Shown piece after piece: positions 1 to 64,000 of a stretch of 64,000 bases of DNA; positions within the stretch are counted from its first letter, which is position 1; each line of letters starts with the position of its first letter. Below the pieces are notes generated by a model. The model ran no database searches. It saw only the letters and a program-made list of their open reading frames with translations, and was not told where the DNA came from. The stretch lies in the NCBI GenBank assembly GCA_965248535.1, contig CBDFJR010000005.1, forward strand, positions 736,001 through 800,000, written 5' to 3'. This stretch comes from Phormidesmis sp. (lineage in GTDB: Bacteria > Cyanobacteriota > Cyanobacteriia > Leptolyngbyales > Leptolyngbyaceae). Both the position numbers and the translations under genes were made by a program.

Positions 1-2
1 CT

Positions 3-389
<387 letters not shown>

Positions 390-412
390 GCCAGGAGGAA
401 TCATAAAGACTT

Positions 413-2641
413 ATGGCAACTAAATTCCCAAAATTTAGCCAAGACCTTGCCCAAGATCCAACAACCCGTCGGATTTGGTATGGAATCGCTACGGCTCACG
501 ACTTTGAAAGTCATGACGGAATGACGGAAGAGAAGCTTTACCAAAAGCTTTTTGCAACCCACTTCGGTCACTTGGCAATCATCTTCTTGTGGGCATCGGG
601 CAGTCTATTCCACGTAGCTTGGCAAGGCAACTTTCCTCAGTGGATCAAAGATCCGCTGAATGTCCGTCCCATTGCCCACGCGATTTGGGACCCTCAGTTT
701 GGTAAGCCCGCAGTAGAAGCGTTTACTCAAGGTGGCGCTAACTATCCGGTAGACATTTCCTATTCAGGTCTGTATCACTGGTGGTACACGATCGGGATGC
801 GAACCAATGGTGACCTCTATACAGGTTCCATCGGCTTGCTGGTGCTGTCGGCAGTGCTCCTGTTTGCAGGTTGGCTGCACCTTCAGCCCAAGTTCCGTCC
901 TAGCTTGGCTTGGTTTAAAAACGCTGAGTCTCGTCTAAACCACCACTTAGCAGGTCTGTTTGGCGTTAGCTCACTGGCTTGGACGGGTCACCTCGTTCAC
1001 GTCGCCATCCCCGAATCACGCGGTCAGCACGTCGGCTGGGATAACTTCCTGACCACGCTGCCTCACCCGGCTGGGTTGGCTCCCTTTTTCACCGGAAACT
1101 GGGGTGTCTATGCTGAAAACCCTGACACTGCGAACCACATCTTTGGAACGGCTCAAGGGTCAGGCACTGCGATTCTCACCTTCTTAGGTGGCTTCCATCC
1201 TCAAACCGAGTCTCTCTGGTTGACGGATATGGCGCACCACCATTTGGCGATCGCCGTTCTGTTCATCATCGCGGGACACATGTACCGCACCAACTTCGGT
1301 ATCGGTCACAGCATCAAAGATATGCTGGACAGCAAGAAGGGACTAGTGGGCGGCAAGTCAGAGGGGCAGTTTAACCTGCCTCACCAAGGCTTGTATGACA
1401 CGATGAATAACTCTCTACACTTCCAGCTTTCGTTTGCGCTGGCTGCGTTAGGGGTGATCACGTCGCTCGTTGCTCAACATATGTATGCCCTGCCTCCTTA
1501 CGCTTTCATGGCGAAGGATTTCACCACTCAGGCAGCGCTCTACACCCACCACCAGTACATCGCTGGATTCTTGATGGTCGGTGCATTTGCTCACGGTGCT
1601 ATCTTCTGGGTGCGGGACTATGATCCTGAACTCAACAAGGGCAACGTGCTCGATCGGGTTCTCCAGCACAAAGAAGCGATCATCTCGCACTTAAGCTGGG
1701 TGTCTCTGTTCTTGGGCTTCCACACCCTCGGTTTGTATGTTCATAACGACGTGGTGGTTGCTTTCGGAACGCCTGAAAAGCAGATTCTGATTGAGCCTGT
1801 GTTCGCACAGTTTGTTCAAGCTGCGTCAGGTAAAGCGTTGTATGGGATGAGCACGTTGCTCTCAGACCCCACCAGCATCGCCTCGACCGCTTGGCCTAAC
1901 TTCGGCAACGTCTGGCTTCCGGGCTGGCTCGAAGCAGTCAACAGTGGCACCAATTCCCTGTTCCTCACCATTGGGCCAGGCGACTTCTTGGTTCACCATG
2001 CGATCGCTCTCGGTCTGCACACCACCACCTTGGTCTTGGTCAAAGGTGCGTTGGATGCCCGCGGCTCTAAGCTGATGCCCGACAAAAAAGACTTTGGCTA
2101 TAGCTTCCCTTGCGATGGCCCTGGTCGTGGCGGCACCTGCGATATCTCTGCGTGGGATTCTTTCTACCTGGCGATGTTCTGGATGCTGAACACCATTGGT
2201 TGGGTCACCTTCTATTGGCACTGGAAGCATCTGGCTATCTGGTCAGGCAACGTCGCTCAGTTTAACGAAAGCTCAACCTATCTGATGGGTTGGCTGCGTG
2301 ACTACCTGTGGCAATATTCGGCTCCGTTGATCAACGGCTACAACCCTTATGGGATGAATAACCTAGCCGTCTGGTCTTGGATGTTCCTCTTGGGTCACCT
2401 GATCTGGGCAACCGGATTCATGTTCTTGATCTCCTGGAGAGGCTATTGGCAAGAGCTAATCGAAACTCTGGTTTGGGCCCACGAGCGCACTCCTCTGGCG
2501 AACCTGATTCGCTGGAAGGACAAGCCCGTTGCTCTCTCGATCGTGCAAGCTCGCTTGGTGGGTCTAGCTCACTTTACGGTTGGCTATGTCCTCACTTACG
2601 CAGCCTTCGTGATTGCGTCTACTGCGGGTAAGTTTGGTTAA
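413..2641 (+). CDS. psaB: Photosystem I P700 apoprotein A2
   Basis: [22 protein letters not shown] start, FX-binding [12 protein letters not shown] motif, 742 aa; AGGAGG upstream. Confidence 0.99.
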
Positions 2642-2670
2642 ACCTGACTAACGCTGTAGGTAACTAAAAT

Positions 2671-2704
2671 AAAATCCCCTGCCAATTTGGTGGGGGATTT
2701 TTTG
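2671..2704 (+). terminator. Intrinsic terminator of psaAB
   Basis: AAAATCCCCTGCCA...TGGTGGGGGATTTT hairpin running into a T tract, 30 bp after the psaB stop. Confidence 0.85.
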
Positions 2705-2901
2705 ATCTGAACAAAACTGAGGGCGGGTTAGCGACTTTAATCGGTTAATCAAAGGTCAATATCGACACATCGGTAGCATATTCATATTCATAAAGAGCCA
2801 ATCAACTTAATGGGAATTTGAGCGATCGCGGCAACTTTCCCAACTAAATTAATTCCTGAGTGAATGAGCCGTTGGTATAAACACTCAAGCTAAATCAGGA
2901 G

Positions 2902-3351
2902 ATGCAGATGAAACTACTGAAATACTTTGACCTGAATCGACGCGCTAACAAGGCTAGAAAGCTCAACCGCCAAGAATTTACTGAAACCAGAACTAATTTT
3001 ATTCAGCAATGGATGTCGCCTAGCGAAGTCACCGTTAAGCCCCGTAGAGACTTTTTCTTATCACTTTGGATGGTCTTTAACCAACGCGAAGACGGGCAGC
3101 TATCGCTGGCAGATCAACTGCTAATGTATTTAGGGGTACTGGTGGGGGTCTATTTTAGTGGTGTGATTCGTGCTCAGACTTCTAAGCCGACGTTGATCTT
3201 AGCGGCTTTTATTGCCCTCACGATCGTGCCCGTGGCCTTCGAGAAATTGAGCATCAACCCCAAAGCGCCGCTGTTGGTGCGGTTTGGATTGTTTGTGCAA
3301 AATGGCGTGTTTTGGGATGTGATGTTTCAAGCCATCTCCAGCCACCGTTAA
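2902..3351 (+). CDS. Hypothetical membrane protein
   Basis: 149-aa ORF with AGGAG RBS and 2-3 hydrophobic segments in the C-terminal half. Confidence 0.7.
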   Translation: MQMKLLKYFDLNRRANKARKLNRQEFTETRTNFIQQWMSPSEVTVKPRRDFFLSLWMVFNQREDGQLSLADQLLMYLGVLVGVYFSGVIRAQTSKPTLILAAFIALTIVPVAFEKLSINPKAPLLVRFGLFVQNGVFWDVMFQAISSHR

Positions 3352-3563
3352 TCAGGGTTGCTGAATCAGCTATTTTGACAGGTGAGGAGATTGCTTAAGC
3401 GCTTTGGCACGATCGAGGGCAGACATTACACGAAGTTGGACAAAACACCGTGGGAGCCAACTCTGACCTTAGACGCACCCTCGATCGGGTCATTGGGCCA
3501 TTCGACTCACTGGTTAGGGACGGAAAACTTGAGTTTGTCAGGTTAAATTTGCCAAGATCTGGT

Positions 3564-3992
3564 TCACAGGTAGCTCAAGCATTCTTCAGGAAAGAGATGA
3601 AGCTCTTTAGATTGAAAGCGATCGCATTCCATCCATCGCACCACAAACTCTGTCTCTGCCTCGTTGCCGATAAACTCGTCTAGCTGATAAAGCTTAGAAT
3701 CTACCAAGTCAGCTTGATAAAACTGAATCCATTCGTGCCCCGGCTTGCCTTCATAGATAAATAGATTTTCACTAAATCCCAAATAGTGAATGTTGCACAA
3801 CTCCGCTTGTATCTCTTCTTGAAATTCTCGCTTGAGGGCCTCTAAGCTGGTTTCACCAAAGTCAACGCCACCGCCCAAACAGCGATAGAAAAAGCTTTGC
3901 TTCACCGAGTCATAGCCTTCGGCGACGAGAATGCGATCGCCCGATCGAATCAACCCCAACACCAGCGCCCGAATCTGTGGAAGTTTGTTCAT
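3564..3992 (-). CDS. NUDIX hydrolase
   Basis: Nudix box GGGVDFGETSLEALKREFQEEI. Confidence 0.92.
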   Translation of the reverse strand: MNKLPQIRALVLGLIRSGDRILVAEGYDSVKQSFFYRCLGGGVDFGETSLEALKREFQEEIQAELCNIHYLGFSENLFIYEGKPGHEWIQFYQADLVDSKLYQLDEFIGNEAETEFVVRWMECDRFQSKELHLFPEECLSYL

Positions 3993-4097
3993 TCAACGCG
4001 ACCCCTTAAAAACGATCTCAGCCCAACTTCAAGACCTCGCTAATCGTTTCCTGAAAACTCTCTAGTAGGATAAAGCTAAAGGGTAAGTAGTTGAGCT

Positions 4098-5519
4098 ATG
4101 AGCAGTCGTTCAAAAATTGAGTTTGGAACCGATGGGTGGCGTGGCATTATTGCCGACGACTTCACGTTTTCTAACGTTTGCAAAGTGACACGAGCGATCG
4201 CCCGCTATCTTGACACGACCTACTCTAAACGTCGTCCGGTGCTGGTTGGCTATGACACTCGGTTTTTGGCAGATCAGTTTGCCCACACCGCCGCTGCCGT
4301 TTTAGCCGATCTGGGTTGGCGGGTGCAAATCGTCGATCGAGACTGCCCGACTCCAGTCATCGCCTATAATGCTCGCTACCTCAACACGGCGGGAGCGCTG
4401 ATGTTTACGGCCAGTCATAACCCTGCGCCCTACTGTGGAATTAAATACATCCCTGATTATGCAGGCCCGGCAACGACTCAGATCACCGATGCCATTGTCG
4501 CTAATCTCGATCGTGTCTCAGATGCCCCACCGAGCGGCAATCTCGCCCCGATTTCGACGTTTGACCCAAAACCTGCTTATTTAAAGTTTATCTATAGCAT
4601 TTTGGATGTCGATCGCATTCGCAGCGCCAAACTCAAGGTCAAATATGACGCACTCTACTCTACGTCTCGCGGCTATCTCGATAGGGTTTTAGCCGATTGT
4701 GGCTGTGAAGCCGAGAGTTTTCATACCTATCGCGATGTCTTATTTGGCGGCGGAATGCCCGAACCCAATGGCAAACAACTTGCGAGTCTGGTCGAGGCGG
4801 TCAAGGGCGATCGCGCTGATATGGGGTTAGCCACCGATGGAGACAGCGATCGCTTTGGCATTGTCGATGAGCAGGGCACCATTCTCACACCCAACGCCAT
4901 TTTGCTGCTTTTGGCCCGTCACTTGATTAAAAACAAAGGCAAGCGAGGCGCGATCGTTCGCACGGTGGCCACGACTCGATTGCTCGATAACTTTGCAGCA
5001 GCTTATGGGCTAGAACTCTATGAAACCGCCGTTGGCTTTAAACATATTGGTGCAAAAATGCGAGAAATCCCAGTGCTGATTGGTGGTGAAGAATCAGGCG
5101 GGTTAAGCATCATTGGGCACATTCCTGAAAAAGACGGCATCTTGGCAGATATGCTAGTGGCAGAAGCGATCGCTTATGAAGGCAAACCTCTGAGTCAACT
5201 CGTGCAAGACGTGATCCATGAAGCAGACGGGCCGCTCTACAATCATCGCATCGACCTGCGGCTTACCCAGGCTCACAAAAAAGCCGTTTTAGATTCCTTT
5301 ACTCAACATCCGCCAACCCACCTAGCAGGGTTGGCTATTAAAGAAGTCGGTCGCAAAGACGGCATCAAACTCTATCTCGACGAAGGAAGCTGGGTTTTGC
5401 TGCGTCCTTCAGGCACAGAACCCCTGATCCGAGTCTATTTAGAGACAGACTCACCTCAAAAAGTTAGTCAGATCGCCGCCGCAATGGAGCGATCGATTCA
5501 TCAGATCAAGCCCGTTTAG
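4098..5519 (+). CDS. Phosphoglucomutase/phosphomannomutase family protein
   Basis: FGTDGWRG, TASHNP (catalytic Ser), DGDSDR metal loop, GEESG, RPSGTEP. Confidence 0.96.
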   Translation: MSSRSKIEFGTDGWRGIIADDFTFSNVCKVTRAIARYLDTTYSKRRPVLVGYDTRFLADQFAHTAAAVLADLGWRVQIVDRDCPTPVIAYNARYLNTAGALMFTASHNPAPYCGIKYIPDYAGPATTQITDAIVANLDRVSDAPPSGNLAPISTFDPKPAYLKFIYSILDVDRIRSAKLKVKYDALYSTSRGYLDRVLADCGCEAESFHTYRDVLFGGGMPEPNGKQLASLVEAVKGDRADMGLATDGDSDRFGIVDEQGTILTPNAILLLLARHLIKNKGKRGAIVRTVATTRLLDNFAAAYGLELYETAVGFKHIGAKMREIPVLIGGEESGGLSIIGHIPEKDGILADMLVAEAIAYEGKPLSQLVQDVIHEADGPLYNHRIDLRLTQAHKKAVLDSFTQHPPTHLAGLAIKEVGRKDGIKLYLDEGSWVLLRPSGTEPLIRVYLETDSPQKVSQIAAAMERSIHQIKPV

Positions 5520-5530
5520 GTTGACTATTT

Positions 5531-5779
5531 ATGAAATCTCTGGCCACGCTAACTACGTCAGTCATTATCGCCGTTTGGATCGGCGCGATCGCTCTGATCT
5601 CCGTTCAAAATGCGACCCCCCTTTCGCTGCGGTTTCTCAGCTTTCAGCTAGTCGAGATGCCCTTTGGGTTGATTCTCGCTTTTAGCGCTGGGCTGGGTGT
5701 GATCGGCACGGCGATCGCGCAGCCTTTACTGGGGTTTTCTAGCCCCCCGCGAGATCAAGACGACGATGACGATCTCTAA
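5531..5779 (+). CDS. Small two-TM membrane protein, LapA/DUF1049-like
   Basis: Two hydrophobic helices flanking SVQNATPLSLRFL, the pattern of LapA-like proteins. Confidence 0.7.
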   Translation: MKSLATLTTSVIIAVWIGAIALISVQNATPLSLRFLSFQLVEMPFGLILAFSAGLGVIGTAIAQPLLGFSSPPRDQDDDDDL

Positions 5780-5786
5780 TCAGACT

Positions 5787-6803
5787 TCACCACGCATACA
5801 CCTGTCCGTCAATTAGCAATCGCGTGATGCCTTTGGCTTGCAGGTGGGGCGCGGCTTTTTGCAAGATGCGGCTATCGGGAATCTTGATCACGCGCTGCGT
5901 CCGAATGTTAGAAAACCGCTTTGCCACTCGATGGTTGTCAAACACAGGCAGCGTCTTTTCCTGAATCTCTTCTGACGGAATCTGCCCCAACTCGCCAAAC
6001 TCTCTAAGGGGTCGAGCAACGAGTTCAGCCGCCCGATCGACCACTAAATAGCACGTCTTGGGAATGGCCGCCTCCGTCAGGGGCAACACGCGCACAAACG
6101 AGGACGCATTGAGTTGCAGCGATGGCAGCAGTGAGCCGCTTTCTTCATCGTCAAACTCATCTCCGTCAAAATCATCGTCTAGATCGCCTAGATCGCCGTC
6201 TAAATCATCATCCAAATCATCTAAGTCGTCTTCATCGTCATCGGCAAAGGCTTGGGGATCGTCTGTGACCGCTTCGGCTCGTTTAGGGTCAGCCAGCGTC
6301 ACGACTCTTTTTACGACTGGGGTGGCGGTTAGCTCTTTGGTCACTTCAGCAATTTCTTCGATCGGGGCTTCAGCCTCAGCCGACGATCGTGCCAGCGATC
6401 GCCGAATCGGGGCCGGAACCACCCGCTCAGATGTAGCGTTTTCAGACGAAGCGTTTAAAGAAACCGAAGCCGCGAGAGGACTCGGTTCAGGCTCAGAGAT
6501 GTCTACGATCGCAGCAGCCGGAATTTCGAGAATACTACCCTGGATAGGCTCCTCCAGTTCGCGAGAGATCACGTCAGGGTTGCGCGAAGCCACACGCTTT
6601 TGCTGAATCAAGCCTTCATATTCCCCCGCAGGCAAACTGCTTTTGAGAATGCGACTGATGGTTGTGTTGCTCACCCCATATTGACTTGCCAGAGTCAGCG
6701 TTGTCTCGCCTGGCTGACGATATAGCTCAACAATTTGGTTTTTGTCAGAATCAGACAGTTTGCGAGGGGTCATGCCACAATCCACGAAAGGCTCAGTCAG
6801 CAC
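5787..6803 (-). CDS. Conserved cyanobacterial protein: N-terminal HTH, acidic linker, conserved C-terminal domain (start probably 6773, MTPRKL)
   Basis: HTH-like TTLTLASQYGVSNTTISRIL, an Asp-rich tract, and C-terminal PKTCYLVVDRAAEL...LPVFDNHRVAKRFS. Confidence 0.8.
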   Translation of the reverse strand: MLTEPFVDCGMTPRKLSDSDKNQIVELYRQPGETTLTLASQYGVSNTTISRILKSSLPAGEYEGLIQQKRVASRNPDVISRELEEPIQGSILEIPAAAIVDISEPEPSPLAASVSLNASSENATSERVVPAPIRRSLARSSAEAEAPIEEIAEVTKELTATPVVKRVVTLADPKRAEAVTDDPQAFADDDEDDLDDLDDDLDGDLGDLDDDFDGDEFDDEESGSLLPSLQLNASSFVRVLPLTEAAIPKTCYLVVDRAAELVARPLREFGELGQIPSEEIQEKTLPVFDNHRVAKRFSNIRTQRVIKIPDSRILQKAAPHLQAKGITRLLIDGQVYAW

Positions 6804-6873
6804 CTACCATTCTAAGTCCAACCGCCCGTAAAAAGGGCAACGTCGTCTTTCCCCTTGATTCGCTGCGCGCAAT

Positions 6874-7962
6874 CTAAGCCCGCCGCCGTCCTCCGGCACG
6901 ACGCGATCGGCTGAGATCAAACTCTAAAGCTGCCCCAATGCCAAAGAGCACGCCGCTCAACACCCAAAAGATTTCTAACAAGCCCCCGCTTTGATAATTG
7001 GCGAGTCGGGTTGTCGCATATTTAAACCACATATCAGCCACATAGAGCGAGAAGGCAGCCGCCGCAATCATTCGCCAAGACTGCGAAAAGCGCCCGCCCC
7101 AAAATGCCAGCAGCAGCGTTGTCGCCACGATCAAGATAAACACGTCAGCCACGACATAGAAGTAGTTTAGAAACGTTTTGAGAGGAGCCAGAGTTTCTTC
7201 CACTGTAGTTACCCAGACAGGCGGCGTTTTGGGTTCTGCCGCCTTGGGGGAGATCGTCTTTTGCCCTGACGGAGCAGGCGTTGCTTGAGGAGAGAGGATC
7301 GCCTGAGGCACGGGCTGAGAGGGCTGAACCTTAGGGGCGGGTGAAGTCGGCTTGGGGACGATCGCCGGAGTCTTGACCGCAGGTTTAGCCGGAGTCACAG
7401 TCGTCTGGGCAGAGACTGGCTCCATTCCCCAGAGGTCAGCACTGGCATTTTTGTCAGGAGAAATGGTTAACCAGGTCGCGAAAGCGATGCTGATAGCGGC
7501 GATTCCGGCAACGATGCCCCACTGCCAAACCTCTAGATTGAGACGACGATCGGCAAAGGCCATGACCATGCCCCACCCCAGAAAGAGATAAGTTGGAATG
7601 TAGAAGAAATCTCCAGGCGAAACATCTGCATTTCGTCCTAAAAAGGTCTCCCAGAAGGTAAACAGCACGCCGCCTAGGAAGTAGCACAGCATCCCCATGC
7701 CGATGCCAAACCAGACTTTGCGCCCGCTGACGATCTGGGGGCTGCGCCAGTTTCTAAAACACAGAATGGCAGCCGCCAGATAAGCCACTACTTCAAAAAT
7801 AGACGTGCCGTAGGAATACCAAACGGGGCGGTCTTGTCCGGGGTCAGCCACACTAAACAGCAGAAAAAACAGCAGCGCCAGCACCGCCCAGATGATTTCT
7901 GTAAAGACGATCGCTTGCACAGACAGAGACTTAGCCGCAGATTTATCGATCGAGGTACTCAT
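6874..7962 (-). CDS. Multi-pass membrane protein with a Pro-rich internal loop
   Basis: About 8 hydrophobic segments interrupted by a P/K/Q/T-rich linker. Confidence 0.8.
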   Translation of the reverse strand: MSTSIDKSAAKSLSVQAIVFTEIIWAVLALLFFLLFSVADPGQDRPVWYSYGTSIFEVVAYLAAAILCFRNWRSPQIVSGRKVWFGIGMGMLCYFLGGVLFTFWETFLGRNADVSPGDFFYIPTYLFLGWGMVMAFADRRLNLEVWQWGIVAGIAAISIAFATWLTISPDKNASADLWGMEPVSAQTTVTPAKPAVKTPAIVPKPTSPAPKVQPSQPVPQAILSPQATPAPSGQKTISPKAAEPKTPPVWVTTVEETLAPLKTFLNYFYVVADVFILIVATTLLLAFWGGRFSQSWRMIAAAAFSLYVADMWFKYATTRLANYQSGGLLEIFWVLSGVLFGIGAALEFDLSRSRRAGGRRRA

Positions 7963-8065
7963 ATCACAATTACAAAGGTAGAGCGATTAGGAAACATGAA
8001 GCCTATCAAGAGGGATTGTGGATTGTAATGCACCCTCTGGCATCGGTTGCCAACGTTTTTTGAAG

Positions 8066-8737
8066 CTAGTGCCAAAGATTACCACCCGGCGATCGGGCCA
8101 TCCACGCCAAAAAGCGGCTCCGTTCACCCGAAGGCAAATCTTGTAAGGCTTCTAAAGTCCGAGAGACAAAGGGAGATTTGCCAAAATAGTTTTTGCCAAG
8201 GCGGTGCAGATCTTGTAAGAGCAGCGACAAATGAGGTTCTTGCCAGGCTGGGGTTTGCAGACTATTGAGGGGGTTGACGGTCAAAAGTTGCCTGATGGCA
8301 TCGGGCGAGTCGGTTTGGGGAAACCGCCCTTGTCGAAACACGTCAGCAATATCTTTTTGAAACGTGACGGATTGTTTAGTGCCCATCAAGTCTTCAATAT
8401 CGATATACATCGCTTGCAGCATCAGCAGACAGGCCTGAGTAAACATGGGGGTGGTTGAGCCAGCCGCCTCAATCTCTTGGGTTTCTTGAGCTAGCTGATC
8501 GAGCCGCACTTTGCCCCAAATGCTGTAGCGATCGGGTTCTTCTAATAAAACGCAGGCTTTGCCCTGGTTGTCAGTTAAATCGCGCCACAGTGCTCTCGCC
8601 TCTTCTTCTTGGTTGGCGTGAAACACGCTGATCAGGCGAAAGGTGATCCCCTGATAGGTGAGAATCGGAATCTTTTGATCGCGTTTGGGATGTTGGATGC
8701 TGGAAATTTCTACATCCTGCCGTTTCAGAATGAACAT
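8066..8737 (-). CDS. Conserved cyanobacterial protein (Npun_F0813-like)
   Basis: MFILKRQDVEISSIQHPKR...WRDLTDNQGKACVLLEEPDRYSIW N-terminus, recognised from memory. Confidence 0.75.
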   Translation of the reverse strand: MFILKRQDVEISSIQHPKRDQKIPILTYQGITFRLISVFHANQEEEARALWRDLTDNQGKACVLLEEPDRYSIWGKVRLDQLAQETQEIEAAGSTTPMFTQACLLMLQAMYIDIEDLMGTKQSVTFQKDIADVFRQGRFPQTDSPDAIRQLLTVNPLNSLQTPAWQEPHLSLLLQDLHRLGKNYFGKSPFVSRTLEALQDLPSGERSRFLAWMARSPGGNLWH

Positions 8738-9089
8738 AAAACAGCTAATTATCTCCTATCAAGGTGAGGGGGCGAGGTTGGCTACGCAGGCTTGAGCCAT
8801 GAATAGCGGCAAGTTTCTATTCAAAATAGGCCCCTGCTAACGTCAGCGAAGCGATCGCAACCAGACGTGCGAGATTAAAAGACCATTGTCTTGCAATTTT
8901 CGCTATTGACGCACTTTTATCGACTTTATCGACACACTTTGTTTAAATTCCCTTTTTCTGGCTTTTAGTGTACACATAGTTAGCCAACATCGGCTTCATT
9001 TGTGATAGTGAGTCACTCATTTTAACGGCGGTCAGCCTCACAAAATAGAACAAATCTGTTAGCAACTCTCCACAAACTCGTTAGGATTG

Positions 9090-9095
9090 TATAAT
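9090..9095 (+). promoter_or_regulatory. Putative -10 box of the tRNA-Arg gene
   Basis: Perfect TATAAT about 40 bp upstream of the tRNA. Confidence 0.5.
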
Positions 9096-9136
9096 GCTTA
9101 ATCAGTCAGAGATAAAAACCTGACCCCTCACCCTAG

Positions 9137-9209
<73 letters not shown>

Positions 9210-9356
9210 TTTTTGACCCGCGATCGAGAGCCTGAGACAGGACAGAGTTCCTCGATCGCCCCTTCTGTTAAAAAACTTAACAATTAGTTCCCTGGAAGCT
9301 TATCATTTCGCTATGTAAGGGTAAAGAAGCCTTCATTCGCGAAAGGAAATCAGGCA

Positions 9357-9965
9357 ATGGTTGAATGGATTACCCACACTATGAATGCGCTGGGCTACTG
9401 GGGGATTGGTCTTTTGATGTTCTTGGAGAACCTTTTTCCCCCCATCCCGTCAGAGTTGATCATGCCGTTAGCCGGGTTCACCGTTGCTAAAGGGCAGATG
9501 AATTTTCAGTATGCAGTGCTGGCCGGAGTGGTGGGAGCGGTGCTAGGAGCATTACCCTGGTACTATGCAGGCAAACTGGTGGGTGAGGAACGGTTGGGCG
9601 CGATCGCCGATCGCTATGGCAAGTGGTTAGGCATTTCTAAAGTAGACATTGACAAAGCCAATCGCTGGTTTTATCGTCGCGGCAGTCAAGCGGTGCTGTT
9701 GGGTCGTCTGGTGCCTGGAATCCGAACGCTGATTTCGCTTCCGGCAGGCATCAGTCACATGCGGTTAGCCCCATTTTTGGTCTACTCGACGATCGGCACT
9801 ACTATTTGGACAACGCTGTTAACCTATGCTGGATATTTATTAGGGGAGCACTACGATCGGGTCGATGACTATTTAGCGCCGCTCTCAAAGGTTGTTTTAG
9901 TTGGACTGATCGGGTCATTGGGGGTGTGGATAGTGCGACGGAAGCAAACGCAGCGTGTGAAGTGA
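9357..9965 (+). CDS. DedA family membrane protein
   Basis: LMFLENLFPPIPSELIMPLAG and GRLVPGIRTLISLPAG motifs. Confidence 0.93.
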   Translation: MVEWITHTMNALGYWGIGLLMFLENLFPPIPSELIMPLAGFTVAKGQMNFQYAVLAGVVGAVLGALPWYYAGKLVGEERLGAIADRYGKWLGISKVDIDKANRWFYRRGSQAVLLGRLVPGIRTLISLPAGISHMRLAPFLVYSTIGTTIWTTLLTYAGYLLGEHYDRVDDYLAPLSKVVLVGLIGSLGVWIVRRKQTQRVK

Positions 9966-9972
9966 GGAAATT

Positions 9973-10593
9973 ATGAGTTTTGATACAGTTCACTTGGGTC
10001 AGTGGCTCAAAGAGATTGGCCCGGTTGCGGCTCATCTGGTGATTTGGGCGATCATCTTTGCAGAGTCCGGTCTACTGATCGGGTTTTTCTTGCCCGGAGA
10101 CAGCTTGTTATTTACGGCTGGGTTTCTCGCGTCCCAAAATATTCTGAGCATTCAATATTTGACCTTGGGCTGCTTTGTGGCGGCTGTTTTAGGCGATAGC
10201 GTGGGCTATTGGACGGGAAATCGCTTTGGACGCAGATTATTTCAGCGAGAAGATTCCTGGCTGTTTCACAAAAAGCATTTAGTCTCTGCTCAAGGGTTTT
10301 ATGAGAAGTATGGCAAAAAAGCGATCGTGCTAGCGCGATTTGTGCCCCTCGTTCGCACCTTTGCGCCGATCGTGGCAGGGATCGGCGCGATGGACTACCG
10401 CACGTTTTTGTCTTATAACGTCGTGGGCGGATTGATCTGGACGTTTGGCGTGACGCTGTTGGGCTATTCTTTAGGAGCGGTGATTCCAGATGTTGATAAA
10501 TATCTGTTGCCGATTATTCTAATCATTATCGTCGTTTCGCTTCTGCCTTCTGTCTTTCACATCTACCAAGAACGTAAGTCCGGCCGCCATTGA
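9973..10593 (+). CDS. DedA family membrane protein
   Basis: FAESGLLIGFFLPGDSLLFTAG and ARFVPLVRTFAPIVAG motifs. Confidence 0.93.
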   Translation: MSFDTVHLGQWLKEIGPVAAHLVIWAIIFAESGLLIGFFLPGDSLLFTAGFLASQNILSIQYLTLGCFVAAVLGDSVGYWTGNRFGRRLFQREDSWLFHKKHLVSAQGFYEKYGKKAIVLARFVPLVRTFAPIVAGIGAMDYRTFLSYNVVGGLIWTFGVTLLGYSLGAVIPDVDKYLLPIILIIIVVSLLPSVFHIYQERKSGRH

Positions 10594-12314
10594 AACACCG
10601 TTCTAACTACTGGCAACTGTTCGCCTATGTCCGCCCACAGTGGAAGATCATTGCTCAGGCAATGGTTTGTACGCTGGTGTTTACTGCAACGTGGCCCGTT
10701 TTAGCGTGGCTAGCCGGGCGCATGGCCGAGCTAATCGGGGCAGGTAAGGTGGGCGCGATCGCTGAGTTGACCAGCTTTGCCGCTGTGGTTTGGGTCGGGC
10801 AAAAGCTGGTGCAATATGGGCAAGACACTCGGATGGCCAAAGCCGCCCTGTCGATCGCCCTACAACTGCGTCAGCAAGCCTATGCCCATCTGCAACATCT
10901 CAGTCTCAGCTATTTTGAGACCATGCAGACCGGAGATCTCGCCTATCGGCTCACCGAAGATGTCGATCGCATTGGCGAGGTGGTCAATAAGCTCTTTCAT
11001 GAGTTTGTGCCCAACGTGCTGCGGCTGATCGCGGTGTTGGGCTATATGATTTGGGTCAACTGGAAGCTAACCCTGGCAACCTTGCTGATCGCGCCCCTTC
11101 TATCGTTGCTGATCGGCTGGTTTGGGGAGCGGCTTCGCAAACTGTCTCACCGCAGTCAGAGTCGGGTGTCTGACCTGTCGGGGCTAATTATTGAGATGTT
11201 GAGCGGCATTCGCTTAGTGCAAGCATTTGCGGCTGAGGAATATGTGATCGATCGCTTTAGTCGGGAGGCAGAGCGCAATCGGCAAGCCCGCTATGCGATG
11301 GAGCGCCTCAGAGCCTCTCAATATCCCGTTGTGGGATCGCTAGAGTCACTGAGTATGCTGTCACTGCTGCTGTTGGGCGGCTGGCAGATCTCTAAAGGGC
11401 AGTTGACGGGCAGCGGATTTATTAGCTATGTGACCGCCGTCGCCCTGTTGTTTGAACCGATCGCCACGATCACCAGCAGCTATAACGAGTTTAAGCAAGG
11501 CGAAGCCTCGGTCGATCGCATTTTTGAACTGCTGTGGTTAAAACCGACGATCGTAGAGAAGCCCAACGCCCCCATGCTGGCCCCCGTGATGGGGAAAGTC
11601 GAGTTTGGCAATGTCACCTTTGCTTATCAGCCCGATCGTCCGGTGCTGCAAGACTTAAATCTCCTGGTTTTGCCGGGAGAAATGATCGCCCTCGTTGGGG
11701 CATCAGGAGCCGGAAAAACTACCCTGGTGAATTTGATCCCGCGATTTTACGATCCCCAAATCGGCGATATTTGGGTCGATGGCACCAACGTGCGAGATGT
11801 CTCTCTTCGCAGTTTGCGGCGACAGATTGGGATTGTGCCCCAAGAGACGACCTTGTTTTCGGGCACGATCGCCGAAAATATTGCCTTTGGTCAGCTTAAT
11901 TTTGACCTTGATGCCGTCAAAGAAGCGGCCAAGATCGCCAATGCTCACCAGTTTATCAGCCAACTTTCAGATGGCTATAACACCTGGGTTGGCGAACGGG
12001 GCGTTAATTTATCTGGCGGGCAGCGACAGCGGTTGGCGATCGCCCGGGCCGTGTTGCTCAATCCTCGGATTCTGATTCTCGACGAAGCCACGTCAGCCCT
12101 CGATTCTGAATCTGAGTCTCTTGTGCAAGAAGCCCTAGAGCGAATCATGCAGGGGCGTACCGTGTTCATTATTGCTCACCGTCTCGCCACCGTGCGCCGC
12201 GTCGATCGGATCTTAATTTTAGAAAAGGGTCGAGTCGTAGAATCCGGCACCCATTCTGAACTGATTGCCGAAGGGGGGCGCTATGCTCGATTTTATGCCC
12301 AGCAGTTTAGCTAG
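10590..12314 (+). CDS. ABC exporter, fused permease/ATPase (MsbA-like)
   Basis: TM domain, Walker A GASGAGKT, LSGGQRQR signature, ILDEATSALD; TTG start overlaps the DedA stop. Confidence 0.95.
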   Translation: MKHRSNYWQLFAYVRPQWKIIAQAMVCTLVFTATWPVLAWLAGRMAELIGAGKVGAIAELTSFAAVVWVGQKLVQYGQDTRMAKAALSIALQLRQQAYAHLQHLSLSYFETMQTGDLAYRLTEDVDRIGEVVNKLFHEFVPNVLRLIAVLGYMIWVNWKLTLATLLIAPLLSLLIGWFGERLRKLSHRSQSRVSDLSGLIIEMLSGIRLVQAFAAEEYVIDRFSREAERNRQARYAMERLRASQYPVVGSLESLSMLSLLLLGGWQISKGQLTGSGFISYVTAVALLFEPIATITSSYNEFKQGEASVDRIFELLWLKPTIVEKPNAPMLAPVMGKVEFGNVTFAYQPDRPVLQDLNLLVLPGEMIALVGASGAGKTTLVNLIPRFYDPQIGDIWVDGTNVRDVSLRSLRRQIGIVPQETTLFSGTIAENIAFGQLNFDLDAVKEAAKIANAHQFISQLSDGYNTWVGERGVNLSGGQRQRLAIARAVLLNPRILILDEATSALDSESESLVQEALERIMQGRTVFIIAHRLATVRRVDRILILEKGRVVESGTHSELIAEGGRYARFYAQQFS

Positions 12315-12341
12315 CGGCTAGCCCCTTTGACTGGCTCCTCT

Positions 12342-12848
12342 ATGCAGTACTCCATTCACGCGCCCAACCCCTTTATTTGCAAAAATTTGCCTCGGCTGTT
12401 GCCCGATTGGTCGCGGCCTGTGCGATCGCTGCTGGTTGTCTTGCAGCCGTGCTCACTTGAATTGATCCAATTCACGCCCGAAACCGATGCTCAAAAACAG
12501 CAGCTTCGGCAGCAGTTTTTAGAGTTTGGGCTAAAAATTGTCTATAAGCTGCGGCAGTGGGGGCATCTAGCCGACTTATTTGATCCCCGAACCGGGCACC
12601 CCCTTTTATCTCAAGCCGGAACGCTGCGGTTAGATGATGTCGCCGTGGTGCGATCGACCCTGGGCTATGCCACCACTCAATTTGGCAACTGTTGCGGCAT
12701 CTTGCATCCCCGGTGGGGCAGCGCCGTCTATCCCTCGATTTTGATTTCTTCGGCTGAGTCGAGCCAGGTCAAATCAGCGATCGCCGACGTAGAGGGCTTG
12801 CTAGAAATCCACCATTCCTTGAGCGGCGGCGGCAGCTTGATCGAATAA
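12342..12848 (+). CDS. MMADHC/CblD-like protein (cobalamin-trafficking homologue)
   Basis: KQQLRQQFLEFG...GHLADLFDPRTGHP...LGY...CCGILHPRWGSAVYPSILISSA resembles the CblD C-terminal domain; ATG at 12342 preferred over TTG at 12327. Confidence 0.75.
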   Translation: MQYSIHAPNPFICKNLPRLLPDWSRPVRSLLVVLQPCSLELIQFTPETDAQKQQLRQQFLEFGLKIVYKLRQWGHLADLFDPRTGHPLLSQAGTLRLDDVAVVRSTLGYATTQFGNCCGILHPRWGSAVYPSILISSAESSQVKSAIADVEGLLEIHHSLSGGGSLIE

Positions 12849-13162
12849 AGCGTGATCACTAGGGGATCTTGCGTCGCCTGTCCGATAATTTCGACACTAT
12901 AAGACGGACTGTTTCTCGTCGCCAAATCTGCAATCAGACGTTTGCCGATCCGCCGCCAGCTGGGTTCTTTGCTGTGCCACTCAAGGCGACAGCAGGGATA
13001 GGGCAGAGTCTCGCGATCGAACAATCGACAGCACGGGCCAATCACCCGATAGCTAAAATGAGCACCCGGACTGAAAAAAACCTGTCCATGCTTCAACGGG
13101 TGAGACCTCAGAGACCGACACTCTAGGACGCGATCGCTGCTTTTTTGATAGGGAAGATTCAC
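12728..13162 (-). CDS. Conserved hypothetical protein
   Basis: Protein-like core YRVIGPCCRLFDRETLPYPCCRLEWHSKEPSWRRIGKRLIADLATRNSPSY; overlaps the previous gene by 121 bp. Confidence 0.7.
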   Translation of the reverse strand: MNLPYQKSSDRVLECRSLRSHPLKHGQVFFSPGAHFSYRVIGPCCRLFDRETLPYPCCRLEWHSKEPSWRRIGKRLIADLATRNSPSYSVEIIGQATQDPLVITLYSIKLPPPLKEWWISSKPSTSAIADLTWLDSAEEIKIEG

Positions 13163-13294
13163 AACTGACTCAAGCGCAAACGGTTGACCAAAAGAGGTGA
13201 GAAGGGACGTGAGTTGTCATCAAGCCCTTCGCTTCTAAGATCCTAAAGCATGACCCCACGATCGGGGCAACTTCTAGCCTAAAGCTAGCGAGCT

Positions 13295-16200
13295 TCAGGC
13301 GATCGCACTGTTGTTAAACCTATCCAGTCCCTCAACTGTCCAATTGGGGTCAATCAGCCGAGGCAGAGACGTGATTAGCCCGATCGTGGTTGCGTCCTTC
13401 ATCAACCAGAGCGCGTCCTCTCCGGTGCGGCGATTGCGCCAAAGTAGATCTAAAGTTCCGTCGCCGTTATAGTCTCGGAAGCCTTCTACGTGCCAACTCA
13501 GGTCAGTCACCGGAGTCAGAAAGAGCGACTTCTCAAACTTCATGTTGTTCAGTTGCCAAATAGCATTTTCGCCCGTGCTGTAGTTGCGCCAGAAAATATC
13601 GGGTTTGCCGTCGCTGTTGAAATCTTCAACGCCTTGAATTTGCCAGTTTGAGTCAGGAACTTTGGGCAGATAGCTGGTTGACTCTAACGTGGTTCCCCTC
13701 ATTTTCCAGAAGGCAACTTCTCCGGCTTGACTACGCCACAGGATATCAATATTGCCGTCTTGGTCAAAGTCTTTGAGCGCCTGCACCTGCCAGCCTGGCC
13801 CCGCAGTCGGCGAGAAAATTCCTTCCTTAAGAGCCATGCCGTTGAGCGTCCAGATCGCCGTTTGACCCGTCGTGGTGTTGTACCAAAAAATATCTAAGAA
13901 GCCGTCGCGATCGAAGTCAGCTACTCCTTCAATGTTCCACGCGGGATCTTTAACCGGGGGCAAGTAAACCGCCGTGTTGAAGGTGATGCCATCCATCTGC
14001 CAAAACGCTACAGATCCATCTCGATAGTTGCGCCAGAGCAGATCGGTTGAGCCATCTCGGTTAAAGTCACCCGTCGCCTGAATTTGCCATCCCAAATCAG
14101 GAACTTTGGGCAGCGCCACTTCACCCGCATAGGCAGAGCTATTCAGCGTCCAAATATCGGTTTCACCCGATCGGGCATTGTGCCAGAGAATATCGAGATT
14201 GCCATCGCGATTGAAATCACCGATGTCAGAAATTGTCCAGTTGCGATCGGCGCGAGTCGGCAGCGTTAAGCTCGTTCCGTAGGTCGTGCCGTTGAGATAC
14301 CAAAGCTTGTTTTCACCCGACTGAGTGTTGCGCCAGAGAATATCTAGACTGCCATCGCGGTTGAAATCGCCAATTTTTTGCACCTGCCAGGTCGAGTCGA
14401 GAGCCGCAGAGAACAGTGAACTCCTCACATAAGTGGTGCGGTTAAGTTCCCAAGTCCCAATCTCGTTAGTGGTTTTGTTGCGCCACAGCAGGTCAAGACT
14501 GCCATCGCGGTTGAAATCGCCAATGCCTTCGATCTGCCAGCGCGGGTCGGCAACGGCAGGCAGGTTGACAATACTGGCAAGCTTTGCACCATCTAGCAGC
14601 CAGAACGCATCTTCACCCGTGCGATCGTTGCGCCAGAGTAGATCGACTTTACGATCGCCGTTAAAGTCGCCAATGCCTTTGATCTGCCAGCTTAAGTCGG
14701 TCACCCGTGGCAAATAGGACACATCAATGAAGTTGGTTCCATCCAGATTCCAAGTGGCGATTTCTCCAGTTTGATAGTTGCGCCACAGCAGATCTAATTT
14801 GCCATCGCCCGTAAAGTCGGCAATGCCTTCGACCTTCCAGGCTAAGTCTGGCACTTTGGGAAGATTGGGGGTGGTGACGATCGTGCCCAGATCCGCTCCG
14901 TTCATCAGCCAAAGATTGATCTCTCCGGTGGCCGTGTTGCGCCAGAGAAGGTCTAGACTGCCGTCTCGGTTAAAGTCTCCTTTGCCTTCAAACTGCCAAG
15001 TGGCTGCCTGGGTCGGCAACTGAGTGCTGCCCGCAAAGGTGGTGCTGTTAAGCTCCCATAAGAGGGTGTCGCCTGACTGCTGATTGCGCCAGAGAATGCC
15101 CGAATCGCTAATGATGCCTGTGTCTTTGTCGTCGTTGGCGATCGTGGCTGTTGCGCTGATCGCCGTGGTCAGAGTTGCGTTGGTTGGAGTGGTCACGGTG
15201 AGTTGGAAGGTTTCGTCTTTTTCAAAGCGGGTGTCACCCGTGGCGTTGACGGTCAGCGTCTTGCTCGTCTCACCCGGATTGAAGGTGAGCTTGCCAGCGA
15301 TCGCGGTATAGTCATTTCCGGCAGTGGTTGCCGTGCCATCGGCGGTGCTGTAGTTGACGGTGATCAGTTCACTACTCGCGTCAGACAGAGCCACCGTAAA
15401 GAGATAAGGAGTCACGCCACTGTTGCCTTCGGGCTGGCTGAGAGTGTTGGGGGTCAGGCTGATCGTGGGGCGCGTGTCGTCATTGACGATCGTGGCCACA
15501 ACGCTGCCATTAGAGGTCGAAATCGTGCTGCCGATCGTGGCGTTGCTGAGGTTGACGCTAAAGGTTTCGTTGTCCTCATACTTGGTGTCACCGTTGGCAA
15601 ACACGGTAAAAGTTTTGCTGGTTTCGGTGGGTGCAAAGGTCAACTTTCCGGCTGCTAGCAGATAGTCGTTATCCGCTAGCGTTGCCGTGCCGTTAGCGGT
15701 GCCATAATCGACCGTAATGGTTTGGCTACTGGAATTGCTCAGAGTCGCTGTGAAGACGTAGGGCACAGTGCCGCTTTTGCCTTCGGGCTGACTGGTGGTG
15801 GTCGTCGCAAGGCTGATAGTGGGGATGGGATCGTCATCCAGGATTGTGCCTGCGATCGTGCTGGTGGAGATCGTGGCATTGCTGGCGTTGCTCAAATTGA
15901 CGTTAAAGGTTTCATTGCCTTCGTATTTGGTATCTCCGATCGCCGTTACAGAGATCGTTTTGCTGGTTTCTGTCGGCAGAAAGGTCAGGGTTCCGGTGGC
16001 GCGAGTGTAGTCACTGTCGGCGATCGTGGCAGTGCCGTCACTCGTGTCATAACTAACCGTCACGGTCTGAGCGGTGGGATTGGAGAGTTTCACCACAAAC
16101 AGATTAGGACTGGCCGAGTTTTCGAGTTGACTCGCGCCAGCCGTGAGGCTGAGAGTCGGCGCAAAATCATCATTCAGTAAAGTGCCCGTGCCCTGACCTG

Positions 16201-19200
16201 CCCCGGTGATATCGGCATTGCTGGCATTAGTTAGCTGCACCGTAAAAGTTTCGTCTGGCTCAAATTTGTTGTCGCCAGTCGCAGAGACCGTGATCGTCTT
16301 TTTGAGTTCGCCAGGGTTAAAAGTCAGTTTGCCCGACGCTTGAATGAAATCGTTATCGGCGATCGTGGCTGACCCGTTGCCCGTCCCATAATCCACTCCG
16401 ATAGTTTGGCTACTGGGATTGGAGAGCGTCACCACAAACTCGATCGGAGTGATTTCGCCCACCGCTCCTTCCCGCTTAGTCGGGCTGTCAATATTCAACG
16501 TCGGACGCTTATCGTCATTGACTAGCGTTGCCGTGCCGCGCTGGTCGGCGGCCGAAATATCGGCGTTAGCGCTAGGGTTTTGCAGATCGATAAAGAAACT
16601 TTCATCTGCTTCTAGCGTGTCGTCTCCGGTGGCCAACACCGTGATTTTTTGGTTGAGCGTGTTGGGGGCAAAGGTGAGAATTCCCGACTGAGCCACATAA
16701 TCGTTGTCTGCGGTGGTCGCCGAGTTGTCCTTCGTGGTGTAGCCAACTGTCACCGTTCCGGGAGTAATCGTCGAGAGAATGACGTTAAAGACATAGGCGG
16801 TTGTTGCCCCTTTGTTGCCTTCGTTTTGGGTCACGCCACTGTCAATGCGAATCGTGGGACGAGGGGGAGCATCATCGTTGAGCAAGGTGCCTTTGCCGAC
16901 CCCAGCCGCCGCCGAGATCGTAGCGTTAGTCACCGTCGCCGGGTTGAGGGTGACGAGAAAGTTCTCATCGGGTTCAAACGTTGAGTCACCTGTTGCCAAC
17001 ACCGTGATTTTCTGACTTAAGCTATCGGGGTTAAAGGTGAGAGTGCCCGAAGCCGCCGTGTAGTCATTGTTTGCCAGCGTGGCCGATCCATCACTCGTGG
17101 CATAGTTGACCGTGATCGTTTCGCTGCTGGGGTTAGACAGACTCGCCGTGAACACATAGGGCGTGGGGCCGCTCAGTCCTTCTAGCTGAGAAAGGTTGTC
17201 GATGCTGACCGTGGGGCGAGAATCATCGTTGACGATCGTCACCGTGCCCTTGCCTGACACAGGCGAAACATCGGCGTTTCCGGCTTGACTGAGACTGACC
17301 GTAAAGTCTTCGTCGCCCTCAAATTTGGTGTCGCCTTTGCTCGAAACGGTGATGGTTTTGTTGAGTTCGCCAGGGTTAAAGGTGAGGGTGCCAGAAGCCT
17401 GAGTGTAGTCATTATCGGCGATCGTGGCCTTGCCGTCTGCCGTGCCATAGTTAACGGTGACTGTTTGAGTGCTGGGGTTAGAGAGACTAACCGTGAGGGT
17501 GCCACTGGTGCCTTCGGTGATGCTGATTTTTTGATCGATGCCGATCGTGGGTTGAAGATCGTCATTCTTGATCGTGCCGATGCCGATGCCTTCAGTCGCA
17601 GAAATCAACGCTCCGGTGCTGGGGTTTTGCAGTTTGACATTAAAGGTTTCGTCGCCTTCTAGCTTAGAGTCGCCATTGGCGAGAACGGCAAAAGTTTGGG
17701 TGAGCGTGTTGGGCGCAAAGGTCAAGGTGCCCGTTTTGGCTTGGTAGTCGAGATCGGCGATCGTGGCAGTGCCGTCTTGAGTCAGATAATCAACCGTAAC
17801 GGGAGCGTTGCTGCTGGCTGAGAGACTGACGGTAAAGATCAGTTCAGTCGTGTTTTGATTGCCTTCTTTTTGACTCACACTGTCAATTTTGAGCGTCGGA
17901 GCCGTGTCATCGTTGACGATCGTGCCTTTGCCCTGACCCTTGAGAATTCCGGCTTGTTGGGCGTTGCTAAGATTCACCAAGAAGTCTTCGTCTTTCTCTA
18001 AATTCGCATCCCCGTTTGTGATCACAGAAATTGTTTTACTGATTTCACCCGGATTGAAAGTAATGATTCCTGAAGCACTTAAATAATCGTTATCTGCTAT
18101 GGTTGCAGCACTTCCCGATACCGTTCCATCTGCAGTTGCATAATTAACCGTAGCTGTCTTATCGGTAGCATTGCTCAAACTCACCACAAAGAGATTATTT
18201 TTGGTTGTGCCTTTGTCTCCTTCAGGATTACTCACATCGCTAATGCTGATGACCGGAAGCAGATCATCGTTCGTGATCGTTCCGGTTGCGGTTGAGCTAG
18301 AGATCGAAGCATTGAGAGAATTTTTGAGAGTAACTAAAAACGTCTCGTCGCCTTCAAATTTAGTGTCCCCATTGCCTAGAGCCGTGATGGTTTTGCGCGT
18401 TTCGTTGGGGGCAAAGGTCAGAGTTCCGGCGGCGGATTGATAATCTTGATCAGCGATCGTCGCCGTCTGATCCTGAGTGGCGTAATCGACCGTAATCGTT
18501 TGATAGCTGGCATCCGACAAAGCAACCACAAAGTTGTAAGGAGTCGTGCCACTGTTTCCTTCGGCTGCCGATGCGTTTGCGATCTGGAGCAATGGCGGCG
18601 TAGTGTCGTCAGAGGTGATGATGCCCGTTGCCCGATCGGTGGCCGACAGATTGGCATTGGTGGCATTGGTCAGCTTGACGAAAAACTGTTCATCGGCTTC
18701 AAACTTTTTGTCACCTTGAGAGAACACCGTGATGGTTTGGCTGGTGGTGTTGGGTGCGAAGGTAAGCGTTCCCGATGCGGCGGTGTAATCACTATCGGCG
18801 ATCGTGGCAGTGTCGTCGATAGTCGCATAATTCACGGTGACAGCTTGACTGCTCGATTGGCTGAGATTGACGACGAATAGATAAGGAGTGCTGGCCCCAG
18901 TCGTGCCTTCAAGCTGTGCCGCAGGCGTGGTAATGCTCAAGGTTGGGCCCGGATCATCATTGAGAATGGTTGCGATCGCGGTGCTGGTCGCAGGCACGAT
19001 CGTGCCATTGTTGGGATTGCTCAACGTCACCTGAAAGGTTTCATTGCTTTCAAACTTAGTATCTCCGTTGACCAAAACGCCCAAGGTCTGCGTCAGTTGT
19101 CCCGGCGCAAAAGTGAGCTTACCCGATGCGGCGGTGTAATCATTATCCGCTAAGGTTGCCGTGCCGTTTGCCGTTGCGTAATCGACTGTGATGGTTTCTG

Positions 19201-22200
19201 TGCTGAGATTCGATAAACTAGCTGTTAAAATCAGGGGTGCAGACCCGCTATCACCTTCATTTTGAATCGCATCTGCGATCGTAATCGTCGGTCGAGCATC
19301 ATCGTTTTGAATCGTTCCCGTCGCATTCACGGCAGCAGTCAGCGTGGCGTTAGTCGCCCCATTCAACGTCACGGTAAACGTTTCATCTGGCTCAAATTTA
19401 TTATCAGCCGTCACCGCAACGGCGATCGTCTGACTGGTCTGACCCGGCGCAAAGGTAACGCTAGCTGCGGCGGCGGGTGTGTAATCACTATCGGCGATCG
19501 TTGCCGTGCCGTCGGTGGTGCTATAAGTGACGACCACGTTTTGAGTGCTGGGCTGAGATAGGGTGACAATAAAGGGCAGCGGGGTGGCAGTCGCGCTCGT
19601 GCCTTCGAGCACCTTAACGGGGGTTGCATCTAGGCTTACAGTGGGTGCCACGACTGCTTTTGCCAGCGATAGCTCCGAGGTGTTGCCGCTAGCATCGGTG
19701 GCTGTGGCGGTGATCAACTGTCCGGCTGCTACGCCAGACGCGGTAAAGCTGAAGGTTGCGGTGCCGCTTGTGTCTGTGGTGACATCTTTGAAGCCCAGAA
19801 ACGTTTTGCCTTGAGCCGCTCCCGTCGCGTCGTTGCTAAAGAACTCAACTCGGAATGAAGTGGTCGGAGTGCTGTTGAGAGTGCCTCCGATCGCCGCTCC
19901 CGTTCCAACAGGTTCGGCGATCGTCAACACCGGAAAGTTTTGCAGATTGTTGGCTCCTACATCCAAATCGCCTGCATCGTTTGCCGTTGCGCCATCTTTG
20001 CCCAGATCAATGCCTAGCCCCGTGTTGCCCGTAAAGGTGTTGACTGAAATGCGGTTTCCGGTGACGGGGCCCACGATCGCGATGCCAGATCCTTTATTTG
20101 CCGAAAGGTCACCTTGCTGAATCGTGTTGTTGCCTTGGGTGTCGATCAAAATTCCGTCTTGGGCGAAGTTTTTGATTCCTAATCCTTTAATCGTGCTGCT
20201 CCCGGCGGTGATGTGTAAGCCGCTTGCAGTCGCTCCGGCAGCAGTGCCATCCAGGACAATGAACGGCGTAAAGGTGAATCCGGTTTGGGTCGTCGCATCG
20301 ATCGTTACTCCATCGCTGATGATTGGCAAGGCAGATTGCAGCGCGATCGTTTGCACGCCAGTTCCTGGAATGGCAAAGCTAATGGTGTTTGCCCCAGGGA
20401 ATGTGTTCGCGTTAATGATTGCCTGCCGAAGCGATCCCTCTCCGCTATCGTTTGTATTAATAACCGTGGTATCGTTCGCTAAAATTGTTGTCAGCGATGT
20501 GTTATCACTTGCGCTAATGGCATATCCCGAATTGGTTGCATCTGCTGTAATGGAGAGCTTTAACGTTTCGGCGGCTTCTGCCTGCACGTCGTCTCTAGGA
20601 GTCATCTTGAGATCGATCGTATCTGCCCCTGCTAAGAATTTTAGAACAATCTCAGTCGCAGAGAAACTCACGATCGTGGCCACTGTCGGGTCAACTGACC
20701 AATCATAATCCGTTGCAGAAGCGGTGCTGGTGGGGTCGATCGCCAGTTTGACACTCAATTCTCCCGTTTTGGTCGTGCGCTTAACTTGATAGACCGCCGG
20801 ATCGTTAGCAGGAGTGACCTCGCTGGCAGAAGCGTCGATCGCGGTCAGACTGACCACAGGCAGCAATTCTTGCCCAAACACATCAAATTTATTGTTGAAG
20901 TCACCTGCAACCAAATCACCCGCATCGCTCATAAAGGCAACATAACCGCCACTGCCACTGATCACCGGAACCTGAGACACTCCTTTGCCACTATCGGTGC
21001 CCGCGCTGTTGGTGCTGATCAGCGTCGTTTTGTTGAGTAGCAGATCTCGAACAAAAATATCTTGCGCGCCATTAGTGTCACTTGCCACGAGATTAGTAGA
21101 GTAGCTAACAAACGCTACAAACCGTCCGTCTTGGCTGAGTGAAGAACCCAAAGAGCCAGTGCCGCCAAATGCCCCTCCTGTCCCTGAGCCTATGCCGCTG
21201 CCTGTCCCATCTTTATCCACGCTGACTAAAATTGTTCGGCTTTTAGTCGGGTCATTCAGGTCAATTTCGCGAACAAACACATCCTGAGCTGCATTGTTGT
21301 CAGTGGCAACTAACGTATTAAAGGTGCTGGTAAACGCAACATACACCTTGCCGCCATAGCTGCTGATCACCGGACTCGACGCAAACGCCCCACTCGCAGG
21401 CGCGCCTCCGGTCACATTGCCATAGGCTCCCGACGCATCGACACTGACCGCCGCCGTCGTGTTCTTCACCAAATCGCGAATGAACACATCTTGAGCCGCA
21501 TTGCTATCGGTGCCAAACAGATTAGTTGCACCGCTCGTAAACGCAACATAGCGCCCATCGCCACTGATCACGGCGTTGTTGGAGTCTGCATTAGCGATCG
21601 TGCCTGCACTATCTCGGCTAATCAAGGTGAGCGGAGCCGTTTTGCGATCCCACAGAAAGACTTGTTTTTGGGCAGTTGTCGGCGCTGAAATTAAATTAGT
21701 GCCATCACTCGTAAAGGTGATCAACTGTCCATCATCGCTAATCGTCGCATTCTCAGAGGTGCCATCGCTGCTGTTGGTGCTCCCATTCGCGTGGCTGATC
21801 AGCGTAGTGGTTTTTGTCGATCGCTCCCAGACAAACACATCCTGTTTAGCGTTGCCATCCCCACTGACTAAGATTAGTTGCCAGACTGGTAAAGACCACA
21901 TATTGACCGTTGCCGCTAATGATCGGATTGATCGAAGCCCGATCGCCGCTCGTGGTGCCGCCGTTGACTTTGCTGATCAGGGTTAAGGTGTCGGGCTGCG
22001 ATCGCTCCCAGATAAACAGATCGGAGGCCCCATTGCTGTCACCAGTCACCAGATCAGAGGCATCACTCACAAAGACGACAAATTGACCATCTCGACTGAT
22101 CACCGGGCTAAAAGAATTGCCGTTGCCAGAAGCCTTCGCTGGATTGCGGCTGATCAACGTCACCGTTTTGGTCTGATTGTCGCGAATGAATACATCCTGA

Positions 22201-24524
22201 GCACTATTGGCATCATTAGCTGCTAACTCAGGAGCTTTGCTCACATAGACTACATAGCGACCATCCGCACTGACTGCATTGCCCGGTGTCAAGGTTGAGT
22301 CTTCACTCCCGGTCTTAGGCGTGAGCGTCGGATCGGTGCTCTGACGAGACACTAGGCTAATCGTCGCCCCGCTAGACTGGGCAATAAACACATCAGCCGC
22401 GCTATTGCCGTCGCGATCGACTAAATTGCTAGCCAGACTGGTGAACGCCACAAACGCCCCGTCTGCACTGATCGCTGATGTGAACACTGACGGACTGTTC
22501 GGATCGTCTGATGGAGAATCATTGTTGCCGATCGCGGTTGCACTGCGGCTAATTAAAGACGTAGTGCTGGCGGTTAGATCCCGCACAAACACATCGCGTT
22601 TGCCATTGGTGTCATTGGCAACTAGATTCGTGGCACTGCTGGCAAAACTAATGCGCTTGCCGTCTCCACTAATGGCAGGGTCAGACGAGGCATCATTGCC
22701 AAATGCCCCAGCGGTGTTGCCACTCACTAAAGAAGTGGTCAGTGTCGCAATTTCCCTGACAAACACATCTTGTTTGGCATTGCTGTCGATCGCGCTCACC
22801 AAATCTGTAGAGTAGCTGGTGAATGCAATAAATTTGCCGTCTCCGCTGATGAGGGGGTTGAGCGAACCACTGTCAGCAAACGGGCCACCTAGATTATTGC
22901 TGCTGTTTGTTCCGGCACTGTTGAAGCTGATTAAGCTGATTTTGTTGGCAGTCGTGCTGGCGCTATCCCACAAAAAGATATCTTGGGTGTTGTTGTTATC
23001 AATGCCATTGGCTATGAGATTAGTGGCCGTGCTGACAAATGCAACCCGACTACCATCGTTGCTAATCACCGGATTTCTCGATACATCATCTGCCCCGATC
23101 GTGGGGTCAAGCGAGGTGCTGATCACGTCCATTGTGTCCCCAACTCGACCCCAGCGAAACACGTCTTCGGTGGAGCCGTTAGGATCAGACGCAGTAGGAA
23201 CAAAATTAGTTGCGTTGCTGCTAAACACAACATAATTGCCATCCCGACTCATTGAGAATCCCGTCGAGACCCCTTTGTTGCCGCTGGCTGCCTTGGTGCG
23301 GTTGCGACTGACGAGCGTGACAGCATTACTGCTCGCTGACCCATCCCACTGAAAGACATCGGGCTGGTTGCCGCCATTGTTGTCAGCGAGAGCCGAGGTT
23401 AGGTTAGTCGCATCGCTCAAAAACGAGACATACTGCCCATTGTCACTGATGACAGGGTTATAGGAATCTCCATCTTGAACCGTGGTGGCATTGTTAGCAG
23501 CGCTCACGAGTCGAATTGTGTCGGTGCTGGTGGTGCCGTCCCATTTCCACACAAACACGTCTTTTTTAGCGTTTGTGTCACCCGAAACAATATCAGCCGC
23601 ATCACTCACAAACGCCACAGACAAGCCATCTCCACTGATCACAGCATTGGATGAAGCCCCGTTTGCGCTGCCCGTTTTACCGAGATTGTGGCTGACGAGT
23701 TTGAGAGTTGAAGTCTGACGATCGAGCCAAAATATATCTGATTTGCCATTTTTATCGTTAGCCACCACACTGCCCGAAGTGCTGGTGAAGATGATATAGC
23801 GTCCATCATTGCTCACCGAGCTAGCGCCCAAACTGCCGCCTGTGCTGTCACTGGTGCTCACCAAAGAGGAATCGATCGGAGACAGCAAATCAACAGGCAG
23901 CAAATGATGATAATTTGCCAAGGTAGACGCTTGAAAGACCAGACCTGCCGCAATCTCACCCGTGTGGACTTCTAAAGTCCAGTTGCCGCCAGCCGCCCGA
24001 TCGCCCGTTTGATCCGTCGATGCTGCAATATCTGCCCCCGTGATCTGCCCCAAACGCTGGACAAAACTAAGTCCCTGCTGACCTTGGGCAACATTGCACC
24101 CATAGAGCAAGATATCAGCGCCTTGCGTTAGCGCTTGCGACCATGATCTTAGCTGAGAGGCATAGCGATCGAGACTTTGCTCATTTAACTCAGTGGTGCC
24201 TAACTGCAAGCCGCCTGTCTCACCATGAGACACAATATGAAGACTAGAAATGCCGCTGCGCCCCAAAAGAGTGTGAGTAATCTGGGCAACAGCATCCTCG
24301 ATCGGGTTGAGAATGTGCACCTCAGTTCCAGCAGTCACCCCGGCCACTAAGCTCTGATAATCGGTGACGTTGGCCTCAATAAACAGCAGAGACGTAGCGG
24401 CACGAGCTTGGGCGAGAGTGGGCAGCGGGTTTGCCAAAGGGTTGCCAACCGCAGCTAGGGCAGACGCGCCAGCATCAGGCGACAACACAGAACGGTTTGA
24501 GGCAGATAACCCAGCAAATTCCAT
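13295..24524 (-). pseudogene. Giant surface/adhesin protein (DUF4347, PD40/TolB-like propeller repeats, beta-helix, 13 tandem Calx-beta, ~12 FG-GAP/VCBS blades) split by a +1 frameshift near 21870; pseudogene or assembly error
   Basis: ORFs 21846..24524 and 13295..21901 join into a repeat-consistent ...TSLATNLVSGDGNAKQDVF... if one base is removed from AATCTTAGTC. DUF4347 motifs LHIVSHG and ILLYGC, Calx-beta xxEG...TLTFxP...DE.F repeats, DFNxDGxxDxxWRN repeats. Confidence 0.85.
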
Positions 24525-24728
24525 GACGTTGAACTCCTCGCAAAGTGACCGGGGTTAGAAAGACGGGTCTAGCCGAAACTATCCTTCCCAAAGACGTAAG
24601 TAGAACACACATTTCTGAGAACAAACACGCAATCTTTCCGTCCGCAACGGTCAATCTTTACAATTTTTTGGCAGAAAATTATTGATATTTACGGAGGCGA
24701 TCGTGCTCCAGCGAGTGCTATCGAGCGT

Positions 24729-25643
24729 TTGAACACCAGATCGGAATATACTGAAATCATGGTTGCAAATTTTTTGCCTGCTGAATCTGCTGGTCTCAGC
24801 GAGGCTGCTTCAATTGCCCTGTCTCAGCAGATCACTCGTCACGCGATCGCGACTCCGTTGATTAAAGCCGCGATCGAGACAGCATACGTCCATCAAGGTG
24901 CAGGCGGCACCCCGATTTTGCTGCTGCATGGGTTTGATAGCTCAGTCTTTGAGTTTCGCCGCCTGTTGCCCCTGCTTGCCGCCCAGCAAGACACTTGGGC
25001 CGTCGATATGTTGGGGTTTGGGTTCACAGATCGCCCGATCGGCGTTGCCTTTAGCCCCACCAGCCTCAAAACCCACCTTCATGCGTTTTGGCAGACCTTG
25101 ATCGGGCAGCCTGTGATCTTAGTCGGGGCTTCCATGGGCGGAGCCGCCGCGATCGATTTCGCCCTCACCTATCCTCAAGCGGTGGCAAAGCTTGTGCTGA
25201 TTGACAGTGCCGGATTCGCCGCCGGCCCAGCCGTCTCTCGATTTCTGGTTCCGCCTCTCGGCTATCTAGCCACCGAATTTTTACGCCAGCCCCAAGTCAG
25301 ACGACAAGTCAGTCTCAAAGCTTACGCTGATCCCACGTTTGTGACACCCGACGCGCAGCTATGCGCCGCCCTACACTTGCAGTTACCCCGATGGAGTCAG
25401 TCCATTATTGCCTTCACCAAGAGCGGCGGCTATAACTTTTTGAGCGATAAAATCTCGCAGATTAATCAACCGACGCTAATTATTTGGGGCGACACTGACC
25501 AAATTTTGGGCACCCAAGACGCAGAGCGCTTCAAAGATGCGATTCCAACTAGCCAACTCCGGTGGATTCAAAACTGCGGACACGTTCCCCATCTAGAGCA
25601 GCCCAAAATCACAGCCGCCTGCCTTCTAGAACGTTTTGAGTAA
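24729..25643 (+). CDS. Alpha/beta-fold hydrolase (start may be the ATG at 24759)
   Basis: LLHGFDSS, nucleophile elbow GASMGG, C-terminal CGHVPHLE. Confidence 0.92.
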   Translation: MNTRSEYTEIMVANFLPAESAGLSEAASIALSQQITRHAIATPLIKAAIETAYVHQGAGGTPILLLHGFDSSVFEFRRLLPLLAAQQDTWAVDMLGFGFTDRPIGVAFSPTSLKTHLHAFWQTLIGQPVILVGASMGGAAAIDFALTYPQAVAKLVLIDSAGFAAGPAVSRFLVPPLGYLATEFLRQPQVRRQVSLKAYADPTFVTPDAQLCAALHLQLPRWSQSIIAFTKSGGYNFLSDKISQINQPTLIIWGDTDQILGTQDAERFKDAIPTSQLRWIQNCGHVPHLEQPKITAACLLERFE

Positions 25644-25841
25644 CCCGACGATGGGACTCAGACCGAGTAACTTTCCTAGGCAGCGCTCAGAATGACTTAA
25701 GCCAAAATAGCTATTTTTTGTTAAGAAATTTGATATTTCTGATACTATCCGCTAGTCTTTTTCCTAAGTGTTTATACTAAACTCTAGCCACTTAACCACC
25801 GTGCTGCCGAGGCCAAGTCTGATGTAATTTAACAGCAGAAC

Positions 25842-28800
25842 ATGGCATCTACCCACAAGTCTCTCATTGCTTACTTAACGGTCTTAGGATCAGGAATCGG
25901 CCTTTGTAGTCAGCTTCATGCCCAGACCATTGTTCCCTCCCTAGATGGGGTGGGCACGTCTGTCTTGCAGAATGGCAACGTCTTCGACATTGAAGGAGGG
26001 GTGACATCTCGCAACGGCACAAATCTCTTTCACAGTTTTCAAAAGTTCGGTCTTGATATCAATCAAACGGCTAACTTCCGGTCTAACCCAAAGATTCAAA
26101 CCATTATTAGCCGAGATGTGGGGGGTATCCCCTCGCTGATTAACGGGCTGCTGCAAGTCACAGGCAGCAACGCCAATTTTTATTTCATTAACCCGGCGGG
26201 GATTATCTTAGGATCGAGCGCCCGGCTGAATGTGCCTGCTGCCTTTATGGCCACCACTGCTAACGGCATTGGCTTTGGCAACAACTGGTTTAATGCGATC
26301 GGGTCGAATGATTATCTATCTTTAGGGTCAGCCCCCAGCAGCTTTGCATTTACAATGCCTCAGCCAGGGGTGATCATCAATGCTGGTAACCTCACCGTGG
26401 GGTCAGGGCAACCACTCACCCTGTTAGGCGGGACGGTGATCAACACCGGACAACTCAGCGCTCCGGGTGGACAGATCACCATTGCGGCTGTTCCGGGTGA
26501 AAGCCTCGTGCGCGTCAGCCAGCCAGGTCGTTTATTAAGTCTAGAACTGCAATCTTTGACCGCTCCTTCTCCGCTTTCGGCGCTGCCATTTTCTCCTCTC
26601 TCTCTACCTCAGCTTTTGACGGGGGGCGGTGGAGGGCACGCAACGGGGATGGTGATCGACAATAACACCGTCAAGTTAGTCGGTTCTGGGGTGACGCTGC
26701 CCACAGCATCAGGGACGGCGATCGTGTCCGATCAAATCAATGTTTCAGGAGTCAAGGGGGGCACCGTTCAGGTTTTGGGAGATCGGGTCGCGCTGGTGAA
26801 TGCCACGATCGCCGCATCTGGAACCCAAGGCGGCGGAACGGTGCTGATCGGGGGCGATTATCAGGGCCGAGGCACAGTGCCCAAAGCAACTCTAACGAGT
26901 GTTGATGCCAACTCTACTATCAGCGCCAACGCTTGGCAGCAAGGGGATGGAGGGAAGATTGTTGTTTGGGCAGATGGCACCACCCGGTTTAATGGTCAGA
27001 TCGAGGCTCGTGGCGGTGCTCAGGCGGGCAATGGCGGGTTAGTCGAGGTTTCAGGCAAGGAACATTTGGACTTTAAGGGACAGGTTGACACCAGCGCCGC
27101 AAACGGAATCACAGGGCACCTTTTGCTAGATCCCCGCGATATCACGATCGTAGGGGGAAGTGGAGGAACACCCCCAGATGATCAAGAACTGCTCTCGACT
27201 GGGCAACTAGCTGGAACAAATGATTATGCCATTTCGCAAACCGCTCTAGAAACTCTAGCCGCCCGCACAACCTTCACATTGCAGGCAGACAATAACATTA
27301 CTATTCAAGCGTTGAGCAATAACACCCTCAACCTGTCCCAAACAACGGGCACCTTTGAGTTTATTGCCAAGAATACATTTTCGATGAATCCCAGCAACAC
27401 TCTCACTACTCAGGGAGCAGGCATTAAGATTCAGGCAGGCAATCAGGCGACGATCGGCGGCATCGAAGCGGGAGGCTCGATCGACCTAGTGAGCGATCGG
27501 CTAAATTTTTTGGGAGGGGTTGATTCGATTCGTCCCAAACGGGGGGTTTCTACCCAGATCAGCCTACGATCGGGTTCCCCTAATAGACTGGTCAGGCTAG
27601 AAGACAACAACAGTTCTACTGATAAAAATAATGAAGTTCTAGACATTCATGTCGGCGAACTGGCGGCAATTCAGCAACAAAATTTTACTCAGCTTGCGAT
27701 TCAAGGAGATGACATCGACATCACCAGAGATTTTCCGAGTGGAACCCCCATTTTTCCATTCCGAACCAAGCTGGTGCTAGAAGCGCGAAACGCGGTCACC
27801 ATTGACAACAGTATTATTCCTGGGCTAACAGTTCCCTCTCTGGTGATTAGGGCTAATAAGATTGTCTTGCCTAATGCTCCGGGAGTGATTCAATCTGGGT
27901 CTGTGACTCTGGGCGCTTCAGTCAACAGTCCCCAGACTAACATTGTTGTGGGGACACCCTCAGCAGAATCTTTGAAGGATCTGACGATTACCCAACAAAG
28001 TTTAGATGCTATTACGACTCCTGCGCTGCAATCTCTGACGTTTGAGACTGGGGGAAACATCACCGTTACCCAGCCTGTGACCACTAATGCTGCTCTCAAC
28101 TTCCAGCTTCAAGGCAATTTTACGCTGTTGCAACCAGCCTCAACAAACGGAGGCAATTTTTCCGTCAACACAACCGGAACCATTCAACTAGCAAGTCCTG
28201 TTCGCACCCAAGGGGGCACGATCGCGTTAAAGGGCGCTGCGCTAACAACAACCTTGTTAGATGCGAGTAATCTATCCGGTCAGGGCGGCGCGATTAATCT
28301 GCAAGCAGGCAGTGTGGTCACGGGAGATTTAAATAGCTCTGGGCAGCAGGGCGGAGCCATCACCGTGCAGGCTCCTACGGGCATTACGACTCAGGCGATT
28401 AATTCTAGCGGCTCGTTGTTGGGCGGTGGCGCAGTCAACTTGAGCACCCTGCGGGCGGTTGATGTGGGGTCAATTAACGCTCAAGGCGGGACTCAGGGGA
28501 GTGGTGGCGACATTGGCATAGACTTTGTGGATGCGCGGGGTGGCGACGCAGGCAAGGGTGGAACGGTGGATGTGACTACCAATGGGCGGTTTCGATCGCA
28601 GGGCAGTTTTTTGGTGAATGGAATTGATACTAGTATTGCGACAGGGGGCGGATTGGGGGGCGGAAACATTAAGATTCAGGTGGCAAAGAATCAGTTAAAT
28701 GTCCCGTTTACGGTGGGGGACTCGTCAATCAACGGCACCAAAGGCGCGCTTTCTACGGGCGCAGATAATGTGATTTTGCCCCGGCAGGTGATTTCAGGAG

Positions 28801-30392
28801 ATTTTACGCAGACAGGGCGATCGGGCACGATTCAAATCACGTCGGGCAGCAGGGTGCCCACCATTGAGCCAATACCAACCTTACCGACGACCCCATCAAC
28901 GATTCCATCGGGTGATTTATCTACCCTTCTGATTCCCAATCTAATTCCACCGTTGCCGCTTGCTTTGCCCGACGAAACTGTTCAACGACTGAGCGACATT
29001 CAGCGCACTCTGCAACAGTTAGAGATTGATAAGGGGATTCGACCAGCCCTGATCTATGTCAGTTTTTTGCCAATGCCCCTACAAGATGAACCCAGGCAAG
29101 CCAACAGACAAAAACAGCGCAATGCCATAGAAACTCAGTTTTTTTCCCAGAAGGCTCCCTTGGCGATTCCAGAGTATAGGCTTGAGGGTGAGCAAAAAGC
29201 CCCTCATTTAATCGGCTATCGTCAGTCTGAAGAGTATCAACCAGTCAATGAACCCAATCGATTGGAACTCTTGATGGTGACTAGCCAGAATGTCTACTCT
29301 CAACCCTTTTGTTTAGATAAGCAGGGGGCGGAGCAAAATTGTTCAGGCTATTTGGGTGATAGTCATGAAGCAGTGACGGAGAAAGTTCAAGAACTACAGG
29401 AATGCTTTATTAAACCTCAAGAAACAAAAGCAGCGAGTTGGAACTGTGCTCGCAGTGCGGCTAGACTGCTCTATAGGCGGTTATTAGCCCCGCTAGAGAG
29501 CAAAATTGAGGGCGATCGCATCGACAACATTGCCTTTGTGATGCCAGTGGGGTTGAGACAAATCCCGATCGCCGCGTTGCTCTATGACGATCAGCAGAGA
29601 AAAGAGCAGTCGATTTTAACTAAAAAATACAGCATTGGCTTTGTTCCTAGTATGACAGATACCCTAATTTGGCCAAAGCGAGGTATGCAGGAATCTAATC
29701 TGCTGGCATTGGGGGTCTCTAAATTTCACAAGAGAGCCACTGACCTGCCGGGAGTAGAGAAGGAGCTTAAACAAGTTAACGAGGCTTGGACAAAAGACCG
29801 TCTCCTCTCCCCTGCCGATCGTCAAGGGTTCTCTGGCAGCACGTCGGGTGGTCAGTTTGTCAACGGAGCAAGGGCAGCTACTGTGCCTAAGGTTCATCAG
29901 TTGCATGATGAGGAGGTTACGGCATTGCGCTGGCAACAGTCAAGACAAAGCGGGCAGTATCCCCTTGTTCATTTAGCAACCCATGCTCAGTTTGAACAGA
30001 CACAACCCGAAAATTCTCAGCTATGGTTTGGCGATCGGGCCCTAACATTCAAGGAATTTGAGATGGCTAGCCTGCATATCCCGCGCATCGACCTTTTAAT
30101 CTTGAGTGCTTGTTCTACGGCAACTAGTAGTGACACCAGCGCTGCGTTTGAGTATGGATTTGCAGGATTAGCCCATGAGTTAGGAGTCAAGTCGGTGTTA
30201 GCAAGTCTATGGCTCGCCAATGACCAACAAACTGGGGACAATTTAATGCCTCTTTTCTATAAAAACCTCCGTGACCCTGCAACTAGAACGAAAGCTGAAG
30301 CGCTGAGAAAAGCCCAACTCAGCCTTTATGAAGACCCAAACCTTGACCCTCGATATTGGGCTGGCTTTGTCATGGTGGGCAGCCCGTGGTAG
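25842..30392 (+). CDS. Filamentous-haemagglutinin (TPS) N-domain, Gly-rich beta-helix, C-terminal CHAT (caspase-like) domain
   Basis: Signal peptide; NLFHSFQKFGL and FINPAGI TPS motifs; CHAT VHLATHAQF (His) and LLILSAC (Cys); ends PRYWAGFVMVGSPW. Confidence 0.92.
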   Translation: MASTHKSLIAYLTVLGSGIGLCSQLHAQTIVPSLDGVGTSVLQNGNVFDIEGGVTSRNGTNLFHSFQKFGLDINQTANFRSNPKIQTIISRDVGGIPSLINGLLQVTGSNANFYFINPAGIILGSSARLNVPAAFMATTANGIGFGNNWFNAIGSNDYLSLGSAPSSFAFTMPQPGVIINAGNLTVGSGQPLTLLGGTVINTGQLSAPGGQITIAAVPGESLVRVSQPGRLLSLELQSLTAPSPLSALPFSPLSLPQLLTGGGGGHATGMVIDNNTVKLVGSGVTLPTASGTAIVSDQINVSGVKGGTVQVLGDRVALVNATIAASGTQGGGTVLIGGDYQGRGTVPKATLTSVDANSTISANAWQQGDGGKIVVWADGTTRFNGQIEARGGAQAGNGGLVEVSGKEHLDFKGQVDTSAANGITGHLLLDPRDITIVGGSGGTPPDDQELLSTGQLAGTNDYAISQTALETLAARTTFTLQADNNITIQALSNNTLNLSQTTGTFEFIAKNTFSMNPSNTLTTQGAGIKIQAGNQATIGGIEAGGSIDLVSDRLNFLGGVDSIRPKRGVSTQISLRSGSPNRLVRLEDNNSSTDKNNEVLDIHVGELAAIQQQNFTQLAIQGDDIDITRDFPSGTPIFPFRTKLVLEARNAVTIDNSIIPGLTVPSLVIRANKIVLPNAPGVIQSGSVTLGASVNSPQTNIVVGTPSAESLKDLTITQQSLDAITTPALQSLTFETGGNITVTQPVTTNAALNFQLQGNFTLLQPASTNGGNFSVNTTGTIQLASPVRTQGGTIALKGAALTTTLLDASNLSGQGGAINLQAGSVVTGDLNSSGQQGGAITVQAPTGITTQAINSSGSLLGGGAVNLSTLRAVDVGSINAQGGTQGSGGDIGIDFVDARGGDAGKGGTVDVTTNGRFRSQGSFLVNGIDTSIATGGGLGGGNIKIQVAKNQLNVPFTVGDSSINGTKGALSTGADNVILPRQVISGDFTQTGRSGTIQITSGSRVPTIEPIPTLPTTPSTIPSGDLSTLLIPNLIPPLPLALPDETVQRLSDIQRTLQQLEIDKGIRPALIYVSFLPMPLQDEPRQANRQKQRNAIETQFFSQKAPLAIPEYRLEGEQKAPHLIGYRQSEEYQPVNEPNRLELLMVTSQNVYSQPFCLDKQGAEQNCSGYLGDSHEAVTEKVQELQECFIKPQETKAASWNCARSAARLLYRRLLAPLESKIEGDRIDNIAFVMPVGLRQIPIAALLYDDQQRKEQSILTKKYSIGFVPSMTDTLIWPKRGMQESNLLALGVSKFHKRATDLPGVEKELKQVNEAWTKDRLLSPADRQGFSGSTSGGQFVNGARAATVPKVHQLHDEEVTALRWQQSRQSGQYPLVHLATHAQFEQTQPENSQLWFGDRALTFKEFEMASLHIPRIDLLILSACSTATSSDTSAAFEYGFAGLAHELGVKSVLASLWLANDQQTGDNLMPLFYKNLRDPATRTKAEALRKAQLSLYEDPNLDPRYWAGFVMVGSPW

Positions 30393-30397
30393 AGACA

Positions 30398-31141
30398 CTA
30401 TCGTTTTAGGTAAATCGTGCATTCTGGGTTGTTCCGAATGCGGTTGAGCTTATCGGTAAGGTCTGGTTTGGGCTGAGGTTCAGCAAACATCAGTTGAATC
30501 GCATCAGCCCGGAGGTTTCCTTCCATTGCCAAGTAACGCCAGTAGGCTTCTGAACTAGAGAACATGGCAGCAGATTTAGCAGGCTTTTCAACTACTTGAA
30601 ACGATCGCTCTAAAGACAACTCTATGGGTTTTTGACTAGGTTTGACATCTGCTTGGTTTTCATAAAAAACCTGTAGAGTATATTGTCCAACTGTTAAAGG
30701 TTGAACCTTTGACTGAGGAGACGCACCCGACCCATAGCGGATCTGCTGTTGATTAGGGTCAATATTAGCCTGCTCCCAAATGATTGATTTAGAATTTCTT
30801 TTTGTGGGTTGCAAAACCCGGACACGGGTGACAACTAGCCCAAATTTAGGTGGCTTGCTTGCGGCATCGATCACTAAATTCTTCCAAATAAACAGAGGGG
30901 TTTGACTAGATGTTTTATAAAGACTGGCATCTTCAGAGGAGGGCCAGAGCACGCAGAGAGGATCGCGAGAGCTACCAGAACCCTTAGAGCCAATCAACCA
31001 ATCCCAAAAAGAACCTGCTTGGGCGATCGCATCCCGCACTCCCACTTGATTTTTGTGAGTCGTGATCTCGATCGCGCCAATGCCCGCAGTCAATCCTAGA
31101 AAAAGCAGCCCGATCGCACACTTTTTAATCACTCGTTGCAT
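30398..31141 (-). CDS. Exported DUF928-like protein
   Basis: N-terminal hydrophobic signal, GSSRDPLCVLWP...TSSQTPLFIW pattern, and position next to a CHASE2 gene. Confidence 0.55.
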   Translation of the reverse strand: MQRVIKKCAIGLLFLGLTAGIGAIEITTHKNQVGVRDAIAQAGSFWDWLIGSKGSGSSRDPLCVLWPSSEDASLYKTSSQTPLFIWKNLVIDAASKPPKFGLVVTRVRVLQPTKRNSKSIIWEQANIDPNQQQIRYGSGASPQSKVQPLTVGQYTLQVFYENQADVKPSQKPIELSLERSFQVVEKPAKSAAMFSSSEAYWRYLAMEGNLRADAIQLMFAEPQPKPDLTDKLNRIRNNPECTIYLKR

Positions 31142-33701
31142 AACGTAGCCTCCGTTGATTTTGTATTTGTGATATCCACGGCCAGAGGGTCAACCCCACC
31201 ACAACTGAAGGGAAGATGATGGGTATTGCTAGTCCGCATAGACTATAGAGTTGCAGTGATCCTAAAACATAGGCTAAATATCCGATCGGTAGATTGTTAA
31301 GCCAGCGATCGCGCTTCTCTGGGCTACTCTGATCGAGTTGTGAATAAATCTCTTTAGAGACCCCAACAGCGAGAAGAATAAACAGTATTGGGTGAAGTGC
31401 CCAAATGAAATGACGATTTTTAATTTGATAGACCATGTAGGCATGGACAATACCCAGGGGGAAAATCTTGTCATCTGAACTCATTTGACACTGCGACTGC
31501 TTCTGTCCCAACCCTACTACTCCCCGAAAACTACACCAATAGCGCATCGCGGCCGGAAAAGATTCTTTGTCCTCTTTATCTTGCAAATCATAGCCACCGG
31601 GAATGATGATCACGATCTGATTCTTAATACCAGCCCTAAATTCTTGATCATCTAATTTTTCAGCTAAGTCTTTTGCTTTGACTTTGGTATATACCTGATC
31701 AGGCGATAAAGAAAAATCTAATAAGTTTTGTAGCCAAAAAGAAGACTGGCGATCGTGCAAAATAGCCTGTAGAGGCTGCCCCGAATCGGCATCTTTGGGC
31801 AACTTGTTCAATTGTATTGGTAGTCTGAGTTGCAAAGGACTAGAAGAAGAGCTAGAAGGAGTCAGTTTGTTGGCTTCTTGTTGAGTCATTTGCTGAACTA
31901 GCGTTAGCAAATAGGCAAAAGGCAGGGTTGATTTTGAGTCGGGTGGATTTTTATACTGTACATTCAGGGGATCTTGATCAGGTAGTTCTACTTGCCACGG
32001 CTGAAAATCAGTATTCCCTTGAAGTGTCTGGTTTGGGTTAGCCAGTTTAGAATGTGCGCCTAGGCTGCGAATACTACTTTGTGCAAATACAAGCCAAGTT
32101 TGCTTTTTAATGCTGTCTGATAGAGCCAAACGCAGTTGACGATCTTGCTCAGAAACAGGTTCGTTTAAGAGATAGTCAACACCAATCACTTTCGCTTGAG
32201 CTTGAGTCAGTTGGTTAATTAGCGTAGCGAGATAGCGCCGATCAATGGGGTTAGTGGTGAGAGATGGAAACTCTGCGGCGGCTGCGTTGAGCGAGTCTTG
32301 ATCGATAGACACTAGAAGCACTGGAGGCGACAGGGGGTTAGCAGGTTGATGAAGCCCCACCCTAGATCCAATATCTTGCGCGATCGCCTGCACCGCAGTG
32401 CGTCCGTTAAAGAGACGATTTTGCAAGGGTGCAATCAAACTGAGAACGGCTATCGTAGCCACTATTGCTGACTCACGTCGCGTCGGCTGCCACTTTTGTC
32501 TCTGTCGCTCTAGAAAACTCCGTTCTAACTGAAAAGGCAGTGCCTCAGGGTGGCGAAATTGAGCAGGAACTAGATAAGCAGAAGGATGATCAGCCCGTTT
32601 ATTTTCCAGGTGAGCACAAGCCCTGTTCATCGCCTCGTGTAGTGGACAATGATGGCGAAGGTGATGGCACAGGTGGTCTAAAAAATGGGTAGCCGCATCG
32701 ACATGAATAAGGTGCTTCATGGCGATCGCGTGACTCAAACCCAGATCTATTAGACTATGGGCAAAGTGATAGGTGTTGCATGAGATCAAGATGGCAACTT
32801 TCCAGCCATTGGCGATCGCGGCTTTAAACTCCTCTTGATATTGGTGAAAATGCATTCTTTCTTGAGCACCAAAATGAATGCAGCCACCTGTCAAAAATTC
32901 CTGTGCTCCGTGACCCGAAAACACCACAATGTCTGGCCCTTCTTTGAGCTTTTCTAGAAATTGTTGACGTAGCGCCTCAGGGGTTCCACACTCTTTTGAT
33001 GTCAGAGTTGTGACCTTTACCCCTCCTGCCTGAGCCAGCCTATTAACTAAATTTTCGTGTTTCAAAAACTTGGAGGCTTCCGGTTCATCTTTACTGTGGG
33101 CAATCACCTGTAAAACCCGAATGCTACCCCGCCGCTCAAGCGTTTGATCACCAGAGGTTTGCTGGCTGGTAAACCGATTTTCAACGGTTCTCCCTAAATA
33201 TATTCCCTCTTCAATCTTAAACGTGCGCCAAGGCAAGTGATGAACTATATCCCTCGGAGGACAATCACAAAATACTAAAACCTCAACAGGGGTCAAGAGA
33301 TCAGGCCCGATCTCTCGGCGGATCTCTCGAATAGCATTCCAAATTAAGTCTAGTTGGGGCTGGTTTAGCCACGCATGAAAGGCAGGAACTAGAGCGTTTT
33401 CAGCCTTTGTTATACCTGCATCATTGCTCGACTCATCATCGGGCTGATCAGTGTCAGGAGATAGCAAGGCAACCCGGTTTTGAGCCGTATTCCATGTGCT
33501 TTTATAATTCCTTTGCCAAGCGTCATCAGCGCCCTTTAAGTGATCCCATGCCCGTTTTCCGATCCCTGATGTTAATACATCTTGAATGATCGGACTGATA
33601 TTTCTAGTAGGATGCGTAACAATAAACTCATAGCGACCCTCACTGTCGGAGGAACGGCGAATTTGTAGGTGAATTGTAGGAATTTGATAGGATTGAACCA
33701 T
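31125..33701 (-). CDS. CHAT protease domain, TM, CHASE2 sensor domain, 3 C-terminal TM helices
   Basis: PDIVVFSGHG (His), AILISC (Cys); CHASE2 VLLVSIDQDSL...RRYLATLINQL...VIGVDYLL...GIVHA; hydrophobic C-terminus. Confidence 0.88.
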   Translation of the reverse strand: MVQSYQIPTIHLQIRRSSDSEGRYEFIVTHPTRNISPIIQDVLTSGIGKRAWDHLKGADDAWQRNYKSTWNTAQNRVALLSPDTDQPDDESSNDAGITKAENALVPAFHAWLNQPQLDLIWNAIREIRREIGPDLLTPVEVLVFCDCPPRDIVHHLPWRTFKIEEGIYLGRTVENRFTSQQTSGDQTLERRGSIRVLQVIAHSKDEPEASKFLKHENLVNRLAQAGGVKVTTLTSKECGTPEALRQQFLEKLKEGPDIVVFSGHGAQEFLTGGCIHFGAQERMHFHQYQEEFKAAIANGWKVAILISCNTYHFAHSLIDLGLSHAIAMKHLIHVDAATHFLDHLCHHLRHHCPLHEAMNRACAHLENKRADHPSAYLVPAQFRHPEALPFQLERSFLERQRQKWQPTRRESAIVATIAVLSLIAPLQNRLFNGRTAVQAIAQDIGSRVGLHQPANPLSPPVLLVSIDQDSLNAAAAEFPSLTTNPIDRRYLATLINQLTQAQAKVIGVDYLLNEPVSEQDRQLRLALSDSIKKQTWLVFAQSSIRSLGAHSKLANPNQTLQGNTDFQPWQVELPDQDPLNVQYKNPPDSKSTLPFAYLLTLVQQMTQQEANKLTPSSSSSSPLQLRLPIQLNKLPKDADSGQPLQAILHDRQSSFWLQNLLDFSLSPDQVYTKVKAKDLAEKLDDQEFRAGIKNQIVIIIPGGYDLQDKEDKESFPAAMRYWCSFRGVVGLGQKQSQCQMSSDDKIFPLGIVHAYMVYQIKNRHFIWALHPILFILLAVGVSKEIYSQLDQSSPEKRDRWLNNLPIGYLAYVLGSLQLYSLCGLAIPIIFPSVVVGLTLWPWISQIQNQRRLRYATSD

Positions 33702-33800
33702 AACTAAATAGATCTTTGAACTAGATTAAAGGGCCGTTGCCCCATGTCTCCAACGATTGAAGAGATAGAGCAACAGCAGCACCCTGGAGTTTAGATAGGT

Positions 33801-34952
33801 TCAAAATATAAGTTGTGGTAGCTTTTCTTGAAACCCATCAAACGCGATCGTCACCTCCAGTTGATCACCCGGTAGAGGGTGGATGAGTTTAGTTTCATTG
33901 GTAAACAACTCTTGACCCGGCTTGGTCAATTCCTTGTCTAACAGCACCTCGTTAGAGTTAGTTCGTTTCACCTCTAGGCGTAAACCCCGATTGCTGGGCA
34001 ACAGATCGTCATAGCGATCGCGCACCAACAGCAAGAGTGTCCACGCTCCTTCAGAACACCAGGTTGCAATCATCAACTCAAACAATTGCCCATCTAGATG
34101 AACATCTTTGCACAGAGCACGCGCCTCTGAGGGAACACCTAGGGTTTTCTTAAGGTGAATTAACCTAGACTCAAAGCCACCCGCCATCGCACCCGCCAAC
34201 ACAAATGGACGATCGCTAATGCCCGCTTGATAGTGTTCTTCCAACAATCGTCGATTGTTTATTAAGTCGGGCATATTGATCGCACGAGTGCGAGGCATTG
34301 CCGACTTCCACCAATTTTGGTAGGAAGGAAACTCTTCTAAGGCAAAGCATTCATCCAAGTCAAACGTTTGAGTCTCAGGTGTTTCTTCGCATTGAGAAAT
34401 GCCCGATCGGTAGAGCATCACATAGTTAGACAACTTAGCAAACCCTGGAATTTGGACATAATCTAAACGATCGCCAAACACCACCGGAAAGCACCCCATG
34501 CGATGAGCCAATAGCTCAGAACTCAGAGAATACTGGCTTTCTCCGGGCAACACTGGGCGGCATTCAACTCTCTCTTGCACCCCCGACAGATATAGATCCG
34601 CCGCCATTCCCGTCCGACGAGACAGAGCATCCCAACTATCACTCCGTTCTAGATCTGACTCAATCTCGATCCAGTTCAAATAAGAATGAACTGCATACAC
34701 GGCGAGAGTATTCAAATAGACTTGTCGCTTGATTTTCAGATCAGATTGCTCGGCTGCAAAGGCACGGGCATAGGTGTGGGCATCAAGACCAAGGGGCACT
34801 TGAATCGCGTTGGGTAAAGAGGGAAGATTAGTAGACATTGTGAACTTCGGACTCTCCTGTTTTATAGGTTGGGTGGTTTCTTCTGCGTTCGTAAGCGGAT
34901 GGACTGAATTATCTTTGGTTGAATGGTTTTCAACCCGATCGTGCGTTCCCAT
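33801..34952 (-). CDS. DUF1822 family protein
   Basis: ARAFAAEQ...RQVYLNTLAVYAVHSYL.W...SDSWD...ADLYL...VECRPVLPGE signature. Confidence 0.85.
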   Translation of the reverse strand: MGTHDRVENHSTKDNSVHPLTNAEETTQPIKQESPKFTMSTNLPSLPNAIQVPLGLDAHTYARAFAAEQSDLKIKRQVYLNTLAVYAVHSYLNWIEIESDLERSDSWDALSRRTGMAADLYLSGVQERVECRPVLPGESQYSLSSELLAHRMGCFPVVFGDRLDYVQIPGFAKLSNYVMLYRSGISQCEETPETQTFDLDECFALEEFPSYQNWWKSAMPRTRAINMPDLINNRRLLEEHYQAGISDRPFVLAGAMAGGFESRLIHLKKTLGVPSEARALCKDVHLDGQLFELMIATWCSEGAWTLLLLVRDRYDDLLPSNRGLRLEVKRTNSNEVLLDKELTKPGQELFTNETKLIHPLPGDQLEVTIAFDGFQEKLPQLIF

Positions 34953-34998
34953 GAGATTACCTTGAACTCAACAGATTGAAGTCAGAATCATCAGAACA

Positions 34999-35712
34999 TT
35001 AGTCTTCTCCCTCAGGTTTGTAGCCCAGTTCCCGCAGGATGTCGCGCAGGAGGGGCTTACATTTCTTTTCCCAATGAGAGTAGAGAGTTTGTTCATTAAT
35101 TCCAAATTCACGGCTAATAGTACGAAGTTGTTTTTGAGGAAAATACAACAGCACTTGCTGACAGAGAGCTTGGGCATTGCATTCGGGGTAGCGACGGGGA
35201 TGGCAGGCCTGTAACCTACCTTCCGGGTCAGTTGCCACATAGCCTTCAAACCGGGCAAACAGTCGCTGAACTGCTTCATGATTGTCCTGCAACAACAGTG
35301 CATCCAGTCCTTCTAGGGTCGGAGCTTGCCAGCCTGTTTCCCCGGTTTGTTCTAGATAGGTCTCAGAGTCATGATCTCTTCCCATTACCTGGTCAAGGCT
35401 GTAGGTAGAGTTAGAAACCGTCCGCAGATCTTTGAGTCGCCAACTGAGGTGGTTGTTGATCCAACGAAAAAAGGTGGTTTCTAAGTCTTCGCTGGGCTTT
35501 GCTTGAAACTCATGCAAATGCCGCAGTAGCCATTCATAAGTTCGGTTGAGGGCTTCTAGATAGTTGGGGTGAGTGGAAGGGAGCAACAGGGATGATCGCT
35601 GCACATAGCGCAGTAGCCGATTGCGATCGCGAGAGGTGAGTGAGTTTGTCTGTTGTTCTTCACAGGCCTCAGAAATCAAGCATTCAAGCGGCTTATTAGA
35701 AGTGGAAGTCAT
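34999..35712 (-). CDS. Divergent sigma-70/ECF-like factor of the cyanobacterial DUF1822-associated type
   Basis: Region-2-like NYLEALNRTYEWLLRHL...FRWINNHLSWRLKDL, then DPEGRLQACH...PECNAQAL, and C-terminal HTH LRTISREFGINEQTLYSHW. Confidence 0.75.
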   Translation of the reverse strand: MTSTSNKPLECLISEACEEQQTNSLTSRDRNRLLRYVQRSSLLLPSTHPNYLEALNRTYEWLLRHLHEFQAKPSEDLETTFFRWINNHLSWRLKDLRTVSNSTYSLDQVMGRDHDSETYLEQTGETGWQAPTLEGLDALLLQDNHEAVQRLFARFEGYVATDPEGRLQACHPRRYPECNAQALCQQVLLYFPQKQLRTISREFGINEQTLYSHWEKKCKPLLRDILRELGYKPEGED

Positions 35713-35849
35713 AAGTTAGCTCCAGAATCACTCAGCGTCATCCAGACGATTAGGGTCATTGTCAAGGTCGTGGGCCAAAGGCTCTGAAGGCACCTCGTCT
35801 GAGGTTTGAGCAGGAGCAGAGCGATCCCGCTCAAACGATTCTGATACAT
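35709..35849 (-). CDS. Possible 46-aa small ORF (MYQNRLSGIALLLLKP...), not in the ORF track
   Basis: AGGAGG 9 nt upstream of the ATG; the stop overlaps the sigma start codon (ATGA). Confidence 0.35.
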   Translation of the reverse strand: MYQNRLSGIALLLLKPQTRCLQSLWPTTLTMTLIVWMTLSDSGANL

Positions 35850-35850
35850 A

Positions 35851-36836
35851 TCAATTATCCTCCTCTAAATTGGGGTTGAGTTGCGTTAGAAAATGTGAGT
35901 CTAGAAGATCTGTGAGAAAGGGCGAGTTTTGCAAAGCCTGCGGAACGAAAGGAAGGTTTTGCAGTTCTTCAGACACCAAGGCGTTGAACCAGTCAACCAA
36001 CTGGTGTTGCGGAAAATCTCTAGACAGGGAGATGCCGCAGATTTCTCGCAGTGCCCGATCGAAGGCTCGTTTTTGAGCCGTTTGATAGTTAGCCCCAGAG
36101 TATTTGTTCACCCCAACCAAGTGCTGGATGGCATGCACCAATCGGGCACCGCACCTAGAGCGATCGCCGGGGGACGATCTGCAAAAGGTGTGAACAAGCT
36201 GGAGTAACTCGGTGTCGGTAAGCTGACTTTTTTTTTGAGCACAAAGGCAGACGGGTCTAACCCGACCAGTTCTACCGCATTGCGCCCGGCTTGATAGGCG
36301 ACTTCGATGCCCCGTGGGTCATTTCCTAGCCAGGTGTAAAACCCAGCAGAAAACTTAGTGGCAACGCGATCGCTAATCGCATCTTGAGTGCCAATCACAT
36401 AGTTAATAGATTGACAAATCGCAATGGCTTGCACCTCCGAATAACACGCATTGAGAACTACACATTGCACATAGCGACTCGCTAACGCAAACAGATTTGC
36501 CAACGCATTCGACTGAATGAACTGACGATTATCAATGCGATAGTCATCGACTGTGATCAGGTGTTTTTCAATCTCACTCTCAAACACTAGCCCTGCCTCA
36601 CCCCCGCCGTGGCCAATAAAGTGGACAATCTGTGGCTTCTCTTTTGCCAGAGCAAACTGCAAATCTTCAGCATTGACTGCCCAGTAGGTTTTATAGGTAA
36701 ATCGATGTGAGTGTTGGCAGGCATTGAGCACAGTTTCAATCTTGCGGGCTTCGACATCTAGGTCTAGCGGTGAACTACCTTTGGGGTTCGCTGCTAGAAG
36801 CAGAATGTGAATTTTGGGTTCAGTCTGGTCAGCCAT
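35851..36836 (-). CDS. CHAT domain protein with a C-terminal sigma-region-2-like domain, out of frame at an A9 tract (36228-36236)
   Basis: CHAT: ILLLAANP, PQIVHFIGHG, CVVLNACYS. One added A joins ORF 36108..36836 to the frame of 35851..36141 (328 aa), whose product resembles the N-half of the adjacent sigma-like protein. Confidence 0.75.
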
Positions 36837-36946
36837 CGGGTTTTTGACTCCGATTGAGTGTCTTATTAGGTAATCAGTGTGAGGAGACGGTTGTTATGAC
36901 GTTCTCTCCCTAAATCTTGGTAAAGAAGTGTAACGATGAAGGGCTG

Positions 36947-37084
36947 ATACCAATTTGATTTGTGAATGCGACAGATCCGCACGAGGGCACGGCAGTGCCA
37001 TGCCCGTACAAAAAGCGTAGGGGCATGGCATGCCGTGCCCCGTCGGATTGAACGATCAGTCGCAATTGCATCCGAAATTGGTAT
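36947..37084. repeat. MITE-like element with a pair of inverted GTAG-type REP palindromes
   Basis: Terminal inverted repeats ATACCAATTT / AAATTGGTAT enclose GGGCACGGCAGTGCCATGCCCGTAC and GTAGGGGCATGGCATGCCGTGCCC. Confidence 0.75.
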
Positions 37085-37289
37085 GACCCAATTTCATAAC
37101 TCAAACATTTTGAACTGATTACCTATTAAGAGAGTTATTTAGCTGAACGTTGTTCATAAATTTTATCTCTCTCAAGCTGTGAAAATCTGAGCGTTATAGA
37201 AGGCTAGAGTTGAGGTGCATCAATGCTTTGCTCAAGCCAAGGTGAGGAGGAATTTCGATTAATTTTAGCCTTCATCAGGAGTTGTAAAC

Positions 37290-37760
37290 ATGTCTTCCCT
37301 CAGCAACCCAAAACATTCATCTCGCTCTCAAACTAAAGTCTTGCCTGACTCTGTTAGCGATCGCGACACTCCCCTCTCTGCCGAAGACTATCAGACGGTC
37401 GCTATGCTGACGACTCTCCAGTATAAGGAGATCCTGCGGCGGCTTGGGGCCCTCGAACAAGCCAGTCATCGAGCACAGGTTGAAGAAGACTTACCTCGCT
37501 ACAGACACTTTCGTGACCCTGTGAATGAGCGCACAAAATATAGCCCGATCGTTAGAATCGCGTTTAAGGCGCTGACGGTTTTGTTCTGGTCGTTCGCAGG
37601 ATTTGCGCTGGCCTATGTGCTTTCAGTGGGGCTTCATGCGCCGCATTTTGTCTTAGACACGTTGCAAGATCTCGCGTCTGACTGGTTGTTGCCTTTAGCA
37701 GCGCTGACGTTGTGCACGATCGCGATCGCGGCATTACACGAGTCGTTGAAAAGTAGCTGA
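37290..37760 (+). CDS. Hypothetical membrane protein
   Basis: AGGAG RBS; two C-terminal hydrophobic helices. Confidence 0.7.
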   Translation: MSSLSNPKHSSRSQTKVLPDSVSDRDTPLSAEDYQTVAMLTTLQYKEILRRLGALEQASHRAQVEEDLPRYRHFRDPVNERTKYSPIVRIAFKALTVLFWSFAGFALAYVLSVGLHAPHFVLDTLQDLASDWLLPLAALTLCTIAIAALHESLKSS

Positions 37761-37816
37761 ACCATAGCTTGAGCAAAGTCTTCAAACCCCTATTCCCAAA
37801 GCGACACGCTGGAAAC

Positions 37817-38689
37817 TTAGCCCATGCCGCTTTGTCCTTTCACCAAACGGTCTAGCTCTAACTGCATTTTCGTCACCACTAGTTCATAGCAAGCGTCAAC
37901 ATAATCGCGATCGAGAGCCGCCGATCGCCCATAGCGCTCAAACACGATCGGGGCACAAATGCGAGTGTGGATGGGGACAGGCATCGGAATGTTAGGCAAC
38001 GGCCCGATCGCCAATCCCCAAGGTAGCCCTAAATAGATTGGGAACACGATCGGGTCAACGCCAAAGGGCCAGGGCATTCCCCAGTCGTGAAGCTGCCGAA
38101 GCTGTTTGTAGTAATTAGCCAAAATAATCAAGGTGTCATGAGCACCGTTAGAAATGGCAGGCACGATCGGCACCCCCTCGCGCAGCGCTAACTTGATAAA
38201 TCCTTTTCGCCCTGCAAAGTGAATGCGATGCCGCTCTGTGTAGGGTCTCCACAGGTCGTCAGCCCCACCGGGATAGACTAAGACCGCCGCCCCTCGCCTC
38301 AGAGCCGCGCTGGCCATTTTAGGGTGAGCTTGAATGGCTCCCATCTCGACTGTCAGCCGAGCGTAACCCGGCACCATCCACACATTGGGGTGCATCAGCC
38401 CATAGACAGGGCGCGCTGACCCAAACTGACGAAACCAATCGACCATAAACATGAGAGTATCCGGTGCGATCATGCCCCCGTTGTGAGACCCGACAATCAA
38501 CATGCTGCCATCGGTCGGCAGATGATGCCAGCCATCGGTGGTGACTCGAAAATAGTGGCGGTAGAGCCAGTCTCCGAGGGGAAGCATCGCGTCTATCACG
38601 TCGGGCGATCGCTCATCTAGAGACCAGCCATCGAAGGAATGATAAGTTGCCTGGCGATCCTTAAAAAAGGCATCAAAATAATTGAACAA
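37817..38689 (-). CDS. Lysophospholipid/diacylglycerol acyltransferase family protein
   Basis: IVGSHNGG...D, VLVYPGG, RKGFIKLALREGVPIVP motifs. Confidence 0.9.
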   Translation of the reverse strand: MFNYFDAFFKDRQATYHSFDGWSLDERSPDVIDAMLPLGDWLYRHYFRVTTDGWHHLPTDGSMLIVGSHNGGMIAPDTLMFMVDWFRQFGSARPVYGLMHPNVWMVPGYARLTVEMGAIQAHPKMASAALRRGAAVLVYPGGADDLWRPYTERHRIHFAGRKGFIKLALREGVPIVPAISNGAHDTLIILANYYKQLRQLHDWGMPWPFGVDPIVFPIYLGLPWGLAIGPLPNIPMPVPIHTRICAPIVFERYGRSAALDRDYVDACYELVVTKMQLELDRLVKGQSGMG

Positions 38690-38790
38690 CGAATCCTCAC
38701 GCCTCCCTTTCAGTTCCTATAATATTTTTGCTCAAAATTGCACCAACTGAGAACTGAGTCCGTACCCAATCCACCCTACAGTCGAAGACC

Positions 38791-38877
38791 TCCCTTCACC
38801 CTTCTTGTAACTTGGGAGAAGGAAACCAGACTCTTGCTCCCCTCTCCCAGCTTGGGAGAGGGGTTGGGGATGAGGGC
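38791..38877. repeat. Palindromic intergenic repeat (CCCCTCTCCC...GGGAGAGGGG type) with a degenerate partner
   Basis: CCCCTCTCCCAGCTTGGGAGAGGGGTTGGGGATGAGGG hairpin preceded by a decayed inverted copy. Confidence 0.65.
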
Positions 38878-38936
38878 GAGACAACCTACAAAAGTCGAGA
38901 GTATTCAATTCTCATTTCTAGGAAAACTTCAAACGT

Positions 38937-40523
38937 CTATTTCGACAACAGTGCGTTCTCAAGACTCTTTTGTTCTAGATCTCGTCTTGCTTCCTCAACT
39001 TGAAACTGGGCGAGTTGAGCATCCATTTGATGGCGCACCAGATCGCGAAACTCAATAAAGTGTTCTGCATAAGCACACACTGTTAAATACTGATCCCAAA
39101 CAGTCGGATTGTGCTTGAGAATGTTGAACAAGTGGTGCCAAAACATGAAGCGCGTGTTTCGCTTAATGCCCTGTTGCCAGACGACATAAGCCAACGCCTT
39201 TAACTCGACCAAACCCGGAAACTTATCGGGAGCAAGTCTCGGCGGCGCGGTCATGTGTCGGAACGATCGGTAGACCCGATCGAGAAAACATCTCGGCTCA
39301 TACAGCGTGCAAAATGCCCGAATATATTCTTGAGCAATCTGCTCTACCGGACGAGTCGGAATGAAGTTCATCAACATGGTCTGGCTGCCATCGCCCAGGA
39401 TTTCCAGCAGTCGTCCTTCTTTTTTGAGTCGATGCCACAGCGCCGTATCAGGCAGTGCTTGAAGAATTCCAAACGTCGTGGTCGGAATCGCAGTCTGCTC
39501 AACAAACTCAATGATGCGATCGCCCGCGCCTGCCTTTTCGCCGTCAAACCCGATAATGAACCCTGCCGTGACTCGCAGCCCCGTTTCGTTAATGGTTTTC
39601 ACCGCATCAACGAGAGAGTTTCGCATATTCTGAAACTTTTTGGTGAGTTGCAGACTCTCCGCATCCGGCGTTTCGATACCCAAAAAGACCGCCTTAAAGT
39701 TGCACGCCACCATTGAGTGCATCAACTCGACATCTTCAGCTAAATCAACCGAGGCTTCGGTGAGAAACGTAAAGGGATACTGGCGTTCTGCCATCCAACC
39801 CTTGAGTTCATGCAGCATCAGCTTGACGTTGCGCTTGTTGCCAATGAAGTTGTCATCGACCATAAAGATCGATCGTCGCCAGCCCAATTGATAGAGGCAT
39901 TCAAGCTCGGCCAAAAGCTGCTGGGGATCTTTAGTGCGGGGTTTGCGACCATAGAGCACGATAATGTCGCAAAACTCGCACTGAAAGGGGCAACCGCGTG
40001 AAAACTGAACGCACATTGCATTGTAGGCATCCAACTCTAACAAGTCATAGCGGGGGATGGGCGTTTGGGTGACATCAGGGCGCTCACCGTTAGAGCGAAA
40101 AACGCCTTGAGACTCGCCGCCCTCGATCGCTTCCACAAACAGCGGCAGTGTCAGTTCACCTTCATCTAAAACCAGATAGTCTGCTCCGGCTTCTAACGAA
40201 TCTTGAGGAATTGATGTCGGGTAAGGGCCACCTACGGCAACCGATTTGCCCCGTCGCTTGGCTTCTCGAATCAGCGCTAGCAAATCTGGCTTTTGCACAA
40301 TCATCGCCGACAAAATCACGACTTCTGCCCAATCCCACTCGGCTTCGGTGACTTCCCGAACGTTGTGGTCTACCAGCTTAAAGTCCCACGTTTGCGGCAA
40401 AATAGCGGCGACCGTCACCAATCCTAAGGGCGGCATCGAAGCTTTGCGATTGATTAGCTTCAAAACCTTTTCGTAGGACTCGATCGTTTTAGGGAAGCGG
40501 GGATAAAGGAGCAGCGCGCGCAT
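38937..40523 (-). CDS. B12-binding radical SAM protein (DUF4070 C-terminus)
   Basis: N-terminal cobalamin-binding region (PPLGL, GGPYPT); SRGCPFQCEFC CxxxCxxC motif. Confidence 0.93.
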   Translation of the reverse strand: MRALLLYPRFPKTIESYEKVLKLINRKASMPPLGLVTVAAILPQTWDFKLVDHNVREVTEAEWDWAEVVILSAMIVQKPDLLALIREAKRRGKSVAVGGPYPTSIPQDSLEAGADYLVLDEGELTLPLFVEAIEGGESQGVFRSNGERPDVTQTPIPRYDLLELDAYNAMCVQFSRGCPFQCEFCDIIVLYGRKPRTKDPQQLLAELECLYQLGWRRSIFMVDDNFIGNKRNVKLMLHELKGWMAERQYPFTFLTEASVDLAEDVELMHSMVACNFKAVFLGIETPDAESLQLTKKFQNMRNSLVDAVKTINETGLRVTAGFIIGFDGEKAGAGDRIIEFVEQTAIPTTTFGILQALPDTALWHRLKKEGRLLEILGDGSQTMLMNFIPTRPVEQIAQEYIRAFCTLYEPRCFLDRVYRSFRHMTAPPRLAPDKFPGLVELKALAYVVWQQGIKRNTRFMFWHHLFNILKHNPTVWDQYLTVCAYAEHFIEFRDLVRHQMDAQLAQFQVEEARRDLEQKSLENALLSK

Positions 40524-40689
40524 AATGTTTTAAACCAAGAGTAGGCTAAATAGTGAGATTAAACGGGTGCACTCAAGAGAATAGCACTCTTGCTCGATCG
40601 AGCGGAAACACCTCATCGTCGCCTCAAAACCTGGTTTGCCCACTCAAACGTCTCTAATTGCAACATTGATGCGATGATTTGCAGTTTAA

Positions 40690-42113
40690 CAGAGTCGGCG
40701 GGAATTCCCCCACCTCTTGTAATGGAGCAACAGCGAAGCGAGGTGCGGAATGGAAAAGGTGGGGGATGAAAGCCAGGGCGATGTAGCGAAGCGGAATCGC
40801 CAATGTCTTAGACCTCAACCCAAAAGATTTATCAACGCTCCTTACTATTGTTGCTAGTTTGCAGTAAAGTAGAGGAATGAAACACGCGGTCAAGGTACGA
40901 ATTTATCCCACTGACGAGCAGAAAGAGGCGCTTTCAAAGGCGTTTGGTTGTGCCCGTTGGTTTTGGAATAACTCGTTAGCTGAGACGAATCGACTCTACA
41001 AAGAAGCGGGAAAAGGCTTATCTCAAGTTGGGATGAACAGTCGGCTACCTGCACTCAAGAAAGAGTTTGAATGGTTGACAGAGCCTTATAGCCAAGTGCT
41101 GCAAAGCGTGTCTCTAAACCTATCAAGAGCGTTTATCAACTTCTTTGACGGGCGGGCTCAATTCCCTAACTTCAAATCGAAGCACGGCAAGCAATCGATT
41201 CAGTATCCTCAGAGCGTCAAGATGACGGATGAAGGGTTGAAACTTCCGAAGCTGGGAGTGATCAAGGCTAAAATTCATCGCGTGTTTGAAGGGAAGCTGA
41301 AAACTGTAACGGTTTCTCTCACGACCTCTGGCAAGTATTTTGCATCATTGCTGTTTGATGATGGACTGCCAGAGATTGAGGGATCTGGAGTAGGAAAAGC
41401 AGTCGGGATTGATTTAGGTCTAACCCATTTTGCGATTACATCCGACGGCTCTAAGTTTGACAATCCGAGGGTGTTAAAGAAGCATTCTCGCAACCTCAAA
41501 CGCAAACAGCAAAAACTTTCTCGCAAACAAAAGGGGTCAAGCAACCGGAAAAAGGCACGTCGCCTTGTGGCACGGGTTCACGAAAGAATTGCGAACGTGA
41601 GAAAAGACTTTCTGCATAAGCTCTCGCGCAAAATGGTCAACGAAAACCAAGTGATCTGCGTTGAGAATCTGGCAGTCAAGAACATGGTGAAAAATCACAA
41701 CTTAGCCAAAGCAATCAGCGATGCCAGTTGGTCGGAGTTCACCAGAATGCTTAGTTATAAAGCAGGGCAGGATGGAAAGATCTATCAAGAAGTTGACCGA
41801 TTTTTCCCGTCCTCAAAGACCTGCTCAGTCTGCCTCAATCGAGTGGGTAGCCTCGCACTGGAGATCCGGTCATGGCAGTGTCAAAACTGCGCTACGAAGC
41901 ATGACCGAGACGTGAATGCTGCTATCAATATTCGAGATGAAGGTCTACGAATCTTGGCGTTAGGAACTAGCGCTACTGCCAATGGAGGGAAGGTAAGTCC
42001 GAAGGTTGGACGGCGTAAGTCATCCGTATCTGAGGCTCTTCCCGTTGAAATTGGAAGCCCCCACTCAACGACCGAAGCGCGTAGCGCGTAGGAAGTCAGT
42101 GGGGGTAGTTCAC
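40690..42113 (+). mobile_element. IS200/IS605-family element, tnpB only (non-autonomous, IS1341-like)
   Basis: Left-end hairpin TCCCCCACCT/AGGTGGGGGA (40706-40766); right-end hairpin CCCCCACT/AGTGGGGG followed by TAGTTCAC (ends 42113); no tnpA. Left boundary inferred just after TTTAA. Confidence 0.85.
40877..42091 (+). CDS. tnpB: RNA-guided endonuclease TnpB
   Basis: RIYPTDEQ N-terminus, RuvC GIDLG / VENL / DRDVNAA, Zn ribbon CSVC...CQNC. Confidence 0.96.
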   Translation: MKHAVKVRIYPTDEQKEALSKAFGCARWFWNNSLAETNRLYKEAGKGLSQVGMNSRLPALKKEFEWLTEPYSQVLQSVSLNLSRAFINFFDGRAQFPNFKSKHGKQSIQYPQSVKMTDEGLKLPKLGVIKAKIHRVFEGKLKTVTVSLTTSGKYFASLLFDDGLPEIEGSGVGKAVGIDLGLTHFAITSDGSKFDNPRVLKKHSRNLKRKQQKLSRKQKGSSNRKKARRLVARVHERIANVRKDFLHKLSRKMVNENQVICVENLAVKNMVKNHNLAKAISDASWSEFTRMLSYKAGQDGKIYQEVDRFFPSSKTCSVCLNRVGSLALEIRSWQCQNCATKHDRDVNAAINIRDEGLRILALGTSATANGGKVSPKVGRRKSSVSEALPVEIGSPHSTTEARSA

Positions 42114-42985
42114 TTTACGTCTTTGATGCGCGTTTTGCGCTCTAAAATCTCTTTTAAGACGAGAGTTACCACTGCTAATAAGGCCAGCAGCACCGCCGCC
42201 GAATAAGCTGCCTCGGTCTCATATTGTTTATAGGTCTCCTCAACAAAAAGCGGTAGGCTTTGAGTCTTATTGGCAATGTTGCCAGAGACTACTGAAACCG
42301 CCCCAAACTCGCCCATGGCTCTAGCGTTGGTGAGAATCACACCATAGAGCAAACCCCATCGAATGCTGGGCAGGGTGACTCGCCAAAACGTTTGCCAGTC
42401 GCTTGCCCCCAACGTTTTCGCCGCTTCTTCTTGATCGGCTCCGACTTCTTCTAGCACCGGAATTACCTCACGGGCCACAAACGGCATACTCACAAACACC
42501 GTGGCTAACACCATGCCCGGCACCGCAAATACAATATTGATATGGTTGGCTTCGAGCACGCCGCCAAACCAGCCTCGTCGCCCATAGAGCAAGACGATCA
42601 TCAACCCTGCTACGACGGGTGAAATTGAGAAAGGCAGATCGATAATACTCAAGACAAAGGCGCGACCCGGAAACCGCCGCCGCGCGATCGCCCATGCAGC
42701 ACACAGCCCAAATACCACATTTAACGGTACCGCAATCACGGCCATCAGCAGCGTTAACCGGGCCGCAGACAAAAAATCGGGGCGAGTCAGCGTCTTAAAA
42801 AAGGTGCCAAACCCTCTGCTAAAGGCTTGTGCAAAGACGTTTGCGGCCGGAATGTAGAGCACCAGAGACAGATAGAGAATGGCGATCGCGATCAAGATCG
42901 TAGGCACCCATTTACGGCGTGGCTTGGTTGTAGTGACCCCTGGTTTGGGATCAGAGGCATTCAAAGACGAACCCAGATTAGCCAT
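42110..42985 (-). CDS. cysW: Sulfate ABC transporter permease CysW
   Basis: IDLPFSISPVVAG, EEAAKTLGA, NARAMGEFGAVSVVSG. Confidence 0.93.
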   Translation of the reverse strand: MANLGSSLNASDPKPGVTTTKPRRKWVPTILIAIAILYLSLVLYIPAANVFAQAFSRGFGTFFKTLTRPDFLSAARLTLLMAVIAVPLNVVFGLCAAWAIARRRFPGRAFVLSIIDLPFSISPVVAGLMIVLLYGRRGWFGGVLEANHINIVFAVPGMVLATVFVSMPFVAREVIPVLEEVGADQEEAAKTLGASDWQTFWRVTLPSIRWGLLYGVILTNARAMGEFGAVSVVSGNIANKTQSLPLFVEETYKQYETEAAYSAAVLLALLAVVTLVLKEILERKTRIKDVK

Positions 42986-43901
42986 ATCGTTTGCCCCACG
43001 CTTGTAAAAGATTAATCGCTAGCAGCATCACTAATGAGATCAGCAGCAACACCACCCCAATTACAGTAGCTCCTGAATAGTCATATTGTTCTAGCCGTTG
43101 GAAGATTAACACAGGCGCGATTAGATCTTTAAAGGGTGTATTGGATGAAATAATTACGGTTGAGCCATATTCGCCAACTGCGCGAGAGAATCCTAGCGCC
43201 ACACCTGTGAGAATGGATGGAAACAAAGGTGGTAACACGACTCGCCAAAACGTCTGAAAGTCTGAAGCCCCCAAGCACCAAGCAGCTTCTTCGATGTCTC
43301 TCTCCATTTCTGTTAAGACGGGCTGCACCGTTCGCACGACAAAGGGCAGAGAGATAAACGTCATGGCGACAAACACCCCCAGCCGCGTGAAGGCAATTTT
43401 AATTCCCAAGGGGGCAAATAGAGAGCCAACCCAGCCGTTATCGCTGTAGATCGTGGCCAGGGTCAATCCGGCGACGGAGGTGGGCAGGGCAAAGGGCAAA
43501 TCAACCGATGCGTCAAACAGTCGCTTTAACGGAAAGTCATAGCGCACTAAAACCCAGGCGATCAGAGTGCCAAACACGCCGTTAAATAGAGCCGCCGCCA
43601 GCGATGTTGTAAAGGTCACATCATAGGTTGATAGCGCGATCGGGCTAGTGGCAATTCGCCAAAAGTTAGCGGGGCTTTCGGTGCTCGCTTTGAGAAACAT
43701 CGCGGCGAGGGGCAAAAACAACATCACACTCAGATAGCCGATCGTGATGCGCCAAGTCCAAGGCACTTGAGCCAATCTAGTCAGCAGCGATTTCCGGGCG
43801 GGAGGCTTCTGAAGTTGATCGATTTGAGGAGAAGAAACCATCGGCGTAGTAAGCAAGTGAGATGAACGGTTTAAAGGGACAGTTCTTAAGAACCGCCCCA
43901 A
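42978..43901 (-). CDS. cysT: Sulfate ABC transporter permease CysT (start probably 43841)
   Basis: VDLPFALPTSVAGLTL, EEAAWCLGA, FSRAVGEYGS. Confidence 0.93.
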   Translation of the reverse strand: MGRFLRTVPLNRSSHLLTTPMVSSPQIDQLQKPPARKSLLTRLAQVPWTWRITIGYLSVMLFLPLAAMFLKASTESPANFWRIATSPIALSTYDVTFTTSLAAALFNGVFGTLIAWVLVRYDFPLKRLFDASVDLPFALPTSVAGLTLATIYSDNGWVGSLFAPLGIKIAFTRLGVFVAMTFISLPFVVRTVQPVLTEMERDIEEAAWCLGASDFQTFWRVVLPPLFPSILTGVALGFSRAVGEYGSTVIISSNTPFKDLIAPVLIFQRLEQYDYSGATVIGVVLLLISLVMLLAINLLQAWGKRYG

Positions 43902-43937
43902 TTTTTTAAACCTCGGAGGTTTGAACCAGATCGGGCG

Positions 43938-45072
43938 TTATTTAATCGTTGCCTCGATTTGATCAAAGACTCCGCCGTCTTCAAAAAACTTCTTCTGGAA
44001 ATCGTCCCAGCCCCCATAGTCTTTGATGGTGCCCAGAGTTTTCACCGCCGGGAATTTGTCTGTGTTTTCTTTCTGACTGGCGATCGCTGGATCAATGGGT
44101 CGATAGCCCAACTTGACAAACTCTTGCTGCGCCTCTGGCGTGAACAGGAACTTGACAAACCCTTCGGCGGCTTCGCGTGTGCCGTGCTTATCGACATTTT
44201 TATCGACCACCGCCACCGGAGTGTCGATCGAGATATTCACATCCGGCACGGTATAAACCAGCTTTTCGCCTTTGTTTTTGGCGAGAATAATCTCGTTTTC
44301 GTAGTTAATCAATGCGTCGCCTTGACCTTGCTTAGAAAACGCGTCTGTTGCTTCACGCGCATCTTTAGTCAGCACGGCCACATTTTTAAAAGCTTTTGTG
44401 GCAAAGTCTTTGGCTTTGGCTTCATCTGCGCCTGATTTGAGCGACGCATTCCACAACGCTAAAAAGTTCCATCGAGCCACGCCAGAGGTTTTGGGGTTTG
44501 CCGTCACCCACTTGACATCTTCTCTGGCTAAATCGTTGAAGCTCTTGATATTTTTAGGATTACCTTCGCGGGTGGTGATTGCCGCGACCGTTTTAGCCAC
44601 GATGCCATTATTGGGCACTTTCGTATCCCAGCCTTCGTTGACTAGCCCGGCTTTGACTAGTTTGTTGGTGTCGCCAGCTAGGGCTAAATGCACGATATCG
44701 GCTTCTAGACCGTCGATCACGGCGCGAGTTTGAGTGCCCGATCCGCCATAGCTTTGCTTAAAGGTGACCGTCTGACCGCCATGATCTTTTTTCCACTGCT
44801 CAACAAATTTAGGAATGATCGCGTCGTGAGCCGTTTTAGGAATGGCATAGCCGACGAGGGTGAGTTCGACATCTCTCTGGTTTTGAGCCACAGGGCTACC
44901 TCCAGGACTGGTGGCCGTGGAGTTAGTTGTCCGCCCCGTTTGAGCAAGCTGCGATCGCCACACTCAGCGCCATCCCCACCATAAAAAGCGATGCAAAGCG
45001 CCGAATCGAATCAAATTTAACCTGACGGGCCAGATGTCTCCACCCTGCTAAAGCCCCTTGTCGAACCCCCAT
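43938..45072 (-). pseudogene. sbpA: Sulfate-binding lipoprotein with a +1 frameshift just after the lipobox (~44931-44937); pseudogene or assembly error
   Basis: Signal peptide and lipobox SVAIAAC lie in one frame (stop at 44923); the body (FKQSYGGSGTQTRAVIDGLEAD, NPKTSGVARWNFLA) lies in another. Confidence 0.85.
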
Positions 45073-45378
45073 GATCGTGATCTCCCTTAATCTACAGTTC
45101 GTTGATCGGAATTTAGTACTTATCCTCTGACTGTTGATCCTAGCGGGAGAACGCCCAAAAAACAAGTAGAAAGTCCTTATTTTTGGTCGGGAAAGTGGGG
45201 ATTAAAAAAAGGCGCGTTGATCGAGGTTCTAAACCGTGAATTTTACAGGCTGAATTCTGGATTTTGAATAACCTTCCTAAAGGAGTTGCGCGATCGCTGA
45301 TAAATTCAGTCTAGTAGTCAGAGAGCTTGTGGGCAAACCCCTGCTGTTGCTGATCGTCGCCCTACCCAAGGAACCTAA

Positions 45379-47304
45379 ATGACCAGACCCGCTCACCTGA
45401 GTCAATCGCATCGCAGAAAGTTTACGCGTTGGTTATTAAACGACGATCGCAGCCATAAAGGGCGGCCGCCGCAACATGCTTGGTGGCAAGTGATGTGTCT
45501 AACAGGAGTCGATTATTTTTCGACCCTAGGCTATCAGCCAGGAATCGCAGCGTTAGCGGCTGGCTCTTTGTCTCCGATCGCGACCCTGATTTTAGTGCTG
45601 TTGACGTTGTTTGGCGCGTTGCCGATCTATCGGCGCGTTGCTGAAAAAAGCCCCCATGGGGAGGGGTCGATCGCCATGCTTGAACATCTGCTGCCGTGGT
45701 GGCAAGGCAAGCTGTTTGTCTTGTGTCTGTTGGGGTTTGTGGCTACTGACTTTATTATTACGATTACGCTTTCAGCCGCCGACGCGACAGCGCATATTCT
45801 CGAAAATTCTTTAACGCCTGCTATTCTTCACGGTCAGGAGATCGCGATCACACTGCTGCTAGTGGCGCTGCTAGGAGCCGTGTTTTTAAGAGGATTTCGA
45901 GAAGCGATCGGGCTTGCTGTTTCGTTAGTCGGCGTTTATTTGGTGTTGAATCTGGTCACCATCAGCGTTGGTCTCTACCAAATTTTGCAACACCCGATCG
46001 TGCTTTCAAACTGGCAAACCGCCCTCTTTGCCGAGCACGGAAATCCGTTTGCGATGATCGGGGTGGCGCTGCTGCTGTTCCCCCGGCTGGCGCTGGGTTT
46101 GTCAGGGTTTGAGACGGGCGTGGTGGTGATGCCGCTGGTCAAAGGGCATCCGAGCGACACCGAAGCGCAGCCTAAAGGCCGCATTCAAAACACTCATAAG
46201 CTGCTGACGATCGCGGCGCTGATTATGAGCTTTTTTCTGCTCACCAGCAGTCTGGTGACGACTTTGCTGATTCCGGCGGCAGAGTTTCAAACGGGCGGCA
46301 AAGCGAGTGGGCGGGCGCTGGCTTATCTGGCTCACCAATATTTAGGTGATGGATTTGGCACGGTTTATGACTTGAGCACGATCGCGATTTTATGGTTTGC
46401 AGGAGCCTCAGCAATGGCAGGGTTGCTCAACATTGTGCCGCGCTATCTGCCGCGCTATGGCATGGCTCCTAATTGGGCACGGGCGACTCGTCCATTAGTG
46501 CTGGTTTATACGGCGATCGCGTTTGTGATCACGATCCTGTTTCGAGCCAATGTCGAGGCCCAGGGCGGAGCCTATGCGACCGGAGTTTTGGTTTTAATCA
46601 GTTCAGCCGCGTTTGCGGTGACATTATTGGCCCGCCATCGGCGATCGCGGCGCGGCGTGATCACGTCTGGTCTCATTACCATTGTGTTTTTATACACCAC
46701 AGTGGTAAATATCATTGAGCGACCCGAAGGGATTCGCATTGCCGCTTTTTTCATCAGTGCAATCATTCTTACGTCTCTGATTTCGCGAGTTTGGCGATCG
46801 ACCGAGTTGCGAATCGAGAACATTGAGTTAGATGAAACGGCTCGGCGCTTTATTGCCGAAGAGAGTCAACACACGATTCGGCTGATTGCTAATCGCTTAA
46901 ATGCAGGCGACGAGCGAGAATATTTCTTAAAAGAGAAAGAGGTTCGTGAAGATAATCACATTCCCGAAACCGATCCGATTCTGTTTTTAGAGGTGCAGGT
47001 GTCTGACGCGTCGGACTTTGGTGGCACCCTTCACGTCAGCGGCGTTCAGGTCGATCGCTACCGAATTTTGCGGATGAAAAGCGCGGCGGTTCCGAATGCG
47101 ATCGCGGCTATTTTACTAGATCTCCGCGATCAGACCGACCAGTTGCCACACATCTATTTTGGGTGGGCAGAGGGCAATCCGATTCAGTATTTGCTGCGGT
47201 TTATTTTATTTGGCGAGGGTGACATTCCCGTGGTGACCCGCGAAGTGTTGCGACTGGCTGAAAAGAACCCCGATCGTCGTCCCACTATTCATGTGGGCGG
47301 TTAA
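45379..47304 (+). CDS. APC-superfamily transporter
   Basis: About 12 TM helices; [17 protein letters not shown] and LGLSGFETG helix-break motifs; soluble C-terminal domain. Confidence 0.85.
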
Positions 47305-47445
47305 GGAGATAATCAATTCTGTTGGTTAGTGATATCGATTTTGGGCACGACAATGCTATGCCCATATACCAAAAGCTATTACACATAGCCGATTTAGCTC
47401 TGATAGAATGCTATTGTTCATACCGTTGTCTACAGGAATTCAATA

Positions 47446-48243
47446 ATGGCTCGAAGACGTGTTTGGATTTTTCTCGCTGCGATTCTAGCTACGTTCTCGA
47501 TCGCAACTAGCTGCGATTTTAGAAAATCTGATTCTAGCGTTACTCCATCTCAAACAAATTTGATTGTTTCGGCTGCTGTCAGCCTTAAAGATGCCCTAGA
47601 CGAAATCAAGCGATCGTATCAGCAAAAAGCCTCTACAACCAGCCTGACCTATAATCTGGGCGCATCGGGCGCATTGATGCAGCAGATTCAAAACGGGGCC
47701 CCGGCTGATGTCTTTATTTCGGCAGCAAAGAAGCAAATGGACATTCTAGAGAAGGGGGGAGAGTTGCTGCCCAACACCCGCCGCGATTTGGTCAAAAATC
47801 AGTTGGTTTTGATTGTGCCTAAGGGATCGCAAAAAGCGACGAGTTTCGCCAGTTTAAGCGATGGGGCGATCCAGCGAGTGGCGATCGGAGAGCCGCGCAG
47901 CGTGCCAGCCGGACAGTATGCCGAGCAGGTTTTGCAGAAGCTCAAGATCTACGACGCATTAAAACCTAAATTTGTTTATGCCAATACAGTCCGGCAAGTG
48001 TTAGCAGCCGTCGAAAGCGGCAGCGCCGATGCAGGAATCGTCTATCTGACGGACGCAAATTCGTCTCAGCAGGTCACGGTAGCGGCGATCGCGGCTGAAA
48101 CCGATCATGCCCCGATCGTGTACCCGATCGCGGTGCTCAAAAACAGCAAAAATCCGCAGGCGGCCAAAGAATTTGTGCAATTTTTAGAGAGCGATTCAGG
48201 AAAGTCGATATTTAAAAAGTATGGGTTTATTGTTCCTAATTAA
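47446..48243 (+). CDS. modA: Molybdate ABC transporter substrate-binding lipoprotein
   Basis: Lipobox ATSC; VSAAVSL, GASGAL..QIQNGAPADVFISA, PRSVPAGQYA. Confidence 0.95.
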   Translation: MARRRVWIFLAAILATFSIATSCDFRKSDSSVTPSQTNLIVSAAVSLKDALDEIKRSYQQKASTTSLTYNLGASGALMQQIQNGAPADVFISAAKKQMDILEKGGELLPNTRRDLVKNQLVLIVPKGSQKATSFASLSDGAIQRVAIGEPRSVPAGQYAEQVLQKLKIYDALKPKFVYANTVRQVLAAVESGSADAGIVYLTDANSSQQVTVAAIAAETDHAPIVYPIAVLKNSKNPQAAKEFVQFLESDSGKSIFKKYGFIVPN

Positions 48244-48255
48244 AGTCCCGCAATA

Positions 48256-50064
48256 ATGCCCTCTGATCTATCTCCATTCTGGATCTCGCTCAAGACGGCT
48301 GCGGTTTCAACGGTGGTCACCTTTGTTATAGGCATTGCTGTAGCCTATTGGATGCTCAACTATCGCGGCAAAGGCAAAATCGTTTTAGAAGGACTTCTGA
48401 TTTCGCCGTTGATTCTTCCGCCGACCGTCGTTGGATTCATTTTACTATTACTATTGGGTAAAAATGGCGTAATCGGAAAGCTGCTGATTCCGCTTAACAC
48501 TAGCGTTGTGTTTAGCTGGTCTGGAGCGGTCATTGCAGCGATCGTCGTCTCATTCCCCTTAATGTATCGCACCGCATTAGGCGCATTTGAACAAATTGAT
48601 GCTAATTTTTTGCATGTTGCTCGCACCTTGGGCGCATCAGAATGGACGGTTTTTCGGCGCATTCTTCTGCCCTTATCGCTTCCGGGCATTCTTGCCGGAA
48701 CTCTGCTAACGTTTGCGCGGGCCTTGGGAGAATTTGGGGCAACGCTGATGCTGGCAGGCAACATTCCTGGTGAAACGCAGACGATGCCGATGGCGATCTA
48801 TTTTGCGGTCGAAGCGAGTGCGACGGGTGAAGCCACTTTTTGGACGATCGTGATTCTCTGCCTCTCGCTGTCGGGGCTTTTTGCCGTCAATGTTTATCAA
48901 CACTCCAGACCACGATCGCGAATAAAGAGCCACAATCGGGCTATTTTCGCGTCCCTTTCTGCCGCTTCACCCGACTTATCTGCTGCCTCATCTGCCCTCT
49001 GGGTCACCCTTCAAAAGCCGCTTTCTGACTTTGATCTCACCGTGTCTTTTAGCGCCAATCAAGCCCCGATCGGTGTTTTGGGCGGCTCAGGAGCAGGCAA
49101 AACGATGCTGTTGCGCTGCATTGCCGGAGTCGAGACCCCCACACAGGGGCAAATCGTGCTCAATGGGCGGGTGTTGTTCGACTCAAAACGCGGCATTAAT
49201 CTGCCGAGCCGCGATCGTCGAGTCGGGTTTGTGGTGCAAAACTATGCCCTGTTTCCGCACATGACCATAGCGCAAAATATTGCCTTTGGGTTACCAAAAT
49301 CGCTCGACGCAGGGCAGCAAGTTCACCAGCAGTTAGCCGCCCTACACCTGCAAGGATTGAGCGATCGCTATCCCCATCAACTGTCAGGCGGGCAACAGCA
49401 GCGAGTTGCCTTAGCTAGAGCGTTAGCCAGTCAGCCAGAGGCTTTGCTGCTAGACGAACCGTTTTCAGCCCTCGACACATGTTTGCGAAGTCAGATAGAG
49501 CAGCAGATGATCACCCGATTAGCCACCTATCCAGGGGTGACACTGCTGGTGACTCACAATTTAGAAGAAGTCTACCGGGTCTGCCCAAATTTGCTGGTGC
49601 TCGATCGGGGGCAAGCCGTCGCCCAAGGAGCGAAACACTTGATCTTTGATCGTCCCGAAACCTATACCGTGGCGCAACTGACGGGATGCAAAAATTTTGC
49701 CCGTGCGATCGCCATTTCTGCCACCCAAGTAGAGGCGATCGAGTGGGGAATTCGACTCACGATCGCGGCCCCGATTCCTCAATCACTCGCTTATATTGGC
49801 ATTCGTGCCCATCAAATCACGTTTCTAGACCCCGCCACCCGCTTTGATCGAGGCCCTAATCACTTTGACTGCTGGCTAGTCAAAACGAGCGAAACGCCGC
49901 ATCGCATGACCGTGTTTCTCAAATTCAATGCGCCGCCAACTCATGCAGAAGATTATCACCTACAAGCAGAAGTCTTTAAAGAAGCCTGGCTGGTTGTAGA
50001 GCAGCGATCGCTGCCGTGGTCTGTCAAATTAGACCGATCGCGACTGATTTTGATGACCGCTTAA
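48256..50064 (+). CDS. modBC: Fused molybdate permease/ATPase
   Basis: ModB motifs PLILPPTVVG and FARALGEFGAT, followed by GGSGAGKT, LSGGQQQR, LLDEPFSALD. Confidence 0.93.
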   Translation: MPSDLSPFWISLKTAAVSTVVTFVIGIAVAYWMLNYRGKGKIVLEGLLISPLILPPTVVGFILLLLLGKNGVIGKLLIPLNTSVVFSWSGAVIAAIVVSFPLMYRTALGAFEQIDANFLHVARTLGASEWTVFRRILLPLSLPGILAGTLLTFARALGEFGATLMLAGNIPGETQTMPMAIYFAVEASATGEATFWTIVILCLSLSGLFAVNVYQHSRPRSRIKSHNRAIFASLSAASPDLSAASSALWVTLQKPLSDFDLTVSFSANQAPIGVLGGSGAGKTMLLRCIAGVETPTQGQIVLNGRVLFDSKRGINLPSRDRRVGFVVQNYALFPHMTIAQNIAFGLPKSLDAGQQVHQQLAALHLQGLSDRYPHQLSGGQQQRVALARALASQPEALLLDEPFSALDTCLRSQIEQQMITRLATYPGVTLLVTHNLEEVYRVCPNLLVLDRGQAVAQGAKHLIFDRPETYTVAQLTGCKNFARAIAISATQVEAIEWGIRLTIAAPIPQSLAYIGIRAHQITFLDPATRFDRGPNHFDCWLVKTSETPHRMTVFLKFNAPPTHAEDYHLQAEVFKEAWLVVEQRSLPWSVKLDRSRLILMTA

Positions 50065-50088
50065 AACCTCAATGTCTTTTATAGGGGT

Positions 50089-52545
50089 TTATCTGATACG
50101 AACTCTTTGAGAAATTTGAGTCCTTAGCTTAATCTGGTTGTACAAATCGACTTCAGGATTTGAGTGACTGATAGACACAACTAATGCATATCTTTGCATA
50201 TCGATTTCTCCTTGCTTCGCCCATTTTCGGGCACAACTGAGAACAAGATACATAGGCTGATCGAATCCTTTAGCTTGAGGAGAGATCTTAATTTTCCCTT
50301 GTTGGAGACATCCTTTTTTCCTCAAGTTGCTTCCGGGGAAAAGATCTACAGAAATTCCTTTACCAGGATGCATCTTCCTCAATTCCTCTAAAGAGATTTC
50401 TGTAAACTCCTCTGTTGGAGCCTCTTTGCTAGCCTTAACAAAAGCATTAATAATGCTCTCTTTATCAATATTTTTGAAAAGGTTGAATTCCATCGTGATT
50501 CCAAGGTAGGAGTCTCCTCGTGTTGGACGAGTGGGCGGATCAAACGAAAGTGTAATTGATAATGTTCGAGTACCCTTGGTCTTCAGATATTCATTTGGAA
50601 GCGGGGGAATCTCAAATATCTGGAAGCTTCCCACAGGAATTTGTACATCGTCTTCCAGAAGGACTACATAATTTTCAGCAGAGTATTTCGCTCGGAATAA
50701 GTCGGGCTGACCATATCCATAGATTTGTAACTGCTTCTGTAATTGCTTCTTGTCTTTGTCATTTTTTGCCTGGAAAACACGAGGAATTTCATTAGGCAAA
50801 TTAGCTGAGTTTATAATTAATGCTCTAACCAAGTTTGAGGTTGCATTTGGGAACTGAGTGAAGAGCTGGGCTGCCATATTAGCCACACGGGGAGCTGCAA
50901 AACTAGTCCCGCAATATGCACGAAACATTGATTTTGCATTATCTTTGGCAAGTGTCAGAATCGAAGCACCTGGTTCATTCGTGATTACACGGCTTCCATC
51001 AACAACTAAATCACCACCAAAATCCACAAGGTCAGGTTTAATCATGCCATCGACACCAAATCCGCTCCTTGTAAACGGAGAAGGATATCCCTGAACCCGT
51101 GCAACTACACTTCTTTTGGCATCCTCAGTGTACTGAAGACTGCCAGACCCCAGCGAAAGTGAGCCAACTGTGAGAGCAATTGCCGAAGTAGCTGGTTCAA
51201 TAATTCGTGCTTCTTCATTGAGCAAATAGTTTGGATAGTCGGTTCGCAACTGCTCCCCTGAACCTGCTTCGTAAGGCAAGTTACCTGCGGAAATAACGAA
51301 TACCAAGTTCTTATGCTGGAATTCATAGGCAATTTCATCAATTTTTGCAGCAAGACGAAACTGCTTTTGCCCATCTCTAAACGCTAATCGAGGGTCTCCC
51401 AGAGAAATATTGATGACCTTGCAGTTTCCATAATTTTGCGTGAAATATTGAATCGCATCATCCAATTGATTCTCTAGCAATGAATCTGGGTCGTACTCAT
51501 TATTATGATCAGTAACACGAGCCGAGAAAAGCCAAGCTGTTGGTTGAAATAATCGATTTTTGACGCTTTGACTGATATCTCCATAGATTGCGATTCCCGA
51601 TACGCCTGTGCCGTGACCACCTGTTTTCTCATCTCCATCATCGGAACCTCCTGTAATAAATTCTCTAGCTGAATCTGGGAAAATCTCCGCTTCTCCCAGA
51701 GCAGGAGCAATCAGAGGATGTCCTTGGCGTACCCCGGAATCAATGACTAGAATTCCACAGTTTTGCTCAGGAGGAGGATTAACTTCTGGCAAATCAGACA
51801 GTGGAATGTTGTACTCAGCAGGAGTCTCGAAGTTGGGTTTGGCTCTGCGGTCAATCTCCTTGACGAATTCCTCTTCTAGTAAGAGGTTGAGAACTTCTTG
51901 CACAATCTTAATCCTGGCTATGCAGAGGTATTCTCCTACGTAGCGATCGCTAATCCTCATGGCAGAATTATCTGACCAATTTCTCAAGACCTGATCCAGG
52001 TCATCCAGGTACTTATTCATTTCAGCCCTGTCGCCCGTGTGCCATAACTCTAAGTCAAGTGCAGCAAGCTCACTCGTCTGGATGGGTTCTAGTTCTAGTA
52101 GGCATCCAATTCGATCCGAAGGTTCTAGTGGCACCAACCCTTCAATTGCATCTAAGTAACCGTATTCATATTCAGAGTCACTGATGCCACTATAGGCTTT
52201 TAAACGTGATCGGAATTGAGTCAGTTCTTTATCCGAAGTGAAAACAACAATGGCTTTATTCGCCTTTGGTTCTTTGGCAAGTAGCGTTAATCCGAGTGGT
52301 GAGAGCGCACTCTCTTGCAACGTGCCGTCCGAACTCAGCTTAATTTTGAAGATGAGTTTTGGGTTTAGGTGAAACGGTGAAGTTTTTTGCTTGGAGCGTT
52401 GAGTCAATCCTGAAACCTGATCTAGCAGTTGTTGACCATGACTACCGCGATCACTTCTGCGAGAGCCAAAGCCGCCACCACCTCTGCTACGTCGTGGTAG
52501 CTCGATACTGGTTCTCGGCAACTCTAGGTGCTCAAACTGACTCAC
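50089..52545 (-). CDS. S8 subtilisin-like serine protease, IetS/Y4bN-like
   Basis: Triad motifs ILVIDSG, GHGTGVSG, GTSFAAP; oxyanion SAGN; no signal peptide; overlaps the upstream ATPase by 14 bp. Confidence 0.9.
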   Translation of the reverse strand: MSQFEHLELPRTSIELPRRSRGGGGFGSRRSDRGSHGQQLLDQVSGLTQRSKQKTSPFHLNPKLIFKIKLSSDGTLQESALSPLGLTLLAKEPKANKAIVVFTSDKELTQFRSRLKAYSGISDSEYEYGYLDAIEGLVPLEPSDRIGCLLELEPIQTSELAALDLELWHTGDRAEMNKYLDDLDQVLRNWSDNSAMRISDRYVGEYLCIARIKIVQEVLNLLLEEEFVKEIDRRAKPNFETPAEYNIPLSDLPEVNPPPEQNCGILVIDSGVRQGHPLIAPALGEAEIFPDSAREFITGGSDDGDEKTGGHGTGVSGIAIYGDISQSVKNRLFQPTAWLFSARVTDHNNEYDPDSLLENQLDDAIQYFTQNYGNCKVINISLGDPRLAFRDGQKQFRLAAKIDEIAYEFQHKNLVFVISAGNLPYEAGSGEQLRTDYPNYLLNEEARIIEPATSAIALTVGSLSLGSGSLQYTEDAKRSVVARVQGYPSPFTRSGFGVDGMIKPDLVDFGGDLVVDGSRVITNEPGASILTLAKDNAKSMFRAYCGTSFAAPRVANMAAQLFTQFPNATSNLVRALIINSANLPNEIPRVFQAKNDKDKKQLQKQLQIYGYGQPDLFRAKYSAENYVVLLEDDVQIPVGSFQIFEIPPLPNEYLKTKGTRTLSITLSFDPPTRPTRGDSYLGITMEFNLFKNIDKESIINAFVKASKEAPTEEFTEISLEELRKMHPGKGISVDLFPGSNLRKKGCLQQGKIKISPQAKGFDQPMYLVLSCARKWAKQGEIDMQRYALVVSISHSNPEVDLYNQIKLRTQISQRVRIR

Positions 52546-53569
52546 AATTTTCTGCCTCTACGGACTTTTCCGAATTCGCTATTATACGGTTTCTCTCTAA
52601 ATAACGCTCTACAGCAGTTTTTAAGTCAGCATGAGTAAGCTCTCGATCACCGCGAAGAATAACAGTCTTAATTGTATCAATACAAATCCGTTCAATATCT
52701 GCACCAGTTGCCTTTTCTAAATCAGCAGCAAAATTTTCAAGATTAATACTAGAATGTCGAATTCTGGAAAGATAGCGTTCCAAAAGTGCTGTTCGGAGTT
52801 TCAGGTTGGGCTTCCCAAAGAAAAGAACCTCGTCAAATCTTCTCCAAACGGCACTATCTAGCAGGGATTCATGATTCGTCGCTGCAATGAATAAGCTGTT
52901 ACTGCTTGAGGTGTCGATGAGTTGAAGTAGACTGTTGACAAGTCGCTTAACCTCACCATGTTCATTAAGCGTGTTGCGATCTCTAGCGATCGCATCAAAC
53001 TCGTCAAACAAAACAACCCACTCACCCTTTTCAACATAGTCGAAAATTTTCTTTAGATTAGTTGCTGTTTCTCCTAGATAAGATGAAAACACTGCTGTTA
53101 GATTGACATAGACTAGCGGTATTCCTAGAACCCCAGAAAGTACTTTGGCGGTCAATGTCTTGCCACAGCCCGGGGGGCCGCAAAATAAAAGTTTTGATTT
53201 GGGTCGCAACCCATAAGCTTCTAAAACTTCTTGCTTTCGGTTTTCTAACGTCACGCGCTGCAAAATTGCCAAGTTATTCTGATTTAGAACGACATCATCC
53301 CAAGTTAAATCAAATGGCTTGATATCAATGAGCGATAATCCTGTCTCTCTGTCTTTCGGAACTTCAGGATAATTCTTGTAGAGAGTATTACTGGCAGGTA
53401 GGGCTTTAGAATGACCATTTTGCAGAATTCTTTCTAAATCTTTGGCAAGTAGATTATGGTTCTTACTCTTCTCTTCTTGAATTAGTTCCATAGCCGCAGC
53501 ATAAAATCCCTCTCTCTCGTTGCGAGAGAAGCTTTGGAAAAGCTTTCTTATGATTTCTCCCCTCGCCAT
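52532..53569 (-). CDS. AAA+ ATPase, IetA-like
   Basis: GPPGCGKT, SSYLGETATNL, VLFDEFDAI, AATN...LDSAVWRRFD. Confidence 0.92.
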   Translation of the reverse strand: MARGEIIRKLFQSFSRNEREGFYAAAMELIQEEKSKNHNLLAKDLERILQNGHSKALPASNTLYKNYPEVPKDRETGLSLIDIKPFDLTWDDVVLNQNNLAILQRVTLENRKQEVLEAYGLRPKSKLLFCGPPGCGKTLTAKVLSGVLGIPLVYVNLTAVFSSYLGETATNLKKIFDYVEKGEWVVLFDEFDAIARDRNTLNEHGEVKRLVNSLLQLIDTSSSNSLFIAATNHESLLDSAVWRRFDEVLFFGKPNLKLRTALLERYLSRIRHSSINLENFAADLEKATGADIERICIDTIKTVILRGDRELTHADLKTAVERYLERNRIIANSEKSVEAENCESV

Positions 53570-53914
53570 ATTCTGAAGCTGCGCTCGACTTTATTCAGCG
53601 CCTATAATGAGTACATTAGCACTATAGATATCATACCATCCTGAGATTACGGGTTGGGAAATCTCGATCAGGCTAGCACTAAAATGCCGACCTATAGCTT
53701 TTCTTTAGCTGTTTTTTAGGGATAGCATGATAATCACTCGTGGTTTTCACAATTTCGATTTTGCTGTAGTAAAACGGTATTTGACTCCCGTCTACGCTAA
53801 TTATGTATGCGATCGCATCTCAGGAAAATCCTTAAAAAGAATTTGAGGCTAAAGAGACGGATTCTCTGATCGTCACCCCATAGAATTTTTAAGGCAAAGA
53901 TTGCACACTAGAAG

Positions 53915-56017
53915 ATGATAGACATTCTAGGATTTTGCATCATGTCTAATTCTGATCAAGCGTTGCGCTACCCCGCCACCCACAAAATCGAGCAGACCGA
54001 CGACTATCATGGAGTCTCGATCGCTGACCCCTATCGATGGTTAGAAGATCCTGACTCTGACGAGACAAAGGCTTGGGTCGAAGCGCAAAATCAAATCACA
54101 TTCGGATATTTGCAGCAAATTCCGGTGCGCGAAGCGATTCAGAAACGCTTAACGCAACTCTGGGATTATGAAAAATACAGCGTTCCGTTTAAAGAAGGAA
54201 ATCGCTATTTCTATTTCAAAAATGATGGATTGCAGAATCAAAGTGTTCTCTATACGCTCAATGCTTTAGACGCTGAACCGAGAGTTTTACTCGATCCTAA
54301 CAAACTCTCAGATGACGGCACTGTGGCACTCTCGGGGCTATCGATTAGCGAAGATGGAGCCTGGATGGCCTATGGATTGTCTACGTCTGGATCGGATTGG
54401 CAAGAGTGGCGAGTGCGAGAGATCGCAACGGGAAATGACACAAGCGATCGCTTGCAGTGGATCAAATTTTCTGGCGCATCGTGGACGCATGATCACAAAG
54501 GGTTCTTCTATTCTCGCTATGACGAGCCGAATGAGAAAACCAAGCTAGAAGACGCGAATTATTTTCAGAAACTTTATTATCATCGGCTTGGCACTGATCA
54601 GGCTGACGATAGTTTAATCTACGATCGCCCCGATCAAAAAGAATGGGGTTTTCAAGGTGGCGTGAGCGAAGACGGACAATATCTCATCGTTTCGGTTTGG
54701 CTGGGCACCGATCCGCGTAATCTGGTTTTCTACAAGGATTTGTCCAATCCTGATGCGCCTGTGGTCGAGCTAATTAGCGACTTTGAGGCGAGTTTTAGCT
54801 TTGTGGATCATGAGAAAAACCTGTTCTGGTTTCAGACCGATTTGGATGCGCCACGGGGCCGAGTGATCGCGATCGACGTGACAAAGCCCGATCGTCCACA
54901 GTGGCAAGAAGTCATTCCTCAATCGGCAGAAACGCTCGAAAGTGTTGGCTTGCTCAATCAGCAATTTGTCGTCTCCTATCTCAAAGATGCGCGCAGCGAG
55001 GTCAAGATTTTTGATTTGGCGGGTGGATTCATTCGAGAGATCGCCCTACCCGGAATTGGCTCGGCGGGCGGATTTGACGGTAAGCGAGACGACACCGAAA
55101 CGTTTTACAGCTTTACGAGTTTTACGACTCCGCCGACGATTTATCGCTATAACTTAGCGACGAATGAGAGTACGCTGTTTCGTCAGCCGCAGGTAGACTT
55201 TAACCCCGATGATTATGAGACTCGCCAAGTCTTCTACAGCAGCAAAGACGGAACGCAAGTGCCGATGTTTATTACCCACAAAAAGGGACTGAACCTCGAT
55301 GGCAACAATCCGACGGAGCTTTATGCCTATGGCGGCTTTGGGATTTCGCTAACGCCTAGTTTTTCAGTCGGTAATTTAGTTTGGATGGAGCTTGGCGGCG
55401 TGTTTGCTCTGCCCAATCTGCGGGGCGGTGGCGAATATGGCGAAGACTGGCATCAAGCCGGGACGAAGCTCAAAAAGCAAAATGTGTTTGACGACTTTAT
55501 CGCAGCCGGGGAATGGCTGATTGCAAACGGATATACGTCATCGTCGAAACTGGCGATCGCCGGAGGCAGCAATGGCGGTCTGCTCGTCGGCGCGTGCATG
55601 ACCCAACGCCCCGATCTGTTTGCGGCTGCTCTTCCGGCTGTCGGCGTGTTGGATATGCTGCGGTTTCACAAGTTCACGATCGGGTGGGCGTGGATGCCTG
55701 AATATGGCTCTCCAGAAGACCCAGAAGAATTCAAAGCGCTCTATGCCTACTCGCCGTTGCATCGACTCAAATCTGGCACGGCCTATCCTGCAACGCTGAT
55801 TACAACCGCCGACCACGACGATCGGGTAGTGCCTGCCCACAGTTTTAAGTTTGCAGCGGCCCTGCAAGTGGCTCATTCAGGCGATCGTCCGGTTCTGATT
55901 CGAATTGAGACAAAAGCGGGTCACGGGGCGGGCAAACCCACCGCTAAAGTGATCGAGGAGATTGTCGATAAGTGGGCATTTCTAGTGAAAACCCTGGATT
56001 TTTCACCCACTCTTTAA
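53915..56017 (+). CDS. Prolyl oligopeptidase (S9A); start probably 53942
   Basis: DPYRWLED, GGSNGG (Ser), DHDDRV (Asp), AGHGAG (His). Confidence 0.96.
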   Translation: MIDILGFCIMSNSDQALRYPATHKIEQTDDYHGVSIADPYRWLEDPDSDETKAWVEAQNQITFGYLQQIPVREAIQKRLTQLWDYEKYSVPFKEGNRYFYFKNDGLQNQSVLYTLNALDAEPRVLLDPNKLSDDGTVALSGLSISEDGAWMAYGLSTSGSDWQEWRVREIATGNDTSDRLQWIKFSGASWTHDHKGFFYSRYDEPNEKTKLEDANYFQKLYYHRLGTDQADDSLIYDRPDQKEWGFQGGVSEDGQYLIVSVWLGTDPRNLVFYKDLSNPDAPVVELISDFEASFSFVDHEKNLFWFQTDLDAPRGRVIAIDVTKPDRPQWQEVIPQSAETLESVGLLNQQFVVSYLKDARSEVKIFDLAGGFIREIALPGIGSAGGFDGKRDDTETFYSFTSFTTPPTIYRYNLATNESTLFRQPQVDFNPDDYETRQVFYSSKDGTQVPMFITHKKGLNLDGNNPTELYAYGGFGISLTPSFSVGNLVWMELGGVFALPNLRGGGEYGEDWHQAGTKLKKQNVFDDFIAAGEWLIANGYTSSSKLAIAGGSNGGLLVGACMTQRPDLFAAALPAVGVLDMLRFHKFTIGWAWMPEYGSPEDPEEFKALYAYSPLHRLKSGTAYPATLITTADHDDRVVPAHSFKFAAALQVAHSGDRPVLIRIETKAGHGAGKPTAKVIEEIVDKWAFLVKTLDFSPTL

Positions 56018-56108
56018 GTCAGACTCGCCTTCAGCATTGCTCTATACAGTTTTTACTTTCTGTATCGGTAAAGATGTATCGTGTCCTAGAGTCAAATCAC
56101 CATAAACT

Positions 56109-56135
56109 TAGCTTCCGTGAGGAGGCTATTTTTTT
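56109..56135 (+). terminator. Intrinsic terminator downstream of the prolyl oligopeptidase gene
   Basis: TAGCTTCC-GTGA-GGAGGCTA hairpin followed by T7. Confidence 0.75.
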
Positions 56136-56151
56136 CGCATAAAAGCCCCTA

Positions 56152-56339
56152 AACATAACGTCAGTCCGACGAGTTTCTCCGCTGCGTTCTCAGCAGCTTC
56201 TGCCCTCTAAATTCTCCCTGAATGGAAGACCTTAAGCCAAGACTAAATTTCTAGTTCAAAGTTCCCGAATTGGGGACTTTAGGGAGCTTCCCGGATTCAC
56301 GATCGCATCCAACTACTTCTGTCAAACGAGGTTTATGTT
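56152..56339. repeat. Decayed palindromic REP/MITE-like element
   Basis: Ends AACATAA / TTATGTT; internal decayed inverted pair CCCTCTAAATTCTCC...GACCTT and AAAGTTCCCGAATTGGGGACTTTAGGGAG. Confidence 0.45.
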
Positions 56340-56341
56340 AA

Positions 56342-56429
56342 GCATAACGTTGCCCATCACCCGCCGCAGATCAACTTTGTAGTATACCGATCAACTCTCG
56401 GCGGTCGGTGTGCAGGGGCGTTGTTATGC
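56342..56429 (-). other. Integron attC site 1 (88 bp)
   Basis: Minus strand: R'' GCATAAC, 5-nt spacer, L'' CCCTGCAC ... L' GTGATGGG, R' GTTATGC, with a long internal palindrome. Confidence 0.85.
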
Positions 56430-56496
56430 AGCGATAAATAACCATGATGTTTCTCCATTTCATAAAACCTGGAAGAGATTCATAACCATCGGCGCA

Positions 56497-56829
56497 TTAT
56501 GATAAAGCAAGCAGCGATAAGTTCTCATCTTCATAAAATAATTTGATCGCGTCAAAATTCTGACGCAGCAAATTTTCAACCTGTGATGTCGAACAATTTC
56601 CAAGACGAAGCCAAATAACTTTCGGTGGATTTCCAGATACTAAGCTCAGGTCGTGCATATCCGCATCTTTCGAGACAATCATCAAATTCTTGTCTTTTGC
56701 ATAATCCCAAACGATTGGATCGATTGTTGCCTTCATGCCCACGTCTCGAACGTGAAGCGAATTTGGGAAAAGATCACTTAAACGATTTGGCAACTTGGGC
56801 GACAAGTTTTCATCAAAAAGCAATTTCAT
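56497..56829 (-). CDS. DUF5615 PIN-like toxin (VapC45-like)
   Basis: MKLLFDENLS...HVRDVG...IVSKDAD...PPKVIWLRLGNCST; ATGA overlap with the upstream gene. Confidence 0.9.
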   Translation of the reverse strand: MKLLFDENLSPKLPNRLSDLFPNSLHVRDVGMKATIDPIVWDYAKDKNLMIVSKDADMHDLSLVSGNPPKVIWLRLGNCSTSQVENLLRQNFDAIKLFYEDENLSLLALS

Positions 56830-57056
56830 GCGGATAGTGGAGCACTCATAAACCGACGCTCACGGTCGGCAGCATAAGCAATACAGGCTTTCAAATCTTC
56901 TCGCGTTAGATCAGGAAAATCGTCGAGAATTTCTGCTTCGGTCATCTCGGAAGCTAGGTACTCAAGCACTTCATAAACCGTAATTCGCAAGCCACGTACA
57001 CAAGGCTTACCACCGCGCTTATCGGGTTCGATCGTGATGTAATTTCGGTAGTTCAT
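56826..57056 (-). CDS. DUF433 antitoxin (VapB45-like)
   Basis: GGKPCVRGLRITVYEVL...EILDDFPDLTREDLKACIAYAA. Confidence 0.92.
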   Translation of the reverse strand: MNYRNYITIEPDKRGGKPCVRGLRITVYEVLEYLASEMTEAEILDDFPDLTREDLKACIAYAADRERRFMSAPLSA

Positions 57057-57115
57057 ATTAAAAGCATCTGAATGTTAATCAAATTGTAGCTTTGCAGTGG
57101 CGACTGATTCGCCCT

Positions 57116-57501
57116 TCACTTTAGATGATTTAGTTTCCACTCTACCCACTCTGTATAAGTTTTAACCTTTGCGGGCGCATCCAAAACCTCAAAGTGCGAC
57201 TTCGGATCAGTCAGCAAGTCCAAAACCAATTCCTCATACTCCTCTCGTGTAATCTCAAAAGGTTTCCACGAGCAACCTCCACTCATCCCAGCATCATATT
57301 GAGCTTTTCCGTCTGGAAAAGCCCATTAGGGAAAAACTCATTGGGCACACCCTGCTTTAACAAGTAACTTAATACATGAAAAGGTGGAATAAATTTATTT
57401 AACACGTAGGGCATCGCAAGTAGCAAATCCTTCAGCGTCCCTCTCGTCCAAATCCCGCCCGCGCAATGCATCGCATAAAGTTTAAAACGCAACTCTCTCA
57501 C
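57116..57501 (-). pseudogene. Cassette-borne hypothetical gene with a 1-bp frameshift near 57320
   Basis: ORF 57283..57501 continues in another frame as FPDGKAQYDAGMSGGCSWKPFEITREEYEELV...KLNHLK* if one T is added to GGGCTTTTCC. Confidence 0.6.
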
Positions 57502-57557
57502 CGAGCGATCGCCTCACCATTTACCTTCAAAAAACTTCCCAAACTACAATCGAAGCG

Positions 57558-58343
57558 GCATAACGACTAAGATAAGCGGCGGCAGATAACCTTTGCATCC
57601 CCACAAAGATCTCGCGCCCGTCCGCTTCATCGACTTGTGTACGCCCAGCATGGGTGTGAACTAATGGGGTGAAAGTCCCCTGTCGGAGAACCAACGTCCA
57701 AATGATCCCAAAAGATCCGAGTGACGACAACGACTAGCTTAAGGTAAGGGCGTTTCCGCGAGGAAGGGTCTGAAGGAAGCCAGCGGCAAATCTGCGAGCT
57801 GACGGACAGAAACGTCATAGAAGGCTGAGATTCCTGTGGCAAGTGAGCACAACATCATGAAGCCTTTTGGTTCAGGGAACACAGTAAATGACGCAGTTGT
57901 GCAGAGACAGTTCACGTTCTTATCTGGGGAGATCTGCTCAAAGGGCGGTCTGAGGGTCTACGGGAGTCTGATTGAGGTCTAGCGGGAAACGGCTAGGGAG
58001 CCACGGAACCCTAAGGACATTCAGGCAGCGTGAGTCATGGCAACAGGACTCATGATTGAGCAGAAGTCAGCAGAGGTCATAGTAGCCAAACACTCACCGT
58101 AATGGGTGAGACAGGGTGAAGGGCTGAACCTTAGAAAGCAGGGAGGAGTTGCAAAGCTCGACTGGGCGATGAACCCGAACGGGGGAGCTATTTTGTCGGC
58201 GCTTAACTGCACAACCAGCCCTGGATATTCAGTTCTATTGAACTGGCTTGTCTAAAACTTTTCTGGGGACGCGCCCCGTGCGGAGCCGCACGCGGGGTGC
58301 CGTGGGGACTGGGGGAGAAAATCCCCTGGTTACCCGATTAGCC
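57558..58343 (-). other. Integron attC site 2, interrupted by the group II intron (57558-57638 plus 58339-58343)
   Basis: With the intron removed, the minus strand reads R'' GGCTAAC-AAGTC-L'' GATGAAG...L' CTTATC-TTAGTC-R' GTTATGC. Confidence 0.88.
57639..58338 (+). mobile_element. Class C (IIC-attC) group II intron lacking an RT ORF, 700 nt
   Basis: 5' GTACGCCCAGCATGGG; IIC landmarks TCTGAAGGAAGC, TTCTTATCTGGGGAGATCTG, GAAGTCAGCAGAGGTCATAGTA; short domain V with CGC triad and AC bulge (58271-58300); domain VI ending ACCCGAT; inserted at TTGT/T. Confidence 0.92.
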
Positions 58344-58366
58344 TGCGTTTGCACTCACGCCGAGAA

Positions 58367-58732
58367 CTATAACTCATCAATCGTTACCAACCCACCTTCT
58401 GTGAACTGGATTACAAGCTCATGCTCGTCTAGCAAAGCAGTTCCAATTAGAGGTCGCCGTCCTGTAGCAAACACACGAGCTTCTCGCTCCTCTCCGTTCC
58501 AAAGAATGATCGCTTTGTGCACTGGCAATATAACTCGGCTGTTATCTGCCAAATTCGCACGCATATCATGTTTGAAAGGAAGATTCAGTAAAGCGACTGC
58601 TTCTGGCGGGAGACAAAGCTCATCTGTAAATCCTGTGTCTACTACAAACTCAACTGGGAAGTCAGCGCGATTGGGAATCCGAAACGGGATGGTAATAATG
58701 GCGTGTCCGTCAGTAACAATACCCGAAATCAC
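58367..58732 (-). CDS. Clan AA (retropepsin-like) aspartic protease, AF_0612-like
   Basis: FVVDTGFTDELCLP catalytic motif, LADNS flap, PLIGTALL; GTG start overlaps the upstream stop. Confidence 0.88.
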   Translation of the reverse strand: MISGIVTDGHAIITIPFRIPNRADFPVEFVVDTGFTDELCLPPEAVALLNLPFKHDMRANLADNSRVILPVHKAIILWNGEEREARVFATGRRPLIGTALLDEHELVIQFTEGGLVTIDEL

Positions 58733-59004
58733 TTAACCACACGCTCCATGACACCACCACTAAAAGCCGCACCAACGTTGTACCCGATTTTGATCCCGAA
58801 GAGTCGGGCATTGGGGTGTTTCTCGCTCAAGTAGTCAGCGGCGCGTAAGCTATTTTCATCAACCTTGTAATCACCTGTCTCAATGTCAATGATGACGATC
58901 TTCCCGATGTTTTCTTCCACTTCCACCTCTTGGCGAATCCTGTCTTCGTATAGTTGCTCTGCACGTTGAGCAACTTCTTCGCGACTTAAAAGGATGGCTT
59001 GCAT
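58729..59004 (-). CDS. Small partner protein of the aspartic protease (91 aa, DUF5678-like)
   Basis: MQAILLSREEVAQRAEQLYE...GKIVIIDIETGDY...HPNARLFGIKIGY; the start at 59004 avoids overlap with the upstream gene. Confidence 0.75.
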   Translation of the reverse strand: MQAILLSREEVAQRAEQLYEDRIRQEVEVEENIGKIVIIDIETGDYKVDENSLRAADYLSEKHPNARLFGIKIGYNVGAAFSGGVMERVVK

Positions 59005-59083
59005 ATTCTGGCTCCCGATCGCTGTGTGGCTGTTGAAGAACCCCTTCATTATATCTTGTAAACGAAGCCTACAATGCCGACCA

Positions 59084-59620
59084 TTATTGCTTGATCCGAG
59101 CATACCAGCCGTAGGTTGTTCTCTGAGCCTTAGCACCTGTCCCTGAAAATCCTTCAAAAGAACCAGCCAAAGTGTATACCTTACCTGAACCCTCTCCATT
59201 TGAGAACATGTAGCCTGTATGAAATTGGAGAGTAGACGGATCTTTAGAATCAATGATTCTTATGAACGTGATCTTCTGGGCATCTTCATCCCAAAAACCA
59301 TTGATCGGATTACCCATGACCGATCCTTGCACATTCCCGTTCACATCAATAGCCGAAATTTTTAGCGTCCCTTCATATCCATTCCCATTAAATTGCCAGT
59401 CTCCAATTAGCAGGGATACTGAAGCATTGCTGGAATTGCTGGAATTGCTAGAAGTTATAGGTAGCTGAGTGGATGGTGTAGGCGAAGCAGACTTATTGGA
59501 AGCAGAAAGTTTATCCCAGTTCGCAAACAGAGCTACAGCCACTGTGCCAATTAAACCAACCACAGCCAAAATAATCTGAGTGCGAGAATCTAACCCTTTG
59601 TTTTCATTATTATCTGTCAT
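59084..59620 (-). CDS. Hypothetical membrane-anchored protein with a beta-rich domain
   Basis: N-terminal TM helix, Ser/Pro linker, then LIGDWQFNGNGYEGTLKI...GFWDEDAQKITFIR...YGWYA. Confidence 0.7.
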   Translation of the reverse strand: MTDNNENKGLDSRTQIILAVVGLIGTVAVALFANWDKLSASNKSASPTPSTQLPITSSNSSNSSNASVSLLIGDWQFNGNGYEGTLKISAIDVNGNVQGSVMGNPINGFWDEDAQKITFIRIIDSKDPSTLQFHTGYMFSNGEGSGKVYTLAGSFEGFSGTGAKAQRTTYGWYARIKQ

Positions 59621-59704
59621 AGTGGTATACCACTGAAACAAACTGATAGCGTCTTGTTACAAGTTGCACTACGATCGCTTGGCTCTGACCTCTGAACATT
59701 CCCA

Positions 59705-61564
59705 TCAAGGACAGGGAGTAGCTTTTGGAGGCGAATAAAGCGGCACCCAGTTATCATTCGTAGCTACTACTGCGTTATATCGGCGTGTGTATAATCCGCC
59801 ATCCTTGATTACAACAAGACGTGGTCTAAACCCCGTAGCACCAGACCGAGTCATAATTTCAATTTGTGTGCTTCCTTTTAGCTCAGGGTCTGAATCTAAT
59901 CTATTCCATGCTCCCCATGTCGAACCTGGTATCGCACTCACTTTCTGGCGTTGATAAATGGAAGTTACACTGTTTGAGTCCTTAGCCAAAAGATAAACAT
60001 CCATTTGTCCGTTAGGATTAATTCCGGCTGCAATATCAAGCAGGGTCAATGTGGGTAGCCCTTCACTGAAAGATACCCAACCAGACCATTGATTGGAACT
60101 TGGACTCGAAATCTCCCAACTTGTTTTCACGTCGTTACCTGCTATTAGAAAAATTTGCTGAAAACCACCAGTACTTGATGCAGCGATCGCACGAGAACCA
60201 GAGAATGTTCCAAGAAGTTTCTCTTGTTCCCAATTTGCATTCCACGTATTCAGCTTTCGACGTGTGCGAATTTGTCCATCTGTATGAACAGTATAGAGCT
60301 GCATTGCTGTTGAGCCTGCGGACTGCGCTTCAATGTCAACTACGCTTCTCGACATCGCACTATCTGGAAACCACGTCTGCCAATCAGCCCAAACCCCAGG
60401 ACTAGTCTCAAATTTATTCCAAATCTGAGAAGCCTTTGAGGTTTGATTTTCTGCTTGAGCAAATATCCAACGTCTTCCATCAAGGGTTGTTGCAGAGGTA
60501 AGACGACCAAATAATAGGAGAGATGCGAACAATTTGGAATCACGGAAGTCGCGCCATTGATCAGCGGAGCGATAACCATCTGTACTATCAAGACTTGTCC
60601 AAGCTACTGAATTGAAAAAGACATCACCACTGGTTACCCCAAGCAATTGTCCATTCCCATGTGTAGCTGTGAATCCTTTGGCGCGAACTGGTGCAAAAGC
60701 CCATGCATTTGTTCCGATTTCTCGGTTTGCGTTTTCTTCAGTCCATGTGGAGGCATTACCGCTACCACCGCCACCCACCGTGGACATAATAGCTGGATTT
60801 GAAAAAGCATTGACGATTGTTGGTCCTCCAGATGCACCGCCTTCATATGAGCAATCACTAAGAACTACGCCAAGTCCCTCTTGACGCTGCCCACTAGCTG
60901 TTGAGCAAACTGCATCCTTTCTCAACTTACAAGTGTTGTAATGTCCTAATCCGTTACTTCCAAGAAAATCACCCGAATATCCAAAAACAGTTACGTCAAT
61001 TCCTTCAGAAGGAATGGGATTAGGGGTTGAATTAGAAGCAATCGTAGGCCAGTTTAGAAAGGTCGCTGGAAAATCAGGAACACCTGAGTTACTCGGCGGA
61101 TTCCCCCGACTGTATGTACTTGGATCAAGTTCGACGATAGTCCAATCCGCTCCAGGAACATAGGTACCACCGTCATTAATCTTGTTATCGTGACCAGTGC
61201 CAAAGACTATACGCTTTCCTCGGATTGAGGGACGGTAAGAATAGTTGGTGGCATTGGGGGTACCTACGAAAGCCGGTCGAAAAATGATATCGCCAGGGTT
61301 GACATTACGAGCAGCAAAACAATGCCTTGCTGTGATGATGTGGTTGGGTGCAAGATGAGTTGCGGTACAGTGTCCTCCACCTGGAAGGTCAAGTAGTCCA
61401 ATTGCCCAAAGGTTTCTATTGGTTCTGAAGAATGCGTCGTCCATGCCAACCCGTGGATCACTTGAGCCATACCATGTCGCAGAAGCAGTGCTAGAGACAA
61501 AGAGCGAACTGAGGATGAAGGCAAAGAGCAATACCTTAATTCGGTCATACTTCTTGGGCGACAT
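59705..61564 (-). CDS. Secreted trypsin-like serine protease with a C-terminal Trp-rich, lectin-like propeller region
   Basis: Signal peptide; CTATHL...ITARHC (His), DWTIVEL (Asp), GASGGP (Ser); C-terminal repeats ending WADW, WSGW, WGAW. Confidence 0.82.
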   Translation of the reverse strand: MSPKKYDRIKVLLFAFILSSLFVSSTASATWYGSSDPRVGMDDAFFRTNRNLWAIGLLDLPGGGHCTATHLAPNHIITARHCFAARNVNPGDIIFRPAFVGTPNATNYSYRPSIRGKRIVFGTGHDNKINDGGTYVPGADWTIVELDPSTYSRGNPPSNSGVPDFPATFLNWPTIASNSTPNPIPSEGIDVTVFGYSGDFLGSNGLGHYNTCKLRKDAVCSTASGQRQEGLGVVLSDCSYEGGASGGPTIVNAFSNPAIMSTVGGGGSGNASTWTEENANREIGTNAWAFAPVRAKGFTATHGNGQLLGVTSGDVFFNSVAWTSLDSTDGYRSADQWRDFRDSKLFASLLLFGRLTSATTLDGRRWIFAQAENQTSKASQIWNKFETSPGVWADWQTWFPDSAMSRSVVDIEAQSAGSTAMQLYTVHTDGQIRTRRKLNTWNANWEQEKLLGTFSGSRAIAASSTGGFQQIFLIAGNDVKTSWEISSPSSNQWSGWVSFSEGLPTLTLLDIAAGINPNGQMDVYLLAKDSNSVTSIYQRQKVSAIPGSTWGAWNRLDSDPELKGSTQIEIMTRSGATGFRPRLVVIKDGGLYTRRYNAVVATNDNWVPLYSPPKATPCP

Positions 61565-61635
61565 AGTTCCCTATTTCCTTGCTGAACACCAACAGACAGT
61601 CTTTCATCTACCGCCCCAACCCAGATGACGAAGCA

Positions 61636-61749
61636 GGCTAACGATTGAGTTGAACCGCACCAAATCAATCAAGCAACACCAACTTTAGTTGGTAGTGCGG
61701 TTAACCTTACGACTATTTGTAGCGTGTCGGTTCCAACGAAATGTTCTAC
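61636..61749 (-). other. Integron attC site 3 (114 bp)
   Basis: Minus strand: R'' GTAGAAC-ATTTC-L'' GTTGGAACCG ... L' CGGTTCAAC-TCAATC-R' GTTAGCC; L'' carries the characteristic extra G. Confidence 0.8.
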
Positions 61750-61815
61750 GGAACTGGGTGGATGTAGTGTTCCCAATGGGTAACATTTATATCCAGTTCT
61801 CGTGGAACTATTGAT

Positions 61816-61883
61816 TATACGGAAAATTTCCGTATATCTCCCCGATTTAGGCAGATACCCGGAAACTTTCTGCATATCTCCCC
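61816..61883. promoter_or_regulatory. Operator-like palindrome and direct repeat
   Basis: TATACGGAAA-A-TTTCCGTATA palindrome; 23-mer repeated at 61821 and 61861 with 20/23 identity. Confidence 0.45.
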
Positions 61884-62045
61884 TCACTTTTCATTAGGTA
61901 TTCTGATTCTATGAGATCATATTCATTATTTCGTTGAGGAATTATAAACCTTTAGGGACGATCGCGCCCCTCTCTTTCCCCAAAACCCGATCGCTCCTCC
62001 CAAAAAATTCAGCATTCCAAAAAACAAAAAACTCTAGTACAATAC

Positions 62046-62281
62046 ACCGCAGTGATGGAGTTGTGCCCCGAAGTCTGATGGACAAGATCAGAACTCCGAG
62101 GACTTCCATCCCTAAGTTAGTGCACTGATAACTCAGGAGGCGTTCATGATTGTACACCGTCGGCTTTGCTATGGGATCTTGAAAGGCTGGAATCAAGATC
62201 CTGCATACAGATTTCACCCCAACACAATGTCTGAGAGATCCGTGTTTTTGTCCTCTTTGAACTAATCGAGAGGACAAAAAC
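62046..62281 (+). ncRNA. Putative structured RNA or 5' leader, possibly 6S-like
   Basis: TACAAT box at 62038-62043, then hairpins at 62054-62110, 62170-62207 and 62244-62281; the last stem hides the GAGGA RBS of the next ORF. Confidence 0.5.
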
Positions 62282-62282
62282 T

Positions 62283-62654
62283 ATGGCAGTTAGGACGATC
62301 GTTCCTAGCTCGATTTCGTTTACGGTTGAGTTAGGTTGCTCAATCGAAAAGCGTTATCGAGTCAGTGTCACTTTGGATTTACAAGAGCGTTATCTCTTCA
62401 TGCCGTCTGGCATTCTCGTGAATGTTAGCGACAGCATTGAAGACTTCACCTCGCAACTGAGTGAGATTGCTTCTAATCAACTGGCATTTCTGAAGTGGGA
62501 TGGCACGAGTGATTTGACGACAGAGTATCAAGTTGTTCGAGTGTTGCCCGGTTATCAAGTTGGACGTTCTCTCGTGAAGTTCAACATTGTTCTGGGTGAG
62601 GGTTCACTGATTCAAGTAGAGGAGTTGCACAACGAAACCAACATTCAACTCTAG
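62283..62654 (+). CDS. Hypothetical protein
   Basis: 123 aa, ATG with GAGGA RBS; no motif recognised. Confidence 0.65.
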   Translation: MAVRTIVPSSISFTVELGCSIEKRYRVSVTLDLQERYLFMPSGILVNVSDSIEDFTSQLSEIASNQLAFLKWDGTSDLTTEYQVVRVLPGYQVGRSLVKFNIVLGEGSLIQVEELHNETNIQL

Positions 62655-62949
62655 AACAGTTGGGGTTAGAGATCCGTCGATGATCCCTTTGGGAGCCTGC
62701 AATGTGATCTGTTGGGTTATAGCGCTTGCCCCCAAAGCGGATTCATCCTCATTACTGCTTTGCTCTTTGTTTAAAGTTGGAAGGTTGCCGTTCAGCTTGG
62801 TCATTCATCGGCCCAAGCGTGGCAAAGACATATATTTAGAAGCTTGGAAAACAGACGGTGAATCTATCCTCGAACCGAGTACACTACAAACTGTTTGATG
62901 GGTGCAGAAGTTGGGCTTGATCAAATCGCTACTTTCATCTCTAGGTAGA

Positions 62950-64000
62950 ATGGACGCGCAAAAAACATTACGACAAAAAGGCAGGAAACCCCTGCTGCGG
63001 CTAACTAGCCTGCTAATCTTTGGAGGCATCTTTCTCGCCTTACCCGCCCGATCGCAGATCATTCCTCAAGCCACCGCCGCCGCCAGAGACACTCAGCGCC
63101 AACAGCAGGTCAACCAAACGCGCCCCGATCGCTACGATCTCAGCCGCCACCCCGTCAACGATGCCAACGAACGCTATTGGCGAAACTTGCTCTGGTCAAC
63201 CGCCATCACAGAACCGCAGCTTGCGTCAGTCGATGGAGCAATCGCGCAAATTCTCTCGCTGACGGCTCGCCGGGGTCTCTCTAACGCCCAAGCCCGAACG
63301 CTGGAAATGGCGATGCAGGTTGGCACTCAGCTTTATCTCAGCAACCCAACTCAATATGACGGCGTAAAGCAACAGTTTTTGCAAACCATCGATCGTAGCC
63401 CTGATGCAGAATGGGTGGCGATGGCGGTGTCGGCACTAGTGCAAGGAGGTGCCGAGACTGAACTGCGATCGCAGTGGCTGACCCTGATTCAGCAACGGTT
63501 TCCTCAATGGCGCGACGATCCGGCTCTGTTGACAACGCTGCGGACGATCGAGAGTCTCGATCGCCCCCATCTCACTCCACCCTTAAAAGATCTGTTGACT
63601 TGGACGATTGCCCCTAACCAGCTTCAGATGTATGTGATTTGTCGCCCCGATCGTGGACTTCTCTGTCAAGCGATTTTAAAAGACCGTCGAGGGCAGTTTG
63701 TTCGTCAAGACGGTGAATTGTGGTCAGTGCCCTTGCTGACCCGATCGCTGCATGGTTTATCGAGCGTCTTTACGCGGGGGCAAACTCCGCAGGGAGTCTA
63801 CCGCATTGAGGGCAGCGTTCCGCAGCCGGATACGGAGTTTTTTAGAGCCTATGGCACCTTTCCTCTGGTCAAGCTATTTACGCCCTTTGAGCCGGGGGTA
63901 AAAGCCTTTTTGCCCAACCATCCGGGACAAATTGCTGGGCTGTCTGCCTATCAGTCGCTGCTGCCACCATCTTGGCGCAACGAGTTTGCAGTCCAGCAGA
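62950..64000 (+). CDS. Exported hypothetical protein, truncated by the window edge (absent from the ORF track)
   Basis: Open from ATG 62950 to the end (350 codons): MDAQKTLRQKGRKPLLRLTSLLIFGGIFLALPARSQ signal peptide, later TRGQTPQGVYRIEG. Confidence 0.8.
   Translation, partial: MDAQKTLRQKGRKPLLRLTSLLIFGGIFLALPARSQIIPQATAAARDTQRQQQVNQTRPDRYDLSRHPVNDANERYWRNLLWSTAITEPQLASVDGAIAQILSLTARRGLSNAQARTLEMAMQVGTQLYLSNPTQYDGVKQQFLQTIDRSPDAEWVAMAVSALVQGGAETELRSQWLTLIQQRFPQWRDDPALLTTLRTIESLDRPHLTPPLKDLLTWTIAPNQLQMYVICRPDRGLLCQAILKDRRGQFVRQDGELWSVPLLTRSLHGLSSVFTRGQTPQGVYRIEGSVPQPDTEFFRAYGTFPLVKLFTPFEPGVKAFLPNHPGQIAGLSAYQSLLPPSWRNEFAVQQ

Follow-up and report, generated by a model that had tools for sequence, protein, structure and literature searches.

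Gene content and layout of the locus

The DNA examined is from Phormidesmis sp. (assembly GCA_965248535.1, contig CBDFJR010000005.1, positions 736,001–800,000 of the forward strand). This 64,000 nt stretch is referred to as the window, and all positions are in window numbering. The locus has the following features:

25842–30392, plus strand: TPS (FHA-like) exoprotein with a C-terminal CHAT domain, 1516 aa (Pfam, TIGR01901)
30398–31141, minus strand: DUF928-like protein, divergent in sequence, 247 aa (ESM Atlas, hhalign, hydropathy)
31125–33701, minus strand: EACC2-like domain, CHAT, TM, CHASE2 and C-terminal TMs, 858 aa (Pfam, hydropathy)
33801–34952, minus strand: DUF1822 protein (Pfam, structure model)
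34999–35712, minus strand: likely short ECF-like sigma factor with sigma2 and sigma4, 237 aa (structure model, Foldseek)
35851–36227, minus strand: second, sigma2-only copy, whose frame is -1 to that of the upstream CHAT (open frame, sigma HMM)
36228–36236, minus strand: A9 run where CHAT and sigma2 meet, a candidate site of transcriptional slippage
36108–36836, minus strand: small cytoplasmic CHAT of ~200 aa, continued for 39 aa in the unshifted frame (Pfam)
36873–36899, minus strand: promoter-like motif in two parts, TCATAA-N16-CTGAT(TAC), preceding the operon
37094–37119, plus strand: second motif copy, TCATAA-N15-CTGATTAC
37290–37760: divergent 156-aa gene, faced by the second motif copy

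The six ORFs of the first-pass annotation agree in coordinates and strands with the ORF check. TPS-CHAT and the DUF928-like gene converge with the stated 5-bp gap (30393–30397), and the translations of the three CHAT proteins contain the His/Cys motifs THA/SAC, GHG/ISC and GHG/NAC.

The protein encoded at 25842–30392 has a TPS domain at residues 39–229 (Pfam E 2e-35) and a CHAT domain at residues 1206–1514 (E 5.5e-49), and also matches TIGR01901. Two ShlB genes are found elsewhere in the same genome. TPS-CHAT is predicted to be an exported, optional neighbour of the module. The predicted export, together with the presence of the TPS gene in only 6/39 and 14/48 loci of two samples, speaks against an earlier proposal that all three CHAT domains act on DUF1822. 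A count on TPS-type CHAT matches (His in 20/39, Cys in 18/39) was set aside because partial and unrelated matches are mixed in it.

The DUF928-like ORF has no Pfam match and does not reach the PF06051 cut-off. Its top match in ESM Atlas is DUF928 (0.90, 206/256 features in common), and hhalign gives a weak match to DUF928 (probability 43%, E 2.5e-4, 36 columns). The DUF928-like call made at first pass is supported by these two matches. The protein has a hydrophobic N-terminus (residues 4–22 by hydropathy) and is predicted to be exported.

The sigma factor, membrane CHAT protein and DUF1822

ORF 34999–35712 has zero Pfam or NCBIfam matches, and a PDB sequence search with the sigma profile gives 0 matches. 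TIGR02937 is matched by 4 of 18 homologues, the window's own protein being without a match. In the structure model (pLDDT 76), residues 6–106 resemble SigW (Z 7.9) and residues 140–233 resemble sigma L (Z 7.3), both middling scores. The best Foldseek match is sigma L (E 6.7e-3), and there is none at E ≤ 0.001. The fold matches of the two halves give the ECF domain content, i.e., sigma2 and sigma4 domains only. The proposed sigma fold is upheld at this middling level (Z 7–8), and the modeled product is likely an ECF-like sigma factor. Of 151 genomes sampled from the same cyanobacterial class, 73 have a member of this family.

The protein encoded at 31125–33701 has a CHAT domain at residues 149–372 (Pfam E 1.7e-10), with H264 and C308 as the dyad, and CHASE2 at residues 439–761 (E 7.8e-17). 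The CHAT His and Cys are invariant in 60/60 aligned membrane-type CHAT domains. The architecture had been given as CHAT-TM-CHASE2-3TM. By plain hydropathy there is one hydrophobic segment before CHASE2, as stated, and there are three windows after it, two of which overlap. The membrane CHAT is predicted to be cytoplasmic with a full dyad. The N-domain matches our HMM of the paralogous N-domain (E 2.4e-6), with hhalign giving only 6.7%, and is labeled EACC2-like because the architecture (CHAT plus sensor) fits. CHAT followed by CHASE2 with a TM is also the architecture of EACC2-caspase systems (PMC8195603).

ORF 33801–34952 encodes a DUF1822 protein (Pfam E 4.8e-25). Modeled over its last 345 aa (pLDDT 82), the protein displays a PD-(D/E)xK-like N-domain, a low-confidence linker and a beta-sandwich C-domain. 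The N-domain is most similar to I-Ssp6803I (118 aa aligned at rmsd 3.5, Z 8.5), followed by Hjc-type resolvases at Z 8.0 and 7.5 and DpnI at Z 6.3; Foldseek gives no match for the model at E ≤ 0.001. D81, E92 and C93 (model numbering) are invariant, and the position after E-C, the Lys place of PD-(D/E)xK, varies. The model suggests a fold like that of PD-(D/E)xK nucleases, accompanied by a beta-sandwich, and no TPRs; DUF1822 is referred to as a TPR protein in the pertinent text of PMC8195603.

A neighbourhood survey shows DUF1822 directly behind the sigma gene in 38/40 and 70/72 loci (two samples), and EACC2-like plus CHAT near it in 36/40 and 43/62 loci, so that the conserved linkage of these genes, on which the first-pass annotation depended, is borne out. 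ECF sigma and DUF1822 genes alongside the protease are a property of the EACC2-caspase system, and the core (ECF-like sigma, DUF1822, CHAT-CHASE2 and DUF928-like) is conserved and was catalogued computationally under that name in 2021 (PMC8195603).

By analogy, DUF1822 is a candidate sigma inhibitor and CHAT substrate. Its linker carries a hydrophobic-Arg-small motif in 25 of 38 proteins (shuffled mean 7.6, maximum 16; the motif was picked after viewing the alignment). The linker of the window's DUF1822 is without the motif, which counts against linker cleavage here. A fixed place directly behind a sigma gene is typical of sigma/anti-sigma pairs.

The nuclease likeness and the two invariant acidic residues are as compatible with an effector that acts on DNA as with an inhibitor. 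DUF1822 could be a nuclease-fold effector or DNA-binding co-activator and not an anti-sigma factor, in which case the CHAT cut would remove the beta-sandwich and switch on defence or cell death alongside the sigma response. This explanation draws on the matches to I-Ssp6803I, Hjc-type resolvases and DpnI, on invariant D81 and E92, and on the grouping of the EACC2-caspase system with counter-invader systems in the relevant section of PMC8195603. The varying Lys position, the middling Z scores, the lack of a Foldseek match at E ≤ 0.001 and the place of the gene behind sigma count against it, and it is considered rather unlikely.

Another explanation has the sigma factor, or the protease itself, as the direct target of the membrane CHAT, with DUF1822 a mere scaffold (the autopeptidase model of Kaur et al.). 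It is proposed in section 9 of PMC8195603, autoproteolysis is raised for DdvA in a passage of PMC11506125, and CHAT-full-sigma fusions are present at two loci (L078 and P0021). However, HetF, the one cyanobacterial CHAT tested in the literature covered, cuts a separate inhibitor, and the Arg linker is conserved in most DUF1822 proteins. We regard direct processing as improbable and prefer cleavage of DUF1822.

The lead CHAT gene, the A9 run and the upstream motif

The first gene of the operon had been read as CHAT(-sigma2-like). The CHAT part is confirmed in ORF 36108–36836 (Pfam E 3.5e-8), but the sigma2-like part is not inside that ORF; it sits in another frame, 35851–36227, behind the A9 run. 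This frame matches the sigma HMM (E 2.3e-6), and ESM Atlas gives only DUF29 matches for it, all ≤0.83. Gene annotation breaks the lead gene into CHAT and a "hypothetical" ORF. Homologues of the sigma2-only frame are fused in frame to CHAT in L076, L096, L258 and P0031.

Exactly A9 is found at the CHAT/sigma2 junction in five of the seven CHAT-sigma2 loci with DNA. The frame of sigma2 is -1 in the window, +1 in L075, L077 and L223, and 0 in L258; L076 and L096 have CHAT-sigma2 in frame without an A run. The CHAT identity among the five A9 loci is 51–75%, and the run length is nine in all five, with the flanking bases setting the frame. Runs of at least nine A or T are rare (6 in the 5.03 Mb genome, 1 in 2317 long ORFs, 0/74 KKK sites). 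Mixed shift directions are a criterion for transcriptional over ribosomal recoding in the cases set out in PMC3711429. The loci have both a conserved homopolymer of at least 8 at the frame transition and mixed shifts, and this layout likely represents programmed transcriptional slippage that joins CHAT to sigma2, as far as sequence can indicate. There is no consistent hairpin 3' of A9 (raw folding energies of -5.5 to -13.3 kcal/mol, without shuffle control).

The A9 may instead be a replication-slippage hotspot that arises from Lys-Lys-Lys coding, and the split copies may be phase variants, decaying fusions or translationally coupled genes, without programmed recoding. KKK is present at the end of 23/176 related CHAT domains, so A runs arise readily there, which counts against slippage. 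In L075 and L077 a TTG or GTG lies 23–26 nt past A9, and translation restart is possible at these alternative starts. In L253 and L254 the CHAT stop overlaps the sigma start after A9, L079 has a CHAT relic with stops, and 12 clusters are annotated as stand-alone sigma2 ORFs. The constant run length, with the frame set by flanking bases, does not favor a hotspot, nor does the CHAT tail, which two relatives (84% and 73% identical) retain in the same out-of-frame form. The window and L223 are without a standard start before the first helix, i.e., the first ATG/GTG/TTG after the run is at 86 nt and 185 nt, respectively, and the conserved first helix is upstream of both. There is also a silent-site bias: of the 23 distinct substitutions in the tail, 13 leave the residue of the shifted frame unchanged where a fraction of 0.29–0.37 is expected to do so (p 0.005–0.045), in a test that uses two relatives only, with changes deduced from proteins by minimal change, and that is marginal under transition bias. 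The hotspot explanation is held to be somewhat unlikely, and programmed slippage is retained as the preferred reading.

An assembly error at A9 was considered and rejected. Contigs from two runs, X1 (33759–36973) and X2 (35871–36506), are gapless across it, both runs being from one study and one possibly the source assembly's own data; the two relatives also keep the tail.

The lead gene with CHAT and sigma2 out of frame is a rare addition to the module. Among the loci listed (at most 30 per search), there is no further CHAT-sigma2 locus beyond that of the genome itself in 401 genomes of the class and 90 of the order, one in 401 genomes of another order, one in 389 of the heterocyst-forming family, and none in families of 52 and 20 genomes.

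The bipartite motif TCATAA-N15/16-CTGAT is upstream of 7/7 CHAT-sigma2 loci. It is ahead of 31/110 sigma loci (shuffle mean 1.1), about 22 of the 31 being related Nostoc-type genomes and the motif having been noticed by eye before counting. A genome regulon scan shows one clear local site followed by a tail of weak sites. The copy at 37094–37119 is the second-best site of the genome with a matrix built without the window sites, and the minus-strand site at 36873–36899, which has the longer spacer, is outside the top 25. The exact motif is absent upstream of TPS-CHAT. The motif is a putative promoter element for the freed sigma, which would thereby transcribe the operon that encodes it as well as the gene on the divergent side.

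Proposed mechanism and related systems

The model proposed for this EACC2-caspase sigma module, to which we give slightly less than an even chance, is that the membrane CHAT cuts DUF1822 and frees the sigma factor, and that the lead gene gives two proteases by slippage on A9. CHASE2 would sense an outside signal, possibly assisted by the DUF928-like protein, which is predicted to be exported. The activated CHAT would cut DUF1822 in the interdomain linker, in analogy to HetF-PatU3, and the freed sigma would start transcription at TCATAA-N15/16-CTGAT, in front of the operon as well as of the divergent gene. The lead gene would yield mostly plain CHAT, and one A inserted in the mRNA would yield a CHAT-sigma2 fusion. 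More speculatively, the sigma2 copy could mimic sigma, bind DUF1822 and so deliver the protease to it, a metered feedback loop. The switch would work without TPS-CHAT, whose place of action would be extracellular. In a rather doubtful extension of the model, slippage sets the ratio of plain protease to sigma2-decoy protease, and the decoy homes on DUF1822 as a nuclease-fold sigma inhibitor in a self-promoting membrane-to-sigma circuit. In PhyR-NepR, the anti-sigma factor is titrated by a sigma-like domain that has no promoter function, and phosphorylation switches PhyR, whereas the candidate mimic here is sigma2 only and fused to a protease.

The A9 frame split of CHAT/sigma2, the bipartite motif and the nuclease-like DUF1822 fold are new here and do not appear in the first-pass annotation. 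In a literature search, mostly outside subscription journals, neither experimental work on the module nor a publication that mentions the CHAT-sigma2 gene or the frameshift in it came up. With its promoter-like motif, its candidate cleavage linker and the DUF1822 fold, the module is testable in the E. coli reconstitution with cyanobacterial RNA polymerase that served for sigma-HetZ (PMC13342950). Programmed slippage cases are mainly transposases and dnaX in the account of PMC3711429; a protease-sigma-mimic case, if true, would make recoding one more means of tuning bacterial signalling.

The first-pass annotation held that no mechanism had been described for the module, but section 9 of PMC8195603 describes the same neighbourhood and proposes a caspase-triggered sigma output, as a prediction. 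The locus is like that system in having an N-terminal constant domain, a caspase-fold CHAT and a variable sensor (CHASE2, TMs) beside sigma and DUF1822. It differs from the description in section 9 and the supplement matches by the upstream CHAT-sigma2 gene, the frameshift and the promoter motif; "DUF928" has 0 matches in the supplements searched.

A cascade from CHAT to anti-sigma to sigma, as first envisaged, has a proven cyanobacterial precedent. In Anabaena PCC 7120, HetF cleaves PatU3 after Arg117, and PatU3 inhibits sigma-HetZ (PMC9457339, PMC13342950). Both systems have a membrane-anchored cytoplasmic CHAT and are CRISPR-independent, and the CHAT domains are homologous: the membrane CHAT aligns with the HetF-like protein of the same genome at 99.5% probability (hhalign). 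HetF has periplasmic TPRs where the window protein has CHASE2, and the locus proteins do not match NF045509, which sets them apart from HetF orthologues. The genome's HetF-like gene is elsewhere (C5:234983–237661), as are its hetZ/patU-like genes. Two candidate assignments are not supported by profile homology, DUF1822 as a PatU-family inhibitor (hhalign E 0.2–0.43, the PatU label in this genome resting on position behind an NF037964 gene) and the short sigma as HetZ-family (E 0.17). The HetF-PatU3-HetZ precedent is for this reason only an analogy.

In the type III-E Csx29-Csx30-CASP-sigma system, a CHAT cut of the sigma inhibitor likewise relieves inhibition, and sigma motifs are in its own locus (PMC10028731). 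That system is triggered by Cas7-11 target RNA. The locus here appears to be CRISPR-independent, as first annotated, with no CRISPR-like repeat array in 15000–50000, no Cas match among the locus proteins scanned, and no Csx30-type match among its NCBIfam or fold results. In DdvA-DdvS of Myxococcus xanthus a transmembrane CHAT protein also controls an ECF sigma factor; according to the DdvA passages of PMC11506125, DdvA is itself the anti-sigma factor and its CHAT is periplasmic, the active site being incomplete, unlike the CHAT here, which is predicted to be cytoplasmic with a full dyad. The lead gene is similar to Thermus dnaX (A9) and the IS630/DDE transposases in the cases given in PMC3711429, with long and short products that would have a common N-terminus and with mixed shift directions. 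It would differ from those cases in that a signalling protease is metered.

Genes and predicted folds of the locus

The six ORFs of the locus agree with the first-pass annotation, strands included, and so does the convergent gap of 5 bp. A sigma2-only duplicate overlaps the lead gene in another frame.

25842–30392 (+), TPS-CHAT protein
30398–31141 (-), DUF928-like protein, 247 aa
31125–33701 (-), CHAT-CHASE2 membrane protein
33801–34952 (-), DUF1822 protein
34999–35712 (-), predicted sigma factor, 237 aa
35851–36227 (-), sigma2-only duplicate, out of frame
36108–36836 (-), small CHAT, the lead gene

Pfam matches are to TPS and CHAT, CHAT and CHASE2, DUF1822, and the small CHAT, and the His/Cys motifs of the CHAT domains are found in the translations. 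The 247-aa ORF has no match in the Pfam scan; it is DUF928-like by Atlas, with weak hhalign support. The CHAT domain of 31125–33701 is N-terminal to the first transmembrane segment by hydropathy, and this domain and the small CHAT would be cytoplasmic. The TPS-CHAT protein has a TPS secretion domain and two ShlB genes are present in the genome; its CHAT domain would therefore be exported, out of reach of DUF1822. A cascade of three proteases acting on DUF1822, as earlier proposed, is thus unlikely.

The 237-aa ORF has no family match in Pfam and NCBIfam scans, and 4 of 18 homologues match TIGR02937. In the structural model (pLDDT 76), residues 6–106 resemble ECF sigma2 (SigW, Z 7.9, rmsd 3.7, 87 aligned) and residues 140–233 resemble sigma4 (sigma L, Z 7.3, rmsd 3.0, 75 aligned); the top Foldseek match is sigma L (E 6.7e-3). 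The scores are middling, the top rows are all sigma factors and both halves are covered. The model supports the sigma fold previously assigned to 34999–35712.

The DUF1822 model (345 aa, pLDDT 82) displays an alpha/beta N-domain, a low-confidence linker (210–219) and a beta-sandwich. The N-domain resembles I-Ssp6803I (Z 8.5, rmsd 3.5, 118 aligned), Hjc-type resolvases (Z 8.0 and 7.5) and DpnI (Z 6.3), and D81, E92 and C93 (model numbering) are invariant across 38 DUF1822 sequences. This nuclease-like fold with a beta-sandwich differs from the 'TPR' label that DUF1822 carries in the pertinent text of PMC8195603, and it opens the alternative that DUF1822 may be a nuclease or DNA-binding protein.

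Elsewhere in the window, a single giant exoprotein appears to be divided into two overlapping minus-strand ORFs, 13295–21901 (2868 aa) and 21846–24524 (892 aa, with DUF4347 and PD40 repeats), by a change of frame around 21850–21900. An AAA ATPase adjoins a subtilase in a low-GC stretch at 50089–53569 (-), a pair presumably akin to IetAS-type toxin-antitoxin or defence pairs. By eye, the 404-aa ORF at 40877–42091 (+) resembles a TnpB/IS605 protein.

The A9 run and frame switch in the lead gene

Past VLKKK, the CHAT frame has 39 more residues and then a stop, while the sigma2-only duplicate goes on in the -1 frame. The switch lies at an A9 run (36228–36236, -) covered without gaps by contigs of X1 and X2, two sequencing runs of one study. 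Relatives in the database, 84% and 73% identical, have this out-of-frame tail too, and a separate sigma2 ORF (database protein P0169, 66% identity) is probably on the same contig as the 73% relative. In the tail, 13 of 23 distinct substitutions, inferred from proteins only, are silent when read in the shifted frame, where a fraction of 0.29–0.37 is expected (p 0.005–0.045); the same test gives 7/26 and 9/48 in the CHAT domain. An in-frame TGA at 35851–35853 cuts about 40 acidic residues off the sigma2 frame, and P0169 is open through the matching stretch.

The seven CHAT-sigma2 loci with DNA (L-numbers are fetched homologous loci)
Window: A9, -1 frame
L075, L077, L223: A9, +1 frame
L258: A9, in frame
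L076, L096: in frame, no A run

One additional in-frame fusion, P0031, is known as a protein only; among the matches listed, the CHAT-sigma2 arrangement is seldom seen across the sampled genomes. Stand-alone sigma2 ORFs form 12 clusters, some from Dolichospermum, Aphanizomenon and Coleofasciculus. CHAT junctions with a full sigma are A8 and in frame in L078, A9 with the CHAT stop overlapping the sigma start in L253 and L254, and A8 with a CHAT relic in L079.

Programmed slippage at the A9 run is judged moderately probable from these sequences. Mixed shift directions at poly-A are a sign of transcriptional realignment according to PMC3711429, which cites A9 in Thermus dnaX. A or T runs of at least 9 number six in the 5.03-Mb genome, with one inside 2317 long ORFs and none at 74 KKK sites; the fetched loci have 50 in 2.04 Mb. 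In the sigma2 frame, no standard start codon occurs until 86 nt (window) or 185 nt (L223) past the run, behind the conserved first helix, but in L075 and L077 one lies just 23–26 nt past it. KKK is at the end of 23 of 176 related CHAT domains, so A runs form easily there, which counts against programmed slippage.

Promoter-like motif and conservation of the module

The motif TCAT(A/C)A-N14-16-CTGAT is upstream of all seven CHAT-sigma2 loci (7/7). A looser pattern, first spotted by eye, is upstream of 31/110 sigma loci (shuffle mean 1.1, maximum 4), about 22 of the 31 being from related Nostoc-type genomes. Two copies stand back to back in the window: one at 36873–36899 points toward the operon and the other, at 37094–37119, toward a 156-aa gene; the latter copy ranks second-best genome-wide in a regulon scan. 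The natural reading is a putative site for ECF autoregulation by the window sigma. The 156-aa gene (37290–37760, +), preceded by the motif, is a candidate regulon member; it has no Pfam match above cut-off and has two hydrophobic C-terminal segments by eye. Read coverage is very deep over a short element (36945–37085) between the motifs, and both its borders show loose ends; it is thus a multicopy repeat. A weak motif match is upstream of a 572-aa gene on contig C2 (G000:C2:519001), whose start we take to resemble a contractile tail sheath. The L096 CHAT-sigma2/sigma/DUF1822/CHAT operon, with the motif, is on a contig titled Flammeovirgaceae, by transfer or mis-binning.

Within the class, 73 of 151 genomes have a match to the sigma profile. 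Forty neighbourhoods from 39 genomes were annotated with HMMs seeded from proteins of the window's own genome; they are mostly the top match per genome in rank order, with three short-contig matches left out and two closer loci put in. The linkage of module genes is conserved: DUF1822 is directly behind sigma in 38/40 loci and an N-domain+CHAT gene is nearby in 36/40, with CHASE2 in 26/40, DUF928 in 24/40 and TPS in 6/39. In a closer subfamily of 73 loci, where denominators are loci long enough to show the respective gene, the values are 70/72, 43/62, 19/62, 20/62 and 14/48. All 60 aligned membrane-type CHATs among the matches listed have the catalytic His/Cys dyad (60/60). With the window's sigma as query, none was found in seven same-genus genomes, and GC at 30–38 kb is 45–49% versus about 50% genome-wide; these suggest a patchy, mobile module.

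A second copy at G000:C5 ~2366100–2373000 (L001:6138–12983) has a long sigma (404 aa, TIGR02937 above cut-off), DUF1822, CHAT-CHASE2, DUF928 and a divergent CHAT, with TPS genes and a ShlB gene (C5:2388245) close by. More DUF1822 copies are at G000:C2:1301794–1302892 (two pieces, behind a long sigma) and C5:2354312–2354896.

Proposed mechanism and known systems

Most likely, a signal would reach CHASE2, and the cytoplasmic CHAT of the membrane protein would become active and cleave DUF1822. Cleavage would set the sigma free, and the freed sigma would induce the operon. Slippage would yield a minority CHAT-sigma2 form, a possible decoy that would mimic sigma and target or titrate DUF1822.

The core of the module is already catalogued: in the relevant text of PMC8195603, EACC2+caspase proteins carry variable sensors, CHASE2 among them, and adjoin an ECF sigma and DUF1822; the paper suggests that they are activated as autopeptidases, with a transcriptional output. 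CHASE2 was noted adjoining DUF928 in PMC5587647. No description of the putatively recoded lead gene, the motif or the DUF1822 fold was found in the literature searched. Comparable cases are Csx29-Csx30-sigma (PMC10028731) and DdvA-DdvS (PMC11506125).

In HetF-PatU3-HetZ, the HetF CHAT domain cuts PatU3 after Arg117 (PMC9457339). This site is resembled by a hydrophobic-Arg-small motif, picked post hoc, in 25 of 38 DUF1822 linkers (shuffled mean 7.6, maximum 16); the linker of the window's own DUF1822 does not have it. The genome has hetZ/patU-like genes (G000:C2:228002–230182), a second HetZ-related gene (C5:1757846–1758949) and a hetF-like gene (C5:234983–237661), all below family cut-offs. 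By hhalign, the CHAT of this HetF-like protein is homologous to the membrane CHAT of the window (99.5%), but no profile homology is seen of the window sigma to HetZ-like (E 0.17) or of DUF1822 to PatU-like proteins (E 0.2–0.43). Because only the CHAT is homologous, the window locus would work like HetF-PatU3-HetZ at best by analogy.

Follow-up and report, generated by a model that had tools for sequence, protein, structure and literature searches.

Clusters of attC sites lacking an integron integrase (CALINs) are recognized by a cluster of two or more attC sites (4-kb limit) with no integron integrase within 4 kb of it. Each attC is an imperfect inverted repeat of ~50–150 nt, the ends of which, R'' (RYYYAAC) and R' (GTTRRRY), form the R box. 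Cyanobacteria are listed among the phyla carrying integrons (PMC4889954). The attC sites can in turn host group IIC-attC introns, a group defined by the phylogeny of the intron protein (IEP) (PMC3001079), which target TTGT/T in the bottom-strand R'' box, CALINs included (PMC7923331; PMC3001079).

In the 64,000-nt stretch of Phormidesmis sp. DNA analyzed here (the window), positions 56342–61749 very probably form a genuine integron gene-cassette array of a cyanobacterial chromosome, with three attC sites, two cassettes, and no adjoining integrase, that is to say, a CALIN. Compared with the CALINs described in 2016 and with IntegronFinder 2.0, the array is likewise of small size and carries cassettes with no relation to resistance genes; it differs in that (i) one attC is interrupted by an intron; (ii) one cassette holds four genes; and (iii) the head side was checked over 2.25 kb. 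The two-cassette array is real yet fairly ordinary. Only one feature is out of the ordinary: the middle attC contains a small group II intron that encodes no protein. The novelty rests more with this intron than with the CALIN.

The sedentary chromosomal arrays of Gammaproteobacteria (a 23-site array on the MAG contig CAVPPC010000005.1, locus L042, and the intI-linked loci L080 and L081) share the attC architecture, and the L-box core AGCGGCGGC...CCG-T-CCGC with its bulged T is common to these arrays and attC2. By contrast, the gammaproteobacterial arrays are dense, with spacings mostly of about 0.4–1.6 kb (two of ~2.2 kb) and near-identical attC sites, and the second base to bulge out is G in them but C in the cyanobacterial attC family. 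An intact intI is present in L080, L081, and L011, whereas none was seen beside the window array.

Three attC sites delimit two cassettes

The sites and cassettes are as follows (the minus strand is the top, coding strand).

56342–56429, minus (top strand; the recombinogenic bottom strand is plus): attC1, 88 nt, terminal attC of cassette B
57558–57638, minus: major part of attC2; on the plus strand, R' complement GCATAAC, L', loop, and L'' to ...TTGT
58339–58343, minus: remainder of attC2, TAGCC, completing the R'' box GT/TAGCC on the plus strand
61636–61749, minus: attC3, 114 nt, array head
56348–57563, minus: cassette B, 1216 bp, from the attC2 R' TT to the attC1 R' G (sequence and model alignments)
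57564–61641, minus: cassette A, 4078 bp with the intron and 3378 bp without it, four genes

The R' box of attC1 (GTTATGC) is the reverse complement of 56342–56348, with the crossover between 56348 and 56347, and that of attC3 (GTTAGCC) is the reverse complement of 61636–61642. Without the intron, attC2 (57558–57638 plus 58339–58343) measures 86 nt. The gaps between the three sites are 1128 nt (56430–57557) and 3292 nt (58344–61635), both within the 4-kb limit for a CALIN.

We built two covariance models from foreign attC sites, neither of which is the IntegronFinder attC model: R1 from 34 attC of non-cyanobacterial (proteobacterial or Verrucomicrobiota) arrays and R2 from 111 cyanobacterial attC, with none from the window in either. 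When all 64,000 bases were searched with R1 on both strands, with filters off and a rough E calibration, attC2 ranked first (57558–57644, 32.5 bits, E 7.9e-6), a score that is partly circular because the training loci were fetched with a pattern derived from attC2. It was followed by attC1 (20.9 bits, E 0.0068) and attC3 (19.3 bits, E 0.018), both over the extents listed above, which do not match that pattern and the significance of which is only modest under this cross-phylum model; the fourth match had an E of 1.2. The R2 search of both strands of the window gave 67.0 bits (E 3.3e-16) for attC2, again a partly circular score, 53.1 bits (E 2.6e-12) for attC1, and 40.6 bits (E 8.5e-9) for attC3, the next match having 13.8 bits (E 0.28). 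Each model thus places the three sites in its top three with a clear gap to the fourth, and the sites lie exactly at the positions proposed in the initial annotation. Neither model found a further attC between attC2 and attC3, and an Rfam search of 56000–62400 returned no match to an attC-type family.

In the model alignments, each of the three sites has an AAC...GTT R box and a paired L stem, as the proposed R''–L''–L'–R' architecture required, with the weakest R box in attC3. The seven R-box pairs are complete in attC1 and include one non-standard pair in attC2 (scored against the first bases of the intron), whereas three of the seven are non-standard in attC3, which also has an unusually long variable loop of 62 nt. 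Two bulged bases, T then C, lie on the 3' arm of the plus strand in every site; compared with attC2, attC1 has its L stem flipped from G-C to C-G with the bulged T kept, and this T is invariant across the 34 non-cyanobacterial attC. Among the 111 cyanobacterial attC, 85.6% of 2437 cells are paired, compared with 28–38% when the partner is slid, and double changes occur in 18 of the 22 pairs; none of 500 shuffles reached the observed value. The non-cyanobacterial set is 90.7% paired, compared with 26–45% with the partner slid. The model structure is therefore supported by covariation. Folding energy is a poor discriminator alone (z = −1.4 to −3.3 for the sites against shuffles).

The orientation of the sites is also observed directly. 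They had been assigned to the minus strand, which holds for the top strand; folding and recombination would take place on the plus strand, where all three model matches lie. All genes listed within 56430–61635 lie on the minus strand, opposite to the attC model strand, in agreement with the co-orientation noted initially. The cassettes have a GC content of 0.43–0.49 against 0.50–0.57 in the flanking core genes, and so are AT-richer, as claimed. The cyanobacterial host is borne out by psaA/psaB at 3–2641 of the window and by 58 occurrences of the HIP1 octamer GCGATCGC, where about 1 is expected.

Related cyanobacterial loci with at least two attC carry all of them on one strand in 27 of 31 cases, with a median spacing of 1542 bp, and 11 of the 68 spacings in related arrays exceed 3 kb. 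Over 84 nt, attC1 shares 89% identity with an attC in an intI-linked array of Myxacorys californica (L019, 11314–11396). Beside this attC family, the TIGR02249 integron-integrase cut-off of 265 bits was passed in L019 (385), L008 (337), L080 (429), L081 (459), and L011 (407). The nine IntI-linked loci all show one geometry: the attC model and the intI coding sequence share a strand, and the best IntI match has the array on its 5' side.

These data bear on whether the three hairpins are integron sites at all, or species-specific palindromic repeats or terminators that attracted a group IIC intron. Group IIC introns are described as also inserting after terminators (PMC4424553), and generic AAC..GTT hairpins are common, with 28 in the window against 9–15 in five shuffles. 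We nevertheless consider this explanation very improbable: the three sites match models from arrays that adjoin integron integrases in three phyla; both the unpaired spacer and the bulged bases specific to attC are retained; no T-run follows the stem, and none of the three is among the eight listed terminator-like sites; and 27 of 31 related loci repeat the same-strand arrangement at cassette spacing. The intron described below is an independent witness that attC2 is an integron site.

We propose that each of these integron sites would fold as single-stranded DNA on the bottom strand, here plus, pairing AAC with GTT in the R box, leaving the spacer unpaired, and forming an L stem with two bases extrahelical. 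An IntI provided in trans would make its cut at the R' box and could remove cassettes or change their order. Recombination competence, and the dependence on such a trans-acting IntI, are inferred.

A protein-less group II intron interrupts attC2

57639–58338, plus: ORF-less group II intron, group IIC-attC-like, 700 nt, in the bottom-strand R'' box of attC2 at TTGT/T

That the middle site is split by an intron was claimed initially and was confirmed directly, in identity and in position, by Rfam matches to RF02001 (127.8 bits), RF01998 (63.7 bits), and RF00029 (43.5 bits), all three of which pass their gathering scores. The intron is antisense to the cassette genes, and its junctions read ...GACTTGT/GTACGCC...CCCGAT/TAGCC. 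All five cyanobacterial intron junctions seen have (T/G)TGT at the 5' side, and all five continue with TAG after the 3' end. The traits that we used for group IIC are a CGC triad in domain V, a short IBS1, and a target after a stem-loop; the window intron reads CGC at the triad, in place of the AGC of the model, and we classed it with this group. Between the window intron and the copies in Kovacikia minuta, 13 of 217 predicted pairs are changed on both sides and still paired.

By sequence, the intron has relatives among the group IIC-attC introns that class 1 integrons carry. We compared it with the two ltrA-bearing group IIC-attC introns (S.ma.I2 relatives) of a class 1 integron on the Pseudomonas putida plasmid pVIM_Pse-KSS14. 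The introns start with the same 12 nt (GTACGCCCAGCA), and the identity is 68% at intron positions 1–495 and 79% at positions 634–700. The plasmid introns lie at ...GAATTGT/, sharing the ...TTGT/ insertion point in the bottom strand of the attC R'' box, and are likewise opposite to the cassettes. They differ from the window intron in that (i) they carry a ~1.33-kb ORF in domain IV, where the window intron has ~138 nt and no IEP; and (ii) the host of the window intron is a cyanobacterium. The known cyanobacterial examples of group II introns that lack an ORF are chloroplast-like IIB introns, whereas the window intron belongs to the IIC-attC type, with attC sites as its target.

The longest stop-free stretch in the intron is 76 aa, and it encodes no IEP. 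A tblastn search of the window with the IEP of the plasmid introns gave no match, and no related IEP was seen in the window or in 66 kb of K. minuta pA. Formal membership of group IIC-attC is decided by an RT/maturase in the monophyletic class C-attC lineage, which this intron lacks; it would work like an IIC-attC intron and is not placeable by the defining protein. Two K. minuta copies agree at 696 of 698 positions and lie in different attC sites, which suggests that the intron moves without its own protein and needs a trans-acting one, a reverse transcriptase/maturase presumably encoded elsewhere. The ORF-less group II introns acting in trans that are described by Zimmerly & Semper (2015, PMC4424553) likewise lack an IEP and occur in several copies; according to the same source, ORF-less introns are nearly always found in genomes with related IEP-encoding introns.

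The intron would have reverse-spliced into the bottom strand of attC2 at TTGT/T. It would thereby part the R'' box from the remaining hairpin and disable attC2 as a folded substrate, so that cassettes A and B would be locked as one 5.3-kb unit, which only attC3 × attC1 recombination could excise.

No integrase in the window, and possible origins of the array

As initially reported for the head of the array (61750–64000), no integrase was found there or elsewhere in the window by domain and tblastn searches. None of 48 ORFs contains a Phage_integrase domain, and the best tblastn E values were 0.18 for IntI1 against the window and 1.0 for cyanobacterial IntI queries against 55000–64000. The strongest IntI match in the whole window (E 0.068, 13775–13891, with the L052 query) lies inside a 2868-aa repeat-protein gene (13295–21901). 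The window ends 2251 nt past attC3, with 1.75 kb of the head-side 4-kb zone beyond it, where an intI could still lie. The locus differs from a complete integron in having neither intI nor an intI remnant in 61750–64000, and no promoter-like site was found on the minus strand near the array head.

61806–61883, no strand assigned: palindromic unit present twice, as TATACGGAAAATTTCCGTATA and as a degenerate copy, family D2 of the repeat search

These palindromes lie 57–134 nt outside attC3, on the head side. Similar clusters adjoin the arrays in L044, L046, and L074 and occur 90–190 nt upstream of an intI pseudogene in L052. They may be an operator, a promoter, or a platform remnant, and possibly belong to the element.

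Two routes could explain why the array is without an integrase, whether by loss or from the outset. It is quite possible, if short of probable, that an integron was once complete here and that the array is its end, now detached or decayed, the intI having been deleted or rearranged away, with the palindromes as regulatory or attI remains of the platform. All five cyanobacterial intI homologues beside this attC family are disrupted, by in-frame stops (L019 and L008), multiple lesions (L007), an internal deletion (L052), or truncation (L061), although in L019 and L008, both of them MAG loci, the single stop could reflect an assembly error; pseudogenes are reported to make up about a third of intI genes (Nemergut 2008, PMC2426708). 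With attC3 as its head, the array implies a former upstream neighbor, either one or more further cassettes or what remained of a cassette, yet no trace of intI was detected on the right side of the array. The palindrome cluster lies head-side of the array in L044 and L046, as in the window, and just upstream of the intI pseudogene in L052, but it was not found in the intI-proximal regions of L019, L008, L007, and L061 at the thresholds used, and in L074 it directly follows an attC R' end, as if cassette-borne.

Rather unlikely, in our assessment, is that an integrase from another locus assembled the array at a secondary genomic site other than attI, as has been put forward for small CALINs and for elements with one attC. 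IntI-driven cassette insertion at GWT sites is described by Loot et al. (bioRxiv 10.1101/2022.09.11.507474), who give 1362 of 2961 CALINs as holding just two cassettes. The array is flanked by a core gene that has a terminator of its own (56109–56135) and by other plus-strand genes; no IS element or intI remnant was found between the core flanks 56018 and 62900, and the sole transposase-like gene seen in the window (40877–42091) is 14 kb from the array. An array begun in this way should, however, start with a cassette body and not with an attC such as attC3.

Genes and expression of the cassettes

56497–56829, minus: DUF5615 PIN-like protein, 110 aa, putative toxin (Pfam PF18480, E 2.6e-35)
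56826–57056, minus: DUF433 protein, 76 aa, putative antitoxin (Pfam PF04255, E 5.8e-25)
57116–57501, minus: two short overlapping ORFs, 56 aa and 72 aa (ORF list)
58367–58732, minus: clan AA aspartic protease (DTGF type), 121 aa (NCBIfam TIGR03698, 84 bits, cut-off 57.35)
58729–59016, minus: 95-aa partner ORF, overlapping the protease start (ORF list)
59084–59641, minus: 185-aa putative membrane protein with a hydrophobic N-terminal segment (translation)
59705–61564, minus: secreted trypsin-like (S1) serine protease, 619 aa, with a long C-terminal extension

The toxin-antitoxin pair that had been recognized from the sequence alone is upheld by the domain matches in cassette B: the DUF433 gene overlaps the start of the DUF5615 gene by 4 nt, and the pair has the gene layout and domains of a type II system, the toxin and antitoxin roles being putative. 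Its DNA is 89–90% identical to pairs in the Nostoc edaphicum plasmid pNe_5 (L003) and the MAG locus L010, and the pair probably stabilizes the array. The 56-aa and 72-aa ORFs matched nothing in Pfam, NCBIfam, or PADLOC and may represent a single gene with a frameshift. As a Pc promoter is lacking nearby, expression would have to come from cassette-internal promoters; promoter-like sites number 4 against a mean of 8.5 in shuffles, which is not above chance.

The four genes of cassette A are atypical of a cassette. The 95-aa partner ORF has no match in Pfam, NCBIfam, PADLOC, or PDB, and the 185-aa protein matches no family in Pfam, NCBIfam, or PADLOC. The 619-aa protease matches Pfam Trypsin_2 at an E of 9.6e-5, which is below the cut-off, and the PDB serine protease 7uxg at an E of 1.8e-4; in the Atlas search, the seven listed clusters score 0.90–0.97 and bear PF00089 Trypsin on 100% of their members. 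Some of the matching clusters bear tachylectin or beta-propeller domains, and the C-terminal extension is possibly a propeller or lectin-like domain.

Three attC sites, two cassettes, and an interrupted middle site

In the region 56342–61749, three attC sites belonging to an integrase-linked family bound two cassettes; the middle site is interrupted by an attC-targeting intron, and no integrase gene is visible in the window.

attC sites of the window
56342–56429: attC1, plus-strand sequence GCATAAC...GTTATGC
57558–57638 and 58339–58343: attC2, plus-strand sequence GCATAAC...CGACTTGT, a 700-nt insertion, then TAGCC
61636–61749: attC3, at the array head, plus-strand sequence GGCTAAC...GTTCTAC

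The initial annotation had proposed these three sites from the sequence. They are precisely the top three matches in an unfiltered search of both strands of the window with R1, a covariance model built from 34 non-redundant sites of non-cyanobacterial arrays (E-values of 7.9e-6, 0.0068, and 0.018; fourth match, 1.2), and a covariance-model check of the kind that the annotation had called for gave 67.0, 53.1, and 40.6 bits at the three sites with R2, a model built from 111 cyanobacterial attCs, none of them in the window, the attC2 score being partly circular because the training loci were retrieved by a pattern from attC2, which is absent from attC1 and attC3. In the R1 structure, a spacer of 3 nt separates a 7-bp R box from a 15-bp L stem, and T and G are the bulged bases on the 3′ arm; this structure is satisfied in 90.7% of the cells of the 34-site alignment, compared with 26–45% when the partners are slid. 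Among the matches listed, R1 detected 111 sites in 75 cyanobacterial and unassigned loci. In the alignment of these sites, which leans towards the model because it was fitted to R1, pairing holds in 85.6% of 2437 cells (28–38% when slid) and 18 of 22 pairs have double-sided changes, values that none of 500 shuffles reached. The next-best R2 match in the window (40035–40095, minus strand; 13.8 bits, E = 0.28) has perfect CTCTAAC...GTTAGAG ends and lies within a radical-SAM gene (38937–40523); it is probably due to chance. Neither model found an additional attC between attC2 and attC3.

Five sites, compared in a profile, share a plus-strand design of RYYTAACG, 10 nt, GCGGCGG...CCG-T-CCGC, and then ...TTGT/TAGNC. 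The attC1 stem is flipped relative to this design (CCGCCGC / GGCGG-T-CGG) and retains the bulged T. An inner hairpin (61648–61707) considered as the attC3 L stem was ruled out by the model alignment. General searches discriminated poorly: (i) a scan for AAC...GTT hairpins combined with DNA folding was non-specific, returning 28 in the window compared with 9–15 in five block shuffles, and failed on attC2 and attC3; (ii) the folding energies of the three sites were 1.4–3.3 standard deviations below those of shuffles (z −1.4 to −3.3), equally on both strands; and (iii) no attC-type Rfam family matched in the window or in 56000–62400 at E-values up to 1, the only matches in the region being three intron families. 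A 12-nt direct repeat (TAAACATAACGT / TAAGCATAACGT) occurs at 56150–56161 and 56339–56350. Its first copy, 190 nt past attC1, receives no score from R1 or R2; it may be the remaining R′ end of a fourth attC that has decayed.

Relatives of the attC family and their integrases

A plasmid megablast search returned partial matches in 3 records, including plasmid pA of Kovacikia minuta, which has the intron plus similar hairpins, and a Nostoc plasmid that has half of attC1; the search also matched the toxin–antitoxin pair of cassette B in Nostoc edaphicum. A scan of 185,579 species genomes for an attC2 pattern of 20 bases yielded at least 127 stretches, many of them from filamentous cyanobacteria and several from proteobacterial arrays, one with 23 matches in 17.7 kb. 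This attC family, with an L-box core common to gammaproteobacterial arrays, is thus widespread in filamentous cyanobacteria, and its arrays there are loose. In the related cyanobacterial loci among the matches listed, the median distance between attCs is 1542 bp, with 11 of 68 spacings above 3 kb, so the window values, 1216 and 4078 bp, fall within range; all attCs share one strand in 27 of the 31 such loci with at least 2 sites.

In tblastn searches with IntI1 from a class 1 integron, nine loci among the matches listed have homologues beside attCs of this family. Five of these pass the integron-integrase cut-off (NCBIfam TIGR02249, 265 bits): the cyanobacterial loci L019 (385) and L008 (337), and the comparison loci L080 (429), L081 (459), and L011 (407). 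All nine have intI encoded on the attC model strand, with the array 5′ of the best IntI match; in comparison locus L022, a further, shorter IntI-like fragment lies on the opposite side. According to this geometry, the plus strand of the window is the bottom strand, and an intI gene on the plus strand, right of 61749, would be expected. Among the matches listed, intI is intact in 3 of 3 proteobacterial loci and its homologue is disrupted in 5 of 5 cyanobacterial loci.

intI homologues of cyanobacterial loci
L019 7883–8845: single in-frame stop; metagenome-assembled genome (MAG)
L008 2869–3780: single in-frame stop; MAG
L007 10921–11638: many lesions
L052 18473–19105: internal deletion; pseudogene
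L061 7484–8004: truncation

The stops in L019 and L008 could be sequencing errors because both loci are MAGs.

The array head and the origin of the array

As the initial annotation stated, no integrase was found at the array head: the best IntI1 match in the window has an E-value of 0.18, the head side being covered for 2251 nt after attC3 relative to the 4-kb criterion of IntegronFinder. Cyanobacterial IntI queries gave a best tblastn E-value of 1.0 in 55000–64000, none of 48 window ORFs contains a Phage_integrase domain, and the head-side ORFs at 62283–62654 and 62902–63999 matched no family. The strongest IntI match in the whole window (13775–13891, E = 0.068, L052 query) lies inside the unrelated gene of a 2868-aa repeat protein. 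A perfect 13-bp inverted repeat (GTTTTTGTCCTCT / AGAGGACAAAAAC, 62244–62281) ends 2 nt ahead of the ATG of a 123-aa ORF (62283).

Just outside the head lie palindromic repeats of the unit TATACGGAAA(N0-2)TTTCCGTATA, which are clustered and often have a terminal TATAAT-like hexamer.

Palindrome clusters
window 61806–61883
comparison locus L044 5295–5520
comparison locus L046 8991–9101
cyanobacterial intI locus L052 18262–18345
comparison locus L074 7083–7206

In 1.35 Mb of compared sequence, such clusters occur in only these 5 sources, in every case no more than about 2 kb from an attC, and on the array head side in 4 of the 5. The L052 palindromes lie 90–190 nt upstream of the intI pseudogene. 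The palindromes may act as an operator or promoter, either for the platform or for cassettes. An attC at the array head together with these repeats just outside it slightly favours loss or separation of the integrase as the origin of the array. Assembly at a secondary site, a route proposed for small CALINs (attC clusters without an integrase) in PMC4889954 and bioRxiv 10.1101/2022.09.11.507474, is slightly less favoured.

The host is cyanobacterial as assigned, with psaA/psaB at 3–2641; the window contains 58 copies of the HIP1 octamer GCGATCGC, compared with about 1 predicted from base composition.

Cassette contents

Cassettes and their genes
56348–57563, minus strand: cassette B, DUF433 and DUF5615/PIN-like genes plus two short ORFs
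57564–61641, minus strand: cassette A, four genes
cassette A: clan AA aspartic protease (TIGR03698, 84 bits) and an overlapping 95-aa partner
cassette A: 185-aa protein, hydrophobic at its N-terminus
cassette A: 619-aa trypsin-like protease

The proposed co-orientation of the enclosed genes and their AT-richness were both borne out: all ORFs of note between the sites lie on the minus strand, and the GC content of the region is 0.43–0.49 compared with 0.50–0.57 in the flanking prolyl-oligopeptidase gene (53915–56017) and the gene starting at 62902. The proposed toxin–antitoxin (TA) pair corresponds to the DUF433 and DUF5615/PIN-like genes of cassette B, which overlap by 4 nt. The pair recurs at 89–90% DNA identity in comparison locus L010 and in plasmid pNe_5 of Nostoc edaphicum, which has a partial attC of this family upstream of the pair and, downstream, a stretch resembling, by eye, the attC1 5′ arm. 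The 56-, 72-, 95-, and 185-aa ORFs have no match in PADLOC, NCBIfam, Pfam, or PDB.

The TA pair would stabilise the array, and the cassettes may be expressed from internal promoters; a promoter/terminator scan detected no internal promoters, with fewer promoter-like sites than shuffled sequence contains, and no promoter directed outward in the intron. An IntI acting in trans could still join attC3 with attC1. The attC2 site would not be foldable because its R″ sits 700 nt from the remainder of the hairpin.

An ORF-less intron in attC2

The insertion in attC2 (57639–58338, plus strand) is a group II intron, beginning with GTACGCCCAGCA at 57639 and ending with ...CCCGAT at 58338.

Group II intron domains
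57752–57918, plus strand: Rfam, 127.8 bits
58029–58124, plus strand: Rfam, 63.7 bits
58269–58338, plus strand: Rfam, 43.5 bits

Domain V has CGC in place of the AGC of the model. Blastn matched 365 plasmid records, mostly enterobacterial. In the Pseudomonas putida plasmid pVIM_Pse-KSS14, two ltrA-bearing introns of this type lie between the cassettes of a class 1 integron, in the opposite orientation to them. The window intron shares with these the first 12 nt and the junction (...GAATTGT| in pVIM). By contrast, the approximately 1.33-kb ORF of the pVIM-type introns is replaced by about 138 nt, and the longest open stretch in the window intron is 76 aa; tblastn with the intron-encoded protein (IEP) of pVIM returned no match, either in the window or across 66 kb of K. 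minuta DNA. According to PMC3001079 and PMC7923331, group IIC-attC introns target TTGT/T within the R″ box of the bottom strand and run against the direction of cassette transcription, CALINs included.

Related copies are located on the 1.2-Mb K. minuta plasmid pA replicon, where blastn revealed 6 intron places. The window intron and the K. minuta copies are identical in 607 of 701 columns, and 13 of 217 predicted pairs are changed on both sides and still paired. Two pA copies (L001 12923–13620 and L005 20088–20785) are equal at 696 of 698 positions, and their host attCs at 47 of 82; near-identical introns in such dissimilar attCs indicate, as judged from sequence, recent movement of the ORF-less form. 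Two further pA copies are truncated (L001 12001–12094 and 22810–23329), and more intron 5′ ends occur in attCs of L095 (a Leptolyngbyales MAG) and L130 (Alkalinema pantanalense).

ORF-less bacterial group II introns are described, in PMC4424553, as rare and reliant on related IEPs in trans. We found no description of an ORF-less IIC-attC intron in full-text searches of an open-access library or in the accessible text of PMC4424553, PMC8876359, and PMC8919778. The chances appear about even that the intron is a non-autonomous, MITE-like group IIC-attC derivative that spreads specifically among cyanobacterial attCs through a reverse transcriptase supplied in trans. The integrase genes next to cyanobacterial arrays of this lineage are mostly dead; if the proposal holds, hairpin splitting by the intron would lead to fusion of neighbouring cassettes and to frozen arrays. 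Leon and Roy reportedly proposed a recombination substrate for making new cassettes, which the intron could, on the same proposal, supply.

Integrons beyond Proteobacteria are little studied. The array itself is of a known kind, since CALINs are common (279 in 2016, PMC4889954; 2961 in 2022), cyanobacterial integrons are on record (PMC4889954; PMC2426708), and introns inside CALIN attCs have been reported (PMC7923331). The less expected part is the ORF-less IIC-attC-type intron, a relative of the introns of clinical class 1 integrons that apparently moves among cyanobacterial attC sites. The locus offers a natural system for asking whether integrase-less arrays are still mobile, how attC-targeting introns recognise folded DNA without a protein of their own, and whether such introns make or fuse cassettes. 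For annotation, about 5.4 kb that appear in the ORF track as unrelated small genes constitute a single mobile-element structure.

Other features of the window

Immediately left of the prolyl-oligopeptidase gene, in a low-GC stretch (0.40–0.45), the minus-strand genes at 50089–53569 encode a 345-aa AAA+ ATPase matching PADLOC IetA (299 bits) and an 818-aa S8 subtilase matching IetS (398 bits), which by these sequence matches is an IetAS anti-phage defence pair. A TnpB/OrfB_IS605-type gene (40877–42091, plus strand) has HTH_OrfB_IS605, OrfB_IS605, and Cas12f1-like TNB domains. Very large surface or secreted proteins are encoded within 13295–21901, including the 2868-aa protein with 13 Calx-beta repeats and FG-GAP repeats, and within 25842–33701, including a 1516-aa protein with TPS and CHAT domains adjoined by CHAT/CHASE2 genes.

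Follow-up and report, generated by a model that had tools for sequence, protein, structure and literature searches.

An ORF-less class C group II intron in an attC bottom strand, repeated in the attC sites of one cyanobacterial genome

How can a group II intron that has no gene for a reverse transcriptase (RT) come to sit precisely inside an attC site, and what follows from its presence for the adjoining cassettes? This question is raised by a small cassette array in the window, i.e. the whole stretch of 64,000 nt from Phormidesmis sp. that was analysed here. The window contains no integrase gene, and one of the attC sites of its array is interrupted on the + strand by 700 nt at positions 57639-58338.

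These 700 nt are a complete group II ribozyme with domains I to VI and without an RT gene. A search of Rfam, which the original prediction had proposed as a check, gave three matches on the + strand, each of them above its curated cut-off, and together with two elements read from the sequence they define the layout given in Table 1. Domain V is built of 9 bp, an AC bulge at 58290-58291 and then 3 bp, with a GAGC loop at 58283-58286, and its triad is CGC (58272-58274) with the usual G-U wobble. In domain VI, the branch-point A is bulged and lies at 58332, at a distance of seven bases from the intron's 3' end. The consensus ends of group II introns are given as 5' GUGYG and 3' AY (PMC7923331), and while the intron's 5' end, GUACG, departs from this consensus, its 3' end ACCCGAT, with the GAU at 58336-58338, fits. 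The landmarks of the IIC type that had been recognized from the letters alone, namely the paired domain V, the AC bulge, the CGC triad and the terminal ACCCGAT, thus all lie where they had been placed. The MFE fold of the whole 700 nt has a z-score of -4.2 but does not yield a textbook six-domain drawing, and the ribozyme call therefore rests on Rfam and on covariation rather than on this whole-element fold.

Covariation was assessed for D5-D6 in an alignment of 12 sequences, comprising four ORF-less forms, seven RT-associated cyanobacterial forms and an intron from Enterobacter. Over both domains, 96.2% of the cells are paired, 15 of the 25 pairs have changed on both sides, and there are 54 double-change cells. 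For D5 alone, 99.3% of the cells are paired and 5 of the 12 pairs have changed on both sides, and for D6 alone the values are 93.5% and 10 of 13. None of 500 shuffles reached such a level, and slid partners gave only 47-55%. Compensatory change has therefore preserved the fold of the ribozyme, and with it the short distal helix of domain V. The CGC triad is invariant in all 11 rows of this alignment that have letters there.

The ORF list holds no + strand ORF of at least 50 aa inside 57639-58338, and the D1D4-1 match is separated from D5 by only 145 nt; with no such ORF and about 145 nt in front of domain V, the element encodes no RT. That domain IV is only about 140 nt long and that no RT is encoded had been part of the original prediction, and the Rfam spacing, the ORF list and the alignment of D4 all bear this out. 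Within domain IV, a ribosome-binding site and the initial codons of an RT ORF can still be recognized, as 58142-58188 can be aligned with this region of an RT-bearing intron in the same genome (L020 485-533), and likewise with the corresponding part of an intron in another genome (G346). The short form is thus a deletion derivative. In studied group II introns, it is this retained part of domain IV to which the RT binds.

Table 1. Features of the intron, of the attC sites and of the neighbouring cassettes (positions in the window).
Feature	Positions	Strand	Basis
5' splice-site motif GUACG (DNA GTACG)	57639-57643	+	read from sequence
Domain I core	57752-57918	+	RF02001 (group-II-D1D4-3) match, 127.8 bits, E 6e-26 (cut-off 32)
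EBS1 ACAAC, loop of hairpin 57843-57859	57849-57853	+	read from sequence
Domains II/III region	58029-58124	+	RF01998 (group-II-D1D4-1) match, 63.7 bits, E 4e-9 (cut-off 35)
Domain IV remnant, ~140 nt	58129-58270	+	alignment to RT-bearing relatives
Domain V, 30 nt	58271-58300	+	RF00029 (Intron_gpII, D5/D6) match at 58269-58338, 43.5 bits (cut-off 40); covariation in 12 relatives
Domain VI	58304-58335	+	same RF00029 match; covariation
attC split by the intron, 5' part to 57638	57551-57638	+	R1, 62.7 bits, E 5e-15
Remainder of attC R'' box, TAGCCTGC; T58339 = IBS3	58339-58346	+	sequence; joined-flank fold
Intact neighbouring attC (bottom strand), closes next cassette	56335-56436	+	R1, 54.8 bits, E 9e-13
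Weaker attC-like site, other array end	61640-61745	+	R1, 24.4 bits, E 3e-4
Last two ORFs (121 aa, ~90 aa) of cassette with split attC	58367-59001	-	ORF list
Downstream cassette: 72-aa and 56-aa ORFs, then DUF433/DUF5615 pair	56497-57501	-	ORF list; Pfam

The genome to which the window belongs (5.03 Mb in 5 contigs, 99.76% complete) contains many sites of the kind that the intron has entered. An nhmmer profile of the 90 nt upstream of seven intron copies detected 29 attC-like sites in this genome (E<1e-3), of which 8 are directly followed by an intron and 21 are not; the site in the window was found with an E-value of 3e-19, and in the 21 intron-free sites GTTGT/TAKRC is uninterrupted. Nineteen empty attC sites of the same genome that align well were used for a covariance model, R1. 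In the alignment of these 19 sites, 82.7% of the cells are paired, as compared to 28-39% with slid partners, and there are 53 double-change cells, values that were reached by 0 of 500 shuffles. The hairpin has the parts of an attC, i.e. an R box (RYYYAAC/GTTRRRY), a short unpaired spacer, an L box with extra bases on its 3' arm, and a variable loop. R1 identifies three attC sites in the window, all on the + strand. In the interrupted one, the part upstream of the intron contains R' (GCATAAC, ~57558-57564), the unpaired spacer, L', the variable loop, L'' and the first GT of R''. IBS1, TTGT, is at 57635-57638, and the 3' flank begins with TAGCC at 58339-58343. When the two flanks are joined, they fold with -16.5 kcal/mol (z -2.4), and 57561-57565 pair with 57636-57638 and 58339-58340, i.e. 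the R box spans the insertion point. With TTGT/TAGCC flanks, a joined attC that folds, and uninterrupted empty sites, the precise insertion at TTGT/T that had been proposed from the sequence is confirmed.

That these sites are attC sites, and that the intron is in their bottom strand, is supported from several directions. In a class 1 integron that served as positive control, R1 matches the attC of aadA1 (35.4 bits) and the attC that adjoins an intron (21.1 bits), in both cases on the strand opposite to the cassettes. The cyanobacterial genome has two integron integrase genes (TIGR02249, 468 and 466 bits at a cut-off of 265, which was passed by none of 14 control genomes) with arrays beside both, and near both genes the model strand is again the opposite of the expected cassette direction. 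As the cassette ORFs in the window are on the - strand, and given the strand of the attC sites relative to the integrase genes, the intron lies in the bottom strand and is antisense to the cassettes. The original assignment to an attC bottom strand is therefore corroborated by R1, by the nhmmer search, by the integrase genes and by the class 1 integron control. A hairpin repeat other than attC was considered as a target and rejected in view of the covariation in the 19 sites, the integrase-linked arrays and the match to the aadA1 attC. As a separate observation, attC-like sites of identical score (26.2 bits) are found about 300 nt from the start of each integrase gene (C2:161068-161183, L021 1082-1197, and C2:1132826-1132941, L022 2746-2861), which suggests that the two integron platforms are duplicates of each other.

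Since the intron in the window has no protein, and hence lacks the RT devoid of an endonuclease domain that marks class C, its class had to be assigned via its relatives and via similarity of the RNA. Among RTs of solved structure, the RT of the sister intron in the same genome has its best match in the RT of GsI-IIC (331 bits), as compared to 82 bits against LtrA (IIA) and 73 bits against a IIB RT, in agreement with the class C that the original prediction had named. The same RT scores 260 bits against a chain that is annotated only as group II intron RT/maturase, and which we take to be a IIC RT. At the DNA level, nt 1-511 of the intron are 67-77% identical to introns on 372 plasmid records, mostly from Klebsiella, Escherichia, Citrobacter and Enterobacter, and nt 1-510 can be aligned without a break to an RT-bearing intron of a class 1 integron (68% identity). 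One of the plasmid introns, from Enterobacter, was inspected; it belongs to a class 1 integron with adjoining intI1, in which it lies between the cassettes dfrA14 and arr-2 in antisense orientation. It starts with GTACGCCCAGCATGGG after ...TTTGT, ends with ACCCGAT before TAACC, and has the same 30-nt D5. Features listed for IIC introns are the CGC triad, an IBS1 of 3-4 nt together with IBS3, and a hairpin that replaces IBS2, and IIC-attC introns are described to insert at TTGT/T within R'' of the attC bottom strand (PMC7923331). The intron in the window has the CGC triad, the short IBS1 with IBS3, the upstream hairpin, and TTGT/T in R'' of the bottom strand.

The start of the intron had been regarded as unusual, GTACG standing in the place of GTGYG. 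The motif is real, but it is not an anomaly: GTACG is found in 9 of 10 relatives, the Enterobacter integron intron included, and published primers have G.s.I1 and Sh.ba.I2 starting with GTACGCCC (PMC3001079), so that GTACG can be considered the norm of this lineage and the usual 5' end of IIC-attC introns. The EBS1 loop, GCACAAC, is kept in five of the six relatives for which this region was recovered (10 were examined), with GCACAAG in the Enterobacter intron, and the 5' exons of all 10 relatives end with TGT or AGT. The ACAA of EBS1 is complementary to the TTGT at the end of the 5' exon, and T58339 corresponds to IBS3; judged by this complementarity, EBS1 (ACAA) would pair with IBS1 (TTGT). 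The RTs of IIC-attC introns are reported to form a monophyletic clade (PMC3001079). With ltrA of class 1 integron introns, the sister intron's RT shares 53% identity, and with six other cyanobacterial RTs, the genes of which have no adjoining attC according to model R1, it shares 41-50%.

A search of the genome for identical short copies, which had been recommended together with the original prediction, revealed that the 700-nt form occurs six times at 100% identity, namely at C5:933035, in the window, and at C5:44914, C2:1136164, C2:1133221 and C2:156856. A seventh ORF-less copy is 99% identical and has a damaged 5' junction (C2:609290), and an eighth and last one of 698 nt is 85% identical (C5:1939398). 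In addition, there are the one RT-bearing relative and one 130-nt fragment. All nine complete elements are preceded by an attC-like arm that ends with TGT or TGC and are followed by TAKRC or TGGGC, and three copies are no more than a few kb away from the two integrase genes. The attC sequences differ from copy to copy, and the identity starts and stops at the intron borders. Identity that is confined to the intron borders, with differing attC arms, is the signature of reverse splicing. The short form has probably multiplied recently in this genome. Elsewhere in the genome, a D5/D6 match of 45.9 bits at C5:1439336-1439412 (L012 1501-1577) falls into a stretch of 1 kb that separates a deacetylase-like ORF from another gene. 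Neither a D1-D4 Rfam match nor an RT was found near it, and it may represent a further ORF-less intron that belongs to a different class.

The short form is also present in other cyanobacteria. A genome from a different family (G089) carries the same derivative with the same D4 remnant, at 77% identity and with compensatory changes in D5. Plasmid pA of Kovacikia minuta CCNUW1 also shows this D4 remnant and has three full 698-nt copies (87% identity) and three partial ones, with an attC immediately in front of one of these elements; on this plasmid, which was searched by itself, neither a class C RT nor an integron integrase scored above cut-off. Among 400 sampled other genomes of the phylum, 8 gave matches at E<=1e-5. 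In the copy of G089 (L046 240-420, G089:C103), about 90 nt of domain II are duplicated internally, and the split of this copy over two contigs hints at several copies in that genome.

RNA libraries give a further view of the site. In two runs of one study, contigs of a relative of the neighbouring cassette with about 92% identity join the base corresponding to 57638 directly to the remainder of R'', without an intron. As the intron is antisense to the cassette mRNA, the simplest reading is that these contigs represent an empty allele, although contigs of spliced RNA would look alike. Pieces of the intron with 90-100% identity were found in all four runs that were compared. The X1 contigs break at the intron borders, as repeats do, and they therefore speak neither for nor against an occupied site in that organism.

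Where, then, is the RT that could have moved these copies? The RT-bearing intron of this genome (C2:1673018-1675016; L020 1-1999) is 79% identical to the intron in the window over nt 1-447, and it, too, occupies an attC. A 52-nt direct repeat with a spacing of 79 nt breaks its class C RT gene into two frames (L020 494-1012 and 922-1899), and the two copies of this repeat already differ from each other; this duplication was found by a repeat search and is absent from the output of Tandem Repeats Finder. D5 of this intron still pairs in the alignment, and Rfam gave no D5 score for it at E up to 0.01. An ORF of an IS-type transposase starts about 700 nt downstream of this intron. In the whole genome, PF08388 has one locus and PF00078 has two, and the second RT, a protein of 373 aa, has RVT_1 only and no maturase domain; the PF08388 and PF00078 searches thus revealed no intact class C helper RT in this genome. 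The RT-bearing parent that had been sought after the original prediction has therefore been found only in part, as a relative exists, but with no more than 79% identity and with a broken RT gene. Because the only related RT gene of the genome is broken, the family is at present probably stranded in this genome. For six identical copies without a visible working helper, a recent loss of the helper, a helper elsewhere in the population, or gene conversion are possible explanations.

Related RT genes are also found in other genomes. The one of G346 is intact (446 aa, 72% identical), but the element to which it belongs (L057, G346:C45, - strand, ~1393-3089) has only 254 nt from the intron's 5' end up to the start codon, as compared to 493 nt in the RT-bearing intron of the genome studied here. 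Its ribozyme is therefore truncated, with much of domains I-III missing, and this element can be viewed as an RT-only counterpart to the RT-less short form. Four stops interrupt the related RT gene of G089, and that of G158 is fragmented. The short form thus outlives its helpers.

We consider it quite likely that the element is a non-autonomous derivative of an IIC-attC intron, i.e. an intron that has kept a complete ribozyme, has lost its RT gene, and needs an RT in trans. In such a mechanism, the intron RNA would recognize the folded bottom strand of attC by means of the upstream hairpin and by pairing of EBS1 with TTGT and of EBS3 with T. It would then reverse-splice into the single-stranded DNA between the GT and the T of R'', and the RT of a related full-length intron, supplied in trans, would copy the inserted intron into DNA. 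Two origins had been proposed together with the original prediction, a non-autonomous mini-intron that is moved by an RT encoded elsewhere, or a deletion after the insertion, and the former is now favoured over the latter by the six identical copies and by the occurrence in other cyanobacteria. It could be argued that a full-length intron inserted at this very site, that a local deletion then removed its RT gene, and that the short form never moved. A deletion did occur once, since the beginning of the RT ORF survives in the D4 remnant. However, six attC sites of differing sequence hold the 700-nt form at 100% identity, and the same remnant recurs in G089 and in Kovacikia, for which independent identical deletions are not credible. 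Six identical copies in different attC sites rule out a relic that arose in situ and favour an RT supplied in trans, and the dead relic is thus highly improbable.

A spread or homogenization at the level of the DNA, by shuffling of cassettes by the integrase, by homologous recombination or by gene conversion, would not require recent retromobility, and the short form could then have been immobile for a long time. The genome indeed has no intact class C RT, there is paralogy among some of the cassettes that adjoin introns, as the copy at C2:1133221 and the RT-bearing intron have similar 3' flanks, and gene conversion among 700-nt repeats is plausible. Yet gene conversion homogenizes and does not create precise insertions, the identity ends exactly at the intron borders next to differing attC arms, and the copies with 99% and 85% identity have not been homogenized, all of which makes this explanation improbable. 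It has also to be considered that the host keeps the intron for a function, be it that cassettes are locked by it, or that its transcript or an internal promoter acts on neighbouring cassettes. For IIC-attC introns, outward promoters that may drive the next cassette have been described, as in S.ma.I2 (PMC3001079), and the ORF-less form has survived in several families of cyanobacteria while the RT genes decayed. A simple sigma-70 scan of 57300-58800 yielded a single promoter-like site, at 58671 on the + strand, and the intron's - strand yielded none, but as this count equals the level of shuffled sequences (mean 1.0), the scan is uninformative. The compensatory changes in D5/D6 point to selection on the ribozyme fold, as expected of a mobile element, and we therefore regard a function for the host as unlikely.

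IIC-attC introns as such are well known, and the element described here is a non-autonomous variant of them. With those of Serratia marcescens (S.ma.I2) and of enterobacterial plasmids it shares the TTGT/T site in the attC bottom strand and the antisense orientation (PMC3001079, PMC7923331), as well as the GTACG start, the CGC triad, the 30-nt domain V and the ACCCGAT end. It differs from them in the lack of an RT gene, in the six identical copies in one genome, and in its host, a cyanobacterium whose integrons are chromosomal and whose attC clusters are scattered, in place of a clinical class 1 integron. The literature that was searched, from which several key papers on the lineage were absent, mentions neither an ORF-less IIC-attC intron nor IIC-attC introns in cyanobacteria.

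A parallel comes from another class of introns. The ORF-less introns of Thermosynechococcus elongatus home into specific sequence sites. These group II introns are reported to be moved or spliced in trans by the RTs of related introns, and ORF-less bacterial introns that use the RT of a relative are known, although they are called rare (PMC4424553). Common to both systems are the cyanobacterial host, ORF-deleted derivatives beside RT-bearing relatives, and many near-identical copies. The introns of T. elongatus are of the chloroplast-like class, whereas the intron in the window is of class C, targets a DNA hairpin (attC), and has a broken helper RT. A further parallel is offered by introns in arrays of halophiles (UHB.F1, UHB.I2, H.ha.F1/F2), which share the attC sites, the antisense orientation and arrays rich in toxin-antitoxin genes, and some of which are located in arrays without a nearby integrase, like the array in the window. 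The halophile introns described there are 5'-truncated fragments or IIB introns with an RT gene (PMC7923331), in contrast to the complete ribozyme, the clean RT deletion and the multiple copies observed here.

What does the insertion mean for the array? As the R'' half-site has been moved 700 nt away from R', the R box would no longer form as before, and the attC should hence be unusable. As had reasonably been proposed in the original prediction, we infer that the insertion should stop the use of this attC by the integrase and weld the flanking cassettes together, so that the cassette ending at 58367 and the one starting at 57501 should behave as one unit. If an occupied attC cannot recombine, about a quarter of the detected sites are locked and the adjoining cassettes are fixed in the chromosome. 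Furthermore, as gene callers miss such introns, cassette arrays seem to have long 'intergenic' gaps. At the junction itself, the insertion has produced the sequence TTGT-G-TACGCC (57635-57650), which apart from an additional G looks like an intact R'' (TTGT-TAKGCC). Model R1 places the intron's opening bases (G-TACGCC) on the R'' positions that are missing; this likeness may be due to chance or may be a partial mimic of R''.

Going beyond this single genome, we tentatively put forward the idea, which for the time being appears doubtful rather than probable, that cyanobacteria carry an old, SINE-like lineage of gutted IIC-attC introns that shares one deletion junction, endures across families as full-length relatives lose their RT genes to decay, uses any related RT, occupies at least a quarter of the attC sites of a genome and controls the cassettes. 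Such a lineage could use RT genes that are left on elements with a truncated ribozyme, as in G346, and it would control which cassettes an integron still moves. In a bolder extension, the lineage-specific GTACGCC start may partly rebuild R'' once the intron has inserted, so that an occupied attC stays usable and the intron travels with its cassette. In any case, the genome constitutes a natural system for the trans-mobilization of a hairpin-targeting intron, as it combines short copies, six identical and one older, with an RT-bearing copy that has decayed and some twenty attC sites that are empty, and it is also suited for asking which effect intron occupancy has on integron dynamics.

The cassettes on both sides of the intron complete the description of the locus. 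The stop codon of the cassette with the split attC is 20 nt away from R''. In the downstream cassette, the pair at 56497-57056 was assigned by Pfam to DUF433 (87 bits) and DUF5615 (PIN-like, 121 bits). Such a DUF433/DUF5615 pair is characteristic of the toxin-antitoxin cassettes of chromosomal arrays. Eight cassette ORFs were compared with Pfam, four of which (121, 90, 72 and 56 aa) had no family at E up to 0.001, and a first guess that the 121-aa ORF encodes a retropepsin-like protease was dropped, as it has no Pfam support. Finally, an octamer, GCGATCGC, occurs 58 times in the whole window as compared to 1.3 occurrences expected by chance, and it is presumably the HIP1 signature of cyanobacteria.
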